Part shown: positions 1-64,000 of the stretch, in pieces
How positions within the stretch are numbered: position 1 is the first letter of the stretch
How the letters are laid out: every line of letters starts with the position of its first letter
DNA from: Candidatus Nealsonbacteria bacterium
GTDB lineage: Bacteria > Patescibacteriota > Minisyncoccia > Minisyncoccales > MHMH01
NCBI GenBank assembly: GCA_016181965.1
Contig: JACOYH010000004.1
Location: 11,761 to 75,760 of the forward strand
DNA length: 64,000 nt
Direction: 5' to 3'
The notes under the pieces: model-generated
The model's database searches: none
Told to the model about the DNA's origin: nothing
The model's input: only the letters and a program-made list of their open reading frames with translations
Made by a program: the position numbers and the translations under genes

Positions 1-527
1 CGGAAAAAGCCACTGATACCGAAAAAATGAAAGAGATTTTGCAGAATTACAAAGTGGGAGACGTGGTGGATGGAGAAATCACCGGAGTTGTTGATTTTGG
101 CGCTTTTATGAGATTTTTATCTTCCGAATTAGAGGGCTTAATTCACATATCAGAATTGGATTGGCAGCTTATTGAAGACCCGTCGGAGGTTGTGAAAGTC
201 GGCCAAAAAGTTCAGGCAAAAATTATTGAGATTACTTCGGACGGCAGAATTTCTTTATCGCTCAAGGCGCTCAAGCAAGACCCCTGGGAAAATGTTGGAG
301 AACAATTCAAAAAAGGCGATATAATTGAGGGAAAGATTACCAAATTGAATCCCTTTGGCGCTTTTGTTGAAGTCGCCCCAAAAATTCAGGGGCTTGTGCA
401 TATTTCTGAATTCGGCACAAAAGCCAAGATGGAAGAACAGCTAAAGCCCGGCAACGCGTACAAATTCCAAATCACTCAAATAGACCCCAAAGAACATCGC
501 ATGACCCTCAAGCTCGCGATTGAGTAA
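1..527 (+). CDS. S1 RNA-binding domain protein, C-terminal part (frame open to window start; ribosomal protein S1-like)
   Basis: Two S1 repeats (GDVVDGEITGVVDFGAF..., GDIIEGKITKLNPFGAFVEV); no stop upstream of the first ATG in frame. Confidence 0.6.
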   Translation, partial: EKATDTEKMKEILQNYKVGDVVDGEITGVVDFGAFMRFLSSELEGLIHISELDWQLIEDPSEVVKVGQKVQAKIIEITSDGRISLSLKALKQDPWENVGEQFKKGDIIEGKITKLNPFGAFVEVAPKIQGLVHISEFGTKAKMEEQLKPGNAYKFQITQIDPKEHRMTLKLAIE

Positions 528-545
528 GCGAGTAAGTTTTTGCCC

Positions 546-600
546 TTGACAGGGTTTTTATTTTGTGATAAGGTGCTTTATTCAGCACACTTTAGGAGGT
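546..600 (+). promoter_or_regulatory. Sigma70-like promoter (TTGACA-17-TAAGGT) plus AGGAGG ribosome-binding site serving the GC-rich ORF 605-1210
   Basis: TTGACA at 546-551, a -10-like hexamer 17 nt downstream, AGGAGG 5 nt before the ATG. Confidence 0.4.
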
Positions 601-604
601 TGTC

Positions 605-1210
605 ATGGAGTATCTGCACTGTCCAACGTGCCCGGGCTCGCGGCGGAAGGCCCACGACCTCGTCTGCGGCGAATGCTATCGCCGCTGGACCGAGGAAGCG
701 GCGACCGCCCTAGCCGGAGGGAGCTACGTCTCACTCCTGGGCTGGGCGAGCGCGGCCGTTACCGACCTGCTTCCGGCGCTGGAGAGCCAGCGCCAGGAAG
801 CGCAAGCCGGGCTGAATCGCCTCAACGAGACGATTCACGCCGAGGTCGTCGCGGCCCTCCAAAAAGCCGCGAAGGGCGCCACAATCGATCGCACCGTATG
901 GGCGAAGGCCTACAGCGATCGCAAGCAGGCGCTCTGGGCGCAACGCAACGGCAACGCGCTATACGCGCGGGTCAAGACCCTCGAAGGCCGCATCGCCTTC
1001 GGCCGTCACATCCTCGCGGACGCCGCCGCTCACGCTGTCGCAAAGCAGACCGCAGACGAGGCCGCAACCGACGAGGTCGCAACCGCCGAAGCACCCGCGC
1101 CTACTCGCCCGCGCAAGGTCCGGGGCGGCCGCGCCAGCGAGCGCCACGCCGTCCGCGACCTGGTCAACGACGACCCGGCCGTGGACGACGAGGACGGAGA
1201 AGACGCGTAA
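605..1210 (+). CDS. Hypothetical GC-rich protein with N-terminal CxxC...CxxC zinc ribbon; compositionally foreign
   Basis: About 68 percent GC against a 45 percent background; 201 aa ORF; strong promoter/RBS upstream and hairpin terminator downstream. Confidence 0.55.
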   Translation: MEYLHCPTCPGSRRKAHDLVCGECYRRWTEEAATALAGGSYVSLLGWASAAVTDLLPALESQRQEAQAGLNRLNETIHAEVVAALQKAAKGATIDRTVWAKAYSDRKQALWAQRNGNALYARVKTLEGRIAFGRHILADAAAHAVAKQTADEAATDEVATAEAPAPTRPRKVRGGRASERHAVRDLVNDDPAVDDEDGEDA

Positions 1211-1225
1211 TCTTCTCCTCCGCAC

Positions 1226-1262
1226 AAAAGGCCCCGAAGTCACACGACTTTCGGGGCCTTTC
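1226..1262. terminator. GC-rich hairpin followed by T-run (rho-independent terminator, possibly bidirectional)
   Basis: ggccccgaagtc...gactttcggggcc stem flanked by A/T runs. Confidence 0.55.
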
Positions 1263-2035
1263 CATTGAGGGATTTCGTAAATCCCTCACTTCTTCACTCT
1301 ATAAACATTTTTTTAATATCGTGTGTATTTTTTTCGTAATATTTCAGCCAATTTATAAAAAAATCCTTGTATTCTTTTGGATCCTCAAAAAATCTATGCA
1401 TAAATTCATAATCTATTATAGATGGAAAATTTTTAATCCCCCACCAATCCATATGACCAGACCAACGATAATTTTCTAAAAATTTTAGGGCAGTTTTAAT
1501 TTCTGGATCCGTTAAACCTTTTTCTTTCCATTTATGCTTCCATAAATCCAGAGGATTAGAATGAATATAACAAATTAACTGGAGCGCCTGCGTGTCGTTT
1601 TCTACTAAAACCTTCTTATATCTTCCTTGAAATAATGCCCCGCTCCTCTCGTATTTAGTATTAAAAAAATTAGCTAAACCTACACCGATCTTTCTATGAA
1701 ACAAGGCGAGGCTCCCATCTTTTATCGGTGAGGAAAAAAAATGGTAATGATTTGGCATAAAACACCAAGCTCCCATACTAACTAAAATTTCTCTCATCTC
1801 TTTCTCTGCGCCCTCCGGCGATTTGAGGGATTTCGTAAATCCCTCAAATCGCCGATCGAGGTTAACGACAGAATTAATATTATTAAACTCATAAAGATCG
1901 TGTGCCCCCCGAAGGTAATCTAAATTATCCAAGAATATTTTTCTTTTTTCCACGCCTCTATTATAAGTATGATAAAACTCCATAGGGTTATAACAGTCTA
2001 CCAAAGATTGAGGGATTTCGTAAATCCCTCAGTTA
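1262..2035 (-). mobile_element. IS200/IS605- or RAYT-like element: Y1 HuH transposase gene flanked by identical palindromes
   Basis: GAGGGATTTCGTAAATCCCTC at 1267-1287 and 2010-2030, plus an extended 39-bp copy inside the gene at 1816-1854. Confidence 0.6.
1294..1983 (-). CDS. Y1 (HuH) tyrosine transposase, IS200-like / REP-associated (RAYT-like)
   Basis: N-terminal YHTYNRG, HuH motif MPNHYHF, C-terminal LFQGRY...ICYIHSNPL; ATG at 1983 preferred over the upstream TTG at 2004. Confidence 0.7.
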   Translation of the reverse strand: MEFYHTYNRGVEKRKIFLDNLDYLRGAHDLYEFNNINSVVNLDRRFEGFTKSLKSPEGAEKEMREILVSMGAWCFMPNHYHFFSSPIKDGSLALFHRKIGVGLANFFNTKYERSGALFQGRYKKVLVENDTQALQLICYIHSNPLDLWKHKWKEKGLTDPEIKTALKFLENYRWSGHMDWWGIKNFPSIIDYEFMHRFFEDPKEYKDFFINWLKYYEKNTHDIKKMFIE

Positions 2036-2085
2036 GAAGTTTGAATTAGAAAATGTTTTATGGTAAGATTAAATAAAATTTAATT

Positions 2086-3918
2086 ATGAAAAATCTTTTG
2101 AGAAATTTCGTTTTTGTTATTTTAATATTCCTTAGTATTTCGGCGATTTTTGCTTTGGTCTACCAGCCGTTCGAGGAAATAAAACAACTGCCCTTGACCC
2201 AGCTGGCTCAAGATGTGAATGAAGGCAGGATTCAAAAAATCGTCGTTGAGGGTAACAATGTAACAATCACCTACCTTGACGCCAGCAATGCTCAAACCAA
2301 GAAAGAAACGGAGACAGCCCTTTCGCAATCGCTGAACAATTACGGCGTGGACAAAGAAAAACTGCGCGCGGTGCAAATAGAAACAAAAGAAGACAGGGGC
2401 TTGGCTTTCTGGATGGGGCCGATATCTTTATTTCTTTTTCCTCTGTTAATTTTCGGGGTATTTTTTTGGCTCATTTTCAGGCAGGCAAGAGCCGGGGCCT
2501 CGCAGGCATTCACCTTTTCTAAAGCAGGAGCCCGACTTTTCGGCGCCGAAGGACACCCGAAGGAAAAAATCACCTTTAAGGATGTGGCTAACCTCGTTGA
2601 AGCCAAAGAAGAACTCAAAGAGATTGTTGATTTTTTAAAAAATCCAAAAAAATTTCTGGATATGGGCGCTCGTATTCCGAGAGGCGTTCTTTTAATGGGT
2701 CCCCCGGGAACCGGCAAAACCTTGCTTGCCAGAGCCGTGGCTGGCGAAGCCCATGTGCCATTTTTTCACATTTCCGGTTCCGAATTCGTAGAAATGTTCG
2801 TGGGCGTGGGAGCGGCTAGAGTAAGAGACCTATTTAGCACCGCCAAAAAAGCGGCCCCTTCCATACTTTTTATAGACGAGCTTGACGCTGTGGGCAGGCA
2901 CCGAGGCACGGGCATTGGCGGAGGCCACGACGAAAGGGAGCAAACATTAAACCAAATTCTAACGGAAATGGACGGTTTTGAGAGGGATACCAATGTTATA
3001 GTGTGCGCAGCAACCAACCGCCCCGATGTTTTAGACCCCGCGCTTTTGAGGCCCGGCCGCTTTGACCGAAGGGTAGTGATTGACCTGCCCGACGTTAACA
3101 GCCGAGAGGAGATTTTAAAAATTCATTCTATAGGCAAACCGCTCGCTCCCAATGCTCATCTCCGAGAAATCGCCGAACGCACTCCGGGATTTTCCGGGGC
3201 CGATTTAGCCAACCTGATGAACGAGGCCGCGATTTTGGCTGCCCGGCAAAACAAAAAACAAATATTCCAACACGAACTTTTAGAATCAATTGACAAGGTG
3301 CTTTTGGGGCCGGAAAGAAGAAGCCATATCTTGTCTCAAGATGAAAAGAAAATCGCCGCTTACCACGAGGCAGGCCATGCCTTGGTCGCCACTTCCCTGC
3401 CCGGGGCCGAACCAGTCAGAAAGGTATCTATCATCGCCAGAGGCAGAGCGGCCGGATACACCCTGAAACTTCCCGCTCAAGAAAGGCACCTTAAGAACCG
3501 CAGCGAATTTATGTCGGAACTCTCTTCGCTGCTGGGCGGTTTCTGCGCGGAAAAATTGGTTTTTGGCGATATCACTACCGGCGCCTCAAATGATTTAGAA
3601 AAGGCCTCGGCCTTAGCCAGAAAATTAGTCAAAGAATACGGCATGTCAGAAAAATTAGGGCCCATTGCCTTTGGCGAGAAAGAAGAGTTGGTTTTTTTGG
3701 GCAAGGAACTGGGCGAGCAGAGAAACTACTCCGAGCAAGTAGCGGCTAAGATTGACGAGGAAGTTGCGTCGTTTATCGGAGACGCTCAAAAGAGGGCTCA
3801 ACAAGTCCTAAAAAGCAAAAGAAAAATGTTGGACAAAATCGCAAAAGCCCTAACGGAAAAAGAAACCATCGAAAGAGAAGAATTTGAAAAACTAGTCGGG
3901 ATCAAGCGAACAGTTTAA
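2086..3918 (+). CDS. ftsH: ATP-dependent zinc metalloprotease FtsH
   Basis: N-terminal TM segments, Walker [12 protein letters not shown] box, HEAGHA zinc motif. Confidence 0.95.
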
Positions 3919-3968
3919 TCTTGAAATAAGGCGCTAAGGATGGTATAAACATTCTATTGCGCGTGCCC

Positions 3969-4042
3969 GGGCGTGTAGCTCAGCTGGTTAGAGCACGGCT
4001 CTTATAAAGCCGGGGTCGATGGTTCGAGTCCATCCACGCCCA
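3969..4042 (+). tRNA. tRNA with anticodon TAT (Ile-type, reads AUA)
   Basis: Cloverleaf gggcgtg...cacgccc acceptor, anticodon loop cttataa, T-loop ttcgagt. Confidence 0.75.
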
Positions 4043-4072
4043 CCCTTTCGGCACGGCTCAGGGCAAGCAAGG

Positions 4073-4143
4073 GCGGTTGGCGCAGTTGGTTAGCGCGCAA
4101 CATTGACATTGTTGAGGTCACAGGTTCGAATCCTGTACCGCCC
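4073..4143 (+). tRNA. tRNA-Val (GAC)
   Basis: Acceptor gggcggt/accgccc, anticodon loop ttgacat, T-loop ttcgaat. Confidence 0.8.
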
Positions 4144-4145
4144 AC

Positions 4146-4763
4146 ATGGAAATTATTTACGAAGACGAGAACGTCAGGGCGCTGAATAAACCGGCTGGGG
4201 TCGATGTTGAAAGCGTAAATAGAAGAGTTCACCGGTTAGACAAGGACACTTCAGGGGTCTTTTTGACCGCTAAAAATGAAGAGACGCTTGACTTTCTTCA
4301 GAAACAGTTTAAAGATAGAAAGGCGGAAAAAACATATCTCGCGCTGATAACTGGAAACATTAAAAACAAACAGGGCAAAATCGAGACCCTCTTGGGCCGC
4401 TCCCCCGGCGACAGGCGCAAACAGAGAATATTTCTGGCACACGAGCCGGCAGCCATAGGGAAAAGGGAAGCAGTTACAGAATATAATGTTTTGGAAAGTT
4501 TTTCCGGCTACGATTTAGTTGAGGTTAGGCCCAAAACCGGACGCAAGCACCAAATAAGGGCGCACATGGCTTATTTGGGACATCCCATCGCTGGCGACAA
4601 ATTATACGGCTTCAAGGGGCAAGCCCTACCCGAGGGACTCGCGAGGCAATTCCTTCATGCCAGCGCCCTGAAAATAACATTGCCCAACGGACAAATAAAA
4701 GAATTTAAATCAGAGTTACCTAACGATTTAAAAGTATGTCTACAAAAACTGAAAACTTCATAA
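4146..4763 (+). CDS. RluA-family pseudouridine synthase (short form)
   Basis: [10 protein letters not shown] catalytic motif, NKPAG motif. Confidence 0.75.
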
Positions 4764-5137
4764 AGACGCAATTAAAGACCATTCTCCCCGATATCAGACC
4801 GGGAGATACTGTTCGCGTGCACCAAAAAATAAAAGAAAAAGACAAGGAAAGGATTCAGGTTTTCGAGGGCTTGGTTATTGCCAGAAGGCACGGCAAGGAA
4901 GCCGGCGCGACAATCACGGTCAGAAAGGTCGTTTCCGGCGTAGGAGTTGAGAAAATCATTCCCGTCCACTCGCCCGTGATTGATAAAATTGAAACAGTAA
5001 AGCGCGGCAAAGTCAGAAGAGCCAAGCTTTATTACATCAGAGAAGCCAAGGGAAGAAAGGCGCGCTTGAAAAAACAGGACTTTGCCGAGGCATTGCCAGT
5101 GGAACAACCGGCCGAAGAACCAAAAGTTGAAGAATAA
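4736..5137 (+). CDS. rplS: 50S ribosomal protein L19
   Basis: [31 protein letters not shown] signature; Lys-rich C-terminal tail. Confidence 0.9.
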
Positions 5138-5140
5138 AAT

Positions 5141-5222
5141 GCGCGGGTGGTGAAATTGGCAAACACGCCACTTTGAGGTGGTGGTGCCGTAAGGCTTGGA
5201 GGTTCGAGTCCTCTCCCGCGCA
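5141..5222 (+). tRNA. tRNA-Leu (GAG), type II with long variable arm
   Basis: Acceptor gcgcggg/cccgcgc, anticodon loop ttgaggt, variable hairpin gccgtaaggc. Confidence 0.75.
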
Positions 5223-5230
5223 CCTTATTT

Positions 5231-5668
5231 ATGCTTAACATAAGAAAAATTCGGCCGGCCGATTTGGCAAGCGTTATGGAAATTAACGACAGGGCATTTG
5301 CGAGCCAGCGGCCAGAAACATATTTCCAGCGTCTTCTGCGAAAATACCCCGAGGATTTTTATGTGGCGGAAAAAGATAACGAGGTCGTAGGTTATGTTTT
5401 AGGCCATATCAAAGCCGAAGGCCTTGGCTGGATCAAAATAATAGCCGTGAGACACAGCCATCAGGGTCAGGGCGTTGGCGGCGCAATGATGGAATTTATT
5501 ACTGACAAGCTGAAAGCAGCCGGAGCCCAAAGTATCGGCCTTCACGCCAGAACGGGCAACCAAAAGGGCGCGTCTTTCTATCAGGATATTGGTTTTCAAA
5601 TTATTGAAACACTGCCGCAGTACTATTCCAACGGAGAATCCGCTTATAGGCTGGAAAAGAAAATATAA
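5231..5668 (+). CDS. GNAT family N-acetyltransferase (RimI-like)
   Basis: Acetyl-CoA binding motif HQGQGVGGAMM. Confidence 0.8.
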   Translation: MLNIRKIRPADLASVMEINDRAFASQRPETYFQRLLRKYPEDFYVAEKDNEVVGYVLGHIKAEGLGWIKIIAVRHSHQGQGVGGAMMEFITDKLKAAGAQSIGLHARTGNQKGASFYQDIGFQIIETLPQYYSNGESAYRLEKKI

Positions 5669-5670
5669 CG

Positions 5671-5743
5671 CGGGCAATTAGCTCAGCGGCAGAGCGCGTC
5701 GCTTACATCGACGAGGCCACAGGTTCAAATCCTGTATTGCCCA
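5671..5743 (+). tRNA. tRNA-Val (TAC)
   Basis: Acceptor gggcaat/attgccc, anticodon loop cttacat. Confidence 0.8.
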
Positions 5744-5796
5744 CCCGTCTAACCAATTGAAAAACTCATTAGTTTATATTAGAGTATAGAATAGTT

Positions 5797-5868
5797 GCCG
5801 CGGTAGCTCAGTGGTAGAGCACATCGCTGAAAACGATGGGGTCGCCAGTTCGATCCTGGCCCGCGGCA
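5797..5868 (+). tRNA. tRNA-Phe (GAA)
   Basis: Acceptor gccgcgg/ccgcggc, anticodon loop ctgaaaa. Confidence 0.85.
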
Positions 5869-5885
5869 CATCCAGTTTTGGCTAG

Positions 5886-5928
5886 TTTGGCGGGGCCTGC
5901 CCGCCGAAGCCAGCTATAGCTGGCGAAG
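5886..5928 (+). ncRNA. Structured leader immediately 5' of tRNA-Gly (two hairpins); related element at 31195-31259
   Basis: gcgggg-cct-gcccgcc hairpin, then gccagc-tata-gctggc hairpin, then gaaggcggg running into the tRNA. Confidence 0.4.
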
Positions 5929-5999
5929 GCGGGTGTAGCACAATGGTAGTGCATCTGGTTGCCAATCAGATTACGTGGGTTCGATTCCCATCACCCGCT
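5929..5999 (+). tRNA. tRNA-Gly (GCC)
   Basis: Acceptor gcgggtg/cacccgc, anticodon loop ttgccaa. Confidence 0.8.
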
Positions 6000-6060
6000 C
6001 TATTGACACGCAGGCCTTGATGGTATAGGATGTTAGCAACCCCGAGAGGGGTTTTTAATT

Positions 6061-6537
6061 ATGCCTAAATTACCAAAAGCGAGCGCGGTGCTCGCCTTAA
6101 GCGCGGTATTTATCCTTAATTTTAATGTTTTTACTCCGAAAGCCGACCATGCCCTTAGCCCAGAAGAGGCGGTTTCGGGCATCATAACAATAGAGGGCAC
6201 CAGTCTATCGCCCCACTCCCCGCTTCCTGAACCTAAGATTAGGAAAACGGTCAAAGTAATTGTGACCGCCTACTCTTCCACCATCTGGGAAACCGACGAC
6301 GATCCTTTTACTACTGCCGCCGGAACTTATGTCAGGGACGGCATCGTGGCCAATAATCTGCTACCATTCGGCACGAGGATAAGGATCCCCGATGTTTATG
6401 GCGATAAAATATTTGTGGTAGAAGACCGCATGAACAGAAAAAAGGGCAACTATCATTTTGACGTCTGGTTCCCCAGTTATTGGGAGGCCAAAAACTTCGG
6501 CGCCAAAAACACCTATATAGAAATTTTGGAGAGCTAA
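6061..6537 (+). CDS. Secreted 3D-domain protein (MltA/YuiC-like cell-wall binding domain)
   Basis: Signal peptide; VTAYSS...DDDPFTTAAG...GTRIRIPD...VEDR...HFDVW pattern of a 3D domain. Confidence 0.65.
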   Translation: MPKLPKASAVLALSAVFILNFNVFTPKADHALSPEEAVSGIITIEGTSLSPHSPLPEPKIRKTVKVIVTAYSSTIWETDDDPFTTAAGTYVRDGIVANNLLPFGTRIRIPDVYGDKIFVVEDRMNRKKGNYHFDVWFPSYWEAKNFGAKNTYIEILES

Positions 6538-6541
6538 ATAC

Positions 6542-6628
6542 TGGTGCCCGGGGCGGGACTCGAACCCGCAAGTCATTGCTGACAAGAGATTTTAAGTCTC
6601 TCGTGTATACCAATTCCACCACCCGGGC
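6542..6628 (-). tRNA. tRNA-Leu (TAA), type II, CCA encoded
   Basis: Reverse complement folds: acceptor gcccggg/cccgggc, anticodon loop cttaaaa, long variable arm. Confidence 0.8.
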
Positions 6629-6640
6629 ATGATTTCTATG

Positions 6641-6712
6641 AGGCCTGGGTGGGAATTGAACCCACGTATAGCAGTTTTGCAAACTGCTGCCTTACCACTT
6701 GGCTACCAGGCC
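6641..6712 (-). tRNA. tRNA-Cys (GCA)
   Basis: Acceptor ggcctgg/ccaggcc, anticodon loop ttgcaaa. Confidence 0.8.
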
Positions 6713-6728
6713 ATTGATAGCGCTCTTA

Positions 6729-7691
6729 TTATACCAGTTTTATCACTTTTTTCAATACACTCTCCAGATCGCCTTCCAATTTGAAACCAGCCGCGTAGGG
6801 ATGCCCTCCCCCGCCTAATTCCTTGGCTATTTTCACGACGCTCATTCCACCGCTTGGTTCCGCCCTCAAACTGCCCTTAACCTTGCCTTTTTCATACTCA
6901 ATCAAAAAGAGTCCAAAATTTTTGGGCGAAGCAGACGAAATCATATTGGCAATACCTTCGAAGTCAACAAGGCGCACGCCCAACCGTATAAAATCATGCG
7001 CGCTTAGCCATGAGTAGGCCATGCTCGTCAACTGGTCCAGTTCAACTCTTGAGAGAACCTCGCCCCATGCCTTAGAAATTCTAAGCGACTTATCCGAGGC
7101 CAAAACCTGACGGACTATTTTATTTAGAGAAACACCCGTAAGCAACAGCTCCGAGACAATATTCAGTGTTTGAGCCGAGGTGGAAACATGTTTAAAACCG
7201 CCGCTGTCTGCAATAATGCCCGTCAGCAGGCAGGTGGCTATTTCAGTATCAATAGGGATTTTCTTGTGTGCCAGCCAGTGGTAAATAATTTCTGTAGTGG
7301 AAGAAAAATGCGGCTCAATGACTTTAACATCTCCCCTTTGGTCGCTTTCTATATGATGATCGATGGTTACGATTTTGCAGGAATCTGCCAGGTCCGGGAG
7401 GCGCAACCTCTTGAAATCGCCATAATCAAGACAAATTATAAGGTCGGGTTGCAAAGAGTCGATTTCGTTTTGAATTTCAAAAAAGCCCGGCAAATAGCTA
7501 ATGCCTCTCGATGGAGAATCTGGCAAATACGGAATGCTTTTTTTATTCTGCCGCTTGAAAATATTATGCAGGGTCAACACGGAAGAGACGGCATCCGGGT
7601 CGGGATTCTCGTGAGAAGCAACGCAGATCGTTTTGGCGTTGGCCAGCAAGGCGTCAATTTGTTGGAATTTTTCAATTAGACCTTTAGTCAT
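6729..7691 (-). CDS. nrnA: DHH/DHHA1 phosphoesterase (NrnA-like oligoribonuclease / pAp phosphatase)
   Basis: HENPDPDAVSS and IDHH motifs, GGGH near the C-terminus. Confidence 0.75.
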   Translation of the reverse strand: MTKGLIEKFQQIDALLANAKTICVASHENPDPDAVSSVLTLHNIFKRQNKKSIPYLPDSPSRGISYLPGFFEIQNEIDSLQPDLIICLDYGDFKRLRLPDLADSCKIVTIDHHIESDQRGDVKVIEPHFSSTTEIIYHWLAHKKIPIDTEIATCLLTGIIADSGGFKHVSTSAQTLNIVSELLLTGVSLNKIVRQVLASDKSLRISKAWGEVLSRVELDQLTSMAYSWLSAHDFIRLGVRLVDFEGIANMISSASPKNFGLFLIEYEKGKVKGSLRAEPSGGMSVVKIAKELGGGGHPYAAGFKLEGDLESVLKKVIKLV

Positions 7692-8028
7692 TTTTATCCT
7701 TCATCTCGTCTAATAGCTCTTCAACGCGAGCCGCCTCTACTGTTGCCTGTTCTTCAATAAAAATTATTTTTGGCATTGGGCGCATATTAATTTTTTTGTT
7801 GAGCTTCTGCTGTAGGTTATACAATGCCGTTCTTAATATCGCCAAAACCTCGCCCCCTTTTATCTCCGGCATGGTTGAAATATAGACCCTTGTTTGGATT
7901 AAATTAGAAGATGTCTCCACCCTGGTAATGGTCACTAAAACGCCTTCGGGAAACTCGACTTCCCTGTGTAAAATCTTTCCCAATTCTTTCCGTATTAATT
8001 GGTTGACTCTCGGAATTCTCTCGGCCAT
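7684..8028 (-). CDS. rbfA: Ribosome-binding factor A
   Basis: RVNQLIRKELGKIL...ITRVETSSNLIQTRVYIS signature; directly downstream of infB. Confidence 0.85.
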   Translation of the reverse strand: MAERIPRVNQLIRKELGKILHREVEFPEGVLVTITRVETSSNLIQTRVYISTMPEIKGGEVLAILRTALYNLQQKLNKKINMRPMPKIIFIEEQATVEAARVEELLDEMKDKND

Positions 8029-8030
8029 AA

Positions 8031-9539
8031 CTACAGAGTGCCCTTTCTTTTTTCTTCAGTGAAGAAGTGGAGGATATCGCCGTCTTCGGCTTTTATATCC
8101 CCTTCAAACAAGACGCCGCATTCGTCTCCTCTTAAGGCCCTTTCGGCGTCCTTTTTATTTTTCTGGACGTTAATAATCCTGCCTCTGCCCATAAACTCTT
8201 CCCCGCGAAAGACATCGACTTGCACGCCTTTGCGCACCTCGCCGCTGACAATCTTGCCGCCAATTATTTGGCGGTTTTTCTCGCTCAAAAAAATGGCTAT
8301 GGCTTTCATTCTGCCGACTTCGGTGCGCACTTTTTCCGGCTCTAATACCTTTTCCATCATCTGCCTGACCTCCTGAATTAATTCATATATTATTTCAAAC
8401 GCCTTAATGGCAATTTCTTCTCTTTCTGCAAAGACGAGGGCGGTTGGCGCTGTTTTCACCCTAAAGCCGATAATTTTCGCTTTGCCGGATTTTGCCAGCT
8501 TCACGTCGGTTTCACTGATATCTCCTACATCGCTTTTGAGCAATCTCAAAATTACTTTTTCTTGGGGCAGTTCCTTGAGTCCCTCCGCTATGGCTTCTGC
8601 CGAGCCCCGCACATCTGTTTTGAGAATGATATTCAACGCCTTTTTGCCTTCTTCTATAACAAAAACCTCTCCCGCTTCTTCTTTTCTTTCCTTCTGGGCA
8701 ACATATTTTTGAGCGCTTTCCATGTCTTCATAAACCTCAAAGGTCTCCCCCACCTGCGGCACTGCCCCCAACCCCATAACAACCACCGGCATAGAAGGCG
8801 TGGCTTTTTCTACGCCGTCGCCTTGAAAATTTTCAAGCATTTTGAGCTTGCCAAAAACAGAACGGGTGGCGATAATATCGCCTACCCTCAAAACCCCCTC
8901 TCTCAATAAAAGAGTGGCAGTGGGACCCCTTTTGCTATCCAAGTACGACTCAATAACCACGCCCTCGCCGGGCCCCTCTTGATCTCCTTGAAAATTTTGT
9001 ATTTCTGCAACTAAGATTATTAACTCCAGGAGGTCTTCAATGCCTTTGCCTGTTTTAGCCGACACCCCTACCGCTGGCACACTGCCTCCTAATGATTCAA
9101 CTGAAATTTCCAGTTGAGCGAGATCTCTTTTAACTTTTTCTGGATTGGCCTCGGGCTTGTCGATTTTATTTATAGCGACAATTAGAGGCAGTCCGGCCTT
9201 TTTAATATGCAAAATGGCCTCTTTGGTCTGCGGCTTGACGCTTTCTTCAGCCGCCACCACCAAAATAGCAATATCAGCCACTTTCGCGCCGCGAGAGCGC
9301 ATGGCTGAAAATGCTTCGTGGCCCGGCGTATCAATAAAAGTTATGCTTTTTCCTTTATGCTCAACTTCGTAGGCGCCGATGTGCTGGGTAATGCCTCCCG
9401 ACTCCTTGGCCGTGATTTTCAAATCCTTAATTGCTTCTAAAAGAGATGACTTTCCGTGATCAACGTGCCCTAAAATAACAACAACCGGCGGTCGCGGCTG
9501 AAGATTCTTTTGATTTTGTTGTTCAAGATTATTTGCCAT
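8031..9539 (-). CDS. infB: Translation initiation factor IF-2 (short form)
   Basis: G-domain VVVILGHVDHGKSSLLEA, DTPGHEAF, NKIDK; C-terminal beta-barrel domains. Confidence 0.95.
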   Translation of the reverse strand: MANNLEQQNQKNLQPRPPVVVILGHVDHGKSSLLEAIKDLKITAKESGGITQHIGAYEVEHKGKSITFIDTPGHEAFSAMRSRGAKVADIAILVVAAEESVKPQTKEAILHIKKAGLPLIVAINKIDKPEANPEKVKRDLAQLEISVESLGGSVPAVGVSAKTGKGIEDLLELIILVAEIQNFQGDQEGPGEGVVIESYLDSKRGPTATLLLREGVLRVGDIIATRSVFGKLKMLENFQGDGVEKATPSMPVVVMGLGAVPQVGETFEVYEDMESAQKYVAQKERKEEAGEVFVIEEGKKALNIILKTDVRGSAEAIAEGLKELPQEKVILRLLKSDVGDISETDVKLAKSGKAKIIGFRVKTAPTALVFAEREEIAIKAFEIIYELIQEVRQMMEKVLEPEKVRTEVGRMKAIAIFLSEKNRQIIGGKIVSGEVRKGVQVDVFRGEEFMGRGRIINVQKNKKDAERALRGDECGVLFEGDIKAEDGDILHFFTEEKRKGTL

Positions 9540-9870
9540 TGTTTGTTTTTAAGGCCTCGTCTATTGCTTTTCTCTCTTCCGTTGAAAGTTGATATTGCGA
9601 CTTTCCTTGATTGACTGGTTTTGCGTAGACCCGGTTGGCTTCTCTGCCGTAATGCGAGGTAATAACAAAACCATCATTATTTTCATTCAACACAGCAATA
9701 CAAAAACTCTGGTCCCCCCCAATCTCGCCAAAAGGATTAAAGCGCACCAAGCCCACCTTTTGCAAACTGCCCTTATTCTTTCTCATTTCCCCCTCCAGCG
9801 CCTCAAGCCGCTTGATTATGTCCTTGGGATAGTCCCCTTCTTTTCGATTGCTTTTTGAGAAAAACATCAT
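9529..9870 (-). CDS. Hypothetical protein upstream of, and overlapping, infB
   Basis: ORF only; 11-nt overlap with the infB start suggests co-transcription. Confidence 0.4.
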   Translation of the reverse strand: MMFFSKSNRKEGDYPKDIIKRLEALEGEMRKNKGSLQKVGLVRFNPFGEIGGDQSFCIAVLNENNDGFVITSHYGREANRVYAKPVNQGKSQYQLSTEERKAIDEALKTNNGK

Positions 9871-9940
9871 TGCTCAAAATTATACGCCATTCACAGTAAT
9901 TTTACAAGAAATTTTCGCTCTGATATTTGGGATGTCCAAA

Positions 9941-9961
9941 TACACGGGTGTCACCCGTGTA
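9941..9961. repeat. Palindrome TACACGGGTGTCACCCGTGTA (terminator-like); near-identical copy at 31374-31394
   Basis: Perfect 10-bp arms with a 1-nt loop; recurs elsewhere in the window. Confidence 0.6.
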
Positions 9962-9974
9962 TCAGATTATTACT

Positions 9975-10211
9975 TCAGTACGTCGTATCGCTTCTCCTCT
10001 CGAGTGATAGAATAAAGATATTGTTTTTTATATCCGTTCGATAAATAATCCTTATTTTGCCCTTGCGGATTCTAAAGACATCGTCCCGGCCTTTTAATTT
10101 TTTAATGTTAAGATTCTCTATCCGCCGATTTTTTAATTTAGTTAGAATTTCTTTAATCTTTTTTCGTTCTTTTCCGGTCAGTTTTCCCAAAGCTTTTTGA
10201 ACTTTATCCAT
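9975..10211 (-). CDS. RelE/ParE-family toxin
   Basis: C-terminal FRIRKGKIRIIYRTD...IFILSLERRSD pattern typical of RelE/ParE; downstream of an antitoxin gene. Confidence 0.65.
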   Translation of the reverse strand: MDKVQKALGKLTGKERKKIKEILTKLKNRRIENLNIKKLKGRDDVFRIRKGKIRIIYRTDIKNNIFILSLERRSDTTY

Positions 10212-10215
10212 ATCC

Positions 10216-10446
10216 CTAAAGACGGGCGAGGAGTTGATCTATATTAATTCCACCCTTCTTTATTTTGGTAAAATCAATGACCTGCTCCCATAGTTCGTCT
10301 GCTTCCGCCGGAGAAGATATTTTAAATACCGGTCTCGACTTCCTAACCACCACAAAAGATTTCCCCCTTTCTACGGCTTTAATGTAAGTATCCGTATTCT
10401 CTCTTAATTCTTTAAGGCCAACGATGGTTTGGTTATAGTTTTTCAT
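10216..10446 (-). CDS. Phd/YefM-family antitoxin
   Basis: Small acidic protein; N-terminal IVGLKELRENTDTYIKAVERGKSFVV pattern; 4-nt gap to the toxin gene; TTGACA-N17-TAAAAT promoter upstream. Confidence 0.65.
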   Translation of the reverse strand: MKNYNQTIVGLKELRENTDTYIKAVERGKSFVVVRKSRPVFKISSPAEADELWEQVIDFTKIKKGGINIDQLLARL

Positions 10447-10600
10447 AATAATAAAGTTAATCTTAAGTTCAACTTAATTTTAACTCTTCTGAAAGTGTTG
10501 TCAAGCGGTTCAACTGGCGGGCCACTCGGGTCGCCACTATCTCTCGGTCATTCCTCCTTCGCTAAAGCTACGGACGGGTAAAGCGGGTTGTGCCGATAAG

Positions 10601-10852
10601 TTAATTTAGATAATTTTTTAAAAGCTTTTTGATGCTTCTGAAGCCCCAGCCGGACTTCAAGTATAATTCTCTGTTTTTTGCGTCTCTTTGATTAAGAAAA
10701 GATTCATAAAATATAAGTTTATACGGACGGAATGGTTTTGTCGCAAGACTTCTGCCGTCGTTGTGCTCTTTAAATCTCTTCTTTAGATCGTTTGTATAAC
10801 CGATATACAGCGATCTGTTTTTCAAGCTTTGAAGAATATAAACGTAAAACAT
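10601..10852 (-). CDS. GIY-YIG nuclease-family protein (UPF0213-like)
   Basis: YVYILQS...LYIGYTNDLKKRFKEHN motif. Confidence 0.8.
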   Translation of the reverse strand: MFYVYILQSLKNRSLYIGYTNDLKKRFKEHNDGRSLATKPFRPYKLIFYESFLNQRDAKNRELYLKSGWGFRSIKKLLKNYLN

Positions 10853-10935
10853 ATTGAAGGCGAAACGTACAAATTTCTACTGAAATTTTACGTTTCAGCA
10901 GCGTTTAAATTTTTCTTAAAAAATTTATTACGCTG

Positions 10936-11022
10936 CGGTGGGGGTGGGATTCGAACCCACGATACCCTTGCGGGTATAGCAGTTTTCGAAACTGCCCGAT
11001 TCAACCACTCTCGCACCCCACC
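10936..11022 (-). tRNA. tRNA-Ser (CGA), type II, G73 discriminator
   Basis: Acceptor ggtgggg/ccccacc, 3-bp D-stem, anticodon loop ttcgaaa, long variable hairpin. Confidence 0.75.
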
Positions 11023-11144
11023 TAATCAGTTTTTAATTATAAACAAAATGTCCGGAGTTGTAAACGCGCGCATTCTTGTAAAATCAATATATTTATGTAA
11101 ACATAGCGAAACGAGAAGTATTCTTTAATAAATGAGGACGAATA

Positions 11145-11618
11145 ATGCAGACATGGTTTTACTTGGCAGCCGCTGGCGCTGTTTCTGCCGTATTCTTTAT
11201 ATTCCTTTCTGGTATGTCTCAAAAAAGAAGTTTAGGCGTTATTGCGATGTTTATCTTTACTTTGCTGGCTTCAGCCGCCGTGGGTTATGGGCTCTACGGC
11301 GCCCATCTCGAAGCAAAGGAAAACTTAGGCAAACCTATTATAGAATTTCAAGAAGGCGAGTATGAGATATTTTGGATAGCTGAAAATACCCAAGATAATA
11401 AAGTTTATTTGATTGCTGAAAAAATAGAAAATCCGCCAAAACAAGGCATTCGCTTCTACCGCATAGATCCCTCCGATCCTTTTCTAAAAAAAATGAGGGA
11501 GGCCTTGGGGGGTGGTCAAGGGATGCGCCTCAAAATGGAAAAAAATGAAGAGGGCGAACTTGAGCCATCTATCCATCCCCAACCGCCGGAGCCCCTCCCG
11601 CCCAAATCAGAACAATAA
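11145..11618 (+). CDS. Hypothetical membrane protein with Pro-rich C-terminus
   Basis: Two N-terminal TM segments; ORF followed by a strong terminator. Confidence 0.45.
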   Translation: MQTWFYLAAAGAVSAVFFIFLSGMSQKRSLGVIAMFIFTLLASAAVGYGLYGAHLEAKENLGKPIIEFQEGEYEIFWIAENTQDNKVYLIAEKIENPPKQGIRFYRIDPSDPFLKKMREALGGGQGMRLKMEKNEEGELEPSIHPQPPEPLPPKSEQ

Positions 11619-11621
11619 TCA

Positions 11622-11655
11622 AAAACCCCTGTTAATAACTATTACAGGGGTTTTA
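11622..11655. terminator. Rho-independent terminator (bidirectional)
   Basis: aaaacccctgt...acaggggtttt hairpin flanked by A/T runs, between convergent genes. Confidence 0.7.
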
Positions 11656-12249
11656 TCTGAACTTTTTTTTGTTACGAACTGCAATAAAACTATTATTAGC
11701 GCTGCCGGGAACCAAGTTATGGGCATCATCTAGCCGGAAGTGCACCGCAGTCAATTCTTGGCCAACTGCATTCATGGCAATGGTTCCCTTAAAAACCATG
11801 GAAACGCCCGTTGGGGAATATAAGATTACGGTTACTCCTACGGGCACATCTCCTGTGCCGCTGTGGTAGGCGTAGAAATGAAGATTAATAATATACTCTC
11901 CTTCTGTTAAATCGCGGCCCAATGCGAATTCATAATTAAAGTTCTCGTAAGTACCGGCGCCAAGATCGTCGCGCAGATAGGAAAAAATTGAGCTCCCTTT
12001 GTGCGAATACCCTACCGGCTGGCCATCGGGCCCTTCAACCCAAAGGTCAATATCCTGAGAATAATCCGGTGGCCATTCAATCGTGACCATTAAGCCGCCT
12101 GGAACCGGGAGATCGGGCTTTGCGGGTTTTTCTTTTGATACGGGCAATAATGAAAGCAGTAAGACAAGCATGATAAAGAAAAAAGCGATGGAAAGCGGCG
12201 GATCAACAAAGCGAAAAGGAGAATCTTGGTTATTGCCCGCTATCTTCAT
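11653..12249 (-). CDS. Single-pass membrane protein coupled to the MotA/ExbB-like gene (possible divergent ExbD/TolR/MotB-like partner)
   Basis: N-terminal ...FVDPPLSIAFFFIMLVLLLSLL TM with an Asp at the TM boundary; beta-rich exo-domain without an OmpA-like motif; 20-nt overlap with the upstream gene. Confidence 0.4.
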   Translation of the reverse strand: MKIAGNNQDSPFRFVDPPLSIAFFFIMLVLLLSLLPVSKEKPAKPDLPVPGGLMVTIEWPPDYSQDIDLWVEGPDGQPVGYSHKGSSIFSYLRDDLGAGTYENFNYEFALGRDLTEGEYIINLHFYAYHSGTGDVPVGVTVILYSPTGVSMVFKGTIAMNAVGQELTAVHFRLDDAHNLVPGSANNSFIAVRNKKKFR

Positions 12250-12778
12250 TGTGCCGCTCCCATTTAGATAATAGATTCAAACAGGTGCTCTTGAATATCA
12301 AGTGCAAAAGTTCCAAAAAAACCGAGCCGACCAAGCCAATTATGGTGGTGAGAAAAGCAGTGCTCATGCCGCCGAGGGCTCCCTGAATATAGACCCTTAT
12401 AACCGCTATTTCTTCCTCTGACGAAAGCAGGGTGCCGAGAGAAATGGTGACCATCAAAATGCCCACTAATGTGCCCATGAAGCCCAGAGCAACAAGCGTC
12501 CGACTAAAAAAATAAGATCTTTCTTCTTTTCTTGCAACAATCATCTCGAAGTCAGCTGAGCGGTAACTGGAAATAAGTTTCGTGATCCAGATTATGTCGA
12601 TTAGGGAAAACGCCCAGCCAATCATGAATACCAAAATAATCAGGAAACTGATGTAAGTTTTATCAAGCTCTGGTATCTTTTGCCAGTAACCAGAAACTAA
12701 AGCGCCGGCCATTCCCACCAAGAAAAGGCCGGAGAAAAAAAGCCACAGAAAAAGATGGGAAAACTTACCGAGTCTCAT
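12230..12778 (-). CDS. MotA/TolQ/ExbB-family proton channel (minimal, 4 TM)
   Basis: ALGFMGTLVGI and ALGGMSTAFLTTIIGL motifs in TM3/TM4, matching the family pattern. Confidence 0.65.
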   Translation of the reverse strand: MRLGKFSHLFLWLFFSGLFLVGMAGALVSGYWQKIPELDKTYISFLIILVFMIGWAFSLIDIIWITKLISSYRSADFEMIVARKEERSYFFSRTLVALGFMGTLVGILMVTISLGTLLSSEEEIAVIRVYIQGALGGMSTAFLTTIIGLVGSVFLELLHLIFKSTCLNLLSKWERHNEDSGQ

Positions 12779-12807
12779 CTTGCGCCCTCCCTTTTGTTGT
12801 CAAAGAA

Positions 12808-13257
12808 CTATCCCTTCCCTATGGCCTCACAGCGATCTGCCATGGCGGCCAATTCTTCTTCCGACAGAACCTGCTGGGCCAACGGATACAGAATGTCGTT
12901 CTCTTTGGCGATATGCTCTCTAAGAAGAGAAATAATATTAGCGGCCGCTTCTATTTTGCCGGCGGCTAACTCCTTCACATATCCCCTCTTTGTCTCGTGC
13001 TCCATCAACATAACGCCGATAGGACCGCCTTGGTTGGGAATACCCTTTCTCTCCAAAGCAGGAAACAGCACTTCTTCCTCTTTGTGGTGATGCGGCTCGG
13101 CAAAGTTTGCGGTAAACTTCAAAAACTCCTTGGCGTAGCCAGCCGGGTCTGCTTCCAATTTGACCAATTCGGCCAGAATGATTTCGTGGTCAGCTTTTAA
13201 CTCCTCTATGCAATTATGATGGCGGCAACAATGCGACATATGAGAATATGTTACCAA
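12808..13257 (-). CDS. Hemerythrin HHE cation-binding domain protein
   Basis: H..E...HHHKEEEVLFP and MEHE...H motifs. Confidence 0.65.
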   Translation of the reverse strand: MVTYSHMSHCCRHHNCIEELKADHEIILAELVKLEADPAGYAKEFLKFTANFAEPHHHKEEEVLFPALERKGIPNQGGPIGVMLMEHETKRGYVKELAAGKIEAAANIISLLREHIAKENDILYPLAQQVLSEEELAAMADRCEAIGKG

Positions 13258-13302
13258 ACCGCCCGCTCGCTGGCAAGTCCGCTGAACGAGGTTTAATGGC
13301 TG

Positions 13303-13689
13303 TTAAAACTGTTTCTCTCCTTCTATGAGAATACACCGATTATTACTGCATTTCGGTTCCGAGTTTATGCAAGTCCAATCCATTGATATTACAGCAGGAC
13401 AAAATGTTTTAGGAAACCGAAGATTCCACTCATTGATATATTTTCCGTTAATTGCCGTGGCTGTGCCCCCAGCGCTACACCCGCAACCGTCGGCATTAAC
13501 CCAAACACAATCAGCGTCTGTGCCGCATGAATAGAAATCCGGAAGTTTTGGCTCTGGTTTTAGAGGATCGATAATCTGAATATCGCTTAAAGAACCATTT
13601 TTGAACAAAGAATATAAAAGCGCAACGGCAAGCGCGAGAAAAACCAGTCCGATTAACTTGATACGTTTAGATAAAAATATTTTCTTCAT
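13303..13689 (-). CDS. Small secreted Cys-rich protein
   Basis: Signal peptide/TM, more than 10 Cys in 128 aa. Confidence 0.45.
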   Translation of the reverse strand: MKKIFLSKRIKLIGLVFLALAVALLYSLFKNGSLSDIQIIDPLKPEPKLPDFYSCGTDADCVWVNADGCGCSAGGTATAINGKYINEWNLRFPKTFCPAVISMDWTCINSEPKCSNNRCILIEGEKQF

Positions 13690-13707
13690 ATTATTTTGAT
13701 TATTTTA

Positions 13708-16446
13708 TTATTTTACGCAATCTTTTACGCAGATGCCAATATCTGTTCTCCTGCCGCCACGAAGAGCAGTATCAGAGATGGGAAGGACTTCGCATCTTAA
13801 CCCGGGTTGGCATGAATCATTCTGGCAAAAGTCATTGATGCCTCCTTTGCTGCATACTCCAAAGATTCTATTTTGATATGTAACCTTTGGATTGCCAATA
13901 CATTTCAGGTCCTGTTGGCAATCACCATCTTCAGCGCACCAATATCCCTGCTTGCCTTCGCTACAAGAACCTTTTGTTTTTAACAAAGGGTCGGTTACTT
14001 TTAGCGCGCAAACAGTGCCCTCTCTGCAAGGGCCAAATTCGTCGTCGAGGCCGCAATAATTATCCTCTTGGTTCTTTATGTCAGCAGATCCCTTATACCC
14101 ACAAACGCCGTTTACTGAACAAAATAAACCAGGGTCACAGGTGTCTAGAGGTTTCCCTTGAAGTATACTTACAATATCACATTGCGCTCCAACTCCCCCA
14201 TCATTGCAAAGATAATTGACGCATTCCAAATCATTTTGACATCCTGAATCGGTCAGACAAAAATTACCCGATAAGCCCTCACCGCATCTTTTTGTTACAG
14301 AATTGCATATCAAACCGGACTGGCAATCGCTGTCAGAAGAACATTCATTGCCTGCTTCGCCGCAAGTGATTTTTTGGGCTTCGTCTTGAGTCTCTTTTTG
14401 AGGTTTATAAAGATAAACCGAAATCTCGCGGACGGCTTTATCCCCCGTTTTGGAAAAATTTGGCGTCAAACCAAAGGCATTAAAAATCGGTAAACTAATT
14501 TTAGCAAAAACCGTTAAGCGAATTTGATAATTTCCTTCCTTGAGATTGCTTGCGTTCCACATACCCAAATCCCCTTTGATCACTCTTTGTGAACTTTGGG
14601 CAATTGTTTGCCAGCCATTTTGTGGATCAGCGCCTTCGGCAAGGTATTCTACTTTATAATTTTCAAGTTCGGATGCGCTGGCAGTGCCTTTAATGGCAAT
14701 AGGGTCGGCAAGATCAACTCCTGCATTTATAACAGGATCTGAAATTTCAGCGATTGGCAGACAATCTTCACTAACATCTTCCAACAGCAGTGTTTTGTAA
14801 GCATTGATTCTGCCAAAACCGTATTTTTCGTCCCATCCCGGATCTCCTTTGTCATCGGCTCCTTGAATTATGGCGCAGCGGATTTTTTTATTATTCCAGG
14901 CAGGATGTAATGATTTAACCAACGCAGCCAGTCCGGCCACATGAGGAGCAGCCATAGATGTGCCAGCCATAAGAATATGATTATCGTCAACTTTATAGCT
15001 GACACCTAAAAAAACAAGAGTATTAAGATCCATTTGAGTTGAGCCTGTAGAAAGAAGGTTCATTGATATGGGGCCTCCTCCGGGCGCAGCTACTGTTATA
15101 GCGGAACCAAAGTTAGAATAACCAGTAAAATTATCATCGTTACCAACCGCGGAAACCACAATTGCATCAGAATTATTTGCGGGAGCTTGGTCAGTAATGC
15201 GGGCACCGCTATTTCCCGCTGCAGCGACGAAAACTACATTATCAGAGCTAACCAATTTACTTACTGTTGCGTTCATTACATGAGAACCAAAAGATATTTC
15301 CTGACTAAAGTTGATAATTTTTGCATTGTCACCTAATGCATGAAAAGCCAAATTTGCAACATCGAGCGCGGTAAATTCACTCCAAACACGTGATAAAAGA
15401 TCTAACACGAAGATCAGTGCGGGGTTGGGGCTTTCTCCAGATTCTGTGGGGATTTTAAATGGGTAAAGTTTGTCCGGCGGTATTTTGGGACAAGGATGTA
15501 AGGTAAGCGGCATAATTTTTACTTTTGGAGCAACTCCGATTATGCCAAAATCGTCATCGCGTGCTGCAATGATACCAGCTACATGAGTTCCGTGCGCATC
15601 ACAATCGCCCGTAAAACCGTGTTTTAGAGGACCTAGAGGGCCGCTCCATCCTTCTATTACATTTCCTTCCAAGTCCGGGCTTAAGTGATCAACGCCAGTA
15701 TCTATCACAGCAACCGTCACGCTTGGATCGCCTTTTGTAATTTCCCATGCTTTGGGCATACCAATTTGCTTTAAATTCCACAAATCATCATAATCCTGTC
15801 CCCAAGAACCTTTTGAAGAAAAGTAAGGATCGTTGGGGGTATAATCAGTGGCTTGCGCGTAATAGTTAGGTTCGGCAAATTGGATATTTGGGTCTTTTTG
15901 CAAGTCGGTCATTAATGCCAAAATATCGGTGTTTTCCGACATTTTGAGAAGATAGACATTTCCCAATACTTCGTTGTCGGCAAAGGGCCTCATCAAGCTG
16001 GTTGCCTGATAATTTGTGAAAATATCAAGCAAAGAAGAAGGATTTGTTTTATCTAAAATTTTAATCTCCGCTTCCGTCTGAACTGGCTTTCCATCTGCCG
16101 TTAACTTCCCTGTTTTTAATCCGAAGATTATTGTTCCTTTTTCAAAGTCCTCGCCGGCAACAGGTTTTTGACCGTAAGCATTCACTGTCTCTCTTGTTAT
16201 GGGAATATTAACAACATGAGGCTGAAATTTTTCTTTGTTTTTAATAAAAAAAATCGTTGTTAGAAACAACAAAGCGATTGTTATCGTAGCAAGTATTATC
16301 TTTTTCTTTCTGCCTATTCCGGAAATCTGCTGTTGACTTAGTGTTTTCGGCGCTTCAGGCGTTGATACATTAAAAATCTCACCGCACTTAATGCAGAACC
16401 TGGAGTGATCAGAATTCTGAGATTGGCATTTGGGGCAAAGCAACAT
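13708..16446 (-). CDS. Subtilisin-like serine protease (S8) with N-terminal zinc ribbon, TM anchor and C-terminal Cys-rich repeats
   Basis: CPKC...CIKCG ribbon; VAVIDTGVDH (Asp), HGTHVAGII (His), GTSMAAPHVAGLAAL (Ser); repeated DCQ.GL.C modules. Confidence 0.85.
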   Translation of the reverse strand: MLLCPKCQSQNSDHSRFCIKCGEIFNVSTPEAPKTLSQQQISGIGRKKKIILATITIALLFLTTIFFIKNKEKFQPHVVNIPITRETVNAYGQKPVAGEDFEKGTIIFGLKTGKLTADGKPVQTEAEIKILDKTNPSSLLDIFTNYQATSLMRPFADNEVLGNVYLLKMSENTDILALMTDLQKDPNIQFAEPNYYAQATDYTPNDPYFSSKGSWGQDYDDLWNLKQIGMPKAWEITKGDPSVTVAVIDTGVDHLSPDLEGNVIEGWSGPLGPLKHGFTGDCDAHGTHVAGIIAARDDDFGIIGVAPKVKIMPLTLHPCPKIPPDKLYPFKIPTESGESPNPALIFVLDLLSRVWSEFTALDVANLAFHALGDNAKIINFSQEISFGSHVMNATVSKLVSSDNVVFVAAAGNSGARITDQAPANNSDAIVVSAVGNDDNFTGYSNFGSAITVAAPGGGPISMNLLSTGSTQMDLNTLVFLGVSYKVDDNHILMAGTSMAAPHVAGLAALVKSLHPAWNNKKIRCAIIQGADDKGDPGWDEKYGFGRINAYKTLLLEDVSEDCLPIAEISDPVINAGVDLADPIAIKGTASASELENYKVEYLAEGADPQNGWQTIAQSSQRVIKGDLGMWNASNLKEGNYQIRLTVFAKISLPIFNAFGLTPNFSKTGDKAVREISVYLYKPQKETQDEAQKITCGEAGNECSSDSDCQSGLICNSVTKRCGEGLSGNFCLTDSGCQNDLECVNYLCNDGGVGAQCDIVSILQGKPLDTCDPGLFCSVNGVCGYKGSADIKNQEDNYCGLDDEFGPCREGTVCALKVTDPLLKTKGSCSEGKQGYWCAEDGDCQQDLKCIGNPKVTYQNRIFGVCSKGGINDFCQNDSCQPGLRCEVLPISDTALRGGRRTDIGICVKDCVK

Positions 16447-16453
16447 TTAAAAA

Positions 16454-16594
16454 TTAATCATTTTTATTCATGGCCAAAGGGATGATAACTAAAATGCTAA
16501 GATAGGATATAATGGCCATCCACATATTGGAGTTCTGGCCCTGCGGTGTGGATGCAGGCGCTTGCGGCGTTTGCGATGTTTGATTTGGTTCCAT
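16454..16594 (-). CDS. Unlisted 46-aa membrane ORF, N-terminal paralog fragment of the protein encoded at 17777-18127
   Basis: Own translation: MEPNQTSQTPQAPASTPQGQNSNMWMAIISYLSILVIIPLAMNKND; shares the QAP...TM...KND pattern with ORF 17777. Confidence 0.4.
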   Translation of the reverse strand: MEPNQTSQTPQAPASTPQGQNSNMWMAIISYLSILVIIPLAMNKND

Positions 16595-16621
16595 ATTTTT
16601 TAATTTAATTATAATTAGTTA

Positions 16622-17041
16622 TTATTTTGATTCGCAGAAAACAAACCTTCGCGCGGCATCCGTATGATATTCATATTTTTTTTGCTGATAAAGAAAAACC
16701 ACCTTCTGACCAGATTCTATAGCTTGTGTATAAAATTCTCCCTCTTTCGGACAACCCAAAGAACTATCACTCCACCACTGACCTGATAACTCTTCGACAA
16801 TAATCTGCGATGCGTCTACCTTGAGAGTTGCTGCCAAGTCTTGCCTGGCTGACGCTACCACCGCCGGAAGATCTTTAGTTGTAGTGTCGGAAGTTGGCGC
16901 AGGGCTTAACGTAGATTTTTTTGATTCCGTTATCAGGCCTTGCTGCCAACCAAAAATACCCAGGAAAAAAACCGCTGTGATAATAATAGCCATTATACTT
17001 GTTGATGTCGGGATATTTTTTTTGAGATATTTAAAATTCAT
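16622..17041 (-). CDS. Hypothetical membrane-anchored exported protein
   Basis: N-terminal TM, no recognisable motif. Confidence 0.4.
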   Translation of the reverse strand: MNFKYLKKNIPTSTSIMAIIITAVFFLGIFGWQQGLITESKKSTLSPAPTSDTTTKDLPAVVASARQDLAATLKVDASQIIVEELSGQWWSDSSLGCPKEGEFYTQAIESGQKVVFLYQQKKYEYHTDAARRFVFCESK

Positions 17042-17110
17042 ATTTTTATTTTAATCTAACTTATTATTTGAACATTACACTATAATATATCACAAACATT
17101 AATTATTGTT

Positions 17111-17620
17111 TTACTGAATTATTGCGTCTATCGCTATTTCGTCTTTTTTCGGGTCTAAAATAACCAACACGGTTGCTGTTCTTTTGTCTTTCTTATACTT
17201 GAATTGAGCACCTACTGCATGATCAACGAATTCGGTTTGGGCCCAGCCATTTTTAATCATTTCTGCTTTGTAAAAATCAATAACTTTAGACAACTGGTCA
17301 CTGCCCGAAACCAGCCAAATTGTTCTTATGCCGTCATTTTTACTCGACGAAGAAAAAACAACTTTAGCAGCGGGATATTGGGGAATATCGGATGGAAAAT
17401 CAGGCACAAGCTGAGCTCCCTGTCCGGCGCTTGCTTGCTGATCTTCGTCTTTAATGTTGACTGTATTAGTTACGGGATTGAACGTTCCTTTTGATCCAAA
17501 GATTTTAAAAAAAATGACTTGCGGCATCAGATACGAAACAGCCGCAGTGCCAACGATAAATATCACGACGATAATGACTATCAACTTTAATTTGGAGGAC
17601 CCCGTGTTTTGCATATCCAT
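17111..17620 (-). CDS. Hypothetical membrane-anchored exported protein
   Basis: N-terminal TM, no recognisable motif. Confidence 0.4.
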   Translation of the reverse strand: MDMQNTGSSKLKLIVIIVVIFIVGTAAVSYLMPQVIFFKIFGSKGTFNPVTNTVNIKDEDQQASAGQGAQLVPDFPSDIPQYPAAKVVFSSSSKNDGIRTIWLVSGSDQLSKVIDFYKAEMIKNGWAQTEFVDHAVGAQFKYKKDKRTATVLVILDPKKDEIAIDAIIQ

Positions 17621-17776
17621 GTTTTTAATTATTTATATTACTTATCTTATCTTTATTATAGAGCATACCGCGGAAAAGCGCCCGAATAGTTTTGCACACC
17701 TGCGTAAGCCATAACCTAATCTTGTGCCCAAGAATGTGGTATAATAAGTTTATTATAATAACTAACTTAAAAACAT

Positions 17777-18127
17777 ATGGAGACAAATCAAATTCCAACC
17801 CAGCCGCAAGCGCCAACTCCGCCGCCTACGGGCAGTTCAAGCCACAACAGAATAGCGATATTGGCTTATCTGGGCATTCTTATTTTAGTGCCCTTTCTAA
17901 CCGAAGCCAAAAACGACCCTTTTGTTAAGTTTCATATTAAGCAGGGTTTGGTTCTTATAATTTTTGAGTTAGGCGCACTCTTCCTCGTGCAATTTCTATG
18001 GTTTATCGCGCCGGTAATTTGGCTGTTTAACTTGGCTATGACCGCTATTGGAATCGTCAATGCGGCTTCGGGCAAAATGAAAGAGTTGCCGGTGATCGGC
18101 GGCATAGCCCGAAATTTTAATTTCTAA
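17777..18127 (+). CDS. Small polytopic membrane protein (DUF4870-like pattern)
   Basis: Pro/Gln-rich N-terminus, then AILAYLGILILVPFL...KNDPFVKFHIKQGL pattern. Confidence 0.45.
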   Translation: METNQIPTQPQAPTPPPTGSSSHNRIAILAYLGILILVPFLTEAKNDPFVKFHIKQGLVLIIFELGALFLVQFLWFIAPVIWLFNLAMTAIGIVNAASGKMKELPVIGGIARNFNF

Positions 18128-18128
18128 A

Positions 18129-19883
18129 TTAGGCGAAGCCGCCGGCTTGAATTTCCCAAAGCCGCTGGTATCTCCCTTTCTTTGCCTTGAGCAGTTCTCT
18201 GTGCTTGCCCTGCTCAACGATTTTGCCGTTTTCAATAACCACGATGCGATCCATTTGCATAATGGTTGAAAGCCGGTGCGCAATAACTAAGGTAGTGCGA
18301 TTCTTCATCAGCTTGGCAAGAGCATCTTGAATAAACATCTCGCTTTCGCTATCCAACGACGAAGTTGCTTCGTCCAATAAAAGAATGGGGGCGTCTTTTA
18401 AGAGAGAACGGGCTATGGCTACCCGCTGACGCTCGCCGCCGGAAAGCTTAATACCTCTCTCGCCAACAAGGGTATCATAACCCTGCGGCAAGGCCGAAAT
18501 AAACTCATGGGCGTGGGCGAGTTTCGCCGCCTCAATGACTTCTTTGTCCGAGGCCTCGGGCCGCGCGTAGCGGATATTTTCCATTAGCGAGCGGTGGAAT
18601 AAAATCGGGTCTTGAGGCACATAGGCAATTTGCCTTCTTAAATCATCTTGCTGAATGTTGGTTATCTTCTGGCCGTCAATCAAAATCTCGCCCCTCTGCA
18701 CATCCGCGAAACGCAAAAGCAATTTTGTGACAGTGGACTTGCCCGCTCCCGAGGGACCAACCAAGCCGACCCTCTCCCCCGCCTCAATACGCAACGAAAA
18801 ATCATGGAAGACCTTGGCTCCCTTGCCATAAGTGAATGATACTTCATTGATTTCTATCGCGCCCTTGCTGATGCGGCATTCTTCCGGACATTCGGGATCG
18901 CTCACGCTAATCGGCTTTTCAAAAATATCAACCATCTCTTTTGCTTCGGCTAAAGCGGTCATAACTCGCGTAAGATTTCGGCCGATATTCCAAACGACTT
19001 CAAAGGCCGTGAAAATATATATTTGCATTAAAATAATCGTACCAGCCGAAATCGCCCCCTGCAGCCAGAGATACACAGCGGCGAAAATACCGCCAAATTC
19101 AAAGAAAGCGATAAAATACCCCTGAAAAGCGCCCTGCAAATTCCCGAAATACCACGCATTACGGCGGTTCTTTTCTTCCTTATGCGTAACATGAGCAAAA
19201 TAAGAAATTTCCTTTCTCTGCGAAGCAAACATTTTTATATTCAAAATATTGGTTATGGCGTCGGCCAAAACACCCGTGGTCTTAGAATTTGCCTCTGCCG
19301 TTAATAGGTCCTTTTTAAATTTTTTCTTTACAAATAAAGCCGTAAGGCCGATGTAAAGTATCAACCAAATGAGTAAGATTGCTCCGAGTATTTTGGAAAA
19401 ATAAGTCAGCACCGCGAAAGCAAAAACAAGCCGCAGGCCGTTCATCCAACCGGCGAAAACAATCTGGTCGTGAATTGTCTCAAAAGCGTTGACATGCCTT
19501 CTAACTTTAGCGACAAGGCCGCCGGTGAATACGTTGGAAAAAAATTCATACGAATGGCGCACAATTCTGCTAAAAGCGTCATCGGCGATGCCTTTCAGCA
19601 TACGGCTTTGCGCGTAAGACATGGCAAGGTCGGCCAAACGATAGAAAAAATTGTAAAACAGCAAAACAGCGCCAAGCATAAGCAAAGTATTAATCAATAC
19701 GCTTGACGCTTCGGCCGGGACCCCTGTCGTTGTCACGACGTCAATAATCCGCTTATACAAAAGCGGAGCTATGATGCTCGACCCAGCCACCGCAATGCCG
19801 TAAGAAACAAACACGAGCAAGTTGCTCTTTTTGTATTTCTTCAGATGCGGCCAGTAATATTTGAATATGAGCTTGAGGTTCAT
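18129..19883 (-). CDS. ABC transporter, fused permease/ATPase (MsbA-like exporter)
   Basis: Walker A GPSGAGKST, signature LSGGERQRVAIARSL, Walker B ILLLDEATSSLD. Confidence 0.9.
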   Translation of the reverse strand: MNLKLIFKYYWPHLKKYKKSNLLVFVSYGIAVAGSSIIAPLLYKRIIDVVTTTGVPAEASSVLINTLLMLGAVLLFYNFFYRLADLAMSYAQSRMLKGIADDAFSRIVRHSYEFFSNVFTGGLVAKVRRHVNAFETIHDQIVFAGWMNGLRLVFAFAVLTYFSKILGAILLIWLILYIGLTALFVKKKFKKDLLTAEANSKTTGVLADAITNILNIKMFASQRKEISYFAHVTHKEEKNRRNAWYFGNLQGAFQGYFIAFFEFGGIFAAVYLWLQGAISAGTIILMQIYIFTAFEVVWNIGRNLTRVMTALAEAKEMVDIFEKPISVSDPECPEECRISKGAIEINEVSFTYGKGAKVFHDFSLRIEAGERVGLVGPSGAGKSTVTKLLLRFADVQRGEILIDGQKITNIQQDDLRRQIAYVPQDPILFHRSLMENIRYARPEASDKEVIEAAKLAHAHEFISALPQGYDTLVGERGIKLSGGERQRVAIARSLLKDAPILLLDEATSSLDSESEMFIQDALAKLMKNRTTLVIAHRLSTIMQMDRIVVIENGKIVEQGKHRELLKAKKGRYQRLWEIQAGGFA

Positions 19884-19890
19884 AAAACTT

Positions 19891-19966
19891 TGGTGGACCC
19901 AGAGGGACTCGAACCCTCGACCTCCTGCATGCCATGCAGGCGCGCTACCAACTGCGCCATGGGCCC
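19891..19966 (-). tRNA. tRNA-Ala (GGC), CCA encoded
   Basis: Acceptor gggccca/tgggtcc with G3-U70, anticodon loop atggcat. Confidence 0.8.
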
Positions 19967-19977
19967 ATAATATGGAG

Positions 19978-20049
19978 TGCCCCCACCAGGAGTCGAACCT
20001 GGATTTAAGGTTTAGGAAACCTCCGTCCTATCCATTGAACGACAGGGGC
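19978..20049 (-). tRNA. tRNA-Arg (CCT)
   Basis: Acceptor gcccctg/tgggggc, anticodon loop ttcctaa. Confidence 0.75.
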
Positions 20050-20101
20050 GGACTATAGGGATATTAACAAAAATTTTACCTCAGGGCAAGGTCGTGCTAA
20101 A

Positions 20102-21190
20102 ATGTTAAAATATAACTATAATATAATTCCTATGGAAAAATATATGAAAAATTCACCAATCCCGGGCGTGGTCAAAAAGGTTTTGCCCAGCGTTGTCAGC
20201 GTAATTGTTTCAAAGCTTCTGCCTGTTTTTGAAACGCCTTACGGCCTGATGCCACAACAAGAAGAAAACCCTTTCGGCGCCCCCCTGCCCTTTCCTTTCA
20301 TGGTGCCCAAGGGGAAGAAAAAGATTCAGATCGGCGGCGGTTCTGGGTTCATCGTGGAATCTTCGGGGATTATCATCACCAATCGCCATGTCGTGGCTGA
20401 TTCTCTGGCGGAATATACGGTAGTGCTCAATGAAGAAAAAAAATATTCCGCAGAGGTAGTAGCTCGCGACCCGATCAATGATGTGGCCATATTGAAAATA
20501 AAAGAAAAAAATCTGCCTGCGCTCGCGCTCGGCGATTCTTCCAAGTTGGAGTTGGGGCAAACAGCCATTGCTATAGGCAACGCTCTGGGAAACTTTTTGA
20601 ACACTGTTTCGGTGGGAGTCGTATCGGGACTTTCCCGAGAAATCAGCGCCGGCGATGTCATCACGAAAAGAATGACGAAACTGCGGGGACTGATTCAAAC
20701 CGATGCCGCCATAAATCCGGGAAATTCCGGAGGCCCTTTAATTGATATTGAGGGAAGAGTTATCGGCATCAACACGGCCATGGTTTTTATGGCTGAAAAT
20801 ATCGGCTTTGCTCTGCCCATCAACAATGCAAAAAAGGACCTGCAAGATCTAAAAAAATTCGGCAGAATCAGGCACCCATTCCTGGGCTTGAGATATGTTA
20901 TATTAGACAAGGAACTTCAAGAAAAATTCAAGCTGTCGGTTGATCGAGGAGCGTTGGTGATTTCCGAACCGGCGCCGGGCGGCCAAGCCGTAGTGCCCGG
21001 CGGCGCTGCCGATAGGGCGGGCATTAAAGAAGGCGACGTAATACTAGAAATAGCAAATCAGCAAATTTCCACAAAAAATCCTTTAGAAGAAATTCTGCAA
21101 AAACAAAAAATCGGCGACTCGGTGAGCTGTAAAGTAATAAGAAAAGGCCAAGAACTAACGCTCAAAGCAATCCTTACCGAAAGAAAATAA
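20102..21190 (+). CDS. htrA: HtrA/DegP-family serine protease with PDZ domain
   Basis: GSGFIV...ITNRHVV, TDAAINPGNSGGPL, C-terminal PDZ. Confidence 0.9.
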   Translation: MLKYNYNIIPMEKYMKNSPIPGVVKKVLPSVVSVIVSKLLPVFETPYGLMPQQEENPFGAPLPFPFMVPKGKKKIQIGGGSGFIVESSGIIITNRHVVADSLAEYTVVLNEEKKYSAEVVARDPINDVAILKIKEKNLPALALGDSSKLELGQTAIAIGNALGNFLNTVSVGVVSGLSREISAGDVITKRMTKLRGLIQTDAAINPGNSGGPLIDIEGRVIGINTAMVFMAENIGFALPINNAKKDLQDLKKFGRIRHPFLGLRYVILDKELQEKFKLSVDRGALVISEPAPGGQAVVPGGAADRAGIKEGDVILEIANQQISTKNPLEEILQKQKIGDSVSCKVIRKGQELTLKAILTERK

Positions 21191-21192
21191 AT

Positions 21193-21265
21193 GGGTGGCT
21201 AAGCGGACTCGAACCGCCTCTGAGAGTTCCACAAACTCTAGTGCTGCCATTACACCATAGCCACC
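21193..21265 (-). tRNA. tRNA-His (GTG)
   Basis: Acceptor ggtggct/agccacc, anticodon loop ttgtgga. Confidence 0.8.
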
Positions 21266-21280
21266 ATATATCTTAGCGGG

Positions 21281-21352
21281 TGTCCCCGCGAGGAATCGAA
21301 CCTCGATCTAGACCTTAGAAGGGTCCTATTCTATCCGTTGAACTACGGGGAC
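21281..21352 (-). tRNA. tRNA-Arg (TCT)
   Basis: Acceptor gtccccg/cggggac, anticodon loop cttctaa. Confidence 0.75.
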
Positions 21353-21396
21353 TTTACATTCTGATTATACTCAAATTTGCAAGAATATCAAGATTA

Positions 21397-21693
21397 TTAA
21401 AAAGGATCGGGGTATTCACTTTCTAAGGCCGCATTGAATTGGGATTGTCTTTGTTCCCACCTCGCCATCAAGTCGGAGAAACGGCCCCCTTGAAACCTAA
21501 TAACCTCCTTCTTTATTTGTGGCTCGGCTTTTGGCGCCTGCACAGCGTACTGATAAAAAATTATAATTCCAACAATCGCCATCGCTAAGGTAGAAACAAG
21601 CATCGATAGAAACAACCGCTCCCCCGCCAACCATGGCAGTTTCTGAAAAAAGGCGCCGTATCTTTTAATTTGTTCGCTTTTGATTGGCGTCAT
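21397..21693 (-). CDS. Small membrane protein at the distal end of the pilMNO operon
   Basis: Single TM; position in operon. Confidence 0.35.
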   Translation of the reverse strand: MTPIKSEQIKRYGAFFQKLPWLAGERLFLSMLVSTLAMAIVGIIIFYQYAVQAPKAEPQIKKEVIRFQGGRFSDLMARWEQRQSQFNAALESEYPDPF

Positions 21694-22217
21694 TTTGAAT
21701 AAACTTTTATGTTTAGGGTTGCACTAACTTTATCTTCGTTTTTTTCCATTCTACTGATGCTCAAATTCAAGGGCTGCAACAGGTAATCGCCGTATTCGAG
21801 CGCCTCTAAAAATCGCGCAACATCTGAAAAATCACCCTCCAGCAGCAGCCGAAAGTTCATTGACTCCCAGGGATCTCCTTCTATTTTCTGCGGGGAGACC
21901 GGAGTGATTTCGATGGAGATGCCCGCTAAACCAGCTTCTTTCTCAAGGAATTCTATAAAGCCGATGGGTTCCCTCGAATTAACAAAAAGATTATCTATGC
22001 GCTCCAAGCTGTCCCGATACGTTTCCCTATTGGCTGCAAATACCTCGAGATTCTCCTTCTTGGCTTCCAGTTCAGCCAGCCGATTCTTTTGCGAAATAAA
22101 ACTATCTGCTGTTTCTCTGATTTGAGAGAACAACGGCCACAGCCAAAATACAACTACAATTACAAGCACTAACGCCAACAGCCCCGCGGCTATTTTGGTT
22201 TTATTCTCAATGCTCAT
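21690..22217 (-). CDS. pilO: Type IV pilus assembly protein PilO-like
   Basis: Single N-terminal TM plus coiled coil; follows pilN. Confidence 0.55.
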   Translation of the reverse strand: MSIENKTKIAAGLLALVLVIVVVFWLWPLFSQIRETADSFISQKNRLAELEAKKENLEVFAANRETYRDSLERIDNLFVNSREPIGFIEFLEKEAGLAGISIEITPVSPQKIEGDPWESMNFRLLLEGDFSDVARFLEALEYGDYLLQPLNLSISRMEKNEDKVSATLNIKVYSK

Positions 22218-22761
22218 TGATATTAAAGGTTACCGAAAAATTGATATCTGCCGGCTTCACCCAGTTCGACGGAGGAAAATCAATATCTCTGAAACCGGAC
22301 TCGTCTCCCAAATTTTTTTTCAGAACAAAAAGCGCTTCTCGGACGGGCGCATAGCCGGTTAAAGAACTTTTTAGCGTCTGCTCTCCATCCTCGTTTTGGA
22401 TGTTAAAATAAAGAGTATTTAACCGCGCTTGATTAGGCATGGCGGCAGCCACGAGCGACAGGGCGCCGCTAAAACTTATTTGGTTTTGATAAAAAAATTC
22501 AAGGCGGTTAATTTCTGCATTAATAGCCCCTATCTCATCTGTTAAATCCTGCGCTTGCGAACCCGCGAACCTTTCTTCCTCCAGTCGTACCAAAATTTCC
22601 CGGGCATCAACCATGCCCGAAACATAAAACTTTATTGAAAGCAAAATTAAGAAAAGGGCAACGAAAGCAAACAACGCTATAACTCCCCAAATAACAACCA
22701 ATCGCAACCCATTCTCTGCTTCCAATATTCTTTTTTCTGCGGGTGGCAGCAGATTAATCAT
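22207..22761 (-). CDS. pilN: Type IV pilus assembly protein PilN-like
   Basis: MINLLPP N-terminus, single TM, position after pilM. Confidence 0.65.
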   Translation of the reverse strand: MINLLPPAEKRILEAENGLRLVVIWGVIALFAFVALFLILLSIKFYVSGMVDAREILVRLEEERFAGSQAQDLTDEIGAINAEINRLEFFYQNQISFSGALSLVAAAMPNQARLNTLYFNIQNEDGEQTLKSSLTGYAPVREALFVLKKNLGDESGFRDIDFPPSNWVKPADINFSVTFNINEH

Positions 22762-23824
22762 ATTTTAAGCCCTGCAGGGCAAGCCCCAGGGCGGTAGTGT
22801 ACCGTAATGATTCGCTATATGGCAGTTCAGGCACTTCTTTAATTGGACTAGGCATGATATTGATCCATGGATTGCCGAGTTCCACGGGCAGTTTTAATCT
22901 CGCTGATAAAAATTCGCTTAGGCCCTTTAAGTTGGCGCCTCCGCCAGAGAGAATTATTTTTTCTATTTCTTTGCCCGTAGACGGAAGATGCTCATGGGCG
23001 GCATAACCCTGATAATACTCTAAATGCTTTTCGATTGTCGCGGCTAATTCAGTCAAAATCGGTTTTAAGATTTCTTGGCCATCAAGCCCTTCTTGAATTT
23101 TTAGTTTTTCGGCCTGTTGAAAGCTAATTTTCAATGCTTCGGCGATGGTCTCGGTGAGCTTGCGACAGGCAAAAGCAATGGACGAAGTGAATCTTAACGA
23201 ATGTCCGGCGAAAATGCTTAGTCGCGTATTGCTCGCCCCCATATCAATTAATAGAACGGACTTCGTAGTCGCGCCTCCCGCAATCAGCGCCCGTGATATA
23301 GCTTGCGACTCCATTTCCAAAACCAACGGTTTCAGCCCCGAGCGCTTCAGGACTGTCACGTAAGGGTCAACGGTTTTTTGAGGCAAAGCGGTGATTAAAG
23401 CATCGAGATGGTCCAAATGGTTTACAATTGGAGTTACAATCTGGGAATCGAGATAGACATTATCAATGGGCAGGGGTACATAATTTTCGGCTTCGAAGCG
23501 GATGGCCTTTTTAAGTTCGTCTTCTTTCATCTTGGGCATTTGAATGACCTGTAAAAAGGCCCGTTCCTCCGGCAAAGAAGCGACCACATATTTTGTGTTT
23601 AATCTTTTCCCTTGAACCTCTTTGCAGGCCTCTCTCAAAATTTCTGTCAGCGCCTCGCCGTCTTTAATTTCTCCCTCCTCTATTATTCCGGGTTTTATTG
23701 TTTTTTCGCCAAAAGAAGCAAGGGCCATAAGACCGCCCCTCTTTTCGAGCTTAATAATTTTCAAAGAAAAATCAGAGATGTCCAATCCAAAGGCCTGCGG
23801 TTTTAGATTTAAGTAGTCCAGCAT
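22754..23824 (-). CDS. pilM: Type IV pilus assembly protein PilM (actin-like ATPase fold)
   Basis: GLDISDFSLKII and LLIDMGASNTRLSIF phosphate-binding motifs; internal Met start chosen to avoid overlap. Confidence 0.8.
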   Translation of the reverse strand: MLDYLNLKPQAFGLDISDFSLKIIKLEKRGGLMALASFGEKTIKPGIIEEGEIKDGEALTEILREACKEVQGKRLNTKYVVASLPEERAFLQVIQMPKMKEDELKKAIRFEAENYVPLPIDNVYLDSQIVTPIVNHLDHLDALITALPQKTVDPYVTVLKRSGLKPLVLEMESQAISRALIAGGATTKSVLLIDMGASNTRLSIFAGHSLRFTSSIAFACRKLTETIAEALKISFQQAEKLKIQEGLDGQEILKPILTELAATIEKHLEYYQGYAAHEHLPSTGKEIEKIILSGGGANLKGLSEFLSARLKLPVELGNPWINIMPSPIKEVPELPYSESLRYTTALGLALQGLKYD

Positions 23825-23825
23825 T

Positions 23826-25268
23826 TTAATAACTTTCTTCCCAATGCTCAATGGTAACAATCTGAGAGTAGGGCAAGCCCTCGCCGCCCGGCGGCTGACT
23901 GCCTCCCCATACCCCTTCTCGAATTATATCATTATCTAGATAAAGATTCAGGGGGGCCCAGGCGCTAGTAAGAGAAAACTTTCTAGCAATAATACCCCCC
24001 GTAATGTTGAAAGCGAGGGGCAAGCTATTCATTCTGATTTCGTCTTCGGCATAAATCAGCCCCGTGATATTTGTTTCCTGAAATGAAGAATAGGGACCGA
24101 AATTTATCTTGCCCTGGCTGATCAAGCCCGAGGGAAAACCGACCCCGGGATCATTAATAGTAATATGATTGAATCCGAAATCGTCGCCCCACTTTGATTT
24201 CTCGCCAATATTAACCGTTCTTTCAGCGATTAGCGCCCCGTTAATTTCAAGCGCCCTGCCGCCCGCCAGGTCAATTTTACCCTCAACGTAATAGGTTGAG
24301 ACAACGCTTCCGTTCGTCATATGCTCGAGGATTAGCTTCCCGTTCTGGCCCACTTGCCAGAGAAGGTCCTCAAATTCGTTTTCTGAAAAAATGCACTGAT
24401 TGCTCGTCAATACCGGATTATCCAAAAAATCCTTGCCTAAGATACTGCACTGGCCTTGATCTTGGGCGGCCTGCGCCTTGTTTTTATAAGAAGCAGGGTC
24501 ATTGGAATTAAAATCAATGGCTGTTATTTCAACTGGAACATGGGCGCAACCGTTATTGGTGCACTCGCTAAATTCCTGGGAATCAAGACAGCCGCACGTG
24601 GAAGTGGTATTGCAGATGTTTTGAGAGCACTCGGCCTCCGAGTCCAAACTGCTTGAATCAGAGACAAGCAAATTCCCTACGGTCAAGACCTTTCCATCCA
24701 CATTCACGTTGCTCCAAAGCTGAATTTTCAGAGCATTGTTGACAAACATGTTGCCCGAATTAACGTTCAGATTGCTGGCCTGAATTGTGCTCTCGCCGCT
24801 GGGCGCTCCGGCAAAAACAGGGCTGTCTACGGTTAAAGATCCCAGGGCCTTCAAAACGCCAACCCTGATTACCCTTTGAGCGGTTTTTCCGGGGCCAAGA
24901 GCAATCGTAGAGGTGGCAATAATTTCTCCTTCAGCGCAACGGTTATTCTGAATAGATACCTCGGTGGCAGAGTCGGCCTCGTAACTCCGGCTAAAAGAAG
25001 CGCCCCAACTATCACAACCCGGGCTTTCTTCAAAAGAATTCTTCCAGATAGGATCATTTTTAAGTTTCCAGATGGCCTCATTGATTCCCGCTTCGCTTAA
25101 ATAATAGGTTTTAGTGGCGACTTCCTGGCTTCTGGCGATTCTTGATTCGGTTAGAGTAAAAGTAAGAAAATAACTGCCGAGCAGCAAAATAACAGCCAGC
25201 GCCAAAGTCGCAATAATCACGATAACCCCTGCCTGCGCAGGCAGGCCTTTATTTTCAACAACTAACAT
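23826..25268 (-). CDS. PilX-like N-terminal domain protein (large pilus-associated / tip protein)
   Basis: N-terminal ...AQAGVIVIIATLALAVILLLGSYF hydrophobic segment typical of PilX-like proteins; large Thr/Ser/Asn-rich ectodomain. Confidence 0.45.
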   Translation of the reverse strand: MLVVENKGLPAQAGVIVIIATLALAVILLLGSYFLTFTLTESRIARSQEVATKTYYLSEAGINEAIWKLKNDPIWKNSFEESPGCDSWGASFSRSYEADSATEVSIQNNRCAEGEIIATSTIALGPGKTAQRVIRVGVLKALGSLTVDSPVFAGAPSGESTIQASNLNVNSGNMFVNNALKIQLWSNVNVDGKVLTVGNLLVSDSSSLDSEAECSQNICNTTSTCGCLDSQEFSECTNNGCAHVPVEITAIDFNSNDPASYKNKAQAAQDQGQCSILGKDFLDNPVLTSNQCIFSENEFEDLLWQVGQNGKLILEHMTNGSVVSTYYVEGKIDLAGGRALEINGALIAERTVNIGEKSKWGDDFGFNHITINDPGVGFPSGLISQGKINFGPYSSFQETNITGLIYAEDEIRMNSLPLAFNITGGIIARKFSLTSAWAPLNLYLDNDIIREGVWGGSQPPGGEGLPYSQIVTIEHWEESY

Positions 25269-25269
25269 A

Positions 25270-25848
25270 TTAAAAATTTCGGCCGAACACCGATGTTTTT
25301 AAGTGGATATTTTGTTCGCCTTTTTCGAGTAATAGTCCGAGATAAACCACGCCATTGCTCCAAAAATTCAATTGGCTGACAAATTCTCCGACCACTTGGG
25401 ATGGTTCCAGAGATTTGTTCTCTAGTATTTGGCCGGGCGGGGGCAAGGCATCATAAGAAACCAAGGTCTGTTCAGGATCGTTAGAAAAATAAAAGCCGAT
25501 GACTTCTCGTTTAATTTGGGACGCGCTCTCGTCGCGCAAGTAGCGAATATAATGATAAGGAACCGATAGGTGCCCGTCTTCAAACATCAGCGTGCTTGTG
25601 GCCTGGGACTCGGCCAAGGGAAGCTCGGTGACAATTTCCCTTGCCTGCCTTATCTCTCGCGTCAGCCGCTCCAGCAAGACCCTGCCGTTTTGGGTAATTT
25701 CAGCTCCGGCTTCCCCTCCCCTATAAACCCTTTGGCTGAAATTAAAAGCCAAAAGAATGGCGCCGAGCACCAAAAAAACCACAGATATTGCCATCAGGGT
25801 TTCGGGAAGCGTAAAAGCATTTTTGTTTTTTATAATTTGCGGCATCAT
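25270..25848 (-). CDS. Type IV minor pilin (prepilin-type N-terminus, FTLPE variant)
   Basis: KNAFTLPETLMAISVVFLVLGAIL class III signal-like N-terminus. Confidence 0.6.
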   Translation of the reverse strand: MMPQIIKNKNAFTLPETLMAISVVFLVLGAILLAFNFSQRVYRGGEAGAEITQNGRVLLERLTREIRQAREIVTELPLAESQATSTLMFEDGHLSVPYHYIRYLRDESASQIKREVIGFYFSNDPEQTLVSYDALPPPGQILENKSLEPSQVVGEFVSQLNFWSNGVVYLGLLLEKGEQNIHLKTSVFGRNF

Positions 25849-26277
25849 TTATCTTCTACTCACTATACTGCTTAAATTTATTTTCTCTTCGCCGCCGAAA
25901 GACGAACGCCAAGAGACATCAACATTAACCTTTTTCATTGGATAGGGGTCGTTGACTAAGTCGTAATCGCATGCGGCTGTCGAAAGGTCGGAGGCGTCAA
26001 GGCAAACAACGCTGGTAAGACGTTTGTAACCCTGAAACTCGGAAATTGTTCCGTAGTCCTCGGTGATTTCAGAGACCGACAAATCAGCATATGCCCGGGA
26101 AATTTGATTCTCTATTTTCTCCTGGGCAAGATAAACAGCCGCGGTCGTCTTTTGACTAAAGCCGGCTATTTGTATGCCCAGCGGAAACATATTCAAAATC
26201 GCCACAATGCCAACGGCCAAAATCGCCGTGGTAATAATAATCTCTATTAACGTGAAGCCGGCTTGCTCTTTTTTCAT
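25849..26277 (-). CDS. Type IV pilin (prepilin N-terminal cleavage/methylation motif)
   Basis: QAGFTLIEIIITTAILAVGI. Confidence 0.75.
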   Translation of the reverse strand: MKKEQAGFTLIEIIITTAILAVGIVAILNMFPLGIQIAGFSQKTTAAVYLAQEKIENQISRAYADLSVSEITEDYGTISEFQGYKRLTSVVCLDASDLSTAACDYDLVNDPYPMKKVNVDVSWRSSFGGEEKINLSSIVSRR

Positions 26278-26711
26278 TTGATGACTTTTACAAAGCCAGA
26301 AGGCCTGATATCTACGCCGCTAGTTGCGTTGCGGCTGTTAATAAAGGCAACGGTTCCCGATTCTTGGGCAGCCCCATAGGGGTTGAAAATTACCTGATTG
26401 CCGCTCAAGCCGGAAATTTGCTGAATATCAACTTCCGATGGCAGCGATTTTGTTTCTAGCACTTCTTCGCTCTCTCCGAATTTAATAATTTCGTATTTAT
26501 TGTCCGCTATGTTGAATCTGATGCCGTGATTAATCTGCTCATCAACCGACAATTGCCCGGCATAGCGCAGGTCGGTGACAAGGTCTCTCACTGTTCCCGA
26601 AAGCTGCAAAGACGGCTGATAGGCCCTGAAGGCCGGAATGCCTATTAAAAAAATGAGCGATATAATTCCTATAACAACTAATAATTCGATAAGAGTGAAA
26701 CTATTTCTCAT
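26274..26711 (-). CDS. Type IV pilin / pseudopilin
   Basis: NSFTLIELLVVIGIISLIF. Confidence 0.75.
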   Translation of the reverse strand: MRNSFTLIELLVVIGIISLIFLIGIPAFRAYQPSLQLSGTVRDLVTDLRYAGQLSVDEQINHGIRFNIADNKYEIIKFGESEEVLETKSLPSEVDIQQISGLSGNQVIFNPYGAAQESGTVAFINSRNATSGVDIRPSGFVKVIK

Positions 26712-27928
26712 TTGATGCCGCTTAGCATGCTATACATTGGTTGAATCATTGAAATGGCGAAAAAACCGACCGCTCCGCCGATAAAAAGCATTAAAATGGG
26801 TTCAATGATAGACGCCATATTCTTCGTGGCGGTCGTCACTTCTTCCTCAAAAAAGGCGCCTAATTTTTCCAAAATAGCCGATGTCTCTCCGGTTTCCTCT
26901 CCCACCTTGAGCATCTGGATAACGGTTGGCGGAAAAAGATTGCGGTGTGGAGCAAGGGACTCGGAAAGCTTGCTGCCTTTTTTCACCTCTTCTATCGCGC
27001 GCGTCAGCGCCTGCTTGTAATGAAAATTACCCACGCCTCCGGCGATAATCTCTAAAGACCTAATCAAAGAAACGCCCGCCGACAGCAAAGAGGCAAGGGT
27101 CCTGACTGTGTAAGCCGAATTGGTCTTTTTTACAATCGAGGCAACAATCGGGGTCTTGATGGCAACCTCCCCCAACGCCCTTTTGCCGGCTTTGGTCTGA
27201 AGAGCCAACCTAAACAAGAAGAAAAAAACGATTGCCAGCAGAATAGCTAAATACCATTGATTAGCAAGGAAATTTCCGGCGCCGATAACAAGCCGCGTTG
27301 TCAAGGGTAATTCTATTTCCAATTCTTCAAATGTTTCGGCTAATTTCGGAACAACGACAACCAGCATCATCACTCCAATACCCATCATTGCCAGAATAAT
27401 CACAGCGGGATACATTAAGGCGCTTTGGATTTTAGACCTTAATTCGTATTCCCTTTCCATCTGCCGGTTCAGCACGCCGAGATTTTCTTCCAAAGTGCCC
27501 GCTTCTTCCCCCACTTTCACCATACTGCGAAACAATTCTGAAAACACACCCGAATGTTTTTCCAGCGCCTCTGCAAAACTCCTGCCCTTGATTACTTCTT
27601 CGGCCACTTCCTGCAAGACCTTCTTTAATTTTTTGTTGGTGGACTGCTCGACAATGGTCTTGAGCGCCTTTGGCAGTGAAACTCCGGCGCTAATCATAAC
27701 CTGAAGATTCCTCGTCATCATCATCTTTTCTTGAAAAGAAATGCTTCCGGTGAGGGGTATACTTATCTCCAGCTTGCCTTTTGCGGGTTTTTCCCGCAGT
27801 TCGGCCGAAATCAAAACATAATCCTCTTGGCGAAGCGTTTTAGCCAGTTCGCTTTCATTTCTCGCTTCCCTATTGCCCGAATATGGTTCACCTCGTTGCG
27901 ATTTGGCAGTGAAAAAATATTTGGGCAT
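26708..27928 (-). CDS. pilC: Type IV pilus platform protein PilC/GspF
   Basis: Duplicated GspF domains, three TM segments, conserved MLKVGEETG motif. Confidence 0.9.
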   Translation of the reverse strand: MPKYFFTAKSQRGEPYSGNREARNESELAKTLRQEDYVLISAELREKPAKGKLEISIPLTGSISFQEKMMMTRNLQVMISAGVSLPKALKTIVEQSTNKKLKKVLQEVAEEVIKGRSFAEALEKHSGVFSELFRSMVKVGEEAGTLEENLGVLNRQMEREYELRSKIQSALMYPAVIILAMMGIGVMMLVVVVPKLAETFEELEIELPLTTRLVIGAGNFLANQWYLAILLAIVFFFLFRLALQTKAGKRALGEVAIKTPIVASIVKKTNSAYTVRTLASLLSAGVSLIRSLEIIAGGVGNFHYKQALTRAIEEVKKGSKLSESLAPHRNLFPPTVIQMLKVGEETGETSAILEKLGAFFEEEVTTATKNMASIIEPILMLFIGGAVGFFAISMIQPMYSMLSGIK

Positions 27929-27934
27929 ATTGTC

Positions 27935-29692
27935 CTATTCTACAATGGCGCTCAAGACCTCTTCGATTGAGGTCATGCCTTGGGCGGCCTTAATAAATCC
28001 GTCTTCCACCATAGTGACCATGCCCCCTGCCTCGGCCTGCGCTTGAATCTGACTTGAGGTAGCCCGCTTGACTATCAGTTCTTTTATTGTTTCGGTAACC
28101 GGCAAAACCTCGTATATGCCTATTCTACCCTTATAGCCCTCTAAGCATTCCTTACTGGGCTTTGGCTTGTAAAACGCAATATCTTTGAAGGTCTGTTTTG
28201 CTTTGATTATTTTTTCTTTTTTTAATATCTCTAAAATTTTCTGCAGATCGCAATATTTTGAGATATTCTTGATATCTGCTTCGCTTAAAAAATATTTTTC
28301 TTTATTATTGCAAAGCCGTCTCACGAGCCGCTGGGCTAAAATAACATTTAAAGTTGAGGATATCAGAAACGGCTCGGCCTGCATATCAATTAGCCGCGGG
28401 ATGGCGCCAGCCGCATTGGTGGTATGCAAGGTAGAAAGCACCAAATGTCCTGTTAGAGCGGCGTTAATGGCAAGCCCCGCGGTTTCGTTGTCTCTGATTT
28501 CTCCAACCATAATAATGTCGGGGTCTTGCCTGACCAGCGATCGCAGACCATTGGCAAAAGTTAGCCCTATTTTTGGCAGAACCTGCGTCTGATTAATTCT
28601 TGGCATCCTGTATTCAATTGGATCTTCGATGGTGGATATATTCACGCCGGGCTCGTTGAGAATTTCCATCATAGAATACAAAGATGTGGTCTTACCAGAA
28701 CCGGTGGGGCCGGTCACCAATACCATGCCAACCGGCTTTTTAAGATTGTCCTGAATTGCTTCCAAGGCGCTTCCCCGCAGTCCAAGCTCTTCAAGCGTAA
28801 AGGCCTTGGCTGTTTCAGACAAAAGGCGCATAACTATTTTCTCGCCGTCGAAAACAGGCAGTATAGAAACACGAGTAGAATACTTATATTCATCGGTTTC
28901 TATTTTAAACCTCCCATCCTGCGGTAGGCGATGCTCGTCGAGTTTTAAGTTCGATAGCACTTTAATTCTAGCCACTATGCCAGAGCTCACTTGCTTTGGC
29001 AAAGTCATGGCGTCGTGCAAGACACCATCAATTCTGTATCTCACTACAACCTCTCTTTCTGTGGGCTCAATATGGATATCAGAAGCGCGTCCTAAAATAG
29101 CGTGCTTTATCAGAGTATCCACGATTTTTATGACTGGCAGCTCTTGCGCCTGTTTTGCCAACTTCTCCTTCTCTTCGCCCTCTTCGGCAAACGCTTCCGC
29201 CTTAATTGATTTTATGCCTTTTGCCTCTTTCTGTATGATTTCACCAAATTCGGCTTCTAATGTTTTTTGATATTGCTTAAGGGCCTGCTTCATGCCTGCG
29301 GGAGACGTGAGTCGCGGCTGAATCTTTAAATTGGCTTTTTTTCTAATAAAATCAATGGTCCTTAAATCGTCGGGGTCAAGCATGGCCACTTGAAGATTCT
29401 CGCCTTCCTTTCTATAGGCCACTATGTTGTGGCTCTTGGCGATTGGCTCGGGAATTATTTTGAGGATATCGGGCGGGATTATTTCCTTTTCCAAATTAAC
29501 AAAGGGTATGCCTAAAATATAGGCCTCCGTTTTAATCAGGTCTTCGTGCCGGATGAAACCGTCGGCAACCAAAACATCTCCTACCCTCTGGTTGGCTTTT
29601 TGGGCTTTTTTAAGGGCTCCTTCGAATTCCTTTTCGGAAACCAATTTGGCATCCAGCAGGAAGGCCTTTAATTGTTGGGGTTCTACCCTCAT
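27935..29692 (-). CDS. pilB: Type IV pilus assembly ATPase PilB/GspE
   Basis: Walker A VLVTGPTGSGKTTSL, Asp and His boxes, N-terminal GSPII domain. Confidence 0.9.
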   Translation of the reverse strand: MRVEPQQLKAFLLDAKLVSEKEFEGALKKAQKANQRVGDVLVADGFIRHEDLIKTEAYILGIPFVNLEKEIIPPDILKIIPEPIAKSHNIVAYRKEGENLQVAMLDPDDLRTIDFIRKKANLKIQPRLTSPAGMKQALKQYQKTLEAEFGEIIQKEAKGIKSIKAEAFAEEGEEKEKLAKQAQELPVIKIVDTLIKHAILGRASDIHIEPTEREVVVRYRIDGVLHDAMTLPKQVSSGIVARIKVLSNLKLDEHRLPQDGRFKIETDEYKYSTRVSILPVFDGEKIVMRLLSETAKAFTLEELGLRGSALEAIQDNLKKPVGMVLVTGPTGSGKTTSLYSMMEILNEPGVNISTIEDPIEYRMPRINQTQVLPKIGLTFANGLRSLVRQDPDIIMVGEIRDNETAGLAINAALTGHLVLSTLHTTNAAGAIPRLIDMQAEPFLISSTLNVILAQRLVRRLCNNKEKYFLSEADIKNISKYCDLQKILEILKKEKIIKAKQTFKDIAFYKPKPSKECLEGYKGRIGIYEVLPVTETIKELIVKRATSSQIQAQAEAGGMVTMVEDGFIKAAQGMTSIEEVLSAIVE

Positions 29693-29697
29693 GTAAT

Positions 29698-30066
29698 TTA
29701 CTCGTTAAGAGCGTCTTTTACTTTTTTGACCACGTCTTCCAGGTCGTAGCTTGCTTTAACAAGATAAGTGGTGGCGCCTAATTCCAATGCCTTTTCAACG
29801 TCGCTGGTTGATTCAAGGTTAGTCAAGACAATAATAGGGATATCTTTAGTCGCCGGATCTTCTTTTAGGGCCTTCAAAACCTCAAAGCCGTGGAGCTTTG
29901 GGAGAATCAAGTCCAAAAGTATCAAGTCGGGCTTTGCGCTTTTAGCCGTCCTAAGCCCTTCTTCGCCATCAAGCGCGCTTAACATTTGGTAGCCCTCTTG
30001 GGTCAGCACTTCGGAAAAGGTCTTTTGAAGGGCCGATTCGTCTTCGATGAATAATATCTTTTTCAT
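29698..30066 (-). CDS. Single-domain response regulator (CheY-like receiver)
   Basis: MKKILFIEDE...DLILLDLILPKLHGFEVL receiver motifs; Met at 30066 chosen because the longer ORF overlaps the kinase gene. Confidence 0.8.
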   Translation of the reverse strand: MKKILFIEDESALQKTFSEVLTQEGYQMLSALDGEEGLRTAKSAKPDLILLDLILPKLHGFEVLKALKEDPATKDIPIIVLTNLESTSDVEKALELGATTYLVKASYDLEDVVKKVKDALNE

Positions 30067-30094
30067 AATCTTTATATGTTTATATGTTAGAATG

Positions 30095-31066
30095 TTATTT
30101 TCGACCATTTGCCTCGCCCTTTTCTGCGGGAAGCGTAAACCAAAAAGTTGTCCCCTCTCCCTCTCTCGAGTTGAACCAAATCCGTCCTCCGGATTTTTCA
30201 ATAATGGACTTCACGATATACAAACCAAGTCCAGAGCCCTGCGTTTGATGCTTTAAAACATTCGCCGACCTGAAAAATTTCTGAAAAATGTGCTTCTGGT
30301 CATTTGTAGGAATTCCAACGCCGCTATCTTTAATCATGAAAAGCAGTCCCCCCCTGCGCTGTTCGATTTTTATTTTAACTTGGCCCCGCGCTTTTGTATA
30401 TCTAACCGCATTATCTAAAAGATTTTCTATGGCTGATTTGGTCTGCGACAGGTCGGCGAACACCGGCTTGAGATTGGGCTGCGCTTCAAAGATAATTTCA
30501 ACATTTGACGCCTGCGCGAATGGCTTAATTTTATTAATTATCTGCTCGGCAACATCAACCAGAGAAAAAGTTGTCTTCTCCAGGGGCAGTTTCCCCTGCT
30601 CTATGCGGGAGACCATCAGTAAGTCGGAAACCAACTCGCCCATCCGGATAATATTTTCTTCAATAATTTGCAGATATTCTCCCTGCTTTCTCGGTATTTC
30701 TCCCAGCCGGCCAGACGATAAAAGCTCGGTTGACCATTTTAAATTGGAGAGAGGCGAACGCAATTGATGCGATACGATACTAATAAACTCTGATTTCATT
30801 CTGTTGGCTTCGGCAATTCTTTCCAAGCTGCGGATAATCGAAAAACTGATGGTAAAGAGCAAAACCGTTAGAAACATTACTATCAGGGCAACGGTATTTG
30901 GGTCAACGAAATAGCGAGTGCCCAAGTTATAAGTTACCAGAGCGGTAACGCCGATTGCGCCGCCCATAATTAAAAAAAGGAACTGCGGGCAGTTGCGCAA
31001 TGGCAAGCCGTATTTTTTGCACTGGGCCGGAAAGTTCAGTTGGTCTATAATTTCCTGAAAAGGCAT
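30095..31066 (-). CDS. Sensor histidine kinase (2 TM, HisKA + HATPase_c)
   Basis: H-box SHQLRSPL, N/G boxes DSGVGIP...GSGLGLYIVK. Confidence 0.85.
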   Translation of the reverse strand: MPFQEIIDQLNFPAQCKKYGLPLRNCPQFLFLIMGGAIGVTALVTYNLGTRYFVDPNTVALIVMFLTVLLFTISFSIIRSLERIAEANRMKSEFISIVSHQLRSPLSNLKWSTELLSSGRLGEIPRKQGEYLQIIEENIIRMGELVSDLLMVSRIEQGKLPLEKTTFSLVDVAEQIINKIKPFAQASNVEIIFEAQPNLKPVFADLSQTKSAIENLLDNAVRYTKARGQVKIKIEQRRGGLLFMIKDSGVGIPTNDQKHIFQKFFRSANVLKHQTQGSGLGLYIVKSIIEKSGGRIWFNSREGEGTTFWFTLPAEKGEANGRK

Positions 31067-31123
31067 TAGGATAATTGTATCATAAGTTGAAAAATAAACA
31101 AAAATATGCTAAAATCCTCCTAA

Positions 31124-31194
31124 CGGAGTATAGTGTAACGGCAGCACGAGTCCTTTGGGAGGATTTAGTCTCGGTTCGAATCCGAGTACTCCGA
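31124..31194 (+). tRNA. tRNA-Pro (TGG)
   Basis: Acceptor cggagta/tactccg, anticodon loop tttggga. Confidence 0.8.
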
Positions 31195-31259
31195 CAATCT
31201 CGCCTTCGCGAACTATTTATTGCGGGCTTGCCCGCCGTAGCTCGCTTCGGCGAGCGAAG
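31195..31259 (+). ncRNA. Structured spacer/leader 5' of tRNA-Gly, homologous to 5886-5928
   Basis: gcggg-ctt-gcccgcc hairpin, gctcgc-ttcg-gcgagc hairpin with compensatory changes relative to the first copy, then gaaggcggg. Confidence 0.4.
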
Positions 31260-31330
31260 GCGGGCGTCGTATAACGGCATTACCTCAGCTTTCCAAGCTG
31301 ATGACAGGGGTTCGACTCCCCTTGCCCGCT
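31260..31330 (+). tRNA. tRNA-Gly (TCC)
   Basis: Acceptor gcgggcg/tgcccgc, anticodon loop tttccaa. Confidence 0.8.
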
Positions 31331-31370
31331 CATACTCAATCTATTACTAACACAACGGTGCACGCTAAAA

Positions 31371-31398
31371 AAATACACGGGTGACACCCGTGTATTTT
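31371..31398. terminator. Palindrome AAATACACGGGTGACACCCGTGTATTTT (bidirectional terminator; same family as 9941)
   Basis: 10-bp stem flanked by A-run and T-run. Confidence 0.6.
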
Positions 31399-31633
31399 AA
31401 TGTTTAACTGCGAGTAAAGTTTCTAATTCTTTTACTCTGGCTTCAAGGTCTTCAAATTCTTTTCGATAGACCACGCCGTCAAGTTTTTTGTCTATATGAT
31501 CTAATTTCTGAAATGTCTGCTTATGCTGCTCGGTATTTTCATTAAAATCTTTTTGGATTGCCTCAAAATACGGACTCATCGCTTCGGTGACCGCTTCTTG
31601 AAGTTGTTGAATGTCGTTTTTATCTAACGCCAT
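31397..31633 (-). CDS. Hypothetical coiled-coil protein
   Basis: ORF only; flanked by palindromic elements. Confidence 0.35.
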   Translation of the reverse strand: MALDKNDIQQLQEAVTEAMSPYFEAIQKDFNENTEQHKQTFQKLDHIDKKLDGVVYRKEFEDLEARVKELETLLAVKH

Positions 31634-31698
31634 ATGTTTCTAAGCCCATTATATCGCACGGCGAAAATCCCTGTCAAATATTTGTTCGGCAGCGAGTT

Positions 31699-31746
31699 GG
31701 TTGAAGCCAGGCTCTAACCGAGCTCGGTTAGAGCCTGGCTTCAACC
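31699..31746. repeat. REP-like 48-bp palindrome GGTTGAAGCCAGGCTCTAACCGA...TCGGTTAGAGCCTGGCTTCAACC
   Basis: Perfect inverted repeat; family members at 43835-43892, 48645-48678 and 50591-50624. Confidence 0.7.
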
Positions 31747-31755
31747 AAACAAAGT

Positions 31756-31782
31756 AATACACCGGTTCAACCGGTGTATTTT
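31756..31782. terminator. Hairpin TACACCGGTTCAACCGGTGTA plus T-run downstream of rny
   Basis: 8-bp stem, T-run follows. Confidence 0.55.
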
Positions 31783-31798
31783 ACGGTGACATTGGTTA

Positions 31799-33328
31799 TT
31801 ACTTTGCGTACTCCACTACTCTGTTTTCTCTGATGAGAGTGACTTTGATCTCGCCCGGGTAGCGCAGTTCTTCCTGGATTCTTTTAGCTATTTCTTTGGC
31901 CATTTTGTGCGAGCCCAAATCGTCCACTTGATGAGGATTGACGAAAACCCTGATTTCCCTGCCGGCTTGAATGGCGTAGGCCTTATCCACGCCGCCAAAA
32001 GAAGTGGCTATTGCCTCGAGTTCTCCGAGTCGCTTTAAGTAATTATCCAAACTATCTTTTCTAGCTCCGGGCCGGGCGCCGGAAATCTGGTCGGCTGCCT
32101 GCACTATTGTGGCTTCAACGCTAACTGCCGGATAGTCCTCGTGATGGGATTTCATCGCGTCAATCACTTCTTTCTCCACGCCAAACTTCTCTAAAATCTT
32201 TATGCCGATATCTACATGCGAGCCCTCTACCTGATGGTCAACCGCTTTGCCAATATCGTGCAGAAGTCCGGCTTTTTTGGCTATTCTCACGCTAACCCCC
32301 AACTCCGCGGCCAAAGCACCGGCCAAATGGCTGACCTCTATGGAATGCAGTAAAACATTTTGGCCATAGCTCGTTCTAAAGCGTAGGCGCCCCAGCAGCT
32401 GAACAAGCTTTTGATCCAGCCCCACCACGCCAGTATCGTAGACGGCCGTATCGCCAGCTTCTTTGACTTGCGCGACGATTGCCTCTTGGGTTTGCTCAAC
32501 TATTTCCTCAATTTTAGCCGGCTGTATTCTGCCATCGTGAATTAATTTTTCCAAAGCGAGTTTGGCAATCTGCCGCCTGACAGGGTCAAAGCCCGAGATG
32601 ATCACCGCCTCCGGCGCCTCATCCACCACAAGCTCTACTCCGGTTAATTTTTCCAGAGTTCTGATATTTCTACCCTCTTTGCCTATAATTCTTCCCTTAA
32701 TCTCTTCGTTGGGAAGGGCAACAGTGCTGGTTGTGATTTCTTGCGACTGGGAAAGGGCGCATTTTTGAATAGCTAAGGCAATCATTTCTTTGGCTCTTCT
32801 TTGCACTTTTTCCGCTCCATCTTGTTCCAATTTACGCATCCTCTCGGCTAGGTCCATCTCAGATTCCCTTTCGCAGGTTGATAGCAGCTCTGCCCTGGCT
32901 TCTTCTTTTTTGAGATTAGAAATCCTTTCCAAGGCCGCAACCGCCTCTGTTTGCAAGCCCTCGAGATGCTCCTTGACGCCTTTTAGTTTTTCAACTTTTC
33001 CTTGAAAATCCTGCTCCTTTTTATCGTACTCAATGAGCTTCTGGTTAAGAATATCCTCCCGCCTTAAAACCAGCTGCTCGGTTTGAGCAACTCTTTTACG
33101 GAGATGATTTTCTTCCTCTTTGGCTGCGTCTAAAATCGCAGCGGCTTTCTCTTTCGTCTGGGCGAAGATTGCTTCACACTCTTTCTGCGCCTGAAGGGCC
33201 TTCTCCTGAAGCTTTTGATCGACTGTTCCCAGTTGCTTCTTGGCAATTGACTGGCGAGCGTAGTAACCCAAAACCGATCCTATCGATAAGGCAACTACAC
33301 CCGTCAGCAGTAGGATATATAAATTCAT
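31799..33328 (-). CDS. rny: Ribonuclease Y
   Basis: N-terminal TM, coiled coil, KH domain, HD domain LLHDIGKAVDH. Confidence 0.9.
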   Translation of the reverse strand: MNLYILLLTGVVALSIGSVLGYYARQSIAKKQLGTVDQKLQEKALQAQKECEAIFAQTKEKAAAILDAAKEEENHLRKRVAQTEQLVLRREDILNQKLIEYDKKEQDFQGKVEKLKGVKEHLEGLQTEAVAALERISNLKKEEARAELLSTCERESEMDLAERMRKLEQDGAEKVQRRAKEMIALAIQKCALSQSQEITTSTVALPNEEIKGRIIGKEGRNIRTLEKLTGVELVVDEAPEAVIISGFDPVRRQIAKLALEKLIHDGRIQPAKIEEIVEQTQEAIVAQVKEAGDTAVYDTGVVGLDQKLVQLLGRLRFRTSYGQNVLLHSIEVSHLAGALAAELGVSVRIAKKAGLLHDIGKAVDHQVEGSHVDIGIKILEKFGVEKEVIDAMKSHHEDYPAVSVEATIVQAADQISGARPGARKDSLDNYLKRLGELEAIATSFGGVDKAYAIQAGREIRVFVNPHQVDDLGSHKMAKEIAKRIQEELRYPGEIKVTLIRENRVVEYAK

Positions 33329-33352
33329 AAATGTGATAAATTTGGTATTTCA

Positions 33353-34648
33353 TTATCTTAAAGTAAGGGTAGCAAATTTTTGCCAGCTTGTCAAAAAGGA
33401 AAAGAAACTTTTAAGAGCTCCGTCAACAATTGCTAAAATCAGATTAAGCCATGTAGACGGAGGGGCTTCTTCATATTCGGGCAGAGGAAGGTGAACTGTT
33501 ACGGTTTTAGTGGAGGTCTGGCAGGAATAACCGTCGGAATCGGTAATTCTTAAGCGCATTTGATTGTCGGTGGTATCAAAAATTATATGAGGATAGCGCG
33601 ACGCAGTTCCTGTTTCGTCAACAAAAACGGCCTCGCCTTGGGTAATAGTCCAAAGATAGCTGGAAACAGAAGTGCCGCCATACAGAACACTGGCATCTGG
33701 GTTAAAAATCACAACCTCTCCTTGGCTGGGCTCTGCCGGCGCCCAATTAAAATCGGGCCAAGGATAAGCGTGAAAGGGCGTCTTAAACTGATCGGAGTTT
33801 GTCCAGTCCGACCAATTGCCGTCGCTATCTTTCACCTTGACTCTCCAAAAATAGGTTGTGTTCCATGATAATTCTGAAATCCAGTCGGAATTATCGTCTT
33901 GCGAGAGGTCTAAAGCGTAAGAAGTTGATCCGGTATTAACCACATGATTAAATTTTGGCGCTTGGAAAGCGCTATTGCTGTCAACTTCGATTTCATAGGC
34001 CGCTTGCGGGTCGCCATCGGAGTCGGAATAAGTCCAACTGAAGACCGGAATGCTCCTGCCTTGAATTGAGCAATGATTCCACGTTTCCTCCACTATACCG
34101 GCTGAAGGCGGCCGATTAAACGACAAAGCGGTTGTAACCTTGTAATTTAATCCGCTAAAATTAATCCAGCCCACAATCTCATCAGACCAGCCATAGCCGG
34201 AGAAATCACCGTTGCTGGTATTAACAGAAACGCCGTAGCTGGTGTCATTAAGCTTGACCCAGCCGTCCCAATCAGCGCCGTAAGATAATGCCCGCGCCCA
34301 GCCGGTTACTTCTCCCGTATCTAAATTGGCCTTGGCGATGTAATTCAATCCGCCGTCCTGGTACGGCTGCGCGGGCGGAGCGCCTGTTTCTGACCTATTA
34401 AAACTGACCCAGCCGATGTTTTCCGACCAAGCATGACCGGAGAACTCGCCGGATTCGTCATTAATATCAACGCCGTAGTCGCTACTGCCGCAACTGCCGG
34501 TGTTAGTGCAGTTAAAACTGACCCAGCCGATGTTTTCAGACCAAGCGAAACCAGAAACATTTTCGCCAGTCCCGGCTAAAACATCGTCCGCAAGGGCAAC
34601 GCCTGTAAAAAATAATATTGGTATGAAAAATAAGAAAATTTTTCTCAT
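33353..34648 (-). CDS. Secreted repeat protein with four G(F/H)[12 protein letters not shown]-type repeats, Fn3-like region and C-terminal anchor
   Basis: Signal peptide; repeats [43 protein letters not shown]; underlying near-identical 35-bp DNA repeats around 34410-34560. Confidence 0.55.
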
Positions 34649-35229
34649 TCTTTAGACTGTAAAACCTTATCAATCAAGCCATACTCTTTGGCTTCATCGG
34701 CTGTTAAATAAAAATCGCGGTCGGTATCTTTTTCTACCTTCTTTAACGGCTGGCCCGTGTGCTGGGCTAAAATGTTATTTAGCTTCTCTTTAATTTTTAT
34801 AATTTGTTTGGCGGTAATTTCAATTTCCGTAGCTTGGCCGGTTACGCCGCCCGCCACCTGATGCAGTAAGATTTGGCCGTTGGGCAAGGCAAATCTTTTC
34901 CCCTTGGCTCCCGCCGCCAGCAAAGTTGCTCCCATTGAGGCCGCCAAACCAACGCAAACCGTTGAAACATCGGGCTTCACATATTGCATTGTATCATAAA
35001 TTGCCATGCCGGCCGTTACCGAGCCGCCGGGGGTATTAAGATAGAGCTGAATATCTTTTTGAGGATCTTTGGAGGCCAAGAAAAGCATTTGAGCTATTAC
35101 CGAGTTTGCCACCACGTCGTTGATCGGCCCGGCCAGGAAAATAATTCTTTCTTTAAGCAAGCGCGAATAAATATCGTAGGCGCGCTCTCCGTATTGGCTT
35201 TTTTCTATTACCGTGGGTATAAGATTCAT
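34645..35229 (-). CDS. clpP: ATP-dependent Clp protease proteolytic subunit
   Basis: [34 protein letters not shown] with catalytic Ser/His/Asp context. Confidence 0.9.
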
Positions 35230-35244
35230 CTTTATATTTTTATT

Positions 35245-37227
35245 CTACACCAAAAAGGCAACAATCAAAAGGGCAACTATGTTAAGAACTTTTATCATTG
35301 GATTTATGGCCGGTCCTGCGGTGTCTTTGTATGGGTCGCCAACCGTATCGCCAGTGACCGCGGCTTCGTGGGCAGGGCTGCCCTTGCCCCCGAGATTTCC
35401 TTCTTCTATGTATTTTTTAGCGTTGTCCCAAGCGGCTCCTCCCGAAGTCATTGATATGGCGACAAAAAATCCAGTAACAATACTGCCGATCAGGAGACCG
35501 CCCAAGGCCTCCGGTCCCAGCAAAAAGCCGACAAGCAAGGGCAGAGCTACCGGCAAAAGAGCCGGCATTATCATTTCCTTAAGAGCGGCCTTGGTAACAA
35601 TATCAACACAAGTGCCGTAGTCGGGTTTTTGTTTGCCTTCCATTAGTCCGGCAATCTCCCTAAACTGCCTCCGCGCCTCTTCAACCACCTTTCCCGCGGC
35701 TTTGCCAACAGCAGTCATAGCCATGGAAGAAAAAAGATAAGGCAGCAATCCCCCGATAAACAATCCAACGACAACGCGATAGTCGTCTAAAAGAAAAGTT
35801 ACTCTGGCTCCCAAGTCCTGAATTTCCTGCACATAGGCGGCAAAAAGAACCAATGCCGCCAAAGCGGCCGAAGCGATGGCGTAGGCCTTGGTGACCGCTT
35901 TAGTTGTATTACCCACGGCGTCTAGGGCGTCAGTAACCTGACGGACCTCGCCCTCCAAACCGGACATTTCAGCTATACCCGAAGCATTGTCGGTTATTGG
36001 CCCGTAAGAATCCAAAGCAACAATAATGCCAGCCACAGACAACATAGAGACCACGGTTACGGCCAAACCCTCCATGCCGCCAGCCCAAAAACTCACCAAA
36101 ATGCCCAACGCAATCACTCCAACCGGCAGCGCGGTCGCCTGCATGCCAATAGCCAGGCCCCTAATAATATTAGTGGCATGGCCTGTCTGCGATGACTGCG
36201 CAATAGCCTTAACCGGGCCGTATTGTTTAGACGTGTAGTATTCGGTAATGACAAACATTCCGCCAGCTACCAACAGTCCCATCAGCGAAGGCAGGTACAA
36301 CTGCCAGAAAGAAAAATTAAGCGAAGGAGCGGAATTCTTAATAATCCAAATAAAGCCCAAGGCCGACAACACGCACGCTCCGGCCAGCCCTTTGTAAAGC
36401 GCGGCCATGACATTGCGATTTTTGCCCAGTTTTACAAAAAAACTGGCGATAATCGACGCGAGAATACCGGCCGAGCCCAAAAAGAGCGGCAGAGTAAGAG
36501 CAGCCACTTTGCCCGGAAAAAGCAGGCCGCCCAAAATCATGCCAGCCACCAGCGTCACTACATATGTTTCAAAAATATCAGCTGCCATGCCTGCGCAGTC
36601 GCCAACATTGTCGCCAACTTGGTCGGCAATAACGGCTGGGTTGCGCGGGTCGTCTTCGGGAATACCTTTTTCTATTTTGCCTACCAAATCAGCTCCCACA
36701 TCGGCGGCCTTTGTGTAGATGCCGCCGCCAAGCCGGGCAAAAACAGAAATTAAAGAAGCGCCAAAACCCAAAGCTACCAAGGATTTGAGGTCTTGCGTTA
36801 GTATGTAAAAACTGGAAACAGCCAGTAAACCCAAGCCAACTACCAAAAAACCCGTTACCGCTCCCCCCTGGAAAGCCAATCCCAGCGCCGGCCCCATGCC
36901 GGATTTAGCTGCCTCTGCCACTCTAACGTTGGTTTTGGTAGAAATAATCATGCCCACAAAGCCAGCTAAACCCGAGAAAAAAGCGCCAATCAAAAAGCCG
37001 AGACCCGTCTTAAACCCAAGCAGGAGCCAAAGAAGAAAAAACAAAAAAACCGCCACAATGGCCACGGTTTTGTATTGCCTCTTCAAATAGGCGAGCGCTC
37101 CTTCTTTAATAAATCCGGAAATAGCAACCATTTTGCCGGTCCCCTCTTTTGAGGCCTGAATGCGCCTTATCAAAAAGAGCGCAAAGACCAAAACGAATAT
37201 AGAGACAACTACAGGGAGATAAGTCAT
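35245..37227 (-). CDS. hppA: Membrane-bound H+/Na+-translocating pyrophosphatase
   Basis: About 16 TM segments; [17 protein letters not shown] and [17 protein letters not shown] motifs. Confidence 0.9.
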
Positions 37228-37279
37228 AATAATTTAATTATATTTTTTATTAGTTGTGATAAGCCCGGCTTATCACATA

Positions 37280-38509
37280 TCAAACAGATTTTTTCTTCGC
37301 TCTCTTTGGTTTTGGTTTTTCTTCTGTTTCTTCTTCGCTTTCCTCTGGCTCGGCGGCGGCCTTAACTTCGCCCGACTCGGGAGATCTTACGTCTATTTTC
37401 CAGCCGGTTAGTTTTGCCGCTAAGCGAACATTCTGACCGTCTTTGCCTATAGCTAAAGAAAGCTGGTCTTCCGGCACAATTGCCATGGCCTTATTCCTAA
37501 TCTGTATTTTCACTTCCAAAACCTTGGCCGGCGAAAGAGCGTTGGCAAGATATTCTTCCGGCTTTTCTTTCCACTCAATGATATCAATTTTCTCTCCGCC
37601 GAGTTCGTTAATAACGGCCGAAACCCTGGTACCCCTCTGGCCCACCATACTGCCAATTGGGTCTACGCCTTCAACGGTTGAGGCCACTGCTATTTTAGAA
37701 CGCGAGCCGGCTTCTCTGGCCACCGATTTAATAACCACCGAGCCCGATGAGACCTCGGGCACTTCCAATTCGAAAAGCTTTGAAATGATTTTGGGGTAAG
37801 CGCGGGACAAGAATACGGCTGGCCCTCTCGGGGTTTCTTCAACTTTTAGGAGATACACTTTGAGGCGCTGGCCGGGCCTGTAAAATTCTCCCGGCACTTG
37901 CTCTTCGCGCGGCAAAAGACCCAATGTCTTACCAATATCCATAAACACCATTCTGCCCTCTATTCTCTGGACAATGCCGGAAATAATTTCGCCTTCTTTT
38001 GTTTTAAATTCGTTGAAAATAAATTCTCTTTCTGCTTCGCGAATTCTCTGTAAAATCACCTGTTTGGCTGTTTGGGCGGCAATGCGGCCGTAGTCCTCGC
38101 GCGAATCTAAGAGCGTTTCAAGGTCGTCGCCGGCTTTTATTTTTGGCTCAATCTTCCTGGCTTCGTCCAGCAAAATATGCCTGTCGGAGTTGAAGCGGAT
38201 CCGCCCAGATTCATCTGGGCGAGACTCGCCACCTTCGGTGGCGGTTTTTTCCCTTTCTTCTTTCATTTTTTCCAATTCTTCTTCTGAATAAATCATATCT
38301 GGCGTAACCACCTGCTTGACCTGCCAAAACTTAACAGAGCCGGTTTCCGGTTTCAGTTTAGCTTTTATGATTTGGCCTTTTTTGCCGTAGTCCTTTTTAT
38401 AGGCGGCGGCTATGGCCATTTCAATGGTCTCTAAGACCTTTTCCTTGGGTATGCCCTTTTCTTCGGCAATTTGCGTAATGGCCGAAGCAAATGATTTTAA
38501 ATCCATCAT
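37280..38509 (-). CDS. nusA: Transcription termination/antitermination factor NusA
   Basis: N-terminal domain, S1, two KH domains; MMDLK start preferred (TTGACA-17-TATACT promoter upstream); the annotated longer ORF would cover that promoter. Confidence 0.85.
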   Translation of the reverse strand: MMDLKSFASAITQIAEEKGIPKEKVLETIEMAIAAAYKKDYGKKGQIIKAKLKPETGSVKFWQVKQVVTPDMIYSEEELEKMKEEREKTATEGGESRPDESGRIRFNSDRHILLDEARKIEPKIKAGDDLETLLDSREDYGRIAAQTAKQVILQRIREAEREFIFNEFKTKEGEIISGIVQRIEGRMVFMDIGKTLGLLPREEQVPGEFYRPGQRLKVYLLKVEETPRGPAVFLSRAYPKIISKLFELEVPEVSSGSVVIKSVAREAGSRSKIAVASTVEGVDPIGSMVGQRGTRVSAVINELGGEKIDIIEWKEKPEEYLANALSPAKVLEVKIQIRNKAMAIVPEDQLSLAIGKDGQNVRLAAKLTGWKIDVRSPESGEVKAAAEPEESEEETEEKPKPKRAKKKSV

Positions 38510-38602
38510 ATTTTGTTTTTTTAAAAATAAAGCCCGTTTTCCAACGGACAATTTTTCATAGCAACCAATATCTGCTTGCAGTATATAAAAACCATCAACT
38601 CC

Positions 38603-38645
38603 TGTCAAGCGCAAAGTTAAAGGGCGGCCTTAATTGGTCGCCCTT
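38603..38645. repeat. 43-bp module: terminator hairpin of the upstream gene plus TTGACA -35 of the downstream promoter; second copy at 39253-39295
   Basis: TGTCAAGCGCAAAGTTAAAGGGCGGCCTTAATTGGTCGCCCTT; copies differ at 1 nt. Confidence 0.6.
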
Positions 38646-38654
38646 CTTATTATT

Positions 38655-39191
38655 TTAGCGCAAAAGCTCAATGCTTACCGTAACAACGCCGGTGGCAAGC
38701 GAAGCAATTTCAGAGAATGCCGCCGCCGACAAATCAAGCGCATGCGCAAAAGCGCCCGTGTCATTAATTGTGACTACCACGGATTTTCCGTTGACCGCAT
38801 TAGTTATCCTAGCCACGGTGTCGCAGGGCAAGGAATTACTCGCTGCGGTTAACAAACCGGAGTCATAAATTTTACCGCACGCTGTGCGCTTCCCTTCAAA
38901 GCCGGGTCCGTACCAAGTAGAGCTACCGACTTGCGCAAAGCGCCATTGGTTCGCATTGTTTTCGGGAATAAGCAGCTTTTGACCTGCTTTAATAAGGTTT
39001 GGGTTGGCAATTTGGCCTTGATTGGCATACCATATTTGCTGCCAGTTTGACCAATCGCCCCAAATCTTACTGCTTATTCCTAAAAGCGTATCCCCCGGCT
39101 GGACAGTGTAATATTCAGCTCCCATAGCTGTGGCGGGAAATGCGAAGGCGGCGAGAATTAAGGCAGTCAGTACTGCAATAATTTTCGACAT
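38655..39191 (-). CDS. Secreted LysM + RlpA-like double-psi beta-barrel protein
   Basis: Signal peptide; LysM YTVQPGDTLLGIS...IKAGQKLLIP; DPBB WYGPGFEGKRTACG...VVVTINDTG. Confidence 0.75.
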   Translation of the reverse strand: MSKIIAVLTALILAAFAFPATAMGAEYYTVQPGDTLLGISSKIWGDWSNWQQIWYANQGQIANPNLIKAGQKLLIPENNANQWRFAQVGSSTWYGPGFEGKRTACGKIYDSGLLTAASNSLPCDTVARITNAVNGKSVVVTINDTGAFAHALDLSAAAFSEIASLATGVVTVSIELLR

Positions 39192-39252
39192 TCTGTTCCT
39201 CCTTGCTCTCTTTATTTTGTGCTGTTCGCTTTATAGACGAAATTTTTATTTA

Positions 39253-39295
39253 TGTCAAGCGCAAAGTTAAAGGGCGGCCTTGATTGGTCGCCCTT
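39253..39295. repeat. Second copy of the 43-bp terminator/-35 module
   Basis: Forms the terminator for ORF 39304-39552 and the -35 for the rlpA-like promoter (TTGACA-17-TATAAA, AAGGAGG RBS). Confidence 0.6.
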
Positions 39296-39303
39296 GTGTT
39301 TTA

Positions 39304-39552
39304 TTAGCCGCCAGTTATGCGAGGAACAATTACGATCGTTTGCTCAACGCTCGGGTCGAATTTCTCGACACGCTCCGACAATTGGTCGGGCTCTGTCGCA
39401 AAGACCGTCGCGCCCCGAGCCGTCTCTTCTCGAAAAATCCTCTCTGCCTCGCGAACCGCCATCTCTGTTTCGGGGTCGCCAGACCCGACTTTCTCTGGCT
39501 CCCAAGCTACCACCTTGTCGCCACGCGACGACATAAGACGCAACCGTGCCAT
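39304..39552 (-). CDS. GC-rich small protein ending in Gly-Gly (possible ThiS/MoaD/ubiquitin-like beta-grasp)
   Basis: About 60 percent GC; AAAGGAGAGG RBS before the MARLRL start; C-terminus ...TIVIVPRITGG followed directly by a stop. Confidence 0.45.
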   Translation of the reverse strand: MARLRLMSSRGDKVVAWEPEKVGSGDPETEMAVREAERIFREETARGATVFATEPDQLSERVEKFDPSVEQTIVIVPRITGG

Positions 39553-39606
39553 TTCCTCTCCTTTTCTTTGGGAATATTGTATTTTTTTATTACATAATTC
39601 ACAGAA

Positions 39607-39642
39607 CTTGTCAATACGAATGTTAGACATTCAATGTCTAAC
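39607..39642 (-). promoter_or_regulatory. Promoter -35 (TTGACA) overlapping a 21-bp perfect palindrome GTTAGACATTCAATGTCTAAC (operator-like) upstream of the GC-rich ORF
   Basis: Minus-strand TTGACA-N17-TAATAA, AGGAGAGG RBS; palindrome immediately 5' of the -35. Confidence 0.4.
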
Positions 39643-39666
39643 CCGCTAACGAAGTTGGCGCGCCGC

Positions 39667-40065
39667 CTAAAGACTTTGAAATCTTCTTAATCCAAAAGTT
39701 GCTTGTATCGCGCGGATACTTACCCAAATCATAATAACTGCAAGAATTAAATTTTGTCCCCCGGCACCACCACCGAAGTTATTCATCCCCGTGACAATCA
39801 ATCCACCGATTGAAAGCAAGAGTAAAATAATCGCCACGACTCTACTGTTAAACTTTCGAAGCAAAAAAGCGCAAATTGCAAAAATTGCGCCATCGATAAT
39901 GGCCTCTGGCCGCATAATGAAATATCCCAAAACAATTTGGAGAGCCGCCAAAAAATAAAATCCGTTTGAAGCGTCTTTGATAACTTTTATTGCCTCATCT
40001 CTTGTCTGAATTTTTCCAAACCAAGTATTTTTCTTTTTTGGCGGCACAGGAATTGGATTTCCCAT
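39667..40065 (-). CDS. Hypothetical polytopic membrane protein
   Basis: 3-4 TM segments, no motif. Confidence 0.4.
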   Translation of the reverse strand: MGNPIPVPPKKKNTWFGKIQTRDEAIKVIKDASNGFYFLAALQIVLGYFIMRPEAIIDGAIFAICAFLLRKFNSRVVAIILLLLSIGGLIVTGMNNFGGGAGGQNLILAVIMIWVSIRAIQATFGLRRFQSL

Positions 40066-40087
40066 AATTTTATCTCTCTAAATTAGA

Positions 40088-40837
40088 TTATTTACAATCT
40101 GTTTTTGTAAAAGATACAAAATACTTTTGCGCAGAATTTTCAACGGAATACGAGTATTCCATATTTATATCCTGATTGAGAAGATTTTTTGTGTCCTCAT
40201 TCTGACAAATACCTGAACCCACACTATTTTTCAACAAATCGTTTGTTATTTTACTTGTATCAACGCCAGAAAGAACATAATGGTAACGAATAGCACCGGA
40301 CTCTGCTGTTACATCAACTAGAGTTGTCACTTGATCAATTTGGTAAGGCAAAGATATTTGGGTTTTTACTGCCTGCGCGGTCTGCTTTATAAGTTCTGTT
40401 TTATTAGTAATAGAGTTCTGACCCGTAGCACCCATATATGCACCGATAGAAGCGTTAATAATCGTCGCCAATAATCCAATAGAACATAAAACAATTCCAG
40501 TTATTGCCACGCCGCGCTTTAGAGATTTTAAACCCTTAATGCTAAAAATAAGACCGATAATTGTAATTGGTGCGCCAATAATGGGAATAAACCAAGCAAT
40601 CAATCCGATAATACCCAATACTAATCCTGTTGTTGCTTTTCCGTTTTTTTTCGCGTCGCCAGTATTAAAACTTTCATTTCCCTGCATAGTAATATCTTGA
40701 CCAGTTGCTTGAGAAAAAGCCTCTTTGACATCTTGCTGTTGCCAACCTTGAGAAATTAAATTGCTACTAATAATTTCTCGTGATACGCCTTGTTGTAATT
40801 GTTGCGTGATATAATCAAGTATTTGTTGATTGAACAT
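40088..40837 (-). CDS. Hypothetical membrane protein (Gln-rich N-terminus, 2-3 TM, exo-domain)
   Basis: ORF plus TM pattern. Confidence 0.4.
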   Translation of the reverse strand: MFNQQILDYITQQLQQGVSREIISSNLISQGWQQQDVKEAFSQATGQDITMQGNESFNTGDAKKNGKATTGLVLGIIGLIAWFIPIIGAPITIIGLIFSIKGLKSLKRGVAITGIVLCSIGLLATIINASIGAYMGATGQNSITNKTELIKQTAQAVKTQISLPYQIDQVTTLVDVTAESGAIRYHYVLSGVDTSKITNDLLKNSVGSGICQNEDTKNLLNQDINMEYSYSVENSAQKYFVSFTKTDCK

Positions 40838-40980
40838 ATTTTTTTATTAAAAATTTATAAATTTCACGACCTTACTCATAGTTTACCCCGACCCCGATAC
40901 TTTTTGCAACGACAATCATTTTATCAAATCCTCAATCGAAACATCCAACGCTTTGGCAATTTTTGCCATAGTTTGATCGT

Positions 40981-41052
40981 GGTGGACTCGATGGGAATCG
41001 AACCCATATTTCCGCAATGCGAATGCGGCGTATTGCCACTATACTACGAGCC
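40981..41052 (-). tRNA. tRNA-Ala (CGC), CCA encoded
   Basis: Acceptor gggctcg/cgagtcc (G3-U70), anticodon loop ttcgcat. Confidence 0.8.
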
Positions 41053-41355
41053 CAAAATATTTTTTATTCTCTCAACTTCGGCTTCTACAAGCGCACCGTC
41101 GTATTCCCCGGCATGCGCCGTAGCGCTTTTATATACCGGCTTTTTCTGATCTAAATGCAAATTAATTACGGTTTCTTGTGTAACCGTATCATATCGCGCG
41201 TAAATATGAAATCGGGGATAGCCCGAACGGGAAGCGCCTCCAGCCGGTCTTAAAAAAGCCATCTCGCCGGTTTGCGGATCTTGTTTCTCCAGAAAATACC
41301 CGCAATTTCTCATTAAGTTTTGCGTGTTCCCCGGAAAAAAAATCTTAAATTTCAT
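41044..41355 (-). CDS. Hypothetical protein (start abuts tRNA-Pro)
   Basis: ORF; the longer annotated N-terminus overlaps the tRNA, so the MKFKIFF start is used. Confidence 0.35.
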   Translation of the reverse strand: MKFKIFFPGNTQNLMRNCGYFLEKQDPQTGEMAFLRPAGGASRSGYPRFHIYARYDTVTQETVINLHLDQKKPVYKSATAHAGEYDGALVEAEVERIKNILGS

Positions 41356-41426
41356 TCGGAGAGCCGGGAATTGAACCCGGACCGCACGCACCCGAAGCGT
41401 GCATACTGCCGTTATACGACTCTCCG
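41355..41426 (-). tRNA. tRNA-Pro (CGG)
   Basis: Acceptor cggagag/ctctccg, anticodon loop ttcgggt. Confidence 0.8.
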
Positions 41427-41442
41427 TTGTTCTGCGTGAAAA

Positions 41443-42906
41443 TTAACTCACCCAATATTTTTGCTTTGTCATCTCGTCTCTTTTCATTTCCAACCTTTCC
41501 CGGTCTTTCTTGGCTCTTTCACTCAAAGCGCTCAACTCCTCTTCAGAAAGTTTGCCCAATTTTTTCATTTCTCTAAGTAAAAACTCTTTTTTGTTTGCCT
41601 TGGGGTCTTCCAGCACCTTTCCTAACAAAATGTCAAGTATTTGTCCAATTTTAGGGGATGGCACAATTCTTAATTGTGACATTACGTCGTGGCCTGTCAC
41701 ATTTAATTGTGACATTGAGATAGGGTTTTGTGACACTTTATCAATAATGTATTTCAAATGTCTCAATTTGTACGGTTCGGCCTTGGGCACACCCGAGCCG
41801 ATTCTGTCGGCCATTCTCACCTGCAAAAGTTCTTCCATGTTTTCCGGGCCCACTTGTCGAACCAACCGCCTCACCGACGATTCCGTAACCTCACCCACAT
41901 TATAGTAAAACAAATGATATCTGACTAATTTAGCTATTCTTTCAATGTCTTTCTTTGGAAACTTAAGCCGGTCAAGTATGGTCGTAGCCATTTTTGCCCC
42001 TACGGTTTCGTGATTATAAAAAGTGGCGCTTGGTCCATCGCCCCGCTTAACTTTTGGCTTAGCTATATCGTGGAGTAGGGCAGCCACCCTAACATATATA
42101 CTAAAGCCCTGTTTGGCTGCATATTCCAATGACTTCACCGAGTGCTCGTAACAGCTATAAATATGGTGCTTGTTTTGAGCAACATTATAACCCTCTATCA
42201 ATTCGGGCAAAATGTATGCCAAAAGCCCCAGTTCCCTTAAAAATTCAATGCCCTCGGCCGCCCTTTCTGACATCATAATTTTGAGCAGTTCATCTCGTAT
42301 TCTCTCCTTGGAAATGGCCTGCAACCAAGCGGCGTTTTCCTTAATAGCAAATGCGGTTTTTGCTTCGATTCGCCAGTCATTGCCAAGAACAGCGGCAAAT
42401 CTGACCGCCCTCAACATCCTCAAAGCATCTTCGTTGAATCTTTCCTTTGGGTCGCCAACTGTTTTAATGACTTTGGCCTTCAAGTCCTGCTGACCGCCAA
42501 AAGGATCAATTCGGTTGACACCTGGTGTCAACCAGCCCAAGGCCATGGCGTTTATTGTGAAATCCCTACGAGACAGATCCTCTTGAAGCGTTTTAGCGTA
42601 TTTAACCTCATCGGGATGCCTTTTGTCAGAATATTTGGCCTCGGAACGAAAAGCGGTAACTTCTATTTCATTCAATCTTTTGCTTTTACTGCCTGTTTGC
42701 ACTGTCACGGTCAAAAATTGATTCTCGTAAAAACTTTTCTCAAAGAGCCGCTGGATTTCTTCTGGCTTGGCATTAGTGGTTATATCCCAATCCATGGGCT
42801 CCACGCCTCGCAAAAGATCCCTGACGCAACCACCGACAATATATGCCTCAAAACCGGCCTTTTTGAGGGCCTGCAAAACTAATTTTACTTCTTTTGGAAT
42901 AGCCAT
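41443..42906 (-). CDS. cca: CCA-adding enzyme (tRNA nucleotidyltransferase with HD domain)
   Basis: Pol-beta head GGCVRDLLRGVEPMDWDITT, ...RRDFTINA, HD motif LHDIAKP; MAIPKE start chosen because the longer ORF overlaps the tRNA. Confidence 0.85.
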   Translation of the reverse strand: MAIPKEVKLVLQALKKAGFEAYIVGGCVRDLLRGVEPMDWDITTNAKPEEIQRLFEKSFYENQFLTVTVQTGSKSKRLNEIEVTAFRSEAKYSDKRHPDEVKYAKTLQEDLSRRDFTINAMALGWLTPGVNRIDPFGGQQDLKAKVIKTVGDPKERFNEDALRMLRAVRFAAVLGNDWRIEAKTAFAIKENAAWLQAISKERIRDELLKIMMSERAAEGIEFLRELGLLAYILPELIEGYNVAQNKHHIYSCYEHSVKSLEYAAKQGFSIYVRVAALLHDIAKPKVKRGDGPSATFYNHETVGAKMATTILDRLKFPKKDIERIAKLVRYHLFYYNVGEVTESSVRRLVRQVGPENMEELLQVRMADRIGSGVPKAEPYKLRHLKYIIDKVSQNPISMSQLNVTGHDVMSQLRIVPSPKIGQILDILLGKVLEDPKANKKEFLLREMKKLGKLSEEELSALSERAKKDRERLEMKRDEMTKQKYWVS

Positions 42907-42965
42907 TATATGAATTATAGTCCGTAGTTTGATTTTTTTCAATTTTTGTGATAAAATAACACTGC

Positions 42966-43040
42966 GCTCCCGTAGTGAAATGGATATCACACGACGCTTC
43001 GGACGTCGGAGTCCGGGTTCGAATCCTGGCGGGAGCACCA
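42966..43040 (+). tRNA. tRNA-Arg (TCG), CCA encoded
   Basis: Acceptor gctcccg/cgggagc, anticodon loop cttcgga. Confidence 0.7.
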
Positions 43041-43126
43041 CAGGGCCATAGTCATAACGCTTGTTTTTTTCTCTGTTTATCTGTATATCAAAATTAGCTC
43101 ACCAAAATTCAATAAAGGAGATAATC

Positions 43127-43777
43127 GTGACAGCGGAAATCAACGAAAAAATCGCATGGATAACGCTTGCGAAAGTTGGGGCGATTATTCGAAATGGCCA
43201 CTTTATTTACACTTCCGGCCAACACGGTTCAGTTTACGTAGACAAAGACGCGCTTTACCCTCATGTATGCGAAACATCGGACTTGTGCCGACTAATTGCC
43301 AAACAATTTATGTTTGACGGCATTGAAGCCGTAGTTGCTCCTGAAAAGGGAGGCATCATTCTCTCTCAATGGGTGGCATTCCACCTGTGCGAACTGACCG
43401 GACGCGAGGCGCTTGCTTTTTACGCTGAAAAAACAAATGATGGCGGATTTGAAATAAAGCGCGGCGGAGCTAAAACGAAACTACGGGGAAAAAGCGTCTT
43501 GGTCGTGGAGGATGTGCTGACCACTGGCGGCTCGGCTGAAAAAACCATCAAAGAGGTTCGCAATCTTGGTGGCAATGTCATGGGCCTTGGCGTTCTTTGC
43601 AACAGGGGAGAGGTAGGACCGAGAAATGTTGGCGATCCCCCAAGGATTTTCGCTCTTGTCAACGTAAAACTTGACGCATGGGATGAAGAAAATTGCCCGC
43701 TTTGCGGCCGCGGAATGCCCATTAACACAGATGTCGGCAAGGGCAGGGAATACGTGGCGAGCAAAAATCTGCAATAA
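43127..43777 (+). CDS. Type I phosphoribosyltransferase (orotate PRTase-like)
   Basis: PRPP-binding VLVVEDVLTTGGS; GTG start after an AAGGAGA RBS. Confidence 0.65.
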   Translation: MTAEINEKIAWITLAKVGAIIRNGHFIYTSGQHGSVYVDKDALYPHVCETSDLCRLIAKQFMFDGIEAVVAPEKGGIILSQWVAFHLCELTGREALAFYAEKTNDGGFEIKRGGAKTKLRGKSVLVVEDVLTTGGSAEKTIKEVRNLGGNVMGLGVLCNRGEVGPRNVGDPPRIFALVNVKLDAWDEENCPLCGRGMPINTDVGKGREYVASKNLQ

Positions 43778-43789
43778 GGTAATAATAGT

Positions 43790-43816
43790 GGAATAGGGCT
43801 ACCCTATTCCACTATT
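43790..43816 (+). terminator. Rho-independent terminator
   Basis: gtggaatagggctaccctattccac hairpin then T-run. Confidence 0.7.
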
Positions 43817-43834
43817 TATTTTTTGGTTGAAACC

Positions 43835-43892
43835 GGTTGTTTGGTTGAAGCCAGGCTCTAACCGAACAGAGCCTGGCTTCAACCAAACAACC
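43835..43892. repeat. REP-like palindrome (25-bp arms) of the GAAGCCAGGCT family
   Basis: GGTTGTTTGGTTGAAGCCAGGCTCT...AGAGCCTGGCTTCAACCAAACAACC. Confidence 0.7.
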
Positions 43893-43939
43893 AAACCGAA
43901 GTAGTTTTATTTTTTTCCTTTTTGTTGTATAATAAACCC

Positions 43940-44341
43940 ATGAAAAGGGGACTGGTTTTATTAATAGTCATCTTGCCGCTTTTATTTGTTAATTTTAGTC
44001 CGGCTCAAGCGGCGGGCTTGGTGCCTTGCGGGGGATCGGGAGAGCCCGCTTGCAATGTCTGCCATTTCTTCCAACTTATCAACAATCTAATTTACGGGTT
44101 TTTATTCAGAATAGTGCCGGTCATAGCCGCGCTGATGTTTGTTGTCGGCGGCGTAATGCTTCTTTTTGCCGGAGCCAAGCCCGACCTGCTCAACAAGGCG
44201 AAAAGCGTCATCACCGCCACAGTTATTGGCCTGCTTCTTATTTTTGGCGCATGGCTTATTGTCAATACTATCTTGCAAAAACTCGGCATTATTGCTATGC
44301 CTTCAATATTGCAGTGGTACAATGTCGGCTGCACGATATGA
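43940..44341 (+). CDS. T4SS pilin-like protein (VirB2/TrbC-like topology), isolated paralog
   Basis: Signal peptide ...SPAQA, CGG...C.VCH motif, two hydrophobic helices; homologous to the C-terminus of ORF 52581-54440 and to ORF 58859-59239. Confidence 0.5.
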   Translation: MKRGLVLLIVILPLLFVNFSPAQAAGLVPCGGSGEPACNVCHFFQLINNLIYGFLFRIVPVIAALMFVVGGVMLLFAGAKPDLLNKAKSVITATVIGLLLIFGAWLIVNTILQKLGIIAMPSILQWYNVGCTI

Positions 44342-44346
44342 GCATA

Positions 44347-44413
44347 TGCCTCGCTAGCTCAATTGGCAGACCTGCCTGCGGCAGGCAGGGCAGTTACGCT
44401 TCATTAAACATAC
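44347..44413 (+). other. tRNA 5'-fragment-like sequence followed by a perfect 19-bp hairpin, immediately upstream of tRNA-Lys
   Basis: gcctcgctagctcaattggcaga resembles a tRNA acceptor/D-arm with no matching 3' half; CCTGCCTGC-G-GCAGGCAGG palindrome. Confidence 0.4.
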
Positions 44414-44486
44414 GCCCCCATAACTCAATCGGCAGAGTAGCTGGCTCTTAACCAGTTTGTTCTAGGTTCGAATCCTAGTGGGGGCA
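44414..44486 (+). tRNA. tRNA-Lys (CTT)
   Basis: Acceptor gccccca/tgggggc, anticodon loop ctcttaa. Confidence 0.8.
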
Positions 44487-44527
44487 CTTGCTTCTTTTCT
44501 TACATAGGTTAGAATAAAAATAAAACA

Positions 44528-44791
44528 ATGTTGACACCAGAAGAAAAAACCAAAGTTATTACCGATTATAAGCTTCACGGAGCCGACACCGGCTCCCCCG
44601 AAGTGCAAATAGCCCTGCTGACCGAAGAAATCGACCGGCTGCTTTTGCACCTCAAAAAACATAAAAAAGACGTGCATTCCCGAAGGGGCCTTTTAAAGAT
44701 GGTTGCCAAGAGAAAGAAGCTGCTCAATTATCTGAAAAAGGAGGATTCCAAGCGATACAACAGCATCGTTAAAAAAACCGGCCTTAAATAA
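44528..44791 (+). CDS. rpsO: 30S ribosomal protein S15
   Basis: ...[30 protein letters not shown] signature. Confidence 0.9.
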
Positions 44792-44802
44792 ATAACAAAA
44801 AT

Positions 44803-45309
44803 ATGACGTTAGCAAAACATAAAGACCAAAGAGTGGCTGTTTTGATTGATGTTCAAAATATGTATCACTCGGCCAAAAATATCTATCACTCAAAGGTCAA
44901 TTTTGCCAATATACTGGAAACGGCAATCAGCGACCGCAAACTCATCAGGGCTTTCGCTTATGTGGTTAAAACAAAAACTGGCGAAGAAAAGCCCTTTTTT
45001 GATGCCTTGACCAACCTCGGCATAGAAACGCGCGTCAGAGAGCTGCAAGAGTTTTACGGGGGCATGAAAAAAGCCGACTGGGATGTCGGCATTTCCATAG
45101 ACGCCGTGAAAACGGCCCCGGGCGTGGATGCGATTGTTTTGGTCTCGGGAGACGGCGACTTTATTCAGCTCGTGGAATATCTTAAAAATCAAGGCAAAAG
45201 AGCCGAGGTAATGGCTTTTGGAAAATCAACGTCTTCGCGATTAAAAGAAATCGCTGACGAATTTATTGACTTAGGCGCTACTCCGCAAAAATATCTATTG
45301 AAAAAATAA
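44803..45309 (+). CDS. NYN-domain (LabA-like) protein
   Basis: VAVLIDVQNMYHSAK...VLVSGDGDF motifs. Confidence 0.7.
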   Translation: MTLAKHKDQRVAVLIDVQNMYHSAKNIYHSKVNFANILETAISDRKLIRAFAYVVKTKTGEEKPFFDALTNLGIETRVRELQEFYGGMKKADWDVGISIDAVKTAPGVDAIVLVSGDGDFIQLVEYLKNQGKRAEVMAFGKSTSSRLKEIADEFIDLGATPQKYLLKK

Positions 45310-45312
45310 TAT

Positions 45313-47415
45313 ATGACGGGCGCGCATAAAACAGAAATAGGCGGCAAGGACCTTATCGTAGAGTTAAATACGCTTGCTAAAAGAGCCAACGGCAGTTGCT
45401 TGGTCAGATACGGAGATACGGTGGTTTTGGCCACAGCCGTCATGTCCAACTACGAAAGAGAGGGTATTGACTTTTTCCCCTTAACCGTGGAATACGAAGA
45501 AAAATTCTACGCGGCAGGCAAAATTTTGGGCTCAAGATTTATCCGCCGCGAAACCAAACCCTCTGACGAGGCCATCTTGACTGCCCGCTCAATCGACCGG
45601 GCCATAAGGCCGAGATTTCCAAAGCATCTGCGGCGCGAAATACAAGTCGTGGTCACTTGCCTTTCTTGGGACGGCGAAAACGACCCCGACACCATTGGAT
45701 TATTGGCCGCTTCCCTGGCTCTTTCAACTTCGGATATTCCTTGGATGGGTCCGATTTCAGCGGTCAGGGTAGGCAGGGATGGCAACGCTCTCGTGTTAAA
45801 TCCAACATACCTGCAAAGAGCCAAAAGCGACATAGACCTTTTCATAACCGGCATGGAATCGCCGGGGGACTTCCTTATTAATATGATTGAATTAGAAGGA
45901 GATGAAGTTGACGAAAATGCTATCGTCGAGGCCTATCGGTTTGCCAAGACACAACTGCAGTCCCTGATAACTTTTCAAAAAGAAATTGTTGGAAAATCGG
46001 GCGCAATAAAATTCGGCTTAGCCGCTCCCGCTCAAGACCCAGCATTAGACAATGAAATGAGGGAATTTTTGGGCAATAAGCTGGAAGAGTTGCTTTACGA
46101 CCAAAAGGCCAACAGCCGCAGAATGGAGTCAATTAATGATTTAAAAAGAGAGCTTATTTATTTTGTTGAAGGAAAATACCCGGGCATGGGAAAAGAAAAA
46201 TACGCGGACTCTTTTTTTGAAAAAGAACTCGATCTGACCATACACGAAAACATCATTAAAAAAGAAAGAAGACCCGACGGCAGAAAGCTCGATGAAATCA
46301 GGAAACTTGAGATTGAGGTCGGCGTTTTGCCCCGTACCCACGGTTCGGGTATTTTTACCCGCGGAGAAACCAAGGCGCTTTCTATTCTCACATTAGGCGC
46401 TCCCACTGACGTGCGGCTTATGGAAGGCATGGAAATCCGAGGCAAGAAAAGATTTATGCACCACTACAATTTTCCTCCCTACAGTTCGGGCGAAGTAAAG
46501 CCAATGCGAGGGCCGGGCAGAAGAGAAATAGGCCACGGCATGCTGGCAGAAAGAGCTATTTTCCCCCTTATCCCCAATATAGAAAATTTTCCTTATACTA
46601 TTAGAGCGGTTACTGAAGTCGTTGCTTCAAACGGCTCCACTTCTATGGCATCGGTATCAGCGGCCTGCTTGGCAATGATGGACGCGGGCGTGCCCATTAA
46701 AGCGCCGGCCGCTGGCATTGCCGTGGGCTTAATGAGCAATGACAAAGGGGAATACAAGCTGGTCGCCGATATTCAAGGTCCCGAAGACCACCACGGCGAC
46801 ATGGATTTTAAAGTGGCGGGCACCCGCAAAGGAGTGACAGCTATTCAGATGGACGTGAAAGTTGAGGGCATTAGTGGTATAATATTAGAAGAGGCCCTGC
46901 AGCTTGCAAAAAAATCCCGGGAAAAGATTTTGAAAGAAATTGAAAATGTCTTGCCAAGGCATCGGGAAAACCTATCGCCTTGGGCTCCCAGAATATACAC
47001 CCTGCAAATTAAACCGGATAAGATTCGCGAGGTCATCGGCCCGGGCGGAAAAATTATTAATGAAATAATCGAAAAGTGCGAGGTTTCCATTGACATTGAA
47101 GACGACGGGAAAATATTTGTTACCGCAGAGAAAGAAGAGGCAGCTAAAAAAGCCGTGGAATGGATTAATAATATAACAAGGGAGGTTGAGGTGGGGGAGA
47201 CGTTTCAAGGCAAGGTTAAGCGAATATTAGCTTTCGGGGCTTTTGTGGAAATACTGCCGGGGCAGGAAGGACTAGTGCACATATCGCAATTGGCTCCTTA
47301 TCGCGTAGAAAAAGTGGAAGATATCGTAAAAATCGGGGACATAGTGCCGGTTAAAGTGATCTCAATAGACGAACAGGGCAGAATAAATTTATCTATTAAA
47401 GAGACAAAAAAATAA
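45313..47415 (+). CDS. pnp: Polynucleotide phosphorylase
   Basis: Two RNase PH domains, KH and S1 domains. Confidence 0.95.
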   Translation: MTGAHKTEIGGKDLIVELNTLAKRANGSCLVRYGDTVVLATAVMSNYEREGIDFFPLTVEYEEKFYAAGKILGSRFIRRETKPSDEAILTARSIDRAIRPRFPKHLRREIQVVVTCLSWDGENDPDTIGLLAASLALSTSDIPWMGPISAVRVGRDGNALVLNPTYLQRAKSDIDLFITGMESPGDFLINMIELEGDEVDENAIVEAYRFAKTQLQSLITFQKEIVGKSGAIKFGLAAPAQDPALDNEMREFLGNKLEELLYDQKANSRRMESINDLKRELIYFVEGKYPGMGKEKYADSFFEKELDLTIHENIIKKERRPDGRKLDEIRKLEIEVGVLPRTHGSGIFTRGETKALSILTLGAPTDVRLMEGMEIRGKKRFMHHYNFPPYSSGEVKPMRGPGRREIGHGMLAERAIFPLIPNIENFPYTIRAVTEVVASNGSTSMASVSAACLAMMDAGVPIKAPAAGIAVGLMSNDKGEYKLVADIQGPEDHHGDMDFKVAGTRKGVTAIQMDVKVEGISGIILEEALQLAKKSREKILKEIENVLPRHRENLSPWAPRIYTLQIKPDKIREVIGPGGKIINEIIEKCEVSIDIEDDGKIFVTAEKEEAAKKAVEWINNITREVEVGETFQGKVKRILAFGAFVEILPGQEGLVHISQLAPYRVEKVEDIVKIGDIVPVKVISIDEQGRINLSIKETKK

Positions 47416-47429
47416 TCTAAATAATCTAA

Positions 47430-48632
47430 ATGCCCGAACCCGAGCAACAACCAAAAGACGAAAAACTTGAGTATTTAAAAAGAGATGAGATTAGAACTAT
47501 GGGCAAAGACGTTGGCGCCCTAAGGGAAGCAGAAGCGCAACGAGAAAGACAAAGGGTGGCAAAAATGCGCGTCGGGGAGGAAAGGAAACAGGAAAGCGCA
47601 AGGCAGGAGACCGCCGCTCAAGCTACTCAAGAGCGAAGCGAGGCCGCCAAAGCAGCCAGGCAAAAAGAAGAAGAGGTGGCAACGTTAAAAGAAGAATGGA
47701 CGGCCAGAGAAGAAGCGGCAAAAACAGAGGCCATAGAGAGGGCGCGGCAAAGAGAAGCGCGACTGGGCAAAGAAATGGAGAAAGTTCAAGGCCCGGAAGA
47801 ACAGGCCCGAAAGAGTTTTCTTGAAAGGGTAGAGGCAAAAGTAGAGGGTTTACCCGCCGAAGAGACAGCGCCCGAAAGGCCAAGAATTCCAGCCCCCGAA
47901 ATGCCTAAACCCACAACGCCTGCGCCGCCAAGACCACCAAAAATTCCGTCGCCTCCAGCTTTCGCAACTTTGCCTGTTGCCACAAAACCGACAGCCGCAG
48001 GACTACCTTGGACAAAAATTGCCATTTCTTTATCGGCTCTAGCGGTTTTAGGGGCTGTGGGAACTTTTTGGTACTGGTACTTTGTTGTCAAACCAGCGCC
48101 CGTTCAACCTCCTCCACCTCCATCAACCGAACAGCCAGAACAGCCGGTCAAGGAAGAGCCAATTATTTCAGCTCCGCAAATAACAGAAGCGCTGGTCGAG
48201 GCGGGCTATCGCGTACCAACGAGCCCCCGCACTATCACCACATTAATAATCCACAGTATTTATAATATTTTAGAGGGCGATTCATACAGCGTGAACGGGA
48301 TACTAGAAGAATACCGGCAATTAAACGTAGCCCACCACTACTTAATTGCCCGCGATGGCGCGGTTTACAGAGCGGTGGCAGAAGAGAATATCGCTTATCA
48401 CGCTGGCCCCAGTCGCAACGCCTCTTCAATAGGCATTGGTATTATTAATACAGGAACCGACACGCCTACTCAAGCCCAATATCAAGCGTTAGCGGGCTTA
48501 GTTAAACAACTTAAGGAAAAATACGCTATCTCCGACGAAAGTATTTTTCGGCGTCAGGACGTAATAGCCGACAGCCCCAACAACCCTGCCAATTTTGACT
48601 GGAATTATTTTAATTCGCTCATCGCTCCCTAA
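47430..48632 (+). CDS. Membrane-anchored N-acetylmuramoyl-L-alanine amidase (Amidase_2/PGRP domain) with charged coiled-coil N-terminus and Pro-rich linker
   Basis: Amidase_2 motifs HHYLIARDGAVY...IAYHAG...NFDW; central TM. Confidence 0.65.
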   Translation: MPEPEQQPKDEKLEYLKRDEIRTMGKDVGALREAEAQRERQRVAKMRVGEERKQESARQETAAQATQERSEAAKAARQKEEEVATLKEEWTAREEAAKTEAIERARQREARLGKEMEKVQGPEEQARKSFLERVEAKVEGLPAEETAPERPRIPAPEMPKPTTPAPPRPPKIPSPPAFATLPVATKPTAAGLPWTKIAISLSALAVLGAVGTFWYWYFVVKPAPVQPPPPPSTEQPEQPVKEEPIISAPQITEALVEAGYRVPTSPRTITTLIIHSIYNILEGDSYSVNGILEEYRQLNVAHHYLIARDGAVYRAVAEENIAYHAGPSRNASSIGIGIINTGTDTPTQAQYQALAGLVKQLKEKYAISDESIFRRQDVIADSPNNPANFDWNYFNSLIAP

Positions 48633-48644
48633 GGGCGGCCGTAA

Positions 48645-48709
48645 GAAGCCAGGCTTCCCGCGGGAAGCCTGGCTTCTCGGTCCCGGGTCCCGCGGGAAGC
48701 CGGGCTTCT
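48645..48709. repeat. REP-like palindrome AGAAGCCAGGCTTCCCGCGGGAAGCCTGGCTTCT plus adjacent half-copy
   Basis: Identical to the element at 50591-50624. Confidence 0.7.
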
Positions 48710-48761
48710 AACGCCTCATCTTAGATATTTATTGATTGTGGATTAGTTGTGGAAAACTCTG

Positions 48762-48945
48762 CTTGACAGGGTTTTTTGTTATGAGATAATACGGATAGTT
48801 CTTTCAGCTAGTACTCCGGCAAACGCCGAGCGCTGGCTCAGTAAGTAACCTAAGGCCATGGGCCTTTTGTTCAAAAGAGGGCGAAGCTCCAAAATCCGCT
48901 TAGGCGCATCGCGAGCTTGCTAGCCCTTTTTTTGTTTGCTAAAAT
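48762..48945 (+). ncRNA. Candidate structured RNA / leader: promoter (CTTGACAGGGTTTTT...TAATAC), about 140-nt GC-rich structured region, terminator-like hairpin with T7 run, upstream of the DksA/TraR-like gene
   Basis: No ORF; closing pairing gctagtact...gcttgctagccc followed by ttttttt; promoter shares 15 nt with the 545-559 promoter. Confidence 0.35.
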
Positions 48946-48960
48946 GAAACAATCAACTAT

Positions 48961-49332
48961 ATGAATCCAAAACAAATACAAGAGTTTAAGGAAAAATTAG
49001 AAAAAGAAAAAAACGCAGTTGAAGAACAATTGCAAACAATCGCCGAAAAAGATTCTCACCTCAAAGACGACTGGGACAGCAAATACCCCAGAATGAACAG
49101 TGAATTCGGGGGCTCGGCATTAGAAATCGGAGCTGACGAGGTTGAGGCATACGGCAATCGCCTGCCGGTTGAATATGCGTTAGAGTTAAAATTGAAAGAT
49201 ATTAATATAGCCCTGTCTAAAATAGCCACAGGCGGATATGGCAAATGCGAAAATTGCAAAAAAGATATAGATGATAACCGTCTTGAGGTTTATCCCGAAG
49301 CGCGTCTCTGTATGAACTGCCGCAAAAAGTAA
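48961..49332 (+). CDS. DksA/TraR-family C4 zinc-finger protein
   Basis: Coiled coil plus CENC...CMNC zinc finger at the C-terminus. Confidence 0.7.
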   Translation: MNPKQIQEFKEKLEKEKNAVEEQLQTIAEKDSHLKDDWDSKYPRMNSEFGGSALEIGADEVEAYGNRLPVEYALELKLKDINIALSKIATGGYGKCENCKKDIDDNRLEVYPEARLCMNCRKK

Positions 49333-49420
49333 CGCTAGAAAAGCTTATCTGCCATGTTGCTCGCGAAGTAGACCGCGACTCCCATCACTAACAGCCAAAT
49401 AAAAACAAACTCCGACATTT

Positions 49421-50521
49421 TTAGTATATATAGCCCTTAATTAACGGGTCGCCCATGCGCAGGGTTCGGTAGTTTGTCTTACCCCAGCCGATATAATTCA
49501 TTTCAGAGAAGATTATCTTATCTCCCTTGACCTGCTCAACATAGCCGACATGGCCGTAGATCTTGTCGCCCTCCAGTGATATGACTGCTCCCGCTTGGGG
49601 AATACAAAACCTGCCTACGCAAGTGGCATAACCATCCGCGGCCGCATTGGCTATCCAGTCGGTTGCGTTGCCCCACGATGGAATAGCTCTTTTTTGAGCA
49701 ACCCACCAGGTGCACTGCCCGTAAGGAAAATCGTGCGATTTACCGTAGAAATTATTAGTGGAAAGCCCCGAAGTAGCGCTTACTCCGGGCAAACTGACCG
49801 TGGAATACGAGGGCATTTGCCCACCCGGTATTATCAATATCTCTCCTTCGAAGATGTCGCCGTCTTCCTTTATATCGTTAAAAACGAGCAGGTCGGCAAC
49901 GTCTGCTTTATATTTTTTAGCCAAAGCGTCAGCTGTATCTCCCGCCTGCACTTGGTGCATAATGCCGGAAGCAGGTAAAATAAGCAGTTTTTGCCCGGGC
50001 TGAATAATGCCGCTGCCTATATTATTGGCCCAAATAACCGTATCAATAGAAACGCCGAAGTTCTGGGCAATGCCCCACAAACTGTCTCCATTTTTTACGG
50101 TGTATTCAACGATTTCTCTTCTCGTAACCTTATAGTCGGCTCCATCGCCTAAGGCCCCGAGCACTTGAGGGGTTACGGCCATTGGCGGCGATATGGCGGC
50201 CAAGCTATTACTTTCTATTATAGTCAGTTCTGGCGATTCTTTTATTTTTTCAAAGGGCACAAGAAAAGTCCCTTGCGTTTCAACAGGGGCTTGAGCTGAA
50301 AAAGCGTAATTGACTTGAGCGGTTGATGGGGCGGTAGTAGCTATCACAGCGAACAAAGCCACGGCAAGGAATCCCAAATAAAACAAAGGGTCGCGCTTGG
50401 ACCCCTTTAAGTACTCTTTAACCGCATTTAAGCCCTGTTCTAGAAAATAAATTTTGCTTGACCCTGTCAACTTTCTTAGTCCGCTAAGCATCCGCTGGGC
50501 CAAAACAGACAAACTTTCCAT
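49421..50521 (-). CDS. Membrane-anchored peptidoglycan hydrolase: two LysM domains plus CHAP domain
   Basis: LysM YTVKNGDSLWGIA... and HQVQAGDTADALA...; CHAP Cys (YGQCTWWV) and His (IYGHVGYV). Confidence 0.8.
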   Translation of the reverse strand: MESLSVLAQRMLSGLRKLTGSSKIYFLEQGLNAVKEYLKGSKRDPLFYLGFLAVALFAVIATTAPSTAQVNYAFSAQAPVETQGTFLVPFEKIKESPELTIIESNSLAAISPPMAVTPQVLGALGDGADYKVTRREIVEYTVKNGDSLWGIAQNFGVSIDTVIWANNIGSGIIQPGQKLLILPASGIMHQVQAGDTADALAKKYKADVADLLVFNDIKEDGDIFEGEILIIPGGQMPSYSTVSLPGVSATSGLSTNNFYGKSHDFPYGQCTWWVAQKRAIPSWGNATDWIANAAADGYATCVGRFCIPQAGAVISLEGDKIYGHVGYVEQVKGDKIIFSEMNYIGWGKTNYRTLRMGDPLIKGYIY

Positions 50522-50590
50522 ATATCAGGTATGCCTTAAGGATATCATCGGGCAGACACATGGTCAAGCCACTTTTCCACAGCGGGAACT

Positions 50591-50624
50591 AGAAGCCAGG
50601 CTTCCCGCGGGAAGCCTGGCTTCT
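50591..50624. repeat. REP-like palindrome AGAAGCCAGGCTTCCCGCGGGAAGCCTGGCTTCT
   Basis: Perfect 34-bp palindrome; copy of 48645-48678. Confidence 0.7.
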
Positions 50625-50663
50625 TTTACCCCGGTCGTTCACTGTTCGTGGTACAATTGATGA

Positions 50664-51512
50664 ATGGATCTGACTTCAAAAAAGACCATCAAAGAACTAC
50701 TCGCAAGGCAAGGCGCTATGCCATCCAAGCGCTTGGGCCAAAATTTTTTAATTGATAAAGGCGCTGTCAGACAAATAATTGAAGCAGCCGATGTCGACAG
50801 CCAAGATACGGTTTTAGAGATTGGCCCGGGGCTTGGCGTGATTACTCAAGAACTTGCGAAAAAAGTAAAACAAGTTATTGCCGTGGAAAAAGACAAAAAG
50901 ATGGTTGATTTGCTGAAAGAAACATTAAAAGATTATAAGAATATTGAAATAATCACTGGCGATATTAGGGAATCGGATTTTCTAAAAAGGAAATCGGATT
51001 TCCTAAAATATAAAGTCGTCGGCAATCTCCCGTTTTACCTTACGGCTCCGGTTATCCGCCAATTCCTCGAGCTGGTTGACACCAGGTGTCAACCAGCTCA
51101 AATGACGTTGGTGGTCCAGAAAGAGGTAGGGCAGAGAATATGCCAAAAGCCGCCGCGGATGAACCTATTGGCCGTCTCGGTGCAAATTTACGCAGAACCG
51201 CAGATCATTGCTTATATTCCAAAAACATCTTTCTGGCCCCAACCAAAAGTGGACGCGGCCATTGTCAGCATCATCCCAACCTCAAGCCAAAACTTGCGGA
51301 CGACGGGCGTCCGCGAGTTCTTCAAAATAGTGAAAGCGGGGTTTTCCCAACCGAGGAAACAGCTGGTAAATAATTTTTCAGGACAGCTTAAAATAGATAA
51401 GAATAAAATCAGCGCCTGGCTACATCAAAACGACATTAATCCAAAACGCCGAGCCGAAACACTTACGATAGGCGACTGGATTAACTTGGCTAAAAGTTTT
51501 AGAATAGGATAA
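50664..51512 (+). CDS. rsmA: 16S rRNA (adenine1518/1519-N6)-dimethyltransferase
   Basis: LGQNFLID, SAM-binding VLEIGPGLG, N(L/I)PY motif. Confidence 0.9.
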   Translation: MDLTSKKTIKELLARQGAMPSKRLGQNFLIDKGAVRQIIEAADVDSQDTVLEIGPGLGVITQELAKKVKQVIAVEKDKKMVDLLKETLKDYKNIEIITGDIRESDFLKRKSDFLKYKVVGNLPFYLTAPVIRQFLELVDTRCQPAQMTLVVQKEVGQRICQKPPRMNLLAVSVQIYAEPQIIAYIPKTSFWPQPKVDAAIVSIIPTSSQNLRTTGVREFFKIVKAGFSQPRKQLVNNFSGQLKIDKNKISAWLHQNDINPKRRAETLTIGDWINLAKSFRIG

Positions 51513-52576
51513 TGAAAGGGTTTTTTCTTAACATCCTGCCGATATTGTTGATCTTTGGCGGTCTTTTATTAATGAGCTCTATCTTTGCGGAAGACCCCGG
51601 ACCCATTACTTGCGGCGAAGTGCCACCCGACCCGGGCGAGGACTACACCAATACATGGAACGAATACCGTTGCGAAAGCAACGCTTGCGGAGGAGACGCC
51701 CTAACCAGATCCGCTTCCCAGCATTTCTTTACGTATTATCAAAGAATATATGATGTTAATGGCTGTCAGATCGGCTGGGGAGGAGTAGAGAGCACATCAG
51801 GCGACAACCCGCCCATTGAATACGGTTCGCCATCTGTTTATCAACAGGCCAACCAGTATCAAAAATGCGCAGGAAGCACCGGTTGGCAAAGAACCGCTGT
51901 TTCCGTGCAGTGCCAAGGAGAGTGCTACCCAGCTCCCACCCCAAAGCCGTTAAACGCCATTCCCAAGGCGCCGTATAACGTCCCGGATGGGAGCGCCTAT
52001 AAACTGCCTATTAATTTTTCTTGGGAGGATCTTAACAGAGTTATAGCTCCCTCGTGCCAAGTAGCTAAATATCAATTTCAAATCCCGGGCGCTGGCGCGA
52101 TAGTCCCACCGCCGCCAATTATCCCTCCGCCGCCTCCTCCCGGGCCCCCGCCTCCGCCTCCACCTCCACCTTCACCGCCGCCTCCTACTGGCTGGTGTTC
52201 GGTACCCACATTGCGAACCTATTTCGGAACTAACGTTTCAAACGCATCGCGCATCTGCAACACCGAAAGCGGTGGCAATCCTAACGTTATCGCCTCCGAT
52301 GGACTTGGTGGTTATGACGTCGGACTCTTCCAAATTAATACTACCGCCCATCCAGGACTTACTGTAGATTATTTAAAAGTTCCGGAAAACAACATCAGAG
52401 AGGCCGTAAATATCAGCAACGGAGGGACTAATTGGGGCGCTTGGTCGGTGGCGTATACTTATACGTGTCTTTGGAACACATACATTCCTTTATTGGGAAT
52501 AATTCCGGGGTGCGTTCCGTGGCATCAATCGCAAGAGCCGGCGCCCGGGATTTATAATTGCCAGTGCAGGCCCTAA
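51512..52576 (+). CDS. Secreted Cys-rich protein with poly-Pro linker and C-terminal SLT-like lytic transglycosylase domain (VirB1-like)
   Basis: Signal peptide; PPPPIIPPPPPPGPPPPPPPPPSPPPP; catalytic-region pattern ESGGNPNVIASDGLGGYDVGLFQIN. Confidence 0.55.
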   Translation: MKGFFLNILPILLIFGGLLLMSSIFAEDPGPITCGEVPPDPGEDYTNTWNEYRCESNACGGDALTRSASQHFFTYYQRIYDVNGCQIGWGGVESTSGDNPPIEYGSPSVYQQANQYQKCAGSTGWQRTAVSVQCQGECYPAPTPKPLNAIPKAPYNVPDGSAYKLPINFSWEDLNRVIAPSCQVAKYQFQIPGAGAIVPPPPIIPPPPPPGPPPPPPPPPSPPPPTGWCSVPTLRTYFGTNVSNASRICNTESGGNPNVIASDGLGGYDVGLFQINTTAHPGLTVDYLKVPENNIREAVNISNGGTNWGAWSVAYTYTCLWNTYIPLLGIIPGCVPWHQSQEPAPGIYNCQCRP

Positions 52577-52580
52577 AATT

Positions 52581-54440
52581 ATGCGCTTTACCTATTACCC
52601 GATTTTAATATCTCTCACGATTGTTGGAACTTTTTTATCAATGGGGGCATCGGCCCAAAGCATTGTTGATTTGCCGGGCGACCAGCTGCAGCTCCAGACG
52701 ACGTCAACCCCCCAATACCTCTTTCGTTGCGCTCTCTCAACCGACAGGTCTTACCAGTGGCAAGTCCGCGCCTGCGCCGGCGACACCTGCAGCAGTTGGG
52801 CAACCGGTCAGCAATTCACGACTAGTCATGCTCCGGAGGTTGCCTCGCCTTATGATGCCGATTGGCAAAGTAAAGAAAAGATGAAAAACGCTGCTGCCGT
52901 CTTGGACTGGTGCCCTGCGGAAGGCGCGGTTTCTTATTTGCTCGAACTTTATCAAAAAACAGGCGCTGCTTTTAATAAAGTGGTTTTGCCGGAACGATTC
53001 ATAGCGCCCAACACCATATACGACGACGATCGCGGCTGGCAGGAAATAAAAAAAGCCACATCTTACGGCTGGCAAGTTACCGCCTGCCCGGGTATCAATA
53101 CGCCAAAAGAAGGGTGCGGGCCTTTTAGTCAGTTCTGGGAATTTGATACTGGAGTAAAGCTTAGGTTACCAACGAACCTTATTCCGCCAGACGGCTCGGT
53201 TGTCAACCTTTCCACTTCGCTTTCGTGGCTGGGCGACAGGTACGCGGCCGGCTATTTATTGCATATTCAAGGCACAGTTATTAATCAGGAAATTCCAGTA
53301 GTGAGATCTACGGATTTTCCTTTGAATAAAATATGGAAGGATTGGCTCGCCCTTGACGCTCCTTATAACTGGCGGGTCGCTTCTTGCGAGGGGAGCGCCA
53401 CAAGCACAACCGGGCTGGTTTGCGAAGAAGAGACAACCGGTCAGGTGCAATGGAGCGCGGTAAACTCTTTGCGCACGACCGGAGCTCCGCCAACGAATGT
53501 AAGGTTTGAGCCAACTAACGCGCAAGGCCAGATTGCTATTCCCCTAACTATTTCATGGGACGACATGCCCGGCGCCGCTTCTTACAGGATTGAAGTGCGC
53601 GGTGTAAAATACGCAGTCCTGCGCGAGCCCAAGTTAACGCTATATTTTGAACCGCCATTTTTACAGCAAGGCCAATCGTATATAGCCCTCATAAGAACCT
53701 GCGCCGATGAGGACGGACTGGTTTGCGGATTATCGACCGGCGCGTCGTTTACCGTGGCGCCTCTTGAGCCGCCCGCCATTACGGCAGAGAATTTATTTAT
53801 CCCATCTTTTGGAGTCAAAACAAACGAGGTCTTTGGCGCCAGCGCTTACCAATATCAACTGCGCTATGAATCAGCCAATCCGGAAGAAACAGACGCGTGC
53901 AAGGCCTCTGTGGGTTCGGTTACGGAAACAACAATTGTCGGCGGCGACGGACCCATCTCTGTGCGATGCGCCGGCCAATATTCTTTGCAAGGACGCGGCT
54001 GTATTGAAAATACCTGCGCGGAGCCGCTGGGCTGGGGCCAGTGGAGCGGCCCGCTCTCTCTGACAATTCAAGAACAACGAGGAGCAACCGGCCTTATCCC
54101 TTGCGGCAGGGGAGCAAATAATCCCTCCACGCCTTGGGATGAACGCGAAAGTTGCGGCGTCAAACACATCTTTTTATTAATTAAAATTATTCTTGATTTC
54201 CTGATGTTCCGGCTTGCCCCTCTTGCCTTAGCCGCGCTCGCCTTGTATAGCGGAGTCATTTTTTACTTTGCTTTGCCTATGGGCGTTACCACGCCGGTTG
54301 TAAAAGTTAAATCGCTCTGGAGGGCGGCAGGCATCGGCTTGCTGATAATATTTTTTGCTTGGCTTATAATCAACACTTTCTTGGGCTTTGTCGGTTTCAA
54401 TATCGGAGTGTTCGGCAACTGGTACGAAATTGGCTCTTGA
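52581..54440 (+). CDS. Large exported protein: about five repeated roughly 95-aa Y.W.V..C modules fused to a C-terminal T4SS pilin-like domain
   Basis: Signal peptide; repeats YQWQVRACAGDTC, YGWQVTACPG, YNWRVASCEG, YRIEVRG...IRTCADEDGLVCG, YQYQLRY; C-terminus LIPCGRG...C...two hydrophobic helices, homologous to ORF 43940. Confidence 0.5.
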   Translation: MRFTYYPILISLTIVGTFLSMGASAQSIVDLPGDQLQLQTTSTPQYLFRCALSTDRSYQWQVRACAGDTCSSWATGQQFTTSHAPEVASPYDADWQSKEKMKNAAAVLDWCPAEGAVSYLLELYQKTGAAFNKVVLPERFIAPNTIYDDDRGWQEIKKATSYGWQVTACPGINTPKEGCGPFSQFWEFDTGVKLRLPTNLIPPDGSVVNLSTSLSWLGDRYAAGYLLHIQGTVINQEIPVVRSTDFPLNKIWKDWLALDAPYNWRVASCEGSATSTTGLVCEEETTGQVQWSAVNSLRTTGAPPTNVRFEPTNAQGQIAIPLTISWDDMPGAASYRIEVRGVKYAVLREPKLTLYFEPPFLQQGQSYIALIRTCADEDGLVCGLSTGASFTVAPLEPPAITAENLFIPSFGVKTNEVFGASAYQYQLRYESANPEETDACKASVGSVTETTIVGGDGPISVRCAGQYSLQGRGCIENTCAEPLGWGQWSGPLSLTIQEQRGATGLIPCGRGANNPSTPWDERESCGVKHIFLLIKIILDFLMFRLAPLALAALALYSGVIFYFALPMGVTTPVVKVKSLWRAAGIGLLIIFFAWLIINTFLGFVGFNIGVFGNWYEIGS

Positions 54441-54493
54441 CAAGACAAAGTAAAAACGCTATACATCGTTAACCAAAAGCACGGGAGGGAGAG

Positions 54494-55117
54494 ATGCTTA
54501 AAAACTTAATATGGCCAGTAGGGGCCTTATTGCTGGTGGCGGGTATATTCGTTTACGCACTATCGTCAAACAAGGTGCCTCCGCCAAATCCAGCTGTAGC
54601 CGATGAGGTATTGCCGACAGCGACAGCAACAGCGACGGCAACGCCCGAAACAAAAACTAACTCTATTATCCCGATGGTGACCGTAACGCCGGTTCCGGCA
54701 AAAACCCGCGAGTATGTTTACAACGCAGTTGAATACTTAATTGCAAGTAGGTCACGTAGCTTTATCTGGCTTAAAATAATGCTTAAGGAGCGCGGATACA
54801 ATATACAGGACGAAGAAATTCAAAAATTTCGGGAACAGCACGGCGTAGACCCCGGCGACTCTATAGTAATAAGAGGAAAAATAGTCGGCAGATCAGATAT
54901 GGCAAACTACGCAGGAGTAAGAATTGAATCGCCGGAACATCTTCTATCCTGCATGGGTAGCCGCAGTAGTACTGTTGTCGGCGTCCTTCCCCAGTGGGCG
55001 TCTGACGCCTTACAATCGGTCAAGGCGGGCAAAGAGGTAGTCCTCACCTTGCGAGGCACGGCAACCAGTGAAAGTTACAAGATAACAGATTGCCAACCCG
55101 TGATCGATGGGAAATAA
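54494..55117 (+). CDS. Bitopic membrane protein in the T4SS-like cluster (VirB8-like topology; speculative)
   Basis: N-terminal TM followed by a roughly 180-aa exo-domain. Confidence 0.3.
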   Translation: MLKNLIWPVGALLLVAGIFVYALSSNKVPPPNPAVADEVLPTATATATATPETKTNSIIPMVTVTPVPAKTREYVYNAVEYLIASRSRSFIWLKIMLKERGYNIQDEEIQKFREQHGVDPGDSIVIRGKIVGRSDMANYAGVRIESPEHLLSCMGSRSSTVVGVLPQWASDALQSVKAGKEVVLTLRGTATSESYKITDCQPVIDGK

Positions 55118-55168
55118 CGCTTAAAGGCCCGGTTTTCAACAGCCGGGTCTTTTAATGTTGTTTTTATT

Positions 55169-57673
55169 TTGTGTTATAATAACCTAATGAATGAAGAATC
55201 GCGCCAGATAAAACAAAAACGCTATTGCAATAAAATGCCTCATTTATTTTTGTTGGCATTTTTTGTTTTTATTTTCATTGCTTGGCCGGTTTTTACTTTT
55301 GCAGCTCCGTGGGATTTTATCACGGGACCGTTCACGGCAGTTACCGATACCTTAAACGCCCTTAAAAATATAATTATAAATTTAGGTATAATAATATTGC
55401 TCCTTTTCACGGGTGTTCCCATACTTTTTGCCATGGCCGCCGCAATCGCCTACGGGGCAATGTTTTTACTTGCCGCGCTGGGCAGCGCAGTGTTCTTTCT
55501 TGTTGACCACATTATTGAGCAAACCCTTAGCGTCCCCGTAGTGCCCGGTCGGGGCATAACTATTATCACTGACGGATGGGCTTTATCGCGCGATATTGCC
55601 AGTATGTTCTTTATTGTTATTCTCGCCTTTATCGGTCTTGCCACGATTTTGGGCATGCAAACATATCAAGTTAAAAAATTATTGCCCGCTCTTTTATTAA
55701 TGGCGGTTCTTTTAAATTTCAGCGCTCTGCCGGTTGGTTTTATAGTGGATATGTCAAATCTGATGTCTATCGGCTTTATAAGGGCAATGAATATTGGTTT
55801 TGCTAATAATTTAGTAACAGACGCGCTTAATCAAACATTAAATGATTTAAAAACTAATATATTGGCTATCGGAAATAATATTACCAGCCAGAATGCCATA
55901 GAGTTTTTCTTTGGTACATTCCTCGAGCCGGTGCTCACAGCCGCAGCAAAAGCAGTTTTCTATTTCGCTTTCATATTAGCGCTTCTGGCGATTAGTTTTC
56001 TTTTTATTATTAGAATCGGCATACTTTGGATGTTATCAATCCTGGCGCCGCTTGCTTTTGCTTCTTATGTTTTACCGGCTACAAGAAAGTTCTGGAGCCA
56101 ATGGTGGCAAAATCTTCTACAATGGTCATTAATGGCTCTTCCTATGTCGTTCTTTCTCTATTTAGCATTTAAAATCAACAGTATACCAAGCGAGTTGAAT
56201 TTCTCTGGCGGCGGGTGGTTCGGTACCATTTTAGCCGGCTTTATTCAGCCGCTCTTGATTCTGCTTTTCCTTTTTGTTGGATTTGTTACCAGTATGACTT
56301 TCGTGCCCGGGGTGGCGCGGGGCATGGTAATGAAAGGGGGCAAGTTTATGACCGGCACGGTAGCTGTAGGCGCCGGCGCGCTTGCCGCTAAAAGATTGGC
56401 GCCGCTGGCTCAAAAATGGGGCGCGGGACTAAAAGGGCCGCAAAAAACGGAGGCCGAAATAGCAAAAATGGGCCGCGTAGAAAAATTCGGCTGGGGCGTT
56501 CGCCAGAGATATGGCGCCCCATTAGAAATGGCTGGTCGGGAAGCCGCCAGCAGAATCGAAAGAAAAGAAACCGCTGACGTGGAAAAACAAAAAGAACAGT
56601 TCAAGAAAATGGGCGCGGGAGAAATTCTCAACCGTTTTAAGACGAGCGTCAAACCTTCTTCGCGAGCCGCGGCCTTATGGGCATTATCAGAAAGAGACCC
56701 CGCTAAATTTGCTGAATACATAAAAGGCAACCAAATCAAAGGAGCAGATGTGACCAAAGCCGGGGCGCTTCTTGGCAAAAGAGGGCATTTGATGTTTGGC
56801 GCCAATAATTATACAGACGCCTTAGCCGCGGCTATGTACCCAACAGAATGGCAAGCCGCGCAGGCTTTAATCAAGCAAGGCAAGACAAGAAGAGGTAACG
56901 CAAAGCTTAAAGAAATTGCACGAAGATTTGCCGGCGCGGTTAAAGATCCAACCCAAATGTCGGCAAGCGCGTTTAAGAGCTCGGCTTTTATGGGAGCCGC
57001 GGTTGATACGTGGAGCGGCGATAAAATCGGCCGGGCGGCCACGCATTTTGGCAGAGAAGTGGCGGACGCATTTCAAAAGGAGATTGATAAAAAAGGCAAG
57101 GATATTTTCAAAGATAATGGCCGCTTGGCTCTTTGGCTTACCGGCGGAGCCGCCACCAACGCCGGACTTCATTTACCACCGGAAATTAAAGACATGACCC
57201 AAAAAGAGGTTAAAAATGAAATGATCAAGGCCAGAATAAGCTCGGAAAAAAGAATGGATAAGCAAACTGCTCTTTTACAGCAAATCTTCAAAAACAATCC
57301 TCAACTGCTTATGAGGGACTACCACCGCCCCGGAACCACCGAGGAAATGAAAAAGGCCATTGCCGGCGCTATCCAAAACCTTGGCCGCACCCTCCCCACC
57401 AAAGAAGAGGTGAACTCCCGGATTGGCAAAACAGAACAAACCATCATCAAAAGAACGCAGGATGAAGTAAGAGCTATTCAAGACCGCAACCGCCACGAAG
57501 AGACATATCAGAAAGCAGGCGGTCTGCCGACTGGACCAGCATTTCAGACGTGGCAAGCGGGGCAACGAGATGTCGCCGAAAGATTAGACAAGATTCGTGG
57601 CGATATTAAGAAAGCCGAACAAAGCCAAGCCGGCTCTTTGGCAAGATTATGGGAAAAGAGAAAGGGCAGCTAA
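55169..57673 (+). CDS. Polytopic membrane protein with long C-terminal hydrophilic domain (VirB6/TrbL-like)
   Basis: More than 8 TM segments over about 400 aa, then a roughly 430-aa Lys/Ala-rich soluble domain; cluster context. Confidence 0.5.
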   Translation: MCYNNLMNEESRQIKQKRYCNKMPHLFLLAFFVFIFIAWPVFTFAAPWDFITGPFTAVTDTLNALKNIIINLGIIILLLFTGVPILFAMAAAIAYGAMFLLAALGSAVFFLVDHIIEQTLSVPVVPGRGITIITDGWALSRDIASMFFIVILAFIGLATILGMQTYQVKKLLPALLLMAVLLNFSALPVGFIVDMSNLMSIGFIRAMNIGFANNLVTDALNQTLNDLKTNILAIGNNITSQNAIEFFFGTFLEPVLTAAAKAVFYFAFILALLAISFLFIIRIGILWMLSILAPLAFASYVLPATRKFWSQWWQNLLQWSLMALPMSFFLYLAFKINSIPSELNFSGGGWFGTILAGFIQPLLILLFLFVGFVTSMTFVPGVARGMVMKGGKFMTGTVAVGAGALAAKRLAPLAQKWGAGLKGPQKTEAEIAKMGRVEKFGWGVRQRYGAPLEMAGREAASRIERKETADVEKQKEQFKKMGAGEILNRFKTSVKPSSRAAALWALSERDPAKFAEYIKGNQIKGADVTKAGALLGKRGHLMFGANNYTDALAAAMYPTEWQAAQALIKQGKTRRGNAKLKEIARRFAGAVKDPTQMSASAFKSSAFMGAAVDTWSGDKIGRAATHFGREVADAFQKEIDKKGKDIFKDNGRLALWLTGGAATNAGLHLPPEIKDMTQKEVKNEMIKARISSEKRMDKQTALLQQIFKNNPQLLMRDYHRPGTTEEMKKAIAGAIQNLGRTLPTKEEVNSRIGKTEQTIIKRTQDEVRAIQDRNRHEETYQKAGGLPTGPAFQTWQAGQRDVAERLDKIRGDIKKAEQSQAGSLARLWEKRKGS

Positions 57674-57704
57674 TATTTCAGCTGCCCCCTAGGGGAGAAT
57701 GTGC

Positions 57705-57998
57705 TTAAACGATCGCCGAGACCCCATCTACGGTCTCAATGGCCTGCTCCCGATTAACATCTTCGGCTTGTAGCGCAGCGGCGACGCGATGTCGCGCCTC
57801 CGACGCAGAAGTGCATGTCTCGATGATCTTTATATATCGAGTGGCTCTCTTCTCAGACGCCCTGATATACTGATCACCGGATGCGGCCTCTTGCGCCAGC
57901 TTCCTTGCTTCCTTTTCGAGCTGACGCAATTCTTTCTCGCGCGCTTCATCTCTCGCCTTCAACGAGTTCGGATCGACCTTCCTAAAGAGCCCAAACAT
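57705..57998 (-). CDS. GC-rich small coiled-coil protein, antisense orientation inside the T4SS-like cluster
   Basis: About 60 percent GC; perfect TTGACA-N16-TATAAT promoter and AAGGAGG RBS in 58000-58064 (minus strand). Confidence 0.5.
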   Translation of the reverse strand: MFGLFRKVDPNSLKARDEAREKELRQLEKEARKLAQEAASGDQYIRASEKRATRYIKIIETCTSASEARHRVAAALQAEDVNREQAIETVDGVSAIV

Positions 57999-58064
57999 CC
58001 TATTCCTCCTTGATATTATTTACTACCTATATTATACACAATTTAATTAATTTGTCAATCCCTT

Positions 58065-58469
58065 ATGCCTATAAATATTACCCCGGAACAATATAAAGAA
58101 CTATTCAATAAACTGCCTAAAGAAACACAGGATTTAGCGCTTTCCGAAAAAACGGCTATGAGCGTGTTTGACTCCTGCATAGCTAACGATGTGGATGTTG
58201 ATAAAATTTCGGAAGTTGGCAGATATGCCGACTATGTTCTGGTCGGCGCGATAAAGGAAGACGATTTGGCTGATGCTTTGGAAAGAGAGGTTGGCTTGGA
58301 AAAAGAATCAGCCAAAAAAATAGCCGAGGATATTGCGGCAGATGTTTTCAGTAAAATAGGGGAGAAGCCAACTGCGGCGGCTGTGTCTATGCCAAGCGAA
58401 GACGAAATTGACGAAGAGATGGAAGAAAAACCTCGCCGCAAAGACACCTACCGCGAGACCGTCGAGTAA
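58065..58469 (+). CDS. Hypothetical acidic protein (T4SS-like cluster)
   Basis: ORF only. Confidence 0.4.
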   Translation: MPINITPEQYKELFNKLPKETQDLALSEKTAMSVFDSCIANDVDVDKISEVGRYADYVLVGAIKEDDLADALEREVGLEKESAKKIAEDIAADVFSKIGEKPTAAAVSMPSEDEIDEEMEEKPRRKDTYRETVE

Positions 58470-58475
58470 AAAGTT

Positions 58476-58844
58476 ATGTCTGACACAGCCACGCCAAACG
58501 CATTTTCGCCCGACTTTCTGCTTTTTGCCTTTCCGCTGGCCGCTTTTTTAGATGTTTTCGGTTTTATTTCCATATTCATCAGTTTTGGCATTTTGGGGTT
58601 TATTGTCAGTTTACTTCTGGGCATTCCGCTTGTTATTTGGATGGTGACAAAAGAAAACGACATAGCGGCCGCAAAAGAGCGTGTCAGGGAGTTGCGGAAA
58701 CCCGGGGCTGGCGCCACAAAAGCGGAAGGAAAGGTGGCGAAAAAAGTGTTGGGCAAGGGCCTGCGCAAACTTATTTTAGGAAGCGTTTTGGTCTTTTTCC
58801 CTTATTGGACTTGGTCGGCATTGTCCGTATTAAGAAAGGGATGA
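58476..58844 (+). CDS. Small membrane protein (T4SS-like cluster)
   Basis: 2-3 TM segments. Confidence 0.4.
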   Translation: MSDTATPNAFSPDFLLFAFPLAAFLDVFGFISIFISFGILGFIVSLLLGIPLVIWMVTKENDIAAAKERVRELRKPGAGATKAEGKVAKKVLGKGLRKLILGSVLVFFPYWTWSALSVLRKG

Positions 58845-58858
58845 TATAATAATTCAAT

Positions 58859-59239
58859 ATGAAAACAAAACAAATATTTTTCTTTATATTGATACTCGCG
58901 CTTGTGGCGCCTCAAACTGTTTTCGGGATTGCTTTGAACTTACAATATCCTGTCCCCCCCGGAGCGCCAAACATCAACGATGGCAACCAGCAAACGTTCG
59001 GAGACTTTGCTCTCTATATATACAACTTTATCGTCTGGATCTCCGGTCTCGCCGCCTTTGTGATGATTATCTGGAATGGCTTTTTGTGGCTCACCTCGGC
59101 CGGCAACCCGGGGCAAATCAGGCAAGCCACCGAGGGGTTGAGAAACGCCGCCCTGGGTTTGCTTGTTGTTTTGGCGTCATTTATTATTCTCCAAACAATC
59201 AATCCGCAGTTTATCGCGCCAAGATTGCCCACTTTTTAG
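58859..59239 (+). CDS. T4SS pilin-like protein (VirB2/TrbC-like)
   Basis: Signal peptide, two hydrophobic helices separated by a SAGNPGQ turn; similar to ORF 43940. Confidence 0.5.
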   Translation: MKTKQIFFFILILALVAPQTVFGIALNLQYPVPPGAPNINDGNQQTFGDFALYIYNFIVWISGLAAFVMIIWNGFLWLTSAGNPGQIRQATEGLRNAALGLLVVLASFIILQTINPQFIAPRLPTF

Positions 59240-59251
59240 GCAAGACATTTT

Positions 59252-59659
59252 ATGGATCAGTTTACCGTTCCACAATTCATCGAGCACAAGGCAAAAATTG
59301 TCGGGCCGCTGACTTTCCAGCAGTTTATTTTTGTCGGCATTGCCGTGGCCATTTCTTTTTTTCTTTATTTCGCCGTTCCTTTAATGTTTTTTGTGGCCGG
59401 CTCACTGGTTCTTGTGGGGACAGCGCTGGGCTTGGCCTTTGGCAGCGCCGGGGGCAGGTCGTTGCCTTTAGTGCTGAAAAATTTTTCCGCCTTTTTTTTC
59501 GCCCCAAAGCTCTATCTTTGGAAAAAGAAAGTCGGGCCGCCGCCAAAATTAATAAAAGAAGCCGCGCCCGTGCCAACCGCAGTTAGGGAAACGCCCGTGC
59601 CGACTATCGTGGGTAAAAGCCATCTTAAGAATTTATCAACCCGCATAGAAACAAAATAA
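59252..59659 (+). CDS. VirB3-like small membrane protein (2 TM) immediately upstream of virB4
   Basis: Topology and position; 2-nt gap to the next ORF. Confidence 0.4.
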   Translation: MDQFTVPQFIEHKAKIVGPLTFQQFIFVGIAVAISFFLYFAVPLMFFVAGSLVLVGTALGLAFGSAGGRSLPLVLKNFSAFFFAPKLYLWKKKVGPPPKLIKEAAPVPTAVRETPVPTIVGKSHLKNLSTRIETK

Positions 59660-59660
59660 A

Positions 59661-60290
59661 ATGCCAAGCACGCAGGACTTTTTAGAAATAGATCAAATCA
59701 GAGAGGGGATAGTTATTCTTAAAAACAAGGCGCTAAGAGGAGTAATGATGGTCTCCTCTATTAATTTTGCCTTGAAATCAGAGGAGGAGCAGTCGGCTAT
59801 TATTGCGCAGTTCCAGGGCTTTTTGAATTCTCTGGATTTTTCCGTGCAAATTGTCGTCCAGTCAAGGCGCCTTAATATCACCGGCTATTTGGATAAATTA
59901 GAGCAATTGGCAAACAGGCAAACCAACGAGCTATTAAAAGTCCAGGTACAGGGATACCATAAATTTATAAGCGAATTAGTGTCAGCTGGCACTATTATGT
60001 CTAAAACGTTTTTTGTAGTTGTTCCCTTTACTCTCTTTGAGTCGGGAGCTACAGCCGCCCAATTAATAAAAGGAAAGGGCACTCCCATTTTGACCGAGGA
60101 ACGTTTTCAAATGATAAAAAGCCAATTATGGCAAAGAATGGAGTTTGTCGCAATCGGCTTAAGAAGGTGCAGCTTACAGGCAGTACCGCTGACCACTCCG
60201 GAGCTAATCGAACTATTTTGGTCGTTGCACCATCCAAAACAAGCCGAAGTCGGCTATTACCCGGAAGTCCCTCCGGAATTGTCAAAATAA
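59661..60290 (+). CDS. virB4: VirB4-family ATPase, N-terminal domain (ORF 1 of a split gene)
   Basis: EGIVILKNKALRGVMMVSSINFALKSEEEQ pattern typical of Gram-positive-type VirB4 (TrsE/PrgJ/Orf16) N-termini. Confidence 0.55.
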   Translation: MPSTQDFLEIDQIREGIVILKNKALRGVMMVSSINFALKSEEEQSAIIAQFQGFLNSLDFSVQIVVQSRRLNITGYLDKLEQLANRQTNELLKVQVQGYHKFISELVSAGTIMSKTFFVVVPFTLFESGATAAQLIKGKGTPILTEERFQMIKSQLWQRMEFVAIGLRRCSLQAVPLTTPELIELFWSLHHPKQAEVGYYPEVPPELSK

Positions 60291-60291
60291 T

Positions 60292-62094
60292 ATGCAGCTG
60301 CCTTTTTTCAAAAAACAAAAAAAGAGAGAGCCGATTCCTGAAAAGCTCTTTGAATCCGAGCCGATTAGGGCCGTAGATATTGTGGCGCCGTCTTCCATTG
60401 AAGTTAAAACAGCTCATCTTAGGCTGGGGGAACGCATTGTGCAGTCGTTTTTCATTTTCTCCTATCCGAGGTATCTAAGCACCGCTTGGCTTTCTCCGGT
60501 GATTAATTTAGATATCCCGATGGATATGTCTCTTTTTATTCATCCCGTTGACGCCGGAATGATTTTGGGGCAATTGCGCAGGCGGGTCACCGAAGTCCAG
60601 GCCGAATTAATGGAACGAGAAGAGAAAGGGCTCGTCAGAGACCCTGCTCTGGAAATAGCTTTTCGCGACATTGAAGAATTAAGAGACCGCCTGCAAACCG
60701 CCCAGGAAAGAATGTTTAGATTCGGCTTGTATTTGTCGGTTTACGCCGGCACGGAAAAAGAGCTTAGCGAAATTGAAACAACCCTTCGCTCGATGCTGGA
60801 GTCCAAACTTATCTATATAAAGCCGGCTCTTTACCAGCAGAAAGAGGGCTTTGTTTCGACTTCTCCGTATTGCCTCGACCAATTAGAAGTCCACGCCTCA
60901 ATGAACACCGCCCCGTTATCCAGCATTTTCCCTTTTGTCTCGTTTGACTTGAGCTCTAACGAAGGCATTCTTTACGGCGTCAACCAGCACAATAATTCTC
61001 TGGTGCTTTTCGACAGGTTCTCTTTGGAAAACGCCAATATGACTGTCTTTGGCACGGCTGGTTCGGGTAAATCATACGCCTTAAAGCTGGAAATATTGCG
61101 CTATTTAATGCTGGGGGTTGATATTATTGTCCTCGACCCGGAAAACGAATATCGGGCCTTGGCTGAAGCGGCCGGAGGATCTTTTTTTAGCATGTCTTTG
61201 AGCAGTCCCCATCACATCAATCCTTTTAGTTTGCCCATACCAAGGGAAGACGAAAACCCCGCGGATGTTTTGAGGTCAAATATTATTAATCTGGTGGGGT
61301 TGATGAGAATTATGCTGGGCGGATTAAATCCCGAAGAAGACGCTATTATGGACAGGGCCCTTACAGAAACCTATGCGGCCAAAGACATTACCCCCGAGTC
61401 CGACTTTTCAACAGCGGAGCCGCCTATAATGTCCGACCTTGAACAGGTTTTAAACACAATGGAGGGCGCGGAATCGCTTGTCAGGCGGGTCCAAAAATTT
61501 ACCAAGGGCACTTACGCGAGCTTCTTCAACCAGCCCTCTAATGTGAATATGGAAAATAATTTAGTGGTATTCGGCATCAGAGATATGGAAGACGGTTTAA
61601 GGCCAATGGCAATGTATATTATTACAAGATTTATTTGGAATAAAGTGAGATCGGTGCTCAAAAAAAGGATTTTTGTGGTGGACGAGGCCTGGTGGCTCAC
61701 CCAAACAGAAGACGGCGCCTCCTTTTTATACGGCATTGTCAAACGCGGCAGAAAATACTGGCTGGGCGTTACTACTATTACTCAAGACATCAACGACTTT
61801 ATGAAATCCGACTACGGCAAGCCGATTATCACTAATTCCGCCCTGCGGCTTTTGATGAAACAAAGCACAGCCACCGTTGACACCGTTAAAAAAACGTTCA
61901 ATTTGAGCGACTGGGAAAAAGAGCTGCTTATCGGCGCCTCGGTGGGGGAGGGAATCTTTTTCGCCGGAGAAAAACACGTGGCCGTCAGGGTTATGGCTTC
62001 TTACTCCGAAGATCAATTTGTTACCACAGCCCCCGAAGAGGTGGTAAAAATACGAGAAGCCAAAAAGCGGATTAAGGCAGAAAAAGGCGCCTAA
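60292..62094 (+). CDS. virB4: VirB4-family ATPase, central and C-terminal ATPase domain (ORF 2 of a split gene)
   Basis: FSYPRYLSTAWL motif, Walker A GTAGSGKSYALK, Walker B VVDEAWWL. Confidence 0.7.
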   Translation: MQLPFFKKQKKREPIPEKLFESEPIRAVDIVAPSSIEVKTAHLRLGERIVQSFFIFSYPRYLSTAWLSPVINLDIPMDMSLFIHPVDAGMILGQLRRRVTEVQAELMEREEKGLVRDPALEIAFRDIEELRDRLQTAQERMFRFGLYLSVYAGTEKELSEIETTLRSMLESKLIYIKPALYQQKEGFVSTSPYCLDQLEVHASMNTAPLSSIFPFVSFDLSSNEGILYGVNQHNNSLVLFDRFSLENANMTVFGTAGSGKSYALKLEILRYLMLGVDIIVLDPENEYRALAEAAGGSFFSMSLSSPHHINPFSLPIPREDENPADVLRSNIINLVGLMRIMLGGLNPEEDAIMDRALTETYAAKDITPESDFSTAEPPIMSDLEQVLNTMEGAESLVRRVQKFTKGTYASFFNQPSNVNMENNLVVFGIRDMEDGLRPMAMYIITRFIWNKVRSVLKKRIFVVDEAWWLTQTEDGASFLYGIVKRGRKYWLGVTTITQDINDFMKSDYGKPIITNSALRLLMKQSTATVDTVKKTFNLSDWEKELLIGASVGEGIFFAGEKHVAVRVMASYSEDQFVTTAPEEVVKIREAKKRIKAEKGA

Positions 62095-62098
62095 ATCA

Positions 62099-62560
62099 TT
62101 AGGCCTGTCTGATAATAATGCGTCTTTGGGCGCCCTCGCCCAAACTTTCGCCGATAATATCGCTTCTTTCTGCCAGCGCCATATGAACTATTCTCCTTTC
62201 GTATGCCGACATGGGCATGAGTTCTTTTTCTTTTTTAGTTAGGACAACATCGTCGGCAGCCAATCGAGCCATCTCCTTCAGATATTCGGCTTTTTTTTGT
62301 TTGTAGTCGTTGATGTCCATATCAACGAAAAACGTCTCTTGAGCTCCCAGTTGTTTTCTTATCATTAATTTAATTAGATTTTGCACTTCAAATAGCGTCT
62401 GCCCGCGTTCCCCGATTAAAAGCTGGGCATCTTCGGTCTTAACTTTAACCGGTATTATTGAATCGCTTAAGTCCTTAACTTCAACTTCAACCGGCAACCC
62501 GGTTTTCTTAAAGAATGCATCTATTATTTCTTTAATTTTGGGCAAATCAGCTGCGTTCAT
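62099..62560 (-). CDS. jag: Jag/SpoIIIJ-associated protein (KH + R3H RNA-binding)
   Basis: R3H-like ERRIVHMAL motif; downstream of yidC. Confidence 0.75.
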   Translation of the reverse strand: MNAADLPKIKEIIDAFFKKTGLPVEVEVKDLSDSIIPVKVKTEDAQLLIGERGQTLFEVQNLIKLMIRKQLGAQETFFVDMDINDYKQKKAEYLKEMARLAADDVVLTKKEKELMPMSAYERRIVHMALAERSDIIGESLGEGAQRRIIIRQA

Positions 62561-63269
62561 TTTTTTTTAGAATAATATATTGCTGGCCGATTGTAAAGAC
62601 AGTTGTCGTTAGCCAGTAAAGAGCGATAGCGGCAGGCATGCGCCAAAGGATAAATATGGTAAAAATAGGGAAGAGATAAAGCATCTGCTTCTGCATTATG
62701 CTCGAAAAATCCGAAGAAGGCCTGCCAGCCGAAGCTTTAGCGGAGGCGGGGGTTAGCATTTTAGTTTGGAAGAATTGGGCGACTCCGGTAACGACAGCCA
62801 ATATCACAGAGGCCTCGGCTAAATCAATTAGCCCCAAGAAAGACGTATTGACTTGACCGGGATTTGGAATAAAACTGTATAAAAAAGAGAACTGCTCCGG
62901 CCCAAAGCCATTCCAAAAAAGACGAAAAAGCGCAATTAAAATAGGCAACTGCACCAGAAGAGGCAAGAGACCGGAGAGCGGGTTAACCTTTTCCTGTTTG
63001 TACAGCTCCATAAGAGCCATGCTTTGCTTGTGCTTGTCATCTTTATGTTTATTCTGGACCTCCTTAATCTTTGGCTGGAGCTCTTGAAGAGCTTTCTGCG
63101 ACCTTATGCCCTTTGAAGCCAACGGATAAAGAAACAACTTTATAAGAATGGTGAATAAAATTACCGCCACTCCAAAGTCGCGCCCGGGTATGTATAAATA
63201 CAGCAAAACCAAAGCATTAAAGAGCGGCTGGTATAAGATTGTGTTGAAAGCGCTGATAAAAAAATTCAT
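62547..63269 (-). CDS. yidC: Membrane protein insertase YidC/Oxa1 (short form)
   Basis: 5 TM core; position rnpA-yidC-jag. Confidence 0.85.
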   Translation of the reverse strand: MNFFISAFNTILYQPLFNALVLLYLYIPGRDFGVAVILFTILIKLFLYPLASKGIRSQKALQELQPKIKEVQNKHKDDKHKQSMALMELYKQEKVNPLSGLLPLLVQLPILIALFRLFWNGFGPEQFSFLYSFIPNPGQVNTSFLGLIDLAEASVILAVVTGVAQFFQTKMLTPASAKASAGRPSSDFSSIMQKQMLYLFPIFTIFILWRMPAAIALYWLTTTVFTIGQQYIILKKNERS

Positions 63270-63598
63270 AATTTTATTAACCCCGAAGTCATTAATAATT
63301 TTTTAATTGCCGCTTCTGTCGCTTGATAGTCCTTGCTGCCGGCCCCGGCAAGAGCGGTAATAACCACATCAAACCCCGGCGAAACGGCGGACAGACGAGC
63401 CCTAATAATTTCTCTCACCCTTCTTTTGATTCTGTTCCTTTGGCTTGCCTTCTTCGAGACCTTCAAACCGGCCACAAACGCAAATCGACTCACTTTTAGG
63501 TTATTACTAGCCGCTTTCAGGAGAAAGCTGTCCTCTTTAAAACCTCGCCCTACCTTAAAAACCCTCTCAATGTCTTTTGTTTTCTTAAGAGAGGTCAT
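63266..63598 (-). CDS. rnpA: Ribonuclease P protein component
   Basis: RNRIKRRVREI RNR motif. Confidence 0.85.
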   Translation of the reverse strand: MTSLKKTKDIERVFKVGRGFKEDSFLLKAASNNLKVSRFAFVAGLKVSKKASQRNRIKRRVREIIRARLSAVSPGFDVVITALAGAGSKDYQATEAAIKKLLMTSGLIKL

Positions 63599-63729
63599 AC
63601 CGTCAGGCGGGCCCTCTGTTTGCTTCTGCGTTTGGCTAAAACCTTCCTGCCTCCCTTTTTCCCTTGACGGGATAAAAAGCCATGCGTCCTCTTTCTTTTT
63701 CTTTTTTTGGGATTCCAGGTAACGCTCAT
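63595..63729 (-). CDS. rpmH: 50S ribosomal protein L34 (unlisted short ORF)
   Basis: Own translation MSVTWNPKKRKRKRTHGFLSRQGKKGGRKVLAKRRSKQRARLTV; ATGA overlap with the rnpA start. Confidence 0.85.
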   Translation of the reverse strand: MSVTWNPKKRKRKRTHGFLSRQGKKGGRKVLAKRRSKQRARLTV

Positions 63730-63886
63730 TGTTGTTATTTTTAATAATATTACAATATTATCCTAACATAAAAAAAGAACCGCGCCAAACACTTCTTCAC
63801 AACTTTTCCCCAGCTTATCAACATACCTGGCTCGTCTTCCGTTCATTTTTGTTTTTTTTGGCCTATGGTATAATGACGCCAGATAT
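63730..63886. other. oriC: Probable chromosomal replication origin region (rpmH / dnaA intergenic)
   Basis: AT-rich unwinding-like stretch 63731-63775, DnaA-box-like TTATCAACA (63814-63822) and TTATCCTAA, extended -10 TGGTATAAT at 63866-63874. Confidence 0.5.
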
Positions 63887-64000
63887 ATGAGCAAGGATGA
63901 ACTATGGCAAGCCCTGCTTGCCCAAATACAGTTTAATATATCCAAGGCCAATTTTGCCACTTGGTTCAAAAACACCGGGATCCTCCAAAAAAAAGGTCCT
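63887..64000 (+). CDS. dnaA: Chromosomal replication initiator DnaA, N-terminus (runs off the window)
   Basis: MSKDELWQALLAQIQFNISKANFATWFKNT, the canonical DnaA domain I start. Confidence 0.8.
   Translation, partial: MSKDELWQALLAQIQFNISKANFATWFKNTGILQKKGP

Follow-up and report, generated by a model that had tools for sequence, protein, structure and literature searches.

A three-gene locus in a Candidatus Nealsonbacteria genome, here termed A-B-C, probably encodes a three-component, Ton/Tol-like membrane machine of the MotA/ExbB/TolQ type that is driven by ions and has an extracytoplasmic output. The assignment is based on the homology of A, on the conservation and distribution of the three genes, on Asp and Thr residues kept across relatives, and on predicted folds and topology indicators. 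To our knowledge, MotA/ExbB-type motors are the only bacterial route from membrane energy to mechanical work. The known branches (flagellar stators, Ton, Tol, gliding, and Zorya) each opened a field, and the trio would be one more, its two partner families being without an informative name and without an entry in Pfam, NCBIfam, PADLOC, or PHROGs. According to a full-text literature search, which returned no description of it, the A-B-C trio was undescribed until now.

Locus structure

The window (the whole 64,000-nucleotide stretch of DNA analyzed) comes from Candidatus Nealsonbacteria, which belongs to the Patescibacteria/Parcubacteria group. Genes A (12230 to 12778; 182 aa; MotA/TolQ/ExbB-like channel subunit) and B (11653 to 12249; 198 aa; single-pass partner) were confirmed on the minus strand at the coordinates of the initial annotation. 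The start of B and the end of A share 20 nt (12230 to 12249), and A/B overlaps also occur in relatives. Gene C (11145 to 11618, plus strand; 157 aa) encodes a predicted transmembrane (TM) hairpin, an OB-like domain, and a Pro-rich tail. It is convergent with B in the window, and A, B, and C are codirectional in most other lineages; since C lies on the opposite strand here, its coexpression in the CPR lineage is not guaranteed. The 34-nt gap between the C and B stop codons is filled by a hairpin (11622 to 11654) between an A-run and a U-run, AAAAACCCCUGU...ACAGGGGUUUU, with a stability of -16 kcal/mol (z = -4.3; equally stable shuffles, 0/200). It is likely a bidirectional intrinsic terminator of the two convergent genes, missed by a terminator consensus scan because its loop is 11 nt long.

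The neighbors of A are, as initially described, a hemerythrin gene (12808 to 13257), a Cys-rich ORF (13303 to 13689), and an S8 subtilase gene (13708 to 16446). All three were rejected as partners, as neither the other CPR contexts nor any further locus contains them. A tRNA-Ser gene adjoins C, and small toxin-antitoxin-like/GIY-YIG ORFs lie near the module. A tRNA-linked island was discarded, as contexts L001 and L002 have no more than a distant tRNA-Arg and L003, L004, L096, and L008 have no tRNA. A type IV pilus cluster (PilM, PilC, PilB) is located about 10 kb from A-B-C within the window; it was rejected as the power consumer, no pilus gene being linked at the other loci.

Component proteins

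Gene A contains the two motifs quoted in the initial annotation (LVALGFMGTLVGI; ALGGMSTAFLTTIIGL). By hydropathy, its product has four hydrophobic segments and a 27-aa C terminus. The cytoplasmic TM2-TM3 loop is about 37 aa long in the window and about 9 aa in one phage copy. The motif D39-x-T41 precedes TM2, L98-G99-x-x-G102-T103-x-x-G106 lies in TM3, and G137-M-S-x-A141-x-x-T144-T145-x-x-G148 lies in TM4; residues G99, G102, T103, G106, G137, A141, T144, T145, and G148 are 95 to 99% conserved (n = 82 A sequences). The small/polar faces G-T...G and A..T-T..G are of the kind that, in the MotA/TolQ/ExbB family, lines the ion path on the last two TM helices, and they would correspond to ExbB T148/T181. 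Against Pfam MotA_ExbB (PF01618), window A alone scores 21.3 bits (gathering score, 22.9; E = 2.3e-4; aa 97 to 174), and two proteobacterial A homologues pass the threshold with 33.3 and 37.0 bits. A profile built only from proteobacterial A sequences matches window A at E = 5.5e-14, spanning TM1-2 and TM3-4. Because relatives link window A to homologues that pass PF01618, the superfamily assignment is solid; judged by its sequence, A is a true though divergent MotA/TolQ/ExbB-type subunit, and the MotA-like assignment made initially held up in profile searches. The A-family profile matches the ZorA-type PDB chain 8vvn_C (E = 6.8e-5), and matches of window A to ZorA models are weak and limited to the TM core (26.2 bits, cut-off 700; 24.7 bits, cut-off 100).

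The product of gene B consists of a short N-terminal cytoplasmic stub, a single TM segment at about 17 to 37 (19 to 37 by hydropathy; AF2 helix, 17 to 34), a Pro/Lys linker, and a beta-sandwich at about 52 to 173. Asp16, at the cytoplasmic end of the TM helix, is present in 93% of B-family members and is the sole conserved charge in the TM region (n = 248). The exo-domain is modeled by AF2 as a nine-strand, all-beta sandwich (pLDDT, ~90), with the invariants W59, D66xD68xW70, R93-D94-D95, N105xE107, N122xH124, and E165xT167 (n = 248). The B profile match has an E value of 4e-44. B has no Pfam, NCBIfam, or PADLOC match at E ≤ 1. ExbD/TolR (PF02472) is not matched, the alpha/beta periplasmic domain of that family is absent from the all-beta AF2 model, and no OmpA-family domain was found with Pfam. 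Statistically detectable similarity to ExbD/TolR/MotB was also absent from the B TM segment, which is very short for such a test. B is, as first proposed, a divergent partner that crosses the membrane once, has the hallmark Asp, and lacks any domain of the ExbD/TolR, OmpA, or TonB type. An ordinary Exb system, raised beforehand as one way in which that proposal could fail, was not borne out, with no ExbD/TolR domain in B and no tonB-like gene nearby.

In structural searches with the B model, Foldseek found nothing in the PDB at E ≤ 1e-3 (best, E = 5e-3, to generic beta-sandwiches), and the BFVD matches were uncharacterized phage proteins only; the B profile found nothing below E = 0.28 among PDB sequences. 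DUF2135 (PF09906) is weakly matched by 7 of 43 B relatives (best E = 1.5e-4), with one relative scoring 12.8 bits against a cut-off of 22, and window B itself has no match. By sequence, the B exo-domain appears faintly DUF2135-like. The literature search found no mention of DUF2135.

The C protein is predicted to have a TM hairpin (5 to 23 and 29 to 47) with a positively charged connecting loop. Its predicted extracytoplasmic part comprises a conserved L-G-K/R-P motif, an OB-like domain, and a C-terminal HPxPPxxLPPK tail; the OB-like fold, small and of beta1-3/alpha/beta4-5 order, was seen in the AF2 model of a relative. The family includes 474 relatives, none with a name. Window C aligns with proteobacterial C over its full length in hhalign (96.2%; E = 2e-9); this link was obtained by profile-profile comparison only, plain hmmsearch with the proteobacterial profile missing window C. 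No TonB/TolA model was matched by C and its relatives, and no PADLOC model by B or C. Foldseek of the C-relative model against the PDB gave nothing at E ≤ 1e-3 (best, E = 7e-2), and the C profile gave nothing below E = 0.28 among PDB sequences.

Distribution and gene context

Among 80 genome loci, A lies upstream of B in 79 and C downstream in 74 to 78; the next commonest nonoverlapping neighbor cluster occurs at 15. The 80 metagenome loci, many on short contigs, contain B in 76 cases, A in 68, and C in 51, and the CPR contexts L001 to L006 and L096 agree with the trio. A-B-C is a conserved, self-contained module. The initial annotation had treated A and B as a coupled pair; the convergent ORF C accompanies them in essentially every relative and has to be added to the unit. 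Trio synteny is held across about 20 Granulosicoccaceae species, and a complete trio is present in the Azospirillum brasilense Sp7 chromid; the cultured species Meinhardsimonia xiamenensis carries the module as well. Low-GC marine contigs contain a B1-A-B2-C arrangement with two B paralogues.

Clustering at 50% identity gives about 2,200 B clusters, and the family occurs in at least 580 species, mainly diderm Proteobacteria; the module is therefore no Patescibacteria speciality and does not depend on an outer membrane. Since the module is far commoner in diderm Alpha- and Gammaproteobacteria than in Patescibacteria and is also found in phages, the copy in Patescibacteria is an offshoot, rare and divergent, and its initial framing around a cell lacking an outer membrane was misleading. 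In phages, 26 Rhizobium/Sinorhizobium records carry the module among early/replication genes. Of seven phage genomes examined, all contain A and B and six contain C by profile; in P10VF, C is a candidate by position only. PHROGs contains no family for A, B, or C.

The 116 nearest neighbors (PADLOC and Pfam) are housekeeping genes; about three match PADLOC, as generic cyclase, oxidoreductase, and 2OG enzymes, and a defense-island setting was rejected on these grounds. Na+/H+ exchangers occur occasionally among the neighbors. Neither TonB, a Zorya effector, a defense island, nor a fourth conserved gene was found beside the trio at the genome loci.

The sole recurrent genetic link of the module is to a secreted, trypsin-like serine peptidase, and beyond it no conserved neighbor points to a power consumer, in keeping with the initial remark that none was evident. 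Peptidase-A-B-C operons occur in phages RHph_X2_25, TM3_3_14B, and NV1.1.1 and at nine metagenome loci. In these phage-type operons, the peptidase and A genes overlap by 1 to 4 nt and are translationally coupled; homing endonucleases interrupt the phage cassette. The order is A-B-C-peptidase in L007, and a trypsin-like gene directly follows C in some Granulosicoccaceae and other contigs. Secreted serine proteases also lie a few genes away in two of three Patescibacteria contexts, namely, the S8 subtilase in the window and Trypsin_2 and S41 proteins in L003.

Proposed machine and alternatives

In the proposed machine, A would form a channel-lined ring, a pentamer by analogy, around a central B dimer whose Asp16 would carry the proton and face the conserved Thr/Gly faces of A TM3 and TM4. 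The passage of protons would make A rotate against B; the 5:2 stoichiometry and the rotation are those we infer by analogy. Topology indicators comprise hydropathy and charge distribution, the AF2 model of B (TM helix and sandwich), and that of C (TM hairpin and OB-like domain). Because A has nearly no cytoplasmic domain and the predicted location of the globular parts of B and C is extracytoplasmic, the site of work would be either the membrane plane or the space beyond the cytoplasm, which is the Ton/Tol and not the Mot/Zorya pattern. Most simply, the acidic beta-sandwich of B would be a Ca2+-stabilized binding module tethering the axle to the wall or a ligand, and C is the best candidate for a TonB/TolA-like transducer, which would ride on the ring and engage the client. 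Ca2+ binding and the roles of both outside domains are what we infer, and the binding roles are guesses because these domains have no significant match to solved structures. We take the B1-A-B2-C variant to fit two B positions per complex, as for AglQ/AglS, which is circumstantial. With the module present in Patescibacteria, diderms, and phage-infected cells, the client would need no outer membrane and must be something general in the envelope.

One specific client can be suggested from the peptidase link, at a low probability. The trio could be a proton-powered puller for secreted serine proteases in an ATP-free compartment. C and/or B would grab a protein of the envelope or wall, which the A/B motor would then unfold or extract for cleavage. 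A puller of this kind would explain the overlaps in phage-type peptidase-A-B-C operons, the trypsin-like gene after C, the nearby Patescibacteria proteases, and the indifference to the outer membrane; if true, it would place a counterpart of AAA+ proteases in the periplasm. The same operons, their 1- to 4-nt peptidase/A overlaps in three phages and nine metagenome loci, the A-B-C-peptidase order in L007, and the homing endonucleases inserted within the cassette would also suit a phage-derived lysis or envelope-remodeling cassette (peptidase plus A-B-C), with bacterial copies that are prophage genes, either domesticated or left as remnants. That origin is quite unlikely: the bacterial trios checked are surrounded by housekeeping genes and have no phage gene as a nearest neighbor, and bacterial copies are larger (A, ~250 aa) and greatly outnumber phage copies, so that transfer could equally have run from host to phage. 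A regulated ion channel or ion-homeostasis device without mechanical output, its pore gated by the outside domains of B and C on Ca2+ or a wall signal, would accommodate the invariant acidic cluster of B, which resembles a metal or ligand site, as well as the near lack of a cytoplasmic domain, the lack of an identifiable client, and the occasional Na+/H+ exchangers nearby. We regard it as unlikely, as strict three-gene conservation and a translationally coupled phage peptidase are harder to explain in this way, and all characterized superfamily members are known to couple ion flow to work (reviews PMC9389320 and PMC12505986).

A Zorya-like or other antiphage, superinfection-exclusion, or abortive-infection module is likewise improbable. 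Here, A/B would sense an envelope perturbation and then signal or collapse the membrane potential, and phages would carry the genes to exclude competitors; the patchy distribution, the 26 phage records with early/replication genes around the module, the tRNA-Ser and small toxin-antitoxin-like/GIY-YIG ORFs beside it in the window, and the ZorA models and ZorA-type PDB chain as best curated matches of A all fit. Those ZorA scores, however, are about 26 bits against family cut-offs of 100 to 700 and cover the TM core only, A has no long C-terminal tail and nearly no cytoplasmic part, B and C match no PADLOC model (ZorB included), and no ZorC/D/E-like or other conserved effector lies alongside. 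The flanks are housekeeping genes, with the roughly 3 PADLOC matches in 116 being generic enzymes, and synteny in about 20 Granulosicoccaceae species resembles vertical inheritance rather than a defense island. The Zorya-type option of the initial annotation is not retained, the defining Zorya features being absent. Very unlikely is an origin by simple divergence, in a reduced genome, of an ordinary ExbBD/TolQR pair or of a stator pair for flagella, pili, or gliding. It would account for the superfamily membership of A and the overlapping A/B genes, and the window has the PilM, PilC, and PilB cluster some 10 kb from the trio, but B, modeled as an all-beta sandwich, has no ExbD/TolR, OmpA/MotB, or other Pfam domain, A has no cytoplasmic torque-generating loop, no TonB_C/TolA-like protein was found (C matches none), and no pilus, flagellar, or gliding neighbor is conserved. 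Proteobacterial hosts would moreover be expected to own canonical Tol/Ton, making this an additional system there.

The Ton/Tol-like machine that we favor is experimentally reachable through two kinds of carrier of the complete trio, cultured Rhizobium phages and Azospirillum brasilense Sp7 (chromid). In Patescibacteria, the stator pair is not an invention of the lineage but belongs to a widespread module, of which it is a streamlined and rare copy.

Comparison with known systems

The B family has a motif pattern similar to that of DUF2135 (YfaP-type) proteins, D-x-D-L-W...G-Y...G-x-Y; DUF2135, a model of 48 positions without an assigned function, leaves the role of B unexplained. In passages of PMC12505986, the nonflagellar relatives are a heterogeneous "GIT" class with condensed cytoplasmic domains and varied appendages, and the B/C combination is absent from the account given in these passages. 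ZorA-ZorB and A-B are both nonflagellar MotAB relatives, and the best curated matches of A are to the ZorA TM core, but A-B-C has no ZorA tail, ZorB-type PADLOC match, ZorC/D/E genes, or defense-island context. With MotA-MotB/PomAB, the module shares a four-TM A, adjacent A and B genes, and a conserved Asp in B, and it differs in having no torque-generating loop, plug/linker, or OmpA-like domain. The Myxococcus gliding motor AglR-AglQ-AglS has one A-type and two different B-type subunits, AglQ and AglS being TolR-like. Its two B-type subunits recall the B1-A-B2-C variant of the marine contigs; unlike A-B-C, it has no C-type protein and no beta-sandwich.

ExbB-ExbD-TonB and TolQ-TolR-TolA likewise have three membrane proteins including a MotA/ExbB-superfamily channel subunit, an overlapping next gene for a single-pass partner whose helix has a conserved Asp at its cytoplasmic end, and a third protein, anchored in the membrane, that combines a Pro-rich segment with a domain on the outside; in A-B-C, as there, the output is predicted to lie outside the cytoplasm. 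In contrast to Ton/Tol, A has four hydrophobic segments, as in MotA, and a vestigial cytoplasmic domain, B has a nine-strand sandwich with an invariant acidic cluster instead of the ExbD/TolR fold, C combines a TM hairpin with an OB-like domain and has no TonB_C/TolA similarity, and the A-B-C module also occurs in cells without an outer membrane and on phages.

The MotA/ExbB-like channel gene named in the initial annotation (A; window 12230-12778, 182 aa) and its single-pass partner (B; 11653-12249, 198 aa) are both present there on the minus strand, with the start codon of B lying 20 nt within the 3′ end of A. Proteins identical to these are on record for a Candidatus Nealsonbacteria MAG, from the Patescibacteria/Parcubacteria group. 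The pair stands but is not the complete unit: a ~155- to 195-aa protein with two N-terminal transmembrane (TM) helices adjoins B in every context fetched for B relatives. In the window, this third gene (C; 11145-11618) is a plus-strand ORF running toward B.

Window A by itself is weak evidence for its family. It scores 21.3 bits against Pfam PF01618 (gathering score, 22.9; E = 2.3e-4; residues 97 to 174), and the ZorA models of NCBIfam and PADLOC match it weakly, over the TM core only. The assignment is made firm by its relatives: a profile of proteobacterial homologues only matched window A at E = 5.5e-14, spanning both helix pairs, which bears out the MotA/TolQ/ExbB likeness first proposed, and two of these homologues tested directly scored above the Pfam threshold (33 to 37 bits). 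Against the PDB, the A-family profile found the ZorA-type chain 8vvn_C at E = 6.8e-5 and ZorA 8qyh and MotA 8gqy at E = 0.26 to 0.81 only. On these relatives, A can firmly be assigned as a real but divergent MotA/ExbB-type subunit. Hydropathy gives four hydrophobic segments. TM3 carries L-G-x-x-G-T-x-x-G and TM4 carries G-M-S-x-A-x-x-T-T-x-x-G, each 95 to 99% conserved over 82 A sequences, as is, similarly, a D-x-T motif ahead of TM2. The basic TM2-TM3 loop (~37 residues in the window and ~9 in the copy of phage RHph_X2_25) is so short that A has essentially no cytoplasmic domain.

B is a partner protein of a new type. It had been described as divergent and free of any OmpA or TonB-type signature, and this held: B has no domain of the ExbD/TolR, OmpA, or TonB type. 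Searches of Pfam, NCBIfam, and PADLOC returned nothing at E ≤ 1, and a PDB sequence search returned no relative. The single TM helix (residues 19 to 37 by hydropathy, 17 to 34 by AF2) carries Asp16 at its cytoplasmic end, the region's sole conserved charge (93% of 248 sequences), which is the hallmark position of MotB, ExbD, TolR, and ZorB. A Pro/Lys linker follows and leads into a nine-strand beta-sandwich (AF2; pLDDT, ~90). Among the same 248 sequences, W59, D66, D68, W70, D94, G97, E107, and G117 are 100% conserved, R93, D95, N105, N122, E165, and T167 at least 98%, and H124 94%; we infer that the acidic cluster in the sandwich binds a metal, probably Ca2+, or a ligand. Foldseek against the PDB returned generic sandwiches only, the best being DUF4425 structures (E = 5e-3), with a calcium-bound Parabacteroides protein also among the best matches, and BFVD returned only uncharacterised phage proteins. 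Pfam DUF2135 is weakly matched by 7 of 43 B-family members (best E = 1.5e-4), and no such match was found in window B itself.

At least 474 proteins make up the C family; every one is unnamed or "hypothetical," and no Pfam domain was found among them. A plain profile search with proteobacterial-type C did not match window C; profile-profile comparison aligned the two end to end over 144 columns (hhalign, 96.2%; E = 2e-9), by which they are clearly homologous. Conserved features are an L-S/G-R/K-P-K-P motif directly behind the TM hairpin, P98, R103, Y105, and a C-terminal tail, F-Y/H-x-x-P-x-P-x-x-P-P-K. An AF2 model of a C relative (53-sequence alignment; pLDDT, 79) comprises the hairpin, a short helix, and beta1-beta2-beta3-alpha-beta4-(beta5), weakly resembling OB-type small barrels in Foldseek (RuvBL domain II and pertussis toxin subunits; E ≥ 0.07). 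Given its basic inter-TM loop, C is expected to have its globular part outside. C is convergent with B in the window and in the other Patescibacteria contexts (L001/L002, L003 to L006, and L096) and codirectional with it at locus L008 and on the metagenomic phage contig L007. In the window, the stop codons of C and B are separated by 34 nt, a space filled by a strong hairpin flanked by an A-run and a U-run (11622-11654; -16 kcal/mol; z = -4.3). This hairpin is plausibly a bidirectional terminator; a consensus terminator scan did not pick it up.

The module is widespread and self-contained. An exhaustive search with a B profile matched representatives of 2,211 clusters (50% identity; E ≤ 1e-3), of which 1,532 reached E ≤ 1e-10; among the 150 matches listed, almost every one is 165 to 260 aa long. 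Scanning one genome per species with B gave at least 580 confirmed relatives, and trio conservation was counted in the best 80 of these loci. These 80 are mainly from Alpha- and Gammaproteobacteria, with many Granulosicoccaceae and Rhodospirillales, the cultured Meinhardsimonia xiamenensis, and some Nitrospiraceae, Phycisphaeraceae, and Flavobacteriales bins. A lies immediately upstream of B in 79 of the 80 and C immediately downstream in 74 (by profile) or 78 (by clustering), the genes usually overlapping or abutting. The remaining frequent neighbor clusters are antisense shadow ORFs, and the next nonoverlapping cluster occurs at only 15/80 loci and is lineage specific. The 116 nearest neighbors fall into Pfam families of unrelated housekeeping functions, and only ~3 of them matched PADLOC models, as generic enzymes. 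A metagenome scan with a Patescibacteria-type profile recovered B, A, and C at 76, 68, and 51 of 80 loci, respectively, many contigs being too short for the trio. Seven Azospirillum chromid records (NZ_CP012915.1 and six others) each hold two B-matching places and so may carry two paralogous modules; the one locus examined, in strain Sp7, is a complete A-B-C. Close relatives of the window versions are few (10 B clusters and 3 A clusters), which makes the Patescibacteria copy a streamlined and uncommon side branch of the family rather than its center. A contig labeled uncultured Candidatus Saccharibacteria (CAYWKE010000007.1) carries a proteobacterial-type trio, its B sharing 52% identity with alphaproteobacterial-type B, which suggests that the contig was misbinned or the trio recently transferred, and not that another Patescibacteria lineage has the module.

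B also occurs in 26 Rhizobium/Sinorhizobium phage records. All seven phage genomes examined contain A (just 141 to 158 aa in phages) and B, and six contain C by profile; P10VF has a two-TM protein at the equivalent position. In some of these phages, HNH and Seg/NUMOD3-type homing endonuclease genes split the cassette (RHph_X2_25, 4535-5077; TM3_3_14B, 1725-2483; NV1.1.1, 1665-2402). In low-GC (~30%) marine contigs, A stands between two paralogues of B in the order B1-A-B2-C (L125, 4932-7377; also L128 and L135), and B precedes A at L119, L123, L132, L133, and L140. The L125 operon adjoins a PQQ-dependent dehydrogenase-like gene.

The sole functional lead is a trypsin-like peptidase, translationally coupled in phages. 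In RHph_X2_25, TM3_3_14B, and NV1.1.1, a signal-peptide-bearing Trypsin_2 gene runs 1 to 4 nt into A, and likewise at metagenome locus L157. Secreted Trypsin_2 genes precede A at L090, L091, and L094 (these three phages), L142, L149, L150, L152, L157 to L159, L162, and L167, and the order peptidase-A-B-x-C recurs in nine small-A-type metagenome loci. The peptidase directly follows C on L007 (A-B-C-peptidase) and lies 2 kb downstream in phage N3_13. In Granulosicoccaceae, a convergent trypsin-like gene lies within ~2.5 kb downstream of C at six loci, directly after C in three, and three further contigs have one near the trio. Among Patescibacteria, Trypsin_2 and S41 genes adjoin the L003 trio, an S8 subtilase gene lies two genes upstream of the window trio, and the L001/L002 contexts have no secreted serine protease near it.

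The window subtilase (13708-16446, minus strand, 912 aa) combines a zinc ribbon at the N terminus with a TM segment and a long Cys-rich stretch at the C terminus and is followed by a Cys-rich secreted protein (13303-13689, minus, 128 aa). Both genes share the strand of hemerythrin-A-B, with gaps of 18 to 45 nt, so all may form one transcription unit. An HtrA-like Trypsin_2-PDZ protease (20102-21190, plus) lies ~7 kb from the trio and matches the phage-cassette-peptidase profile (E = 2e-19). A type IV pilus cluster (21690-31066, minus) encodes PilM (22754-23860), PilC/T2SSF (26708-27928), PilB/T2SSE (27935-29692), and small unannotated ORFs; no linkage to the trio was found in other genomes. 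A tRNA-Ser(CGA) gene (10935-11022, minus) lies 120 nt before C and is preceded by small minus-strand ORFs (9975-10211, 10216-10446, and 10601-10852). By eye only, two back-to-back ORFs resemble a toxin-antitoxin pair and an 83-aa ORF has a GIY-YIG-like N terminus. GC content is lower here (0.40), and this segment may be variable or belong to an island.

The proposed motor mechanism is based on the superfamily membership of A, the conserved TM Asp of B, and conserved polar/small faces in A. The three membrane proteins are tightly coupled genetically, cytoplasmic mass is near-absent, and both B and C are predicted to have their globular parts outside. The proteins would form an A5B2-type ion-driven complex in which Asp16 of B carries the proton, the B sandwich serves as anchor or ligand-binding element, and C acts as transducer; the B1-A-B2-C variant is in keeping with a complex that has two places for B. 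The established view is that Patescibacteria/Parcubacteria cells have neither an outer membrane nor flagella, and the client would have to be one that needs no outer membrane. Given the recurrent, phage-coupled peptidase, one may speculate that the motor aids proteolysis outside the cytoplasm.

Neither B nor C falls within a curated family, and none describes the module as a system. Full-text literature searches found no description of the module, nor does the consulted part of a recent survey of nonflagellar MotAB relatives (PMC12505986) contain one. Its interest lies in breadth, outer-membrane independence, and phage carriage, as well as in the fact that Azospirillum brasilense and Rhizobium phages in culture possess it; its setting in Patescibacteria, the initial focus, is a lesser point. 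ExbD/TolR, TonB, MotB/OmpA, and Zorya identities were tried for the module and rejected on membership. It belongs to the MotA/ExbB superfamily through A only. In its working, the module would be most like Ton/Tol, with mechanical output at the membrane's outer face rather than of the Mot/Zorya kind.

Follow-up and report, generated by a model that had tools for sequence, protein, structure and literature searches.

A horizontally acquired gene for a Gly-Gly-terminated protein of an undescribed, Chloroflexota-centred family in a Candidatus Nealsonbacteria genome

What is a short, GC-rich gene whose product ends in two glycines doing in the reduced genome of a groundwater bacterium, Candidatus Nealsonbacteria, where did it come from, and is it controlled by the perfect palindrome that precedes its promoter? 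The gene lies on the minus strand at 39304-39552 of the window, i.e. the whole 64-kb stretch of DNA that was analysed, and encodes 82 aa plus stop, a model that draws on the ORF list, the translation and choice of start, the NCBI protein and the family search described below. The enclosing minus-strand frame in the ORF list is longer (39304-39630, 108 aa), and we place the start at the internal ATG at 39552, giving the product MARLRL...TIVIVPRITGG-stop. The Met equivalent to this ATG is the start in all homologues, and the NCBI annotation of the MAG holds the identical 82 aa as a hypothetical protein; the product of roughly 82 aa ending ...TIVIVPRITGG that a preliminary description had read from the letters is thereby confirmed. 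Four of the six reading frames across 39304-39630 are open, and a non-coding RNA was considered and set aside, with Rfam empty both at gathering thresholds and at E <= 10 and protein-level conservation settling the coding frame. An assembly chimera is ruled out, since two independent assemblies agree on the locus at 100% identity. This is a real gene, with expression signals of its own.

These signals, all on the minus strand, can be read directly from the sequence. A Shine-Dalgarno-like AGGAGAGG ends 2 nt before the ATG (39555-39562), in agreement with the ribosome-binding site named in the preliminary description, and is preceded by a -10-like hexamer TAATAA with a TG before it (39587-39592) and by a -35 hexamer TTGACA (39609-39614). 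Both hexamers had been listed before as TTGACA-N17-TAATAA; they are present, but the spacer between them is 16 nt, not 17, and a consensus promoter scan is silent here because position 6 of the -10 is not the usual T. Beyond the other end of the gene, a terminator-like hairpin (39270-39295; folding energy -14.4 kcal/mol, z = -2.8) begins 8 nt past the stop codon and runs into an interrupted U-tract, UUUAACUUU. The hairpin lies within copy B (39222-39295) of a 74-nt module of repeat family D2, which combines this terminator with the promoter TTGACA-N17-TATAAA of the next gene, a LysM/DPBB gene; copy A (38572-38645), located 3' of the LysM/DPBB gene, supplies TTGACA-N17-TATACT for nusA (promoter match 11 of 12). 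The LysM/DPBB gene is flanked by these two minus-strand copies, which are 78% identical and share a ~44-nt core differing at one base. Because the -35 (TTGACA) of the next gene lies inside the module, we read it as a terminator-plus-promoter cassette. The "duplicated 43-bp terminator module" of the preliminary description was right as to the duplication, but the repeated unit is 74 nt long and takes in the -35 of the following gene.

The gene had also been called an orphan, and a word-indexed single-sequence protein search pointed the same way, its sole match being the protein itself. An exhaustive search of 1.84 billion cluster representatives overturned this, recovering 171 relatives at E <= 1e-3, 57 of them at E <= 1e-10 (phmmer E from 1e-19 to 1e-10 across residues 1-82 of the window protein), and a scan of one genome per species located 351 loci encoding family members; orphan status is refuted by both counts. 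Most relatives are 81-82 aa long and align from end to end, and the family profile recovers the window protein at E = 1.3e-28. The best 80 of the 351 loci are nearly all from Chloroflexota (Ktedonobacteria, Thermogemmatispora, Chloroflexia, Chlorohelix), and three Thermogemmatispora genomes hold two copies of the gene each. In an alignment of 70 sequences G11, W17, A36, G47 and F65 are nearly invariant, and the window protein carries all five as well as G81 and G82, that is, every family-conserved position. Pfam and NCBIfam return no match for it at E <= 10, and PADLOC and PDB sequence searches place it in no known family, the PDB sequence and profile matches being coiled-coil or ribosomal protein S7 noise; literature searches turned up no account of such a family in Chloroflexota or CPR bacteria. 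A phage origin was ruled out, as the viral contigs of IMG/VR yielded no relatives. In-frame fusions to GreA occur in two relatives (P0079 and P0024), where the Gly-Gly is internal; a linkage to GreA suggested by these two proteins was dropped, with no GreA gene adjoining any fetched locus or present in the window. On the strength of these sequence comparisons, the Gly-Gly protein is a member of an undescribed, Chloroflexota-centred protein family.

In Chloroflexota the gene is the first of a tight two-gene operon. In 73 of 80 species-genome loci, or 79 of the 90 loci fetched in all, the Gly-Gly gene is followed immediately, and in the same orientation, by a partner gene that often overlaps its stop codon. 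Eight of the 90 copies are solo; solo copies are known from Chloroflexota and from other groundwater organisms. The partner protein is 131-166 aa long (about 140) and consists of an N-terminal hydrophobic helix and a conserved domain of ~100 aa with the motif ...GYLEVPS..R.YRIP...V.VYE.G....LC.QP...P..D...HKLMIE.NE.EYL..AN, in which residues C, S, R, Y and N are invariant and the His is replaced by Ala in one low-GC relative (L123). Judging from the basic residues that come after this helix, the domain would face the cytoplasm. The partner has no match in Pfam, NCBIfam, PADLOC or PDB; a search of 5.8 billion proteins gave 700 relatives, of which the 120 listed are all unnamed or "hypothetical" and include no fusions. 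The idea of the partner as an E2 was rejected after comparison by hhalign with UBE2D2 (0.2% probability). When neighbouring ORFs were clustered at the ~90 homologous loci, no widely shared gene emerged apart from the partner; neither E1, E2 or JAMM genes nor MoaE, ThiG, ThiF or MoeB belong to the conserved neighbourhood of these loci, and no riboswitch (TPP and Moco included) was found upstream of the homologues in 12 loci. Within Ktedonobacteria the order Asp23, FakA, DegV, zinc-ribbon protein, Gly-Gly gene, partner, DUF3090 is syntenic.

The surroundings in the window are of a different kind. No homologue of the partner was found in the 64 kb (tblastn best E = 0.6). Only 112 nt separate the Gly-Gly gene from the LysM/DPBB gene downstream (38655-39191), and the gene upstream codes for a membrane protein of 132 aa. 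Among 47 window ORFs scanned with Pfam, only ordinary CPR housekeeping functions were found (including NusA, H+-pyrophosphatase, ClpP, RNase Y, the CCA-adding enzyme, PNPase, FtsH, IF-2, type IV pilus genes). That no E1, JAMM or E2 partner is encoded nearby, as stated in the preliminary description, is borne out by these scans and by a motif screen of all window ORFs of >= 80 aa, neither of which found ThiF, JAMM or UBC-type/E1/E2 genes. Acceptor enzymes of the MoaE, ThiG or CysM kind are likewise absent from the 64 kb and from the conserved neighbours of the homologues.

The composition of the gene sets it apart from its neighbours, as had been seen from the letters (about 60 percent GC): its GC is 57.8% and its GC3 61.4%, against 45.5 +/- 3.5% and 47.1 +/- 5.3% for the 63 long ORFs of the window. 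The closest relatives of its product are encoded by partnered Chloroflexota genes, at identities of <= 58.5%, and protein and cluster-representative searches found no close relative in other CPR genomes. Foreign composition and phylogenetic isolation, along with a promoter region of the AT-rich host type, indicate that the first gene of the pair alone was acquired horizontally long ago and has been kept intact since. Its nearest relatives being only ~59% identical, it has diverged over a long time and gained neither stops nor frameshifts. The gene arrived in, or survived in, Nealsonbacteria without its partner, and now stands behind expression signals of the host type. This is a clear case of a gene that moved to a reduced CPR genome from a Chloroflexota-like donor.

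The promoter region also holds the feature that had prompted the suggestion of repressor control, a perfect 10-1-10 palindrome, GTTAGACATTCAATGTCTAAC, composed of GTTAGACATT-C-AATGTCTAAC (39622-39642, entered without strand). It is separated from the -35 by 7 nt, and from the stop codon of the gene before it by 24 nt; the earlier wording, a perfect palindrome abutting the -35, was therefore right about the 21 bp but not about the distance. As RNA it forms a hairpin (-11.3 kcal/mol, z = -4.5). The window holds this one copy (0 expected by chance) and no other, even with 5 mismatches allowed. The search for other copies that the preliminary description had proposed found none further in the window and exact ones elsewhere: the 21-mer, with any central base allowed, occurs in 32 metagenome contigs from groundwater and related samples, with GC from 35 to 52% and unrelated flanks. 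Many of these copies sit just 3' of genes or between convergent genes, and the flanking genes share no common theme. In one contig (L097), copies at 467-487 and 1187-1207 bracket a Y1_Tnp (IS200-like) gene (Pfam E = 1.7e-11), homologues of which lie next to or near the palindrome in three others (L110, where a copy is adjacent, L115 and L119); the L097 pair has the same central base on the same strand, inverted orientation not being judgeable for a perfect palindrome. Variants change both arms together, e.g. GTTAGACGC-TAA-GCGTCTAAC, as expected of compensatory stem changes, and in contig L095 as many as five of them lie within 1.5 kb.

A definition of REP elements and REP-associated tyrosine transposases (RAYTs), which the palindrome matches, is given by Nunvar et al. 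(2010; PMC2817692), who describe REPs as usually numbering over 100 per genome. The palindrome resembles them in being short, extragenic and dispersed, in the L097 pair that flanks a Y1 transposase gene, and in its both-arm variants; it differs in its single copy in the 64-kb window. The window's RAYT-like gene (1402-1980) has another palindrome on its flanks; a RAYT gene flanked by the 39622-39642 type is absent from the window and present in L097. Because the 21-mer is carried by 32 unrelated contigs, flanks a transposase gene and varies in a compensatory manner in its stem, a dispersed element of REP type is a likelier reading than a private operator, and repressor control through it is probably wrong. 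It may additionally serve the upstream gene as a 3' hairpin, or be bound by a protein. We consider it unlikely that GTTAGACATTSAATGTCTAAC is a true operator at which a dimeric factor of groundwater CPR organisms represses the Gly-Gly gene and others. Its position 7 nt upstream of the -35 would suit such a role, as would a -10-like hexamer 17-18 nt past the palindrome's TTAGAC in contigs L091/L101, L110 and L112, symmetric variants that keep both half-sites matched, and the overlap of a few copies with promoter-like hexamers; the scattered placement and themeless neighbours of the copies, their association with the Y1_Tnp gene and its homologues, and their clustering in L095 are harder to reconcile with it, and Pfam scans show no regulator gene next to the Gly-Gly gene in the window. 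The conserved 21-bp palindrome of groundwater CPR-like genomes thus appears to behave like a REP/RAYT repeat.

The most constrained part of the protein is its end. G81 and G82 are invariant in 70 of 70 aligned members, and Gly-Gly is followed directly by the stop codon in all 80 genomic copies inspected. Across these copies all four glycine codons and all three stop codons are in use, and GGAGG is contained in only 22; it is therefore the protein that is constrained, not a ribosome-binding site hidden in its codons. A role of the Gly-Gly codons as ribosome-binding site for the partner gene was accordingly ruled out, the more so as solo copies retain them. Roughly a tenth of the metagenomic relatives have 1-15 extra residues past the Gly-Gly, and a single family member (P0123) ends in Gly-Gly-Gln. 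The tail VPRxxGG aligns with PPVTGG of MoaD and LRLRGG of ubiquitin, its Arg falling at the position of ubiquitin R72.

The predicted fold points in the same direction. With the 70-sequence family alignment, AlphaFold2 gives a model with pLDDT 91.1 and pTM 0.77, whereas the single-sequence model is poor (pLDDT 56). Strands at 2-6 and 13-17, a helix at 27-45, and strands at 49-53, 60-61 and 72-76 are followed by a low-confidence tail, and the order b1-b2-a1-b3-b4-b5 plus flexible tail is that of the elements of a beta-grasp. Mean-field coevolution, computed on 220 near-gapless sequences and noisy at Meff ~135, recovers an antiparallel b1/b2 hairpin, a parallel b1/b5 pairing and packing of the helix on b3/b5 of the sheet, as a beta-grasp requires. 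Foldseek against the PDB returned nothing significant (best E = 0.07, TM 0.3-0.46), but its top 50 are mostly ubiquitin-like beta-grasp domains (PB1, USP UBL, Raf RBD, RA, FERM F1, DIX, MoaD, a ubiquitin variant, RnfH), and such domains dominate a similarly weak search of BFVD. Profile comparison by hhalign gave 5.7% probability against E. coli MoaD, over the C-terminal 22 columns only, and 0.6% against ubiquitin, over the C-terminal strand and tail only; one of the 70 family members has a sub-threshold Pfam ThiS match (E = 0.0025). A beta-grasp is thus the likely, predicted fold. The ubiquitin/MoaD-like nature proposed in the preliminary description, and the fold comparisons it recommended as a check, fared accordingly: the predicted fold (pLDDT 91), the invariant Gly-Gly and the mostly ubiquitin-like top Foldseek matches agree with it, but none of these matches is significant, the MoaD comparison reached 5.7%, and Pfam, NCBIfam and PDB searches do not support its membership of the ThiS, MoaD or ubiquitin sequence families.

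What, then, might the protein do? From the predicted fold, the absolutely conserved free Gly-Gly and analogy, we propose, with a probability of about 0.4, that the Nealsonbacteria protein is a transferred, solo ubiquitin-like carrier or modifier working through its C-terminal glycine. The carboxylate of that glycine would be the reactive or recognised group. An adenylating enzyme encoded elsewhere, unlinked to the gene, might activate it; alternatively, the C-terminal glycine might insert into the Cys-containing site of the partner at the cytoplasmic face of the membrane. In Chloroflexota the protein would cooperate with its membrane partner, and in the CPR host it would act alone or with other host factors. 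In a more specific form, which we hold to be rather improbable, the Gly-Gly protein and its Cys-bearing membrane partner would make up a hitherto unrecognised ubiquitin-like transfer system of minimal size that is core to Ktedonobacteria and Chloroflexia, with the partner as an unconventional E2-like ligase or acceptor at the membrane and the Nealsonbacteria copy captured for different host machinery. A lipid or envelope target of the pair is conceivable, because it adjoins fatty-acid kinase genes in one subfamily.

The main rival to a carrier or modifier is a non-covalent adaptor, in which the Gly-Gly protein would bind, regulate or chaperone the partner, its tail plugging a pocket with no activation step, and the CPR copy would be idle or retargeted. 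The tight, translationally coupled operon fits this, as do the helix AAVREAERIF, the strongest conservation outside the tail and of the kind seen in an interaction face, the lack of a linked activating enzyme at any locus, and the internal Gly-Gly of the two GreA fusions. Nevertheless, a free C-terminal Gly-Gly that is absolutely invariant and next to the stop in 80 of 80 copies would be unusual for a plain binding tail, and solo copies persist in several lineages; overall we regard an adaptor as somewhat unlikely, and the remaining readings as less likely.

One of these is that the gene is a non-functional passenger, a recently transferred operon fragment that is transcribed by chance and decaying, as the missing partner, the foreign composition and the lack of a close relative in any other CPR genome searched might suggest. 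An intact ORF with all family-invariant residues, a strong ribosome-binding site, a consensus -35, a terminator of its own, and the maintenance of solo copies in Chloroflexota and other groundwater organisms make this distinctly improbable. We give slightly less weight still to a toxin-antitoxin or defence module, in which the 81-aa protein would serve as antidote or sensor to an effector membrane protein and the CPR gene would be a stray antidote: the small overlapping two-gene layout, the several copies per genome, the varied contexts and the horizontal transfer are reminiscent of such modules, but PADLOC and IMG/VR hold no match or relative, and high conservation and stable Ktedonobacteria synteny fit a core role in the cell better than a selfish or defence module that evolves quickly. 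Least probable of all is a classical ThiS/MoaD-type sulfur carrier for cofactor or tRNA thiolation with ThiF/MoeB encoded elsewhere in the genome, which the length of 81-82 aa, the MoaD-like hydrophobic strand before P-x-(V/I)-x-G-G and the one sub-threshold ThiS match recall, but which sits poorly with a window protein lacking Pfam and NCBIfam matches, with ~90 loci in which MoaE, ThiG, ThiF and MoeB are not conserved neighbours, with the 12 loci lacking TPP and Moco riboswitches, and with a conserved partner that is a membrane protein. CPR genomes generally lack ThiS/MoaD sulfur-carrier pathways.

Newly uncovered here are a conserved, undescribed two-gene module in Chloroflexota and the passage of the first of its genes to a CPR organism. 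Should the proposed carrier or modifier role hold, this would be a phylum-wide bacterial ubiquitin-like family missed by Pfam, NCBIfam, PADLOC and sequence searches of solved structures, paired with an uncharacterised membrane protein instead of E1, E2 and JAMM; it would extend what is known of prokaryotic ubiquitin-like and sulfur-carrier systems, and would offer a simple two-gene system testable in culturable Thermogemmatispora or Chloroflexus strains.

Among known systems, there is a likeness to MoaD/ThiS (PF02597) in the length of ~81 aa, the predicted beta-grasp order, the flexible tail with free Gly-Gly, and the end itself, ...IVIVPRITGG compared with ...VAFFPPVTGG of E. coli MoaD, where a hydrophobic strand and a proline likewise precede the Gly-Gly. 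The family differs from MoaD/ThiS in having no significant sequence or profile similarity to it, and its ~90 loci have a conserved membrane-anchored partner in place of an adjacent ThiF/MoeB, MoaE or ThiG. Bil, Bub and CBASS-Cap2-type operons, TtuB and SAMPs are defined by linked genes for an E1, usually an E2, and a JAMM or other peptidase. Small size, a predicted ubiquitin-like fold and an obligatory C-terminal Gly-Gly are shared with these systems, and the minority of homologues with 1-15 residues past the Gly-Gly resembles ubiquitin-like precursors; in contrast, neither the loci of the family nor the window have E1, E2 or JAMM genes, and PADLOC gives no match. Pup, finally, is likewise small, bacterial and functional through the Gly-Gly region at its C-terminus. 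It is, however, an intrinsically disordered protein with Gly-Gly-Gln/Glu as its last residues, whereas the present family is confidently predicted to be folded and ends, with P0123 as the sole Gly-Gly-Gln member, in Gly-Gly itself.

The palindrome GTTAGACATT-N-AATGTCTAAC upstream of the Gly-Gly gene (window 39622-39642), called operator-like in the preliminary description, is exactly conserved in 32 metagenome contigs (loci L090-L121), where the sequences flanking it are unrelated, and in its variants both arms change in compensatory fashion. In one of these contigs (L097), a Y1 (IS200-like) transposase gene lies between two copies. Taken together, GTTAGACATT-N-AATGTCTAAC looks like part of a REP/RAYT system belonging to CPR-like groundwater bacteria. 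The same transposase has a homologue in the window itself, a RAYT-like gene on the minus strand at 1402-1980 (32% identity, E = 2e-23, tblastn), whose similarity to Y1 transposases falls below detection with Pfam. This gene lies among three copies of a palindrome, TTGAGGGATTTCGTAAATCCCTCA (1264-1291, 1822-1849 and 2007-2034), which differs from GTTAGACATT-N-AATGTCTAAC, and gene and palindrome are probably the genome's own RAYT/REP pair. Besides these, short GC-rich palindromes of four repeat families (D3, D6, D7 and D12) occur two to four times each within the window (9938-9962, 31371-31395, 31697-31748, 43841-43865, 42513-42540, 51074-51101, 48644-48689 and 50591-50636). They could represent terminators in shared use or additional elements of the REP type.

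Within the window, only one other ORF is as GC-rich as the Gly-Gly gene, a plus-strand frame of 304 aa at 565-1479 (57.8% GC), for which no Pfam match was found. Because it overlaps the RAYT-like gene and holds one palindrome copy, its true extent, and even its status as a gene, are doubtful. Downstream of the Gly-Gly gene, a module comprising a terminator hairpin and the -35 element of the following gene's promoter is present twice (38572-38645 and 39222-39295), and the location of the LysM/DPBB gene between both copies suggests insertion or duplication of a gene cassette at this site. At 39252-39649, the Gly-Gly gene is overlapped by three long ORFs of the plus strand (94, 105 and 110 aa), so that four of the six frames are open, which appears to be a by-product of its GC-rich codon usage rather than evidence for extra genes.

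In Ktedonobacteria, one paralogue of the operon formed by the Gly-Gly gene and its membrane-anchored partner is found in conserved synteny (loci L010-L089; e.g. L087 3966-5650 and L041 5449-6045) with Asp23, FakA and DegV (both fatty-acid kinase genes), a double zinc-ribbon protein and DUF3090. The pair also occurs in a low-GC (40.6%) organism (L123 657-1136), in which Ala replaces the otherwise invariant His of the partner, and a Hainich groundwater contig (L122 105-353) has a partnerless gene of a divergent 'GH...LPIAGG' subfamily, equipped with its own terminator. No GreA gene adjoins any of the fetched Gly-Gly loci. P0079 (238 aa) and P0024, two independent metagenomic proteins, are in-frame fusions of the Gly-Gly domain and a complete GreA transcription-elongation factor with a linker of ~10 residues between them, so that the Gly-Gly is internal, as in a ubiquitin-fusion precursor.

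Follow-up and report, generated by a model that had tools for sequence, protein, structure and literature searches.

The window, i.e. the whole stretch of 64,000 nt analysed, displays ten forward open reading frames and one reverse open reading frame at positions 51512–62094. These lie between ksgA and jag-yidC-rnpA-rpmH-dnaA, and the initial annotation, whose open reading frame coordinates are exact, correctly placed them beside the replication origin (rpmH at 63595–63729 on the minus strand, dnaA from 63887). It had described a co-directional run of genes; this holds for the ten forward open reading frames but not for the minus-strand O5, which has its own promoter and probable terminator. 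The features are:

50664–51512 (+), ksgA/rsmA, 16S rRNA dimethyltransferase (Pfam RrnaAD, 5.5e-56), conserved upstream border
51512–52576 (+), O1, secreted VirB1-like wall hydrolase (SLT_3/SLT profile matches)
52581–54440 (+), O2, adhesin-pilin fusion (family alignment A2)
54494–55117 (+), O3, N-terminal membrane anchor, T/A/P-rich linker and OB-fold domain
55123–55152 (+), terminator-like hairpin 3′ of O3, 12-bp stem
55169–57673 (+), O4, extended VirB6/TrbL-like polytopic membrane protein, 834 aa (family-level profile evidence)
57661–57690 (no strand), hairpin between the convergent O4 and O5 stops, 13-bp stem
57705–57998 (−), O5, antisense 97-aa charged helical open reading frame (promoter and ribosome-binding site)
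58065–58469 (+), O6, conserved acidic cytoplasmic protein
58476–58844 (+), O7, small basic membrane protein with 2–3 transmembrane segments (hydropathy)
58859–59239 (+), O8, free VirB2/TrbC-like pilin, signal peptide and two transmembrane helices (PF18895)
59252–59659 (+), O9, PrgI/VirB3-like membrane protein, VirB4 membrane anchor (PF12666)
59661–60290 (+), O10, TrsD-like protein, a stand-alone counterpart of the VirB4 N-terminal domain (VirB4/TrsD models)
60292–62094 (+), O11, monoderm-type VirB4 ATPase without the N-terminal domain (NF045971, P-loop_TraG and PDB matches, Walker motifs)
62099–63729 (−), jag (KH-R3H), yidC, rnpA and rpmH (Pfam matches and rpmH open reading frame), conserved downstream border
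63887–64000 (+), dnaA start, cut off by the window end (N-terminus aligns with the DnaA open reading frames of relatives)

The neighbourhood comparison proposed with the initial annotation covers 65 loci from other Patescibacteria genomes (VirB4 identity 50–86%). The gene order around virB4 is repeated in most of them, i.e. ksgA, pilin fusions, VirB6, O6, PrgI, TrsD, VirB4, jag-yidC-rnpA, and then dnaA. A ksgA homologue is found 5′ of the T4SS genes in 19 of these loci, and the jag-yidC-rnpA-rpmH border is conserved in 44–47. Near virB4 in related loci there is also a cluster of 42 open reading frames of ~450 aa; its L001 member matches Bac_DnaA (1e-70) and ten members display DnaA motifs. The recurrence of gene order is far beyond chance, and related species keep the cluster at the same site, between ksgA and rnpA/dnaA. 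Neither a tRNA nor an integrase was found at the cluster borders. PNPase and a ComFC-like gene are present a few kb upstream of the cluster.

O11 matches positions 179–732 of the NF045971 model (CD1110 family) with an E-value of 8e-106 and 355 bits, above the curated cut-off of 325 bits, and P-loop_TraG with 3e-25. The best solved structure is Thermoanaerobacter VirB4 (PDB 4ag5, 2.7e-37); TrwK is also matched (3e-5). The motifs FSYPRYLSTAWL (residues 56–67), Walker A GTAGSGKS (254–261) and VVDEAW (462–467) are present, in agreement with the VirB4 ATPase originally called from its Walker A/B motifs. The best VirB4 models are those of Firmicutes/Mollicutes ICE families. This, together with the Thermoanaerobacter structure, supports the monoderm-like character proposed for the system.

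O10 matches the N-terminal parts of VirB4 models, NF045975 (1.8e-8, positions 104–233) and NF045971 (positions 3–102), as well as TrsD (NF041427, 1e-4), and has a precomputed PF26593 TraC-like match. The initial annotation listed several unassignable proteins; O10 does not belong among them. A separate TrsD-like open reading frame of 190–245 aa is found in 55 related loci (59 with truncated copies included), at −4 to +39 nt from the longest VirB4 open reading frame in most loci and up to 225 nt. O9, earlier called VirB3-like, matches PF12666 (PrgI) with 4.5e-6 and 27.5 bits, just over the cut-off of 27 bits. Its GenBank name is "PrgI family protein", and homologues are present in 56 related loci.

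O1 consists of a signal/transmembrane segment, a Cys-rich N-domain (residues ~30–197), a 27-residue polyproline linker (residues 199–225, nt 52106–52186) and an SLT_3 lysozyme-like domain at residues 242–312 (nt 52235–52447; E = 2e-12), which has a T-E-S-G motif with Glu252. Pfam SLT is matched with 3.6e-4. This is the lytic transglycosylase behind a poly-Pro linker that had been recognized. Among the 65 related loci the SLT domain has a single marginal match (E = 0.0029) and no convincing one. Unsplit adhesin-pilin proteins in L009, L015, L006 and L056 begin with ~200 aa that are homologous to the N-domain.

O2 displays a signal peptide, Cys-containing Ig-like repeats and, from nt 54090, a C-terminal two-helix VirB2-like pilin module. 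O2 itself has no direct Pfam match; within its family alignment, T4SS_pilin is found in 4 of 11 members (best 0.0011) and Ig_Rha78A_N in 7 of 11. O1 (1–191) plus O2 (17–617) is collinear with one 801-aa protein in L009. The adhesin-pilin gene has been split by insertion of a polyPro-SLT_3 segment, a minor feature that appears to be new. The free pilin O8 matches T4SS_pilin PF18895 (2e-11) and the Mbov_0395 pilin-like family (1.4e-6), and the pilins reported earlier are thus borne out. Most pilin modules of the source lineage carry large fused surface domains (234–1749 aa).

O4 has no direct Pfam or NCBIfam match, and its assignment as a probable VirB6 rests on family-level evidence: TrbL is matched by 9 of 34 family members (best 1.4e-6), and the top PDB match of the family profile is TrwI, the VirB6 of R388 (4.2e-4). 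Homologues are present in 33 related loci. The tail, previously given as 430 aa, is 434 aa long, basic (pI 10.1) and probably cytoplasmic. Translation of O4 probably begins at Met7 (nt 55187).

The OB fold of O3 has its best structural matches among nucleic-acid-binding OB folds, the top one being of the BOF type. With a family of 10 representatives, O3 is a rare accessory protein beside VirB6. It was considered as a VirB8-like protein and has the right topology, but shows an OB fold instead of an NTF2-like one. A VirB8-like protein was not found in the cluster.

The hairpin at 57661–57690 is probably a bidirectional terminator. O5 is preceded by a perfect TTGACA-16-TATAAT promoter (58058–58031) and an AGGAGG ribosome-binding site. 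A homologue is absent from the 65 related loci and from L067/L068, and gene calls on independent Logan contigs include O5 as well. It is specific to the source genome and may be a regulator.

In O6, a disordered linker follows a six-helix bundle and leads to a C-terminus with an invariant D-x-Y-R-E-x-x-E. Its conservation extends over at least 395 clusters, and it is a putative core partner of the T4SS. O7 has no protein-family match in profile searches; it accompanies the short pilin gene, and its homologues adjoin pilin genes in L037, L056, L020, L031 and L067/L068.

VirD4, a relaxase and VirB11, reported as missing in the initial annotation, are absent from the 37 window open reading frames searched against Pfam, which include every one of at least 230 aa. 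In the 65 loci, the unassigned Walker-A open reading frames of at least 400 aa that lie no more than 10 kb from virB4 are 42 DnaA, two Mg-chelatase/ComM-like and one PilB, with no others. Patescibacteria have many unlinked VirD4 homologues (PMC12102498), and the source genome may hold a gene for a coupling ATPase beyond the 64 kb. The separate type IV pilus operon noted at 21–31 kb encodes PilM, pseudopilins, PilC and PilB at 21.7–29.7 kb.

Profile searches uphold every family assignment made initially (SLT, pilins, VirB6, VirB3, VirB4), and the cluster is a genuine T4SS (pilus) gene cluster. Clusters of this kind were described across Patescibacteria in 2023–2025; thus the identification is correct, but not new. 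The published system, a descendant of monoderm conjugation machinery, has VirB4, TrsD, PrgI, VirB6 and VirB2-like pilins without relaxases, and adjoins dnaA, rnpA, ksgA and rpmH (Quinonero-Coronel et al. 2025, PMC12102498). In Southlakia epibionticum the T4SS cluster and its pilins are essential for epibiotic growth (Wang et al. 2023, PMC10633639). The role of the T4SS in Patescibacteria has been termed "completely unknown" (PMC11665869), and tubular structures, possibly T4SS pili, are reported at a parasite-host interface (bioRxiv preprint 10.64898/2026.06.21.733656). Minor features that look new are the split adhesin-pilin, the OB-fold protein at VirB6, the acidic DxYRExxE protein, the antisense 97-aa gene and the pilin fusions.

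The cluster, from an ultrasmall Candidatus Nealsonbacteria genome, is very probably a chromosomal, vertically inherited Patescibacteria T4SS that came from single-membrane conjugation machinery and has lost conjugation. By analogy with the R388 and F systems, VirB4/TrsD would be seated on a VirB3-VirB6 platform, pull pilin modules from the membrane and stack them into a pilus-like fibre. The SLT_3 hydrolase would open the wall where the fibre crosses, and the adhesin-pilin fusion would put host-binding domains on or beside the fibre. The large domains on most pilin modules may clash with a canonical pilus lattice. Work on Saccharibacteria suggests, by analogy, an apparatus for host-cell contact and macromolecule exchange. 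Either uptake of host material or delivery of effectors is considered more likely than export of DNA.

A tentative reading is that of a machine specifically for taking up nucleic acids or other macromolecules of the host, similar to H. pylori ComB or archaeal Ced, which would feed a nucleotide-auxotrophic organism. The VirB2/3/4/6 composition without a T4CP resembles that of ComB. The basic 434-aa VirB6 tail and the upstream PNPase and ComFC-like genes are consistent with import, as is the externally anchored OB fold of O3 with its nucleic-acid-binding matches; BOF-type folds, however, are not proven nucleic-acid binders, and O3 is rare and therefore no core part of an import mechanism. Import has been proposed (PMC12102498; PMC11665869), and the preprint cited above reports host-RNA feeding and a monophyletic VirB4 in the phylum. 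Yet the CedB model reaches 54 bits, with its cut-off at 700, and T4P/competence genes give the organism a separate route.

Export of effector proteins to the interior or the surface of the host cell is unlikely; candidates would be O1, as a hydrolase of the host wall, and O6, if recognised by its conserved C-terminal motif. A non-DNA role such as protein export was favoured by Wang et al. (2023, PMC10633639), but a T4CP is normally needed and none is linked. O6 is soluble and acidic, and an invariant motif after a disordered linker is typical of secretion/docking signals; it could equally be a cytoplasmic assembly factor docking on VirB4 or VirB6. O1 joins a distal adhesin domain to a lysozyme-like domain by a polyproline rod, but recognisable candidate effectors are absent from the cluster.

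A functional conjugation system with relaxase, oriT and coupling protein elsewhere in the genome is very improbable. VirB4 is closest to ICE/plasmid conjugation ATPases and unlinked VirD4 homologues are common in the phylum, but relaxases occur in only 103 of 3,035 genomes, and in S. epibionticum the T4CP homologue is non-essential and the T4SS essential (PMC12102498). The fixed site beside dnaA in dozens of species, without an integrase/tRNA boundary, also argues against it.

A phage tail or competence module, which the initial annotation had named as an outcome that would overturn it, has practically no probability, nor has a phage packaging module; these readings are refuted by the T4SS profile matches. 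O10 matches phrog_2666 ("terminase large subunit", 2.5e-9) and O4 two PHROGs without assigned function, but the PHROG matches are marginal, that of O10 spanning only the first 89 of 555 profile positions in the same region as the VirB4 N-terminal domain match. Capsid, tail and portal families gave no match, the competence/T4P genes lie in an operon of their own, and five independent T4SS families are matched above or near curated cut-offs.

The preferred reading, a Patescibacteria T4SS of conjugative origin, can be compared with known systems. H. pylori ComB and crenarchaeal Ced are likewise VirB4-centred, without coupling protein or relaxase; here, however, the CedB and CedD models are far under their cut-offs and there are no equivalents of ComB7-10. 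The pilus-assembly platform of R388 consists of VirB2, VirB3, VirB4 and VirB6, as reportedly described by Mace et al. in 2022, and these four proteins are the ones found here. In the R388 Trw/Agrobacterium VirB inner-membrane complex (PDB 7o3v, 7o41), TrwI resembles the VirB6 family profile and TrwK the VirB4. In contrast to that complex, VirB5 and VirB7-11 are lacking here, VirB4 is split in two, VirB6 has the 434-aa tail and the envelope has a single membrane.

Similarity to MPF_FATA systems (pGO1/pSK41 TrsC-TrsD-TrsE; pCF10 PrgH-PrgI-PrgJ; CTn2 CD1110; Mycoplasma ICE Mbov_0395/0397) includes a VirB4 over the CD1110 cut-off, a separate TrsD-like protein upstream of VirB4 as in pGO1, a PrgI-type VirB3, no outer-membrane core, and a pilin that also matches the Mycoplasma ICE pilin-like family. 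Unlike these, the present cluster has no relaxase, T4CP, VirB8-like protein or PrgB-type adhesin, possesses VirB2-like pilins and is not on a mobile element.

Compared with the Patescibacteria-clade T4SS (PMC12102498; prototype SEML1_0006-0019, PMC10633639), the adhesin-pilin gene here is split by the polyPro-SLT_3 insertion, the adhesin and VirB6 are separated by a rare OB-fold protein, and VirB6 is followed by an inserted antisense 97-aa gene. Only one pilin is free, in contrast to an array of six in S. epibionticum, and the mostly fused pilin modules are not discussed in PMC12102498, which states that no adhesins were detected. The two share VirB4, TrsD, PrgI/VirB3, VirB6 and VirB2-like pilins, the lack of a linked relaxase/T4CP and of a recognisable VirB8, a linked VirB1-like hydrolase, which in the published system is noted for Paceibacteria, and a chromosomal site near dnaA, rnpA, rpmH and ksgA.

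The segment from 51512 to 62094 contains eleven ORFs (O1–O11); ten run along the plus strand and the other along the minus strand. The initial annotation described it, from raw sequence, as a co-directional type IV secretion system (T4SS)-like cluster. The T4SS interpretation was accurate and is supported by profile searches; the common direction holds for every ORF except O5. Most of the cluster proteins are annotated as "hypothetical" in GenBank, where the source carries the label Candidatus Nealsonbacteria. The ORFs and flanking genes are as follows.

Upstream flank: ksgA (Pfam)
51512–52576, plus: O1, putative VirB1-like lytic transglycosylase
52581–54440, plus: O2 (619 aa), candidate adhesin with a pilin-like module
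54494–55117, plus: O3, predicted membrane-anchored OB-fold protein
55169–57673, plus: O4 (834 aa), VirB6/TrbL-like at the family level
57705–57998, minus: O5 (97 aa), helical protein
58065–58469, plus: O6, acidic, widely conserved T4SS-linked protein
58476–58844, plus: O7
58859–59239, plus: O8, T4SS pilin
59252–59659, plus: O9, PrgI/VirB3
59661–60290, plus: O10, TrsD-like protein
60292–62094, plus: O11, VirB4 ATPase
Downstream flank, minus: jag, yidC, rnpA, rpmH (Pfam or ORF)
From 63887: dnaA, after rpmH

The dnaA start beyond rnpA-rpmH agrees with the proposed location of the cluster near the replication origin. Consensus scans point to three transcription units in the forward direction, O1–O3, O4 and O6–O11, the promoter and terminator calls being consensus matches only. 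No RNA families were found by Rfam in the 50–64 kb region. The GC content is 51.8% at positions 52000–54000 vs about 45% for the whole window; this coincides with the Cys/Gly/Pro-rich O1 and O2.

O11 matches NF045971 (CD1110 conjugative ATPase family) with 355 bits (cut-off 325) at model positions 179–732. Among solved structures the best match is the C-terminal domain of the Thermoanaerobacter VirB4 (PDB 4ag5, 2.7e-37), and TrwK of R388 comes next. Walker A and Walker B motifs are present as initially quoted, and O11 is of the monoderm (FATA) type found in the Patescibacteria-clade T4SS. O10, which was among the ORFs first regarded as unassignable, matches N-terminal parts of VirB4 models and also TrsD (1e-4, under the NCBIfam cut-off). 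An independent precomputed annotation assigns it to PF26593 ("TraC-like"). Since a TrsD family profile gives no match in the PDB, the link between O10 and the VirB4 N-terminal domain is drawn from HMM matches only. With O10 matching the N-terminal models and TrsD, and O11 beginning at model position 179, VirB4 is therefore split into two polypeptides, similar to the arrangement in the staphylococcal plasmid pGO1. This split, with a separate TrsD-like protein beside virB4, is kept in 55–59 related loci. O9 is a PrgI/VirB3 protein (PF12666, 27.5 bits, cut-off 27) with counterparts in 56 loci.

O4 alone shows no direct Pfam or NCBIfam match at E-values up to 0.1. It was aligned with 33 homologues from related loci (n = 34). 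The Pfam TrbL/VirB6 model matches 9 of these 34 family members (best 1.4e-6), and the top PDB match of the family profile is TrwI, the VirB6 protein of R388 (4.2e-4). O4 thus appears to be a VirB6/TrbL-like polytopic protein, an assignment made at the family level only. The final hydrophobic segment ends at about residues 383–400, and the 434 residues beyond it are basic (pI 10.1); the tail is therefore probably cytoplasmic.

O8 is a T4SS_pilin protein (PF18895, 2e-11) and also matches a Mycoplasma ICE pilin-like family. A VirB2-like pilin is thus represented by O8, as well as by the module at the C-terminal end of O2-family proteins. O2 by itself gives no direct Pfam or NCBIfam match at E-values up to 0.1, and a BLASTP comparison of its C-terminus with the O8 pilin (E = 0.011) is not significant alone. 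In the O2 family alignment, T4SS_pilin matches a C-terminal two-helix module in four of eleven members and an Ig-like domain is found in seven of eleven. On these family matches, O2 is an Ig-repeat adhesin with a terminal VirB2-like module.

Such fusions are prevalent in relatives. Among 78 pilin-domain ORFs from 41 related loci, short pilins standing free account for just 4. Extensions of 234–1749 aa follow an N-terminal pilin module in 55 ORFs, and the module is C-terminal in 12 and internal in 7; as ORF starts in the related loci are longest-ORF calls, some N-terminal coordinates may be inflated. Pilin-fusion ORFs often form arrays of 2–3 after virB4, and some reach 1440–1750 aa. A recent survey of Patescibacteria genomes (Quinonero-Coronel et al. 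2025, PMC12102498) contains no discussion of pilin-module fusions and reports that adhesins were not detected.

O1 matches SLT_3 at residues 242–312 (2e-12, 47.8 bits vs a cut-off of 27) and SLT with 20.5 bits, slightly under the cut-off of 21.3. A 27-residue proline stretch (residues 199–225) precedes the SLT_3 domain. Glu252 lies in a T-E-S motif, and the N-terminus has a hydrophobic signal. The SLT domain, the glutamate, the secretion signal and the linkage to the cluster point to a VirB1-like lytic transglycosylase. O1 residues 1–191 and O2 residues 17–617 are collinear with a single 801-aa protein of the related locus L009, and unsplit counterparts are similarly found in loci L006, L015, L056 and L067. 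Judged from this collinearity, the adhesin-pilin gene has been split here by a polyproline-SLT_3 module and a new signal peptide. In 65 related loci there is one marginal match to the SLT_3 domain (E = 0.0029) and no convincing counterpart.

Two other peptidoglycan hydrolases are encoded just upstream of ksgA: an Amidase_2 protein (47430–48632, plus strand) and a LysM-LysM-CHAP protein (49421–50521, minus strand). The position of the LysM-CHAP gene beside ksgA and the T4SS is kept in at least 10 related loci. In monoderm VirB1 analogues, SLT and CHAP domains are often combined. A few kb upstream of the T4SS are also genes for a ComFC-like phosphoribosyltransferase-domain protein (43061–43777, plus strand) and for PNPase (45313–47415, plus strand).

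O6 is widely conserved. It belongs to a T4SS-linked set of at least 395 sequence clusters with no Pfam family. The protein consists of a six-helix bundle followed by a disordered linker, after which comes, at the extreme C-terminus, a D-x-Y-R-E-x-x-E motif that is invariant in two alignments. Searches by fold and against the PDB gave no useful information. Scanned directly with Pfam and NCBIfam, O6 and O7 are blank at E-values up to 0.1. O6 is a core partner of the T4SS.

The O3 family has 10 representatives among 1.84 billion proteins, including those of six further related loci (L066–L071), and these appear to be membrane-anchored OB-fold proteins; the OB-fold call is based on a 10-sequence alignment with moderate scores. 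Their genes always lie with the adhesin-pilin gene on one side and the VirB6 gene on the other. With Pfam and NCBIfam directly, O3 gives marginal matches only, far under curated cut-offs (E range 0.0085–0.098 for O3 and O5). Single-sequence word-indexed searches with O3 and O6 yielded almost nothing, and profile or full HMMER searches were needed. O3 was considered as a VirB8 protein, and this was rejected given its OB-fold model. There is no family match to a VirB8-like protein (NTF2 fold, PrgL/TraM/TcpC type) in the cluster, O3 being the only candidate of the right topology.

O5 displays a perfect TTGACA-16-TATAAT promoter consensus with a TG extension, an AGGAGG ribosome-binding site and a strong 13-bp hairpin terminator. 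Its region (57705–58058) is antisense to the cluster and divergent from the O6–VirB4 unit. No homologue is present in any related locus, and O5 is specific to this genome. It may be a local regulator.

A VirB4 scan using one genome per species gave 65 loci with 50–86% identity. Nearly all are labelled Patescibacteria/CPR; a few carry no title but "bacterium", and a single 58-residue match is labelled Stahlbacteria. BLAST of the locus ORFs reveals an order that recurs: ksgA, pilin-domain proteins, VirB6-like, O6, PrgI, TrsD, VirB4, jag, yidC, rnpA. Further pilin-domain proteins are sometimes present between VirB4 and jag. Flanking housekeeping genes are identical across species. The components were detected as follows.

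Cluster components detected by BLAST in the 65 related loci
VirB4: 61
TrsD: 59
PrgI: 56
Pilin domain: 38
O6: 37
VirB6-like: 33

TrsD is a separate ORF of 190–245 aa in 55 loci; the distance from its stop codon to the longest VirB4 ORF is −4 to +39 nt in most of these, and up to 225 nt. Metagenomic contigs L067 and L068 have the same gene order as the window, gene for gene (LysM-CHAP, ksgA, adhesin-pilin, O3, VirB6, O6, O7, pilin, PrgI, TrsD, VirB4).

In agreement with the initial annotation, no coupling ATPase (VirD4/TcpA type, T4CP), relaxase or VirB11 was found in Pfam scans of 37 window ORFs, which include all ORFs of at least 230 aa. The scanned ORFs are otherwise housekeeping genes and a separate type IV pilus operon. 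In the 65 loci, unassigned Walker-A ORFs of at least 400 aa within 10 kb of virB4 comprise a group of 42 called DnaA by clustering with a Pfam-confirmed DnaA, two Mg-chelatase-like proteins and one PilB; none is T4CP-like. The lack of a linked relaxase and coupling protein speaks against conjugation. There is also no tRNA or integrase at the cluster borders, the nearest tRNA being at 44.4 kb. The window has 19 tRNA genes, none adjoining the T4SS cluster, with eight densely grouped around a pseudouridine synthase gene at 3969–6712.

The type IV pilus operon (21690–29692, minus strand) is distinct from the T4SS cluster, as first annotated. It encodes PilM, a pair of N-methyl pseudopilins, PilC and PilB. 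Neither PilT nor a prepilin peptidase was identified there, and five ORFs neighbouring the pilus genes (480, 192, 184, 175 aa) have no Pfam match.

The composition, conservation and chromosomal fixity of the cluster are direct observations. If the R388 and F systems are a guide, VirB4 and TrsD would dock through VirB3 onto the VirB6 platform, extract pilin hairpins from the membrane and polymerise them into a fibre, which would cross the wall with the help of the hydrolase. A host-contact fibre or conduit is ranked as the core function, with import and effector export as sub-hypotheses. Import from the host by this machine is a doubtful possibility. A recent preprint ties PNPase and VirB4 to host-RNA feeding in the phylum; comparison with Ced and ComB importers gives CedB at 54 bits vs a cut-off of 700 and CedD at 22 bits vs 600, and profile scans of the cluster ORFs show no matches to CedA or ComB7-10. 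The export of effectors is considered unlikely. There is, in addition, a quite improbable reading in which the VirB2-like hairpin would be mostly an anchor or loading module of large surface proteins, and the distal adhesin-pilin domain, separated in this genome and linked by a rigid polyproline rod to the lysozyme-like domain of O1, would make a hydrolase aimed at the host wall and not a housekeeping VirB1; together with O3 anchored on the outside, the basic VirB6 tail and O6, these would provide coupling-protein-free uptake of host nucleic acids. An integrative conjugative element was rejected on the lack of boundaries and the fixed location, and a phage module after PHROG comparison.

The local variants are leads and not discoveries. 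Those for specialists are O6, widely conserved and ending in an invariant motif, the frequency with which pilin modules are joined to large surface domains, and the splitting of a gene that has brought the tip domain of an adhesin together with a wall hydrolase.

A comparable system is known. An unusual T4SS was described in the Saccharibacterium Southlakia epibionticum (SEML1_0006-0019; Wang et al. 2023, PMC10633639); it resembles Gram-positive systems and includes pilins, but neither a coupling protein nor a relaxase could be recognised. Both the cluster and the pilins proved essential for growth on the host. In the survey of 3,035 Patescibacteria genomes (PMC12102498), VirB4 was found in 2,417; its sequences group as a monophyletic clade inside MPF_FATA, the monoderm conjugation class. 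TrsD, PrgI/VirB3, VirB6 and VirB2-like pilins occur widely, VirB8 can hardly be detected, relaxases are present in only 103 genomes, and VirB1–VirB4 linkage is mainly in Paceibacteria. The T4SS cluster is often beside dnaA, dnaN, rnpA, ksgA and rpmH. A 2025 review lists the Patescibacteria systems as a new T4SS superfamily branch. A 2024 perspective (PMC11665869) calls the role "completely unknown", and a 2026 preprint (10.64898/2026.06.21.733656) reports tubular structures, possibly T4SS pili, at the parasite-host interface.

The present cluster has the same chromosomal site near dnaA, rnpA and ksgA and the same lack of a linked relaxase or coupling protein. It is the Patescibacteria T4SS already described, correctly rediscovered; few other machines are known to be essential to the epibiotic life of that very large, mostly uncultivated group. 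The locus is a clean, fully syntenic example of the Paceibacteria type and no new kind of system.
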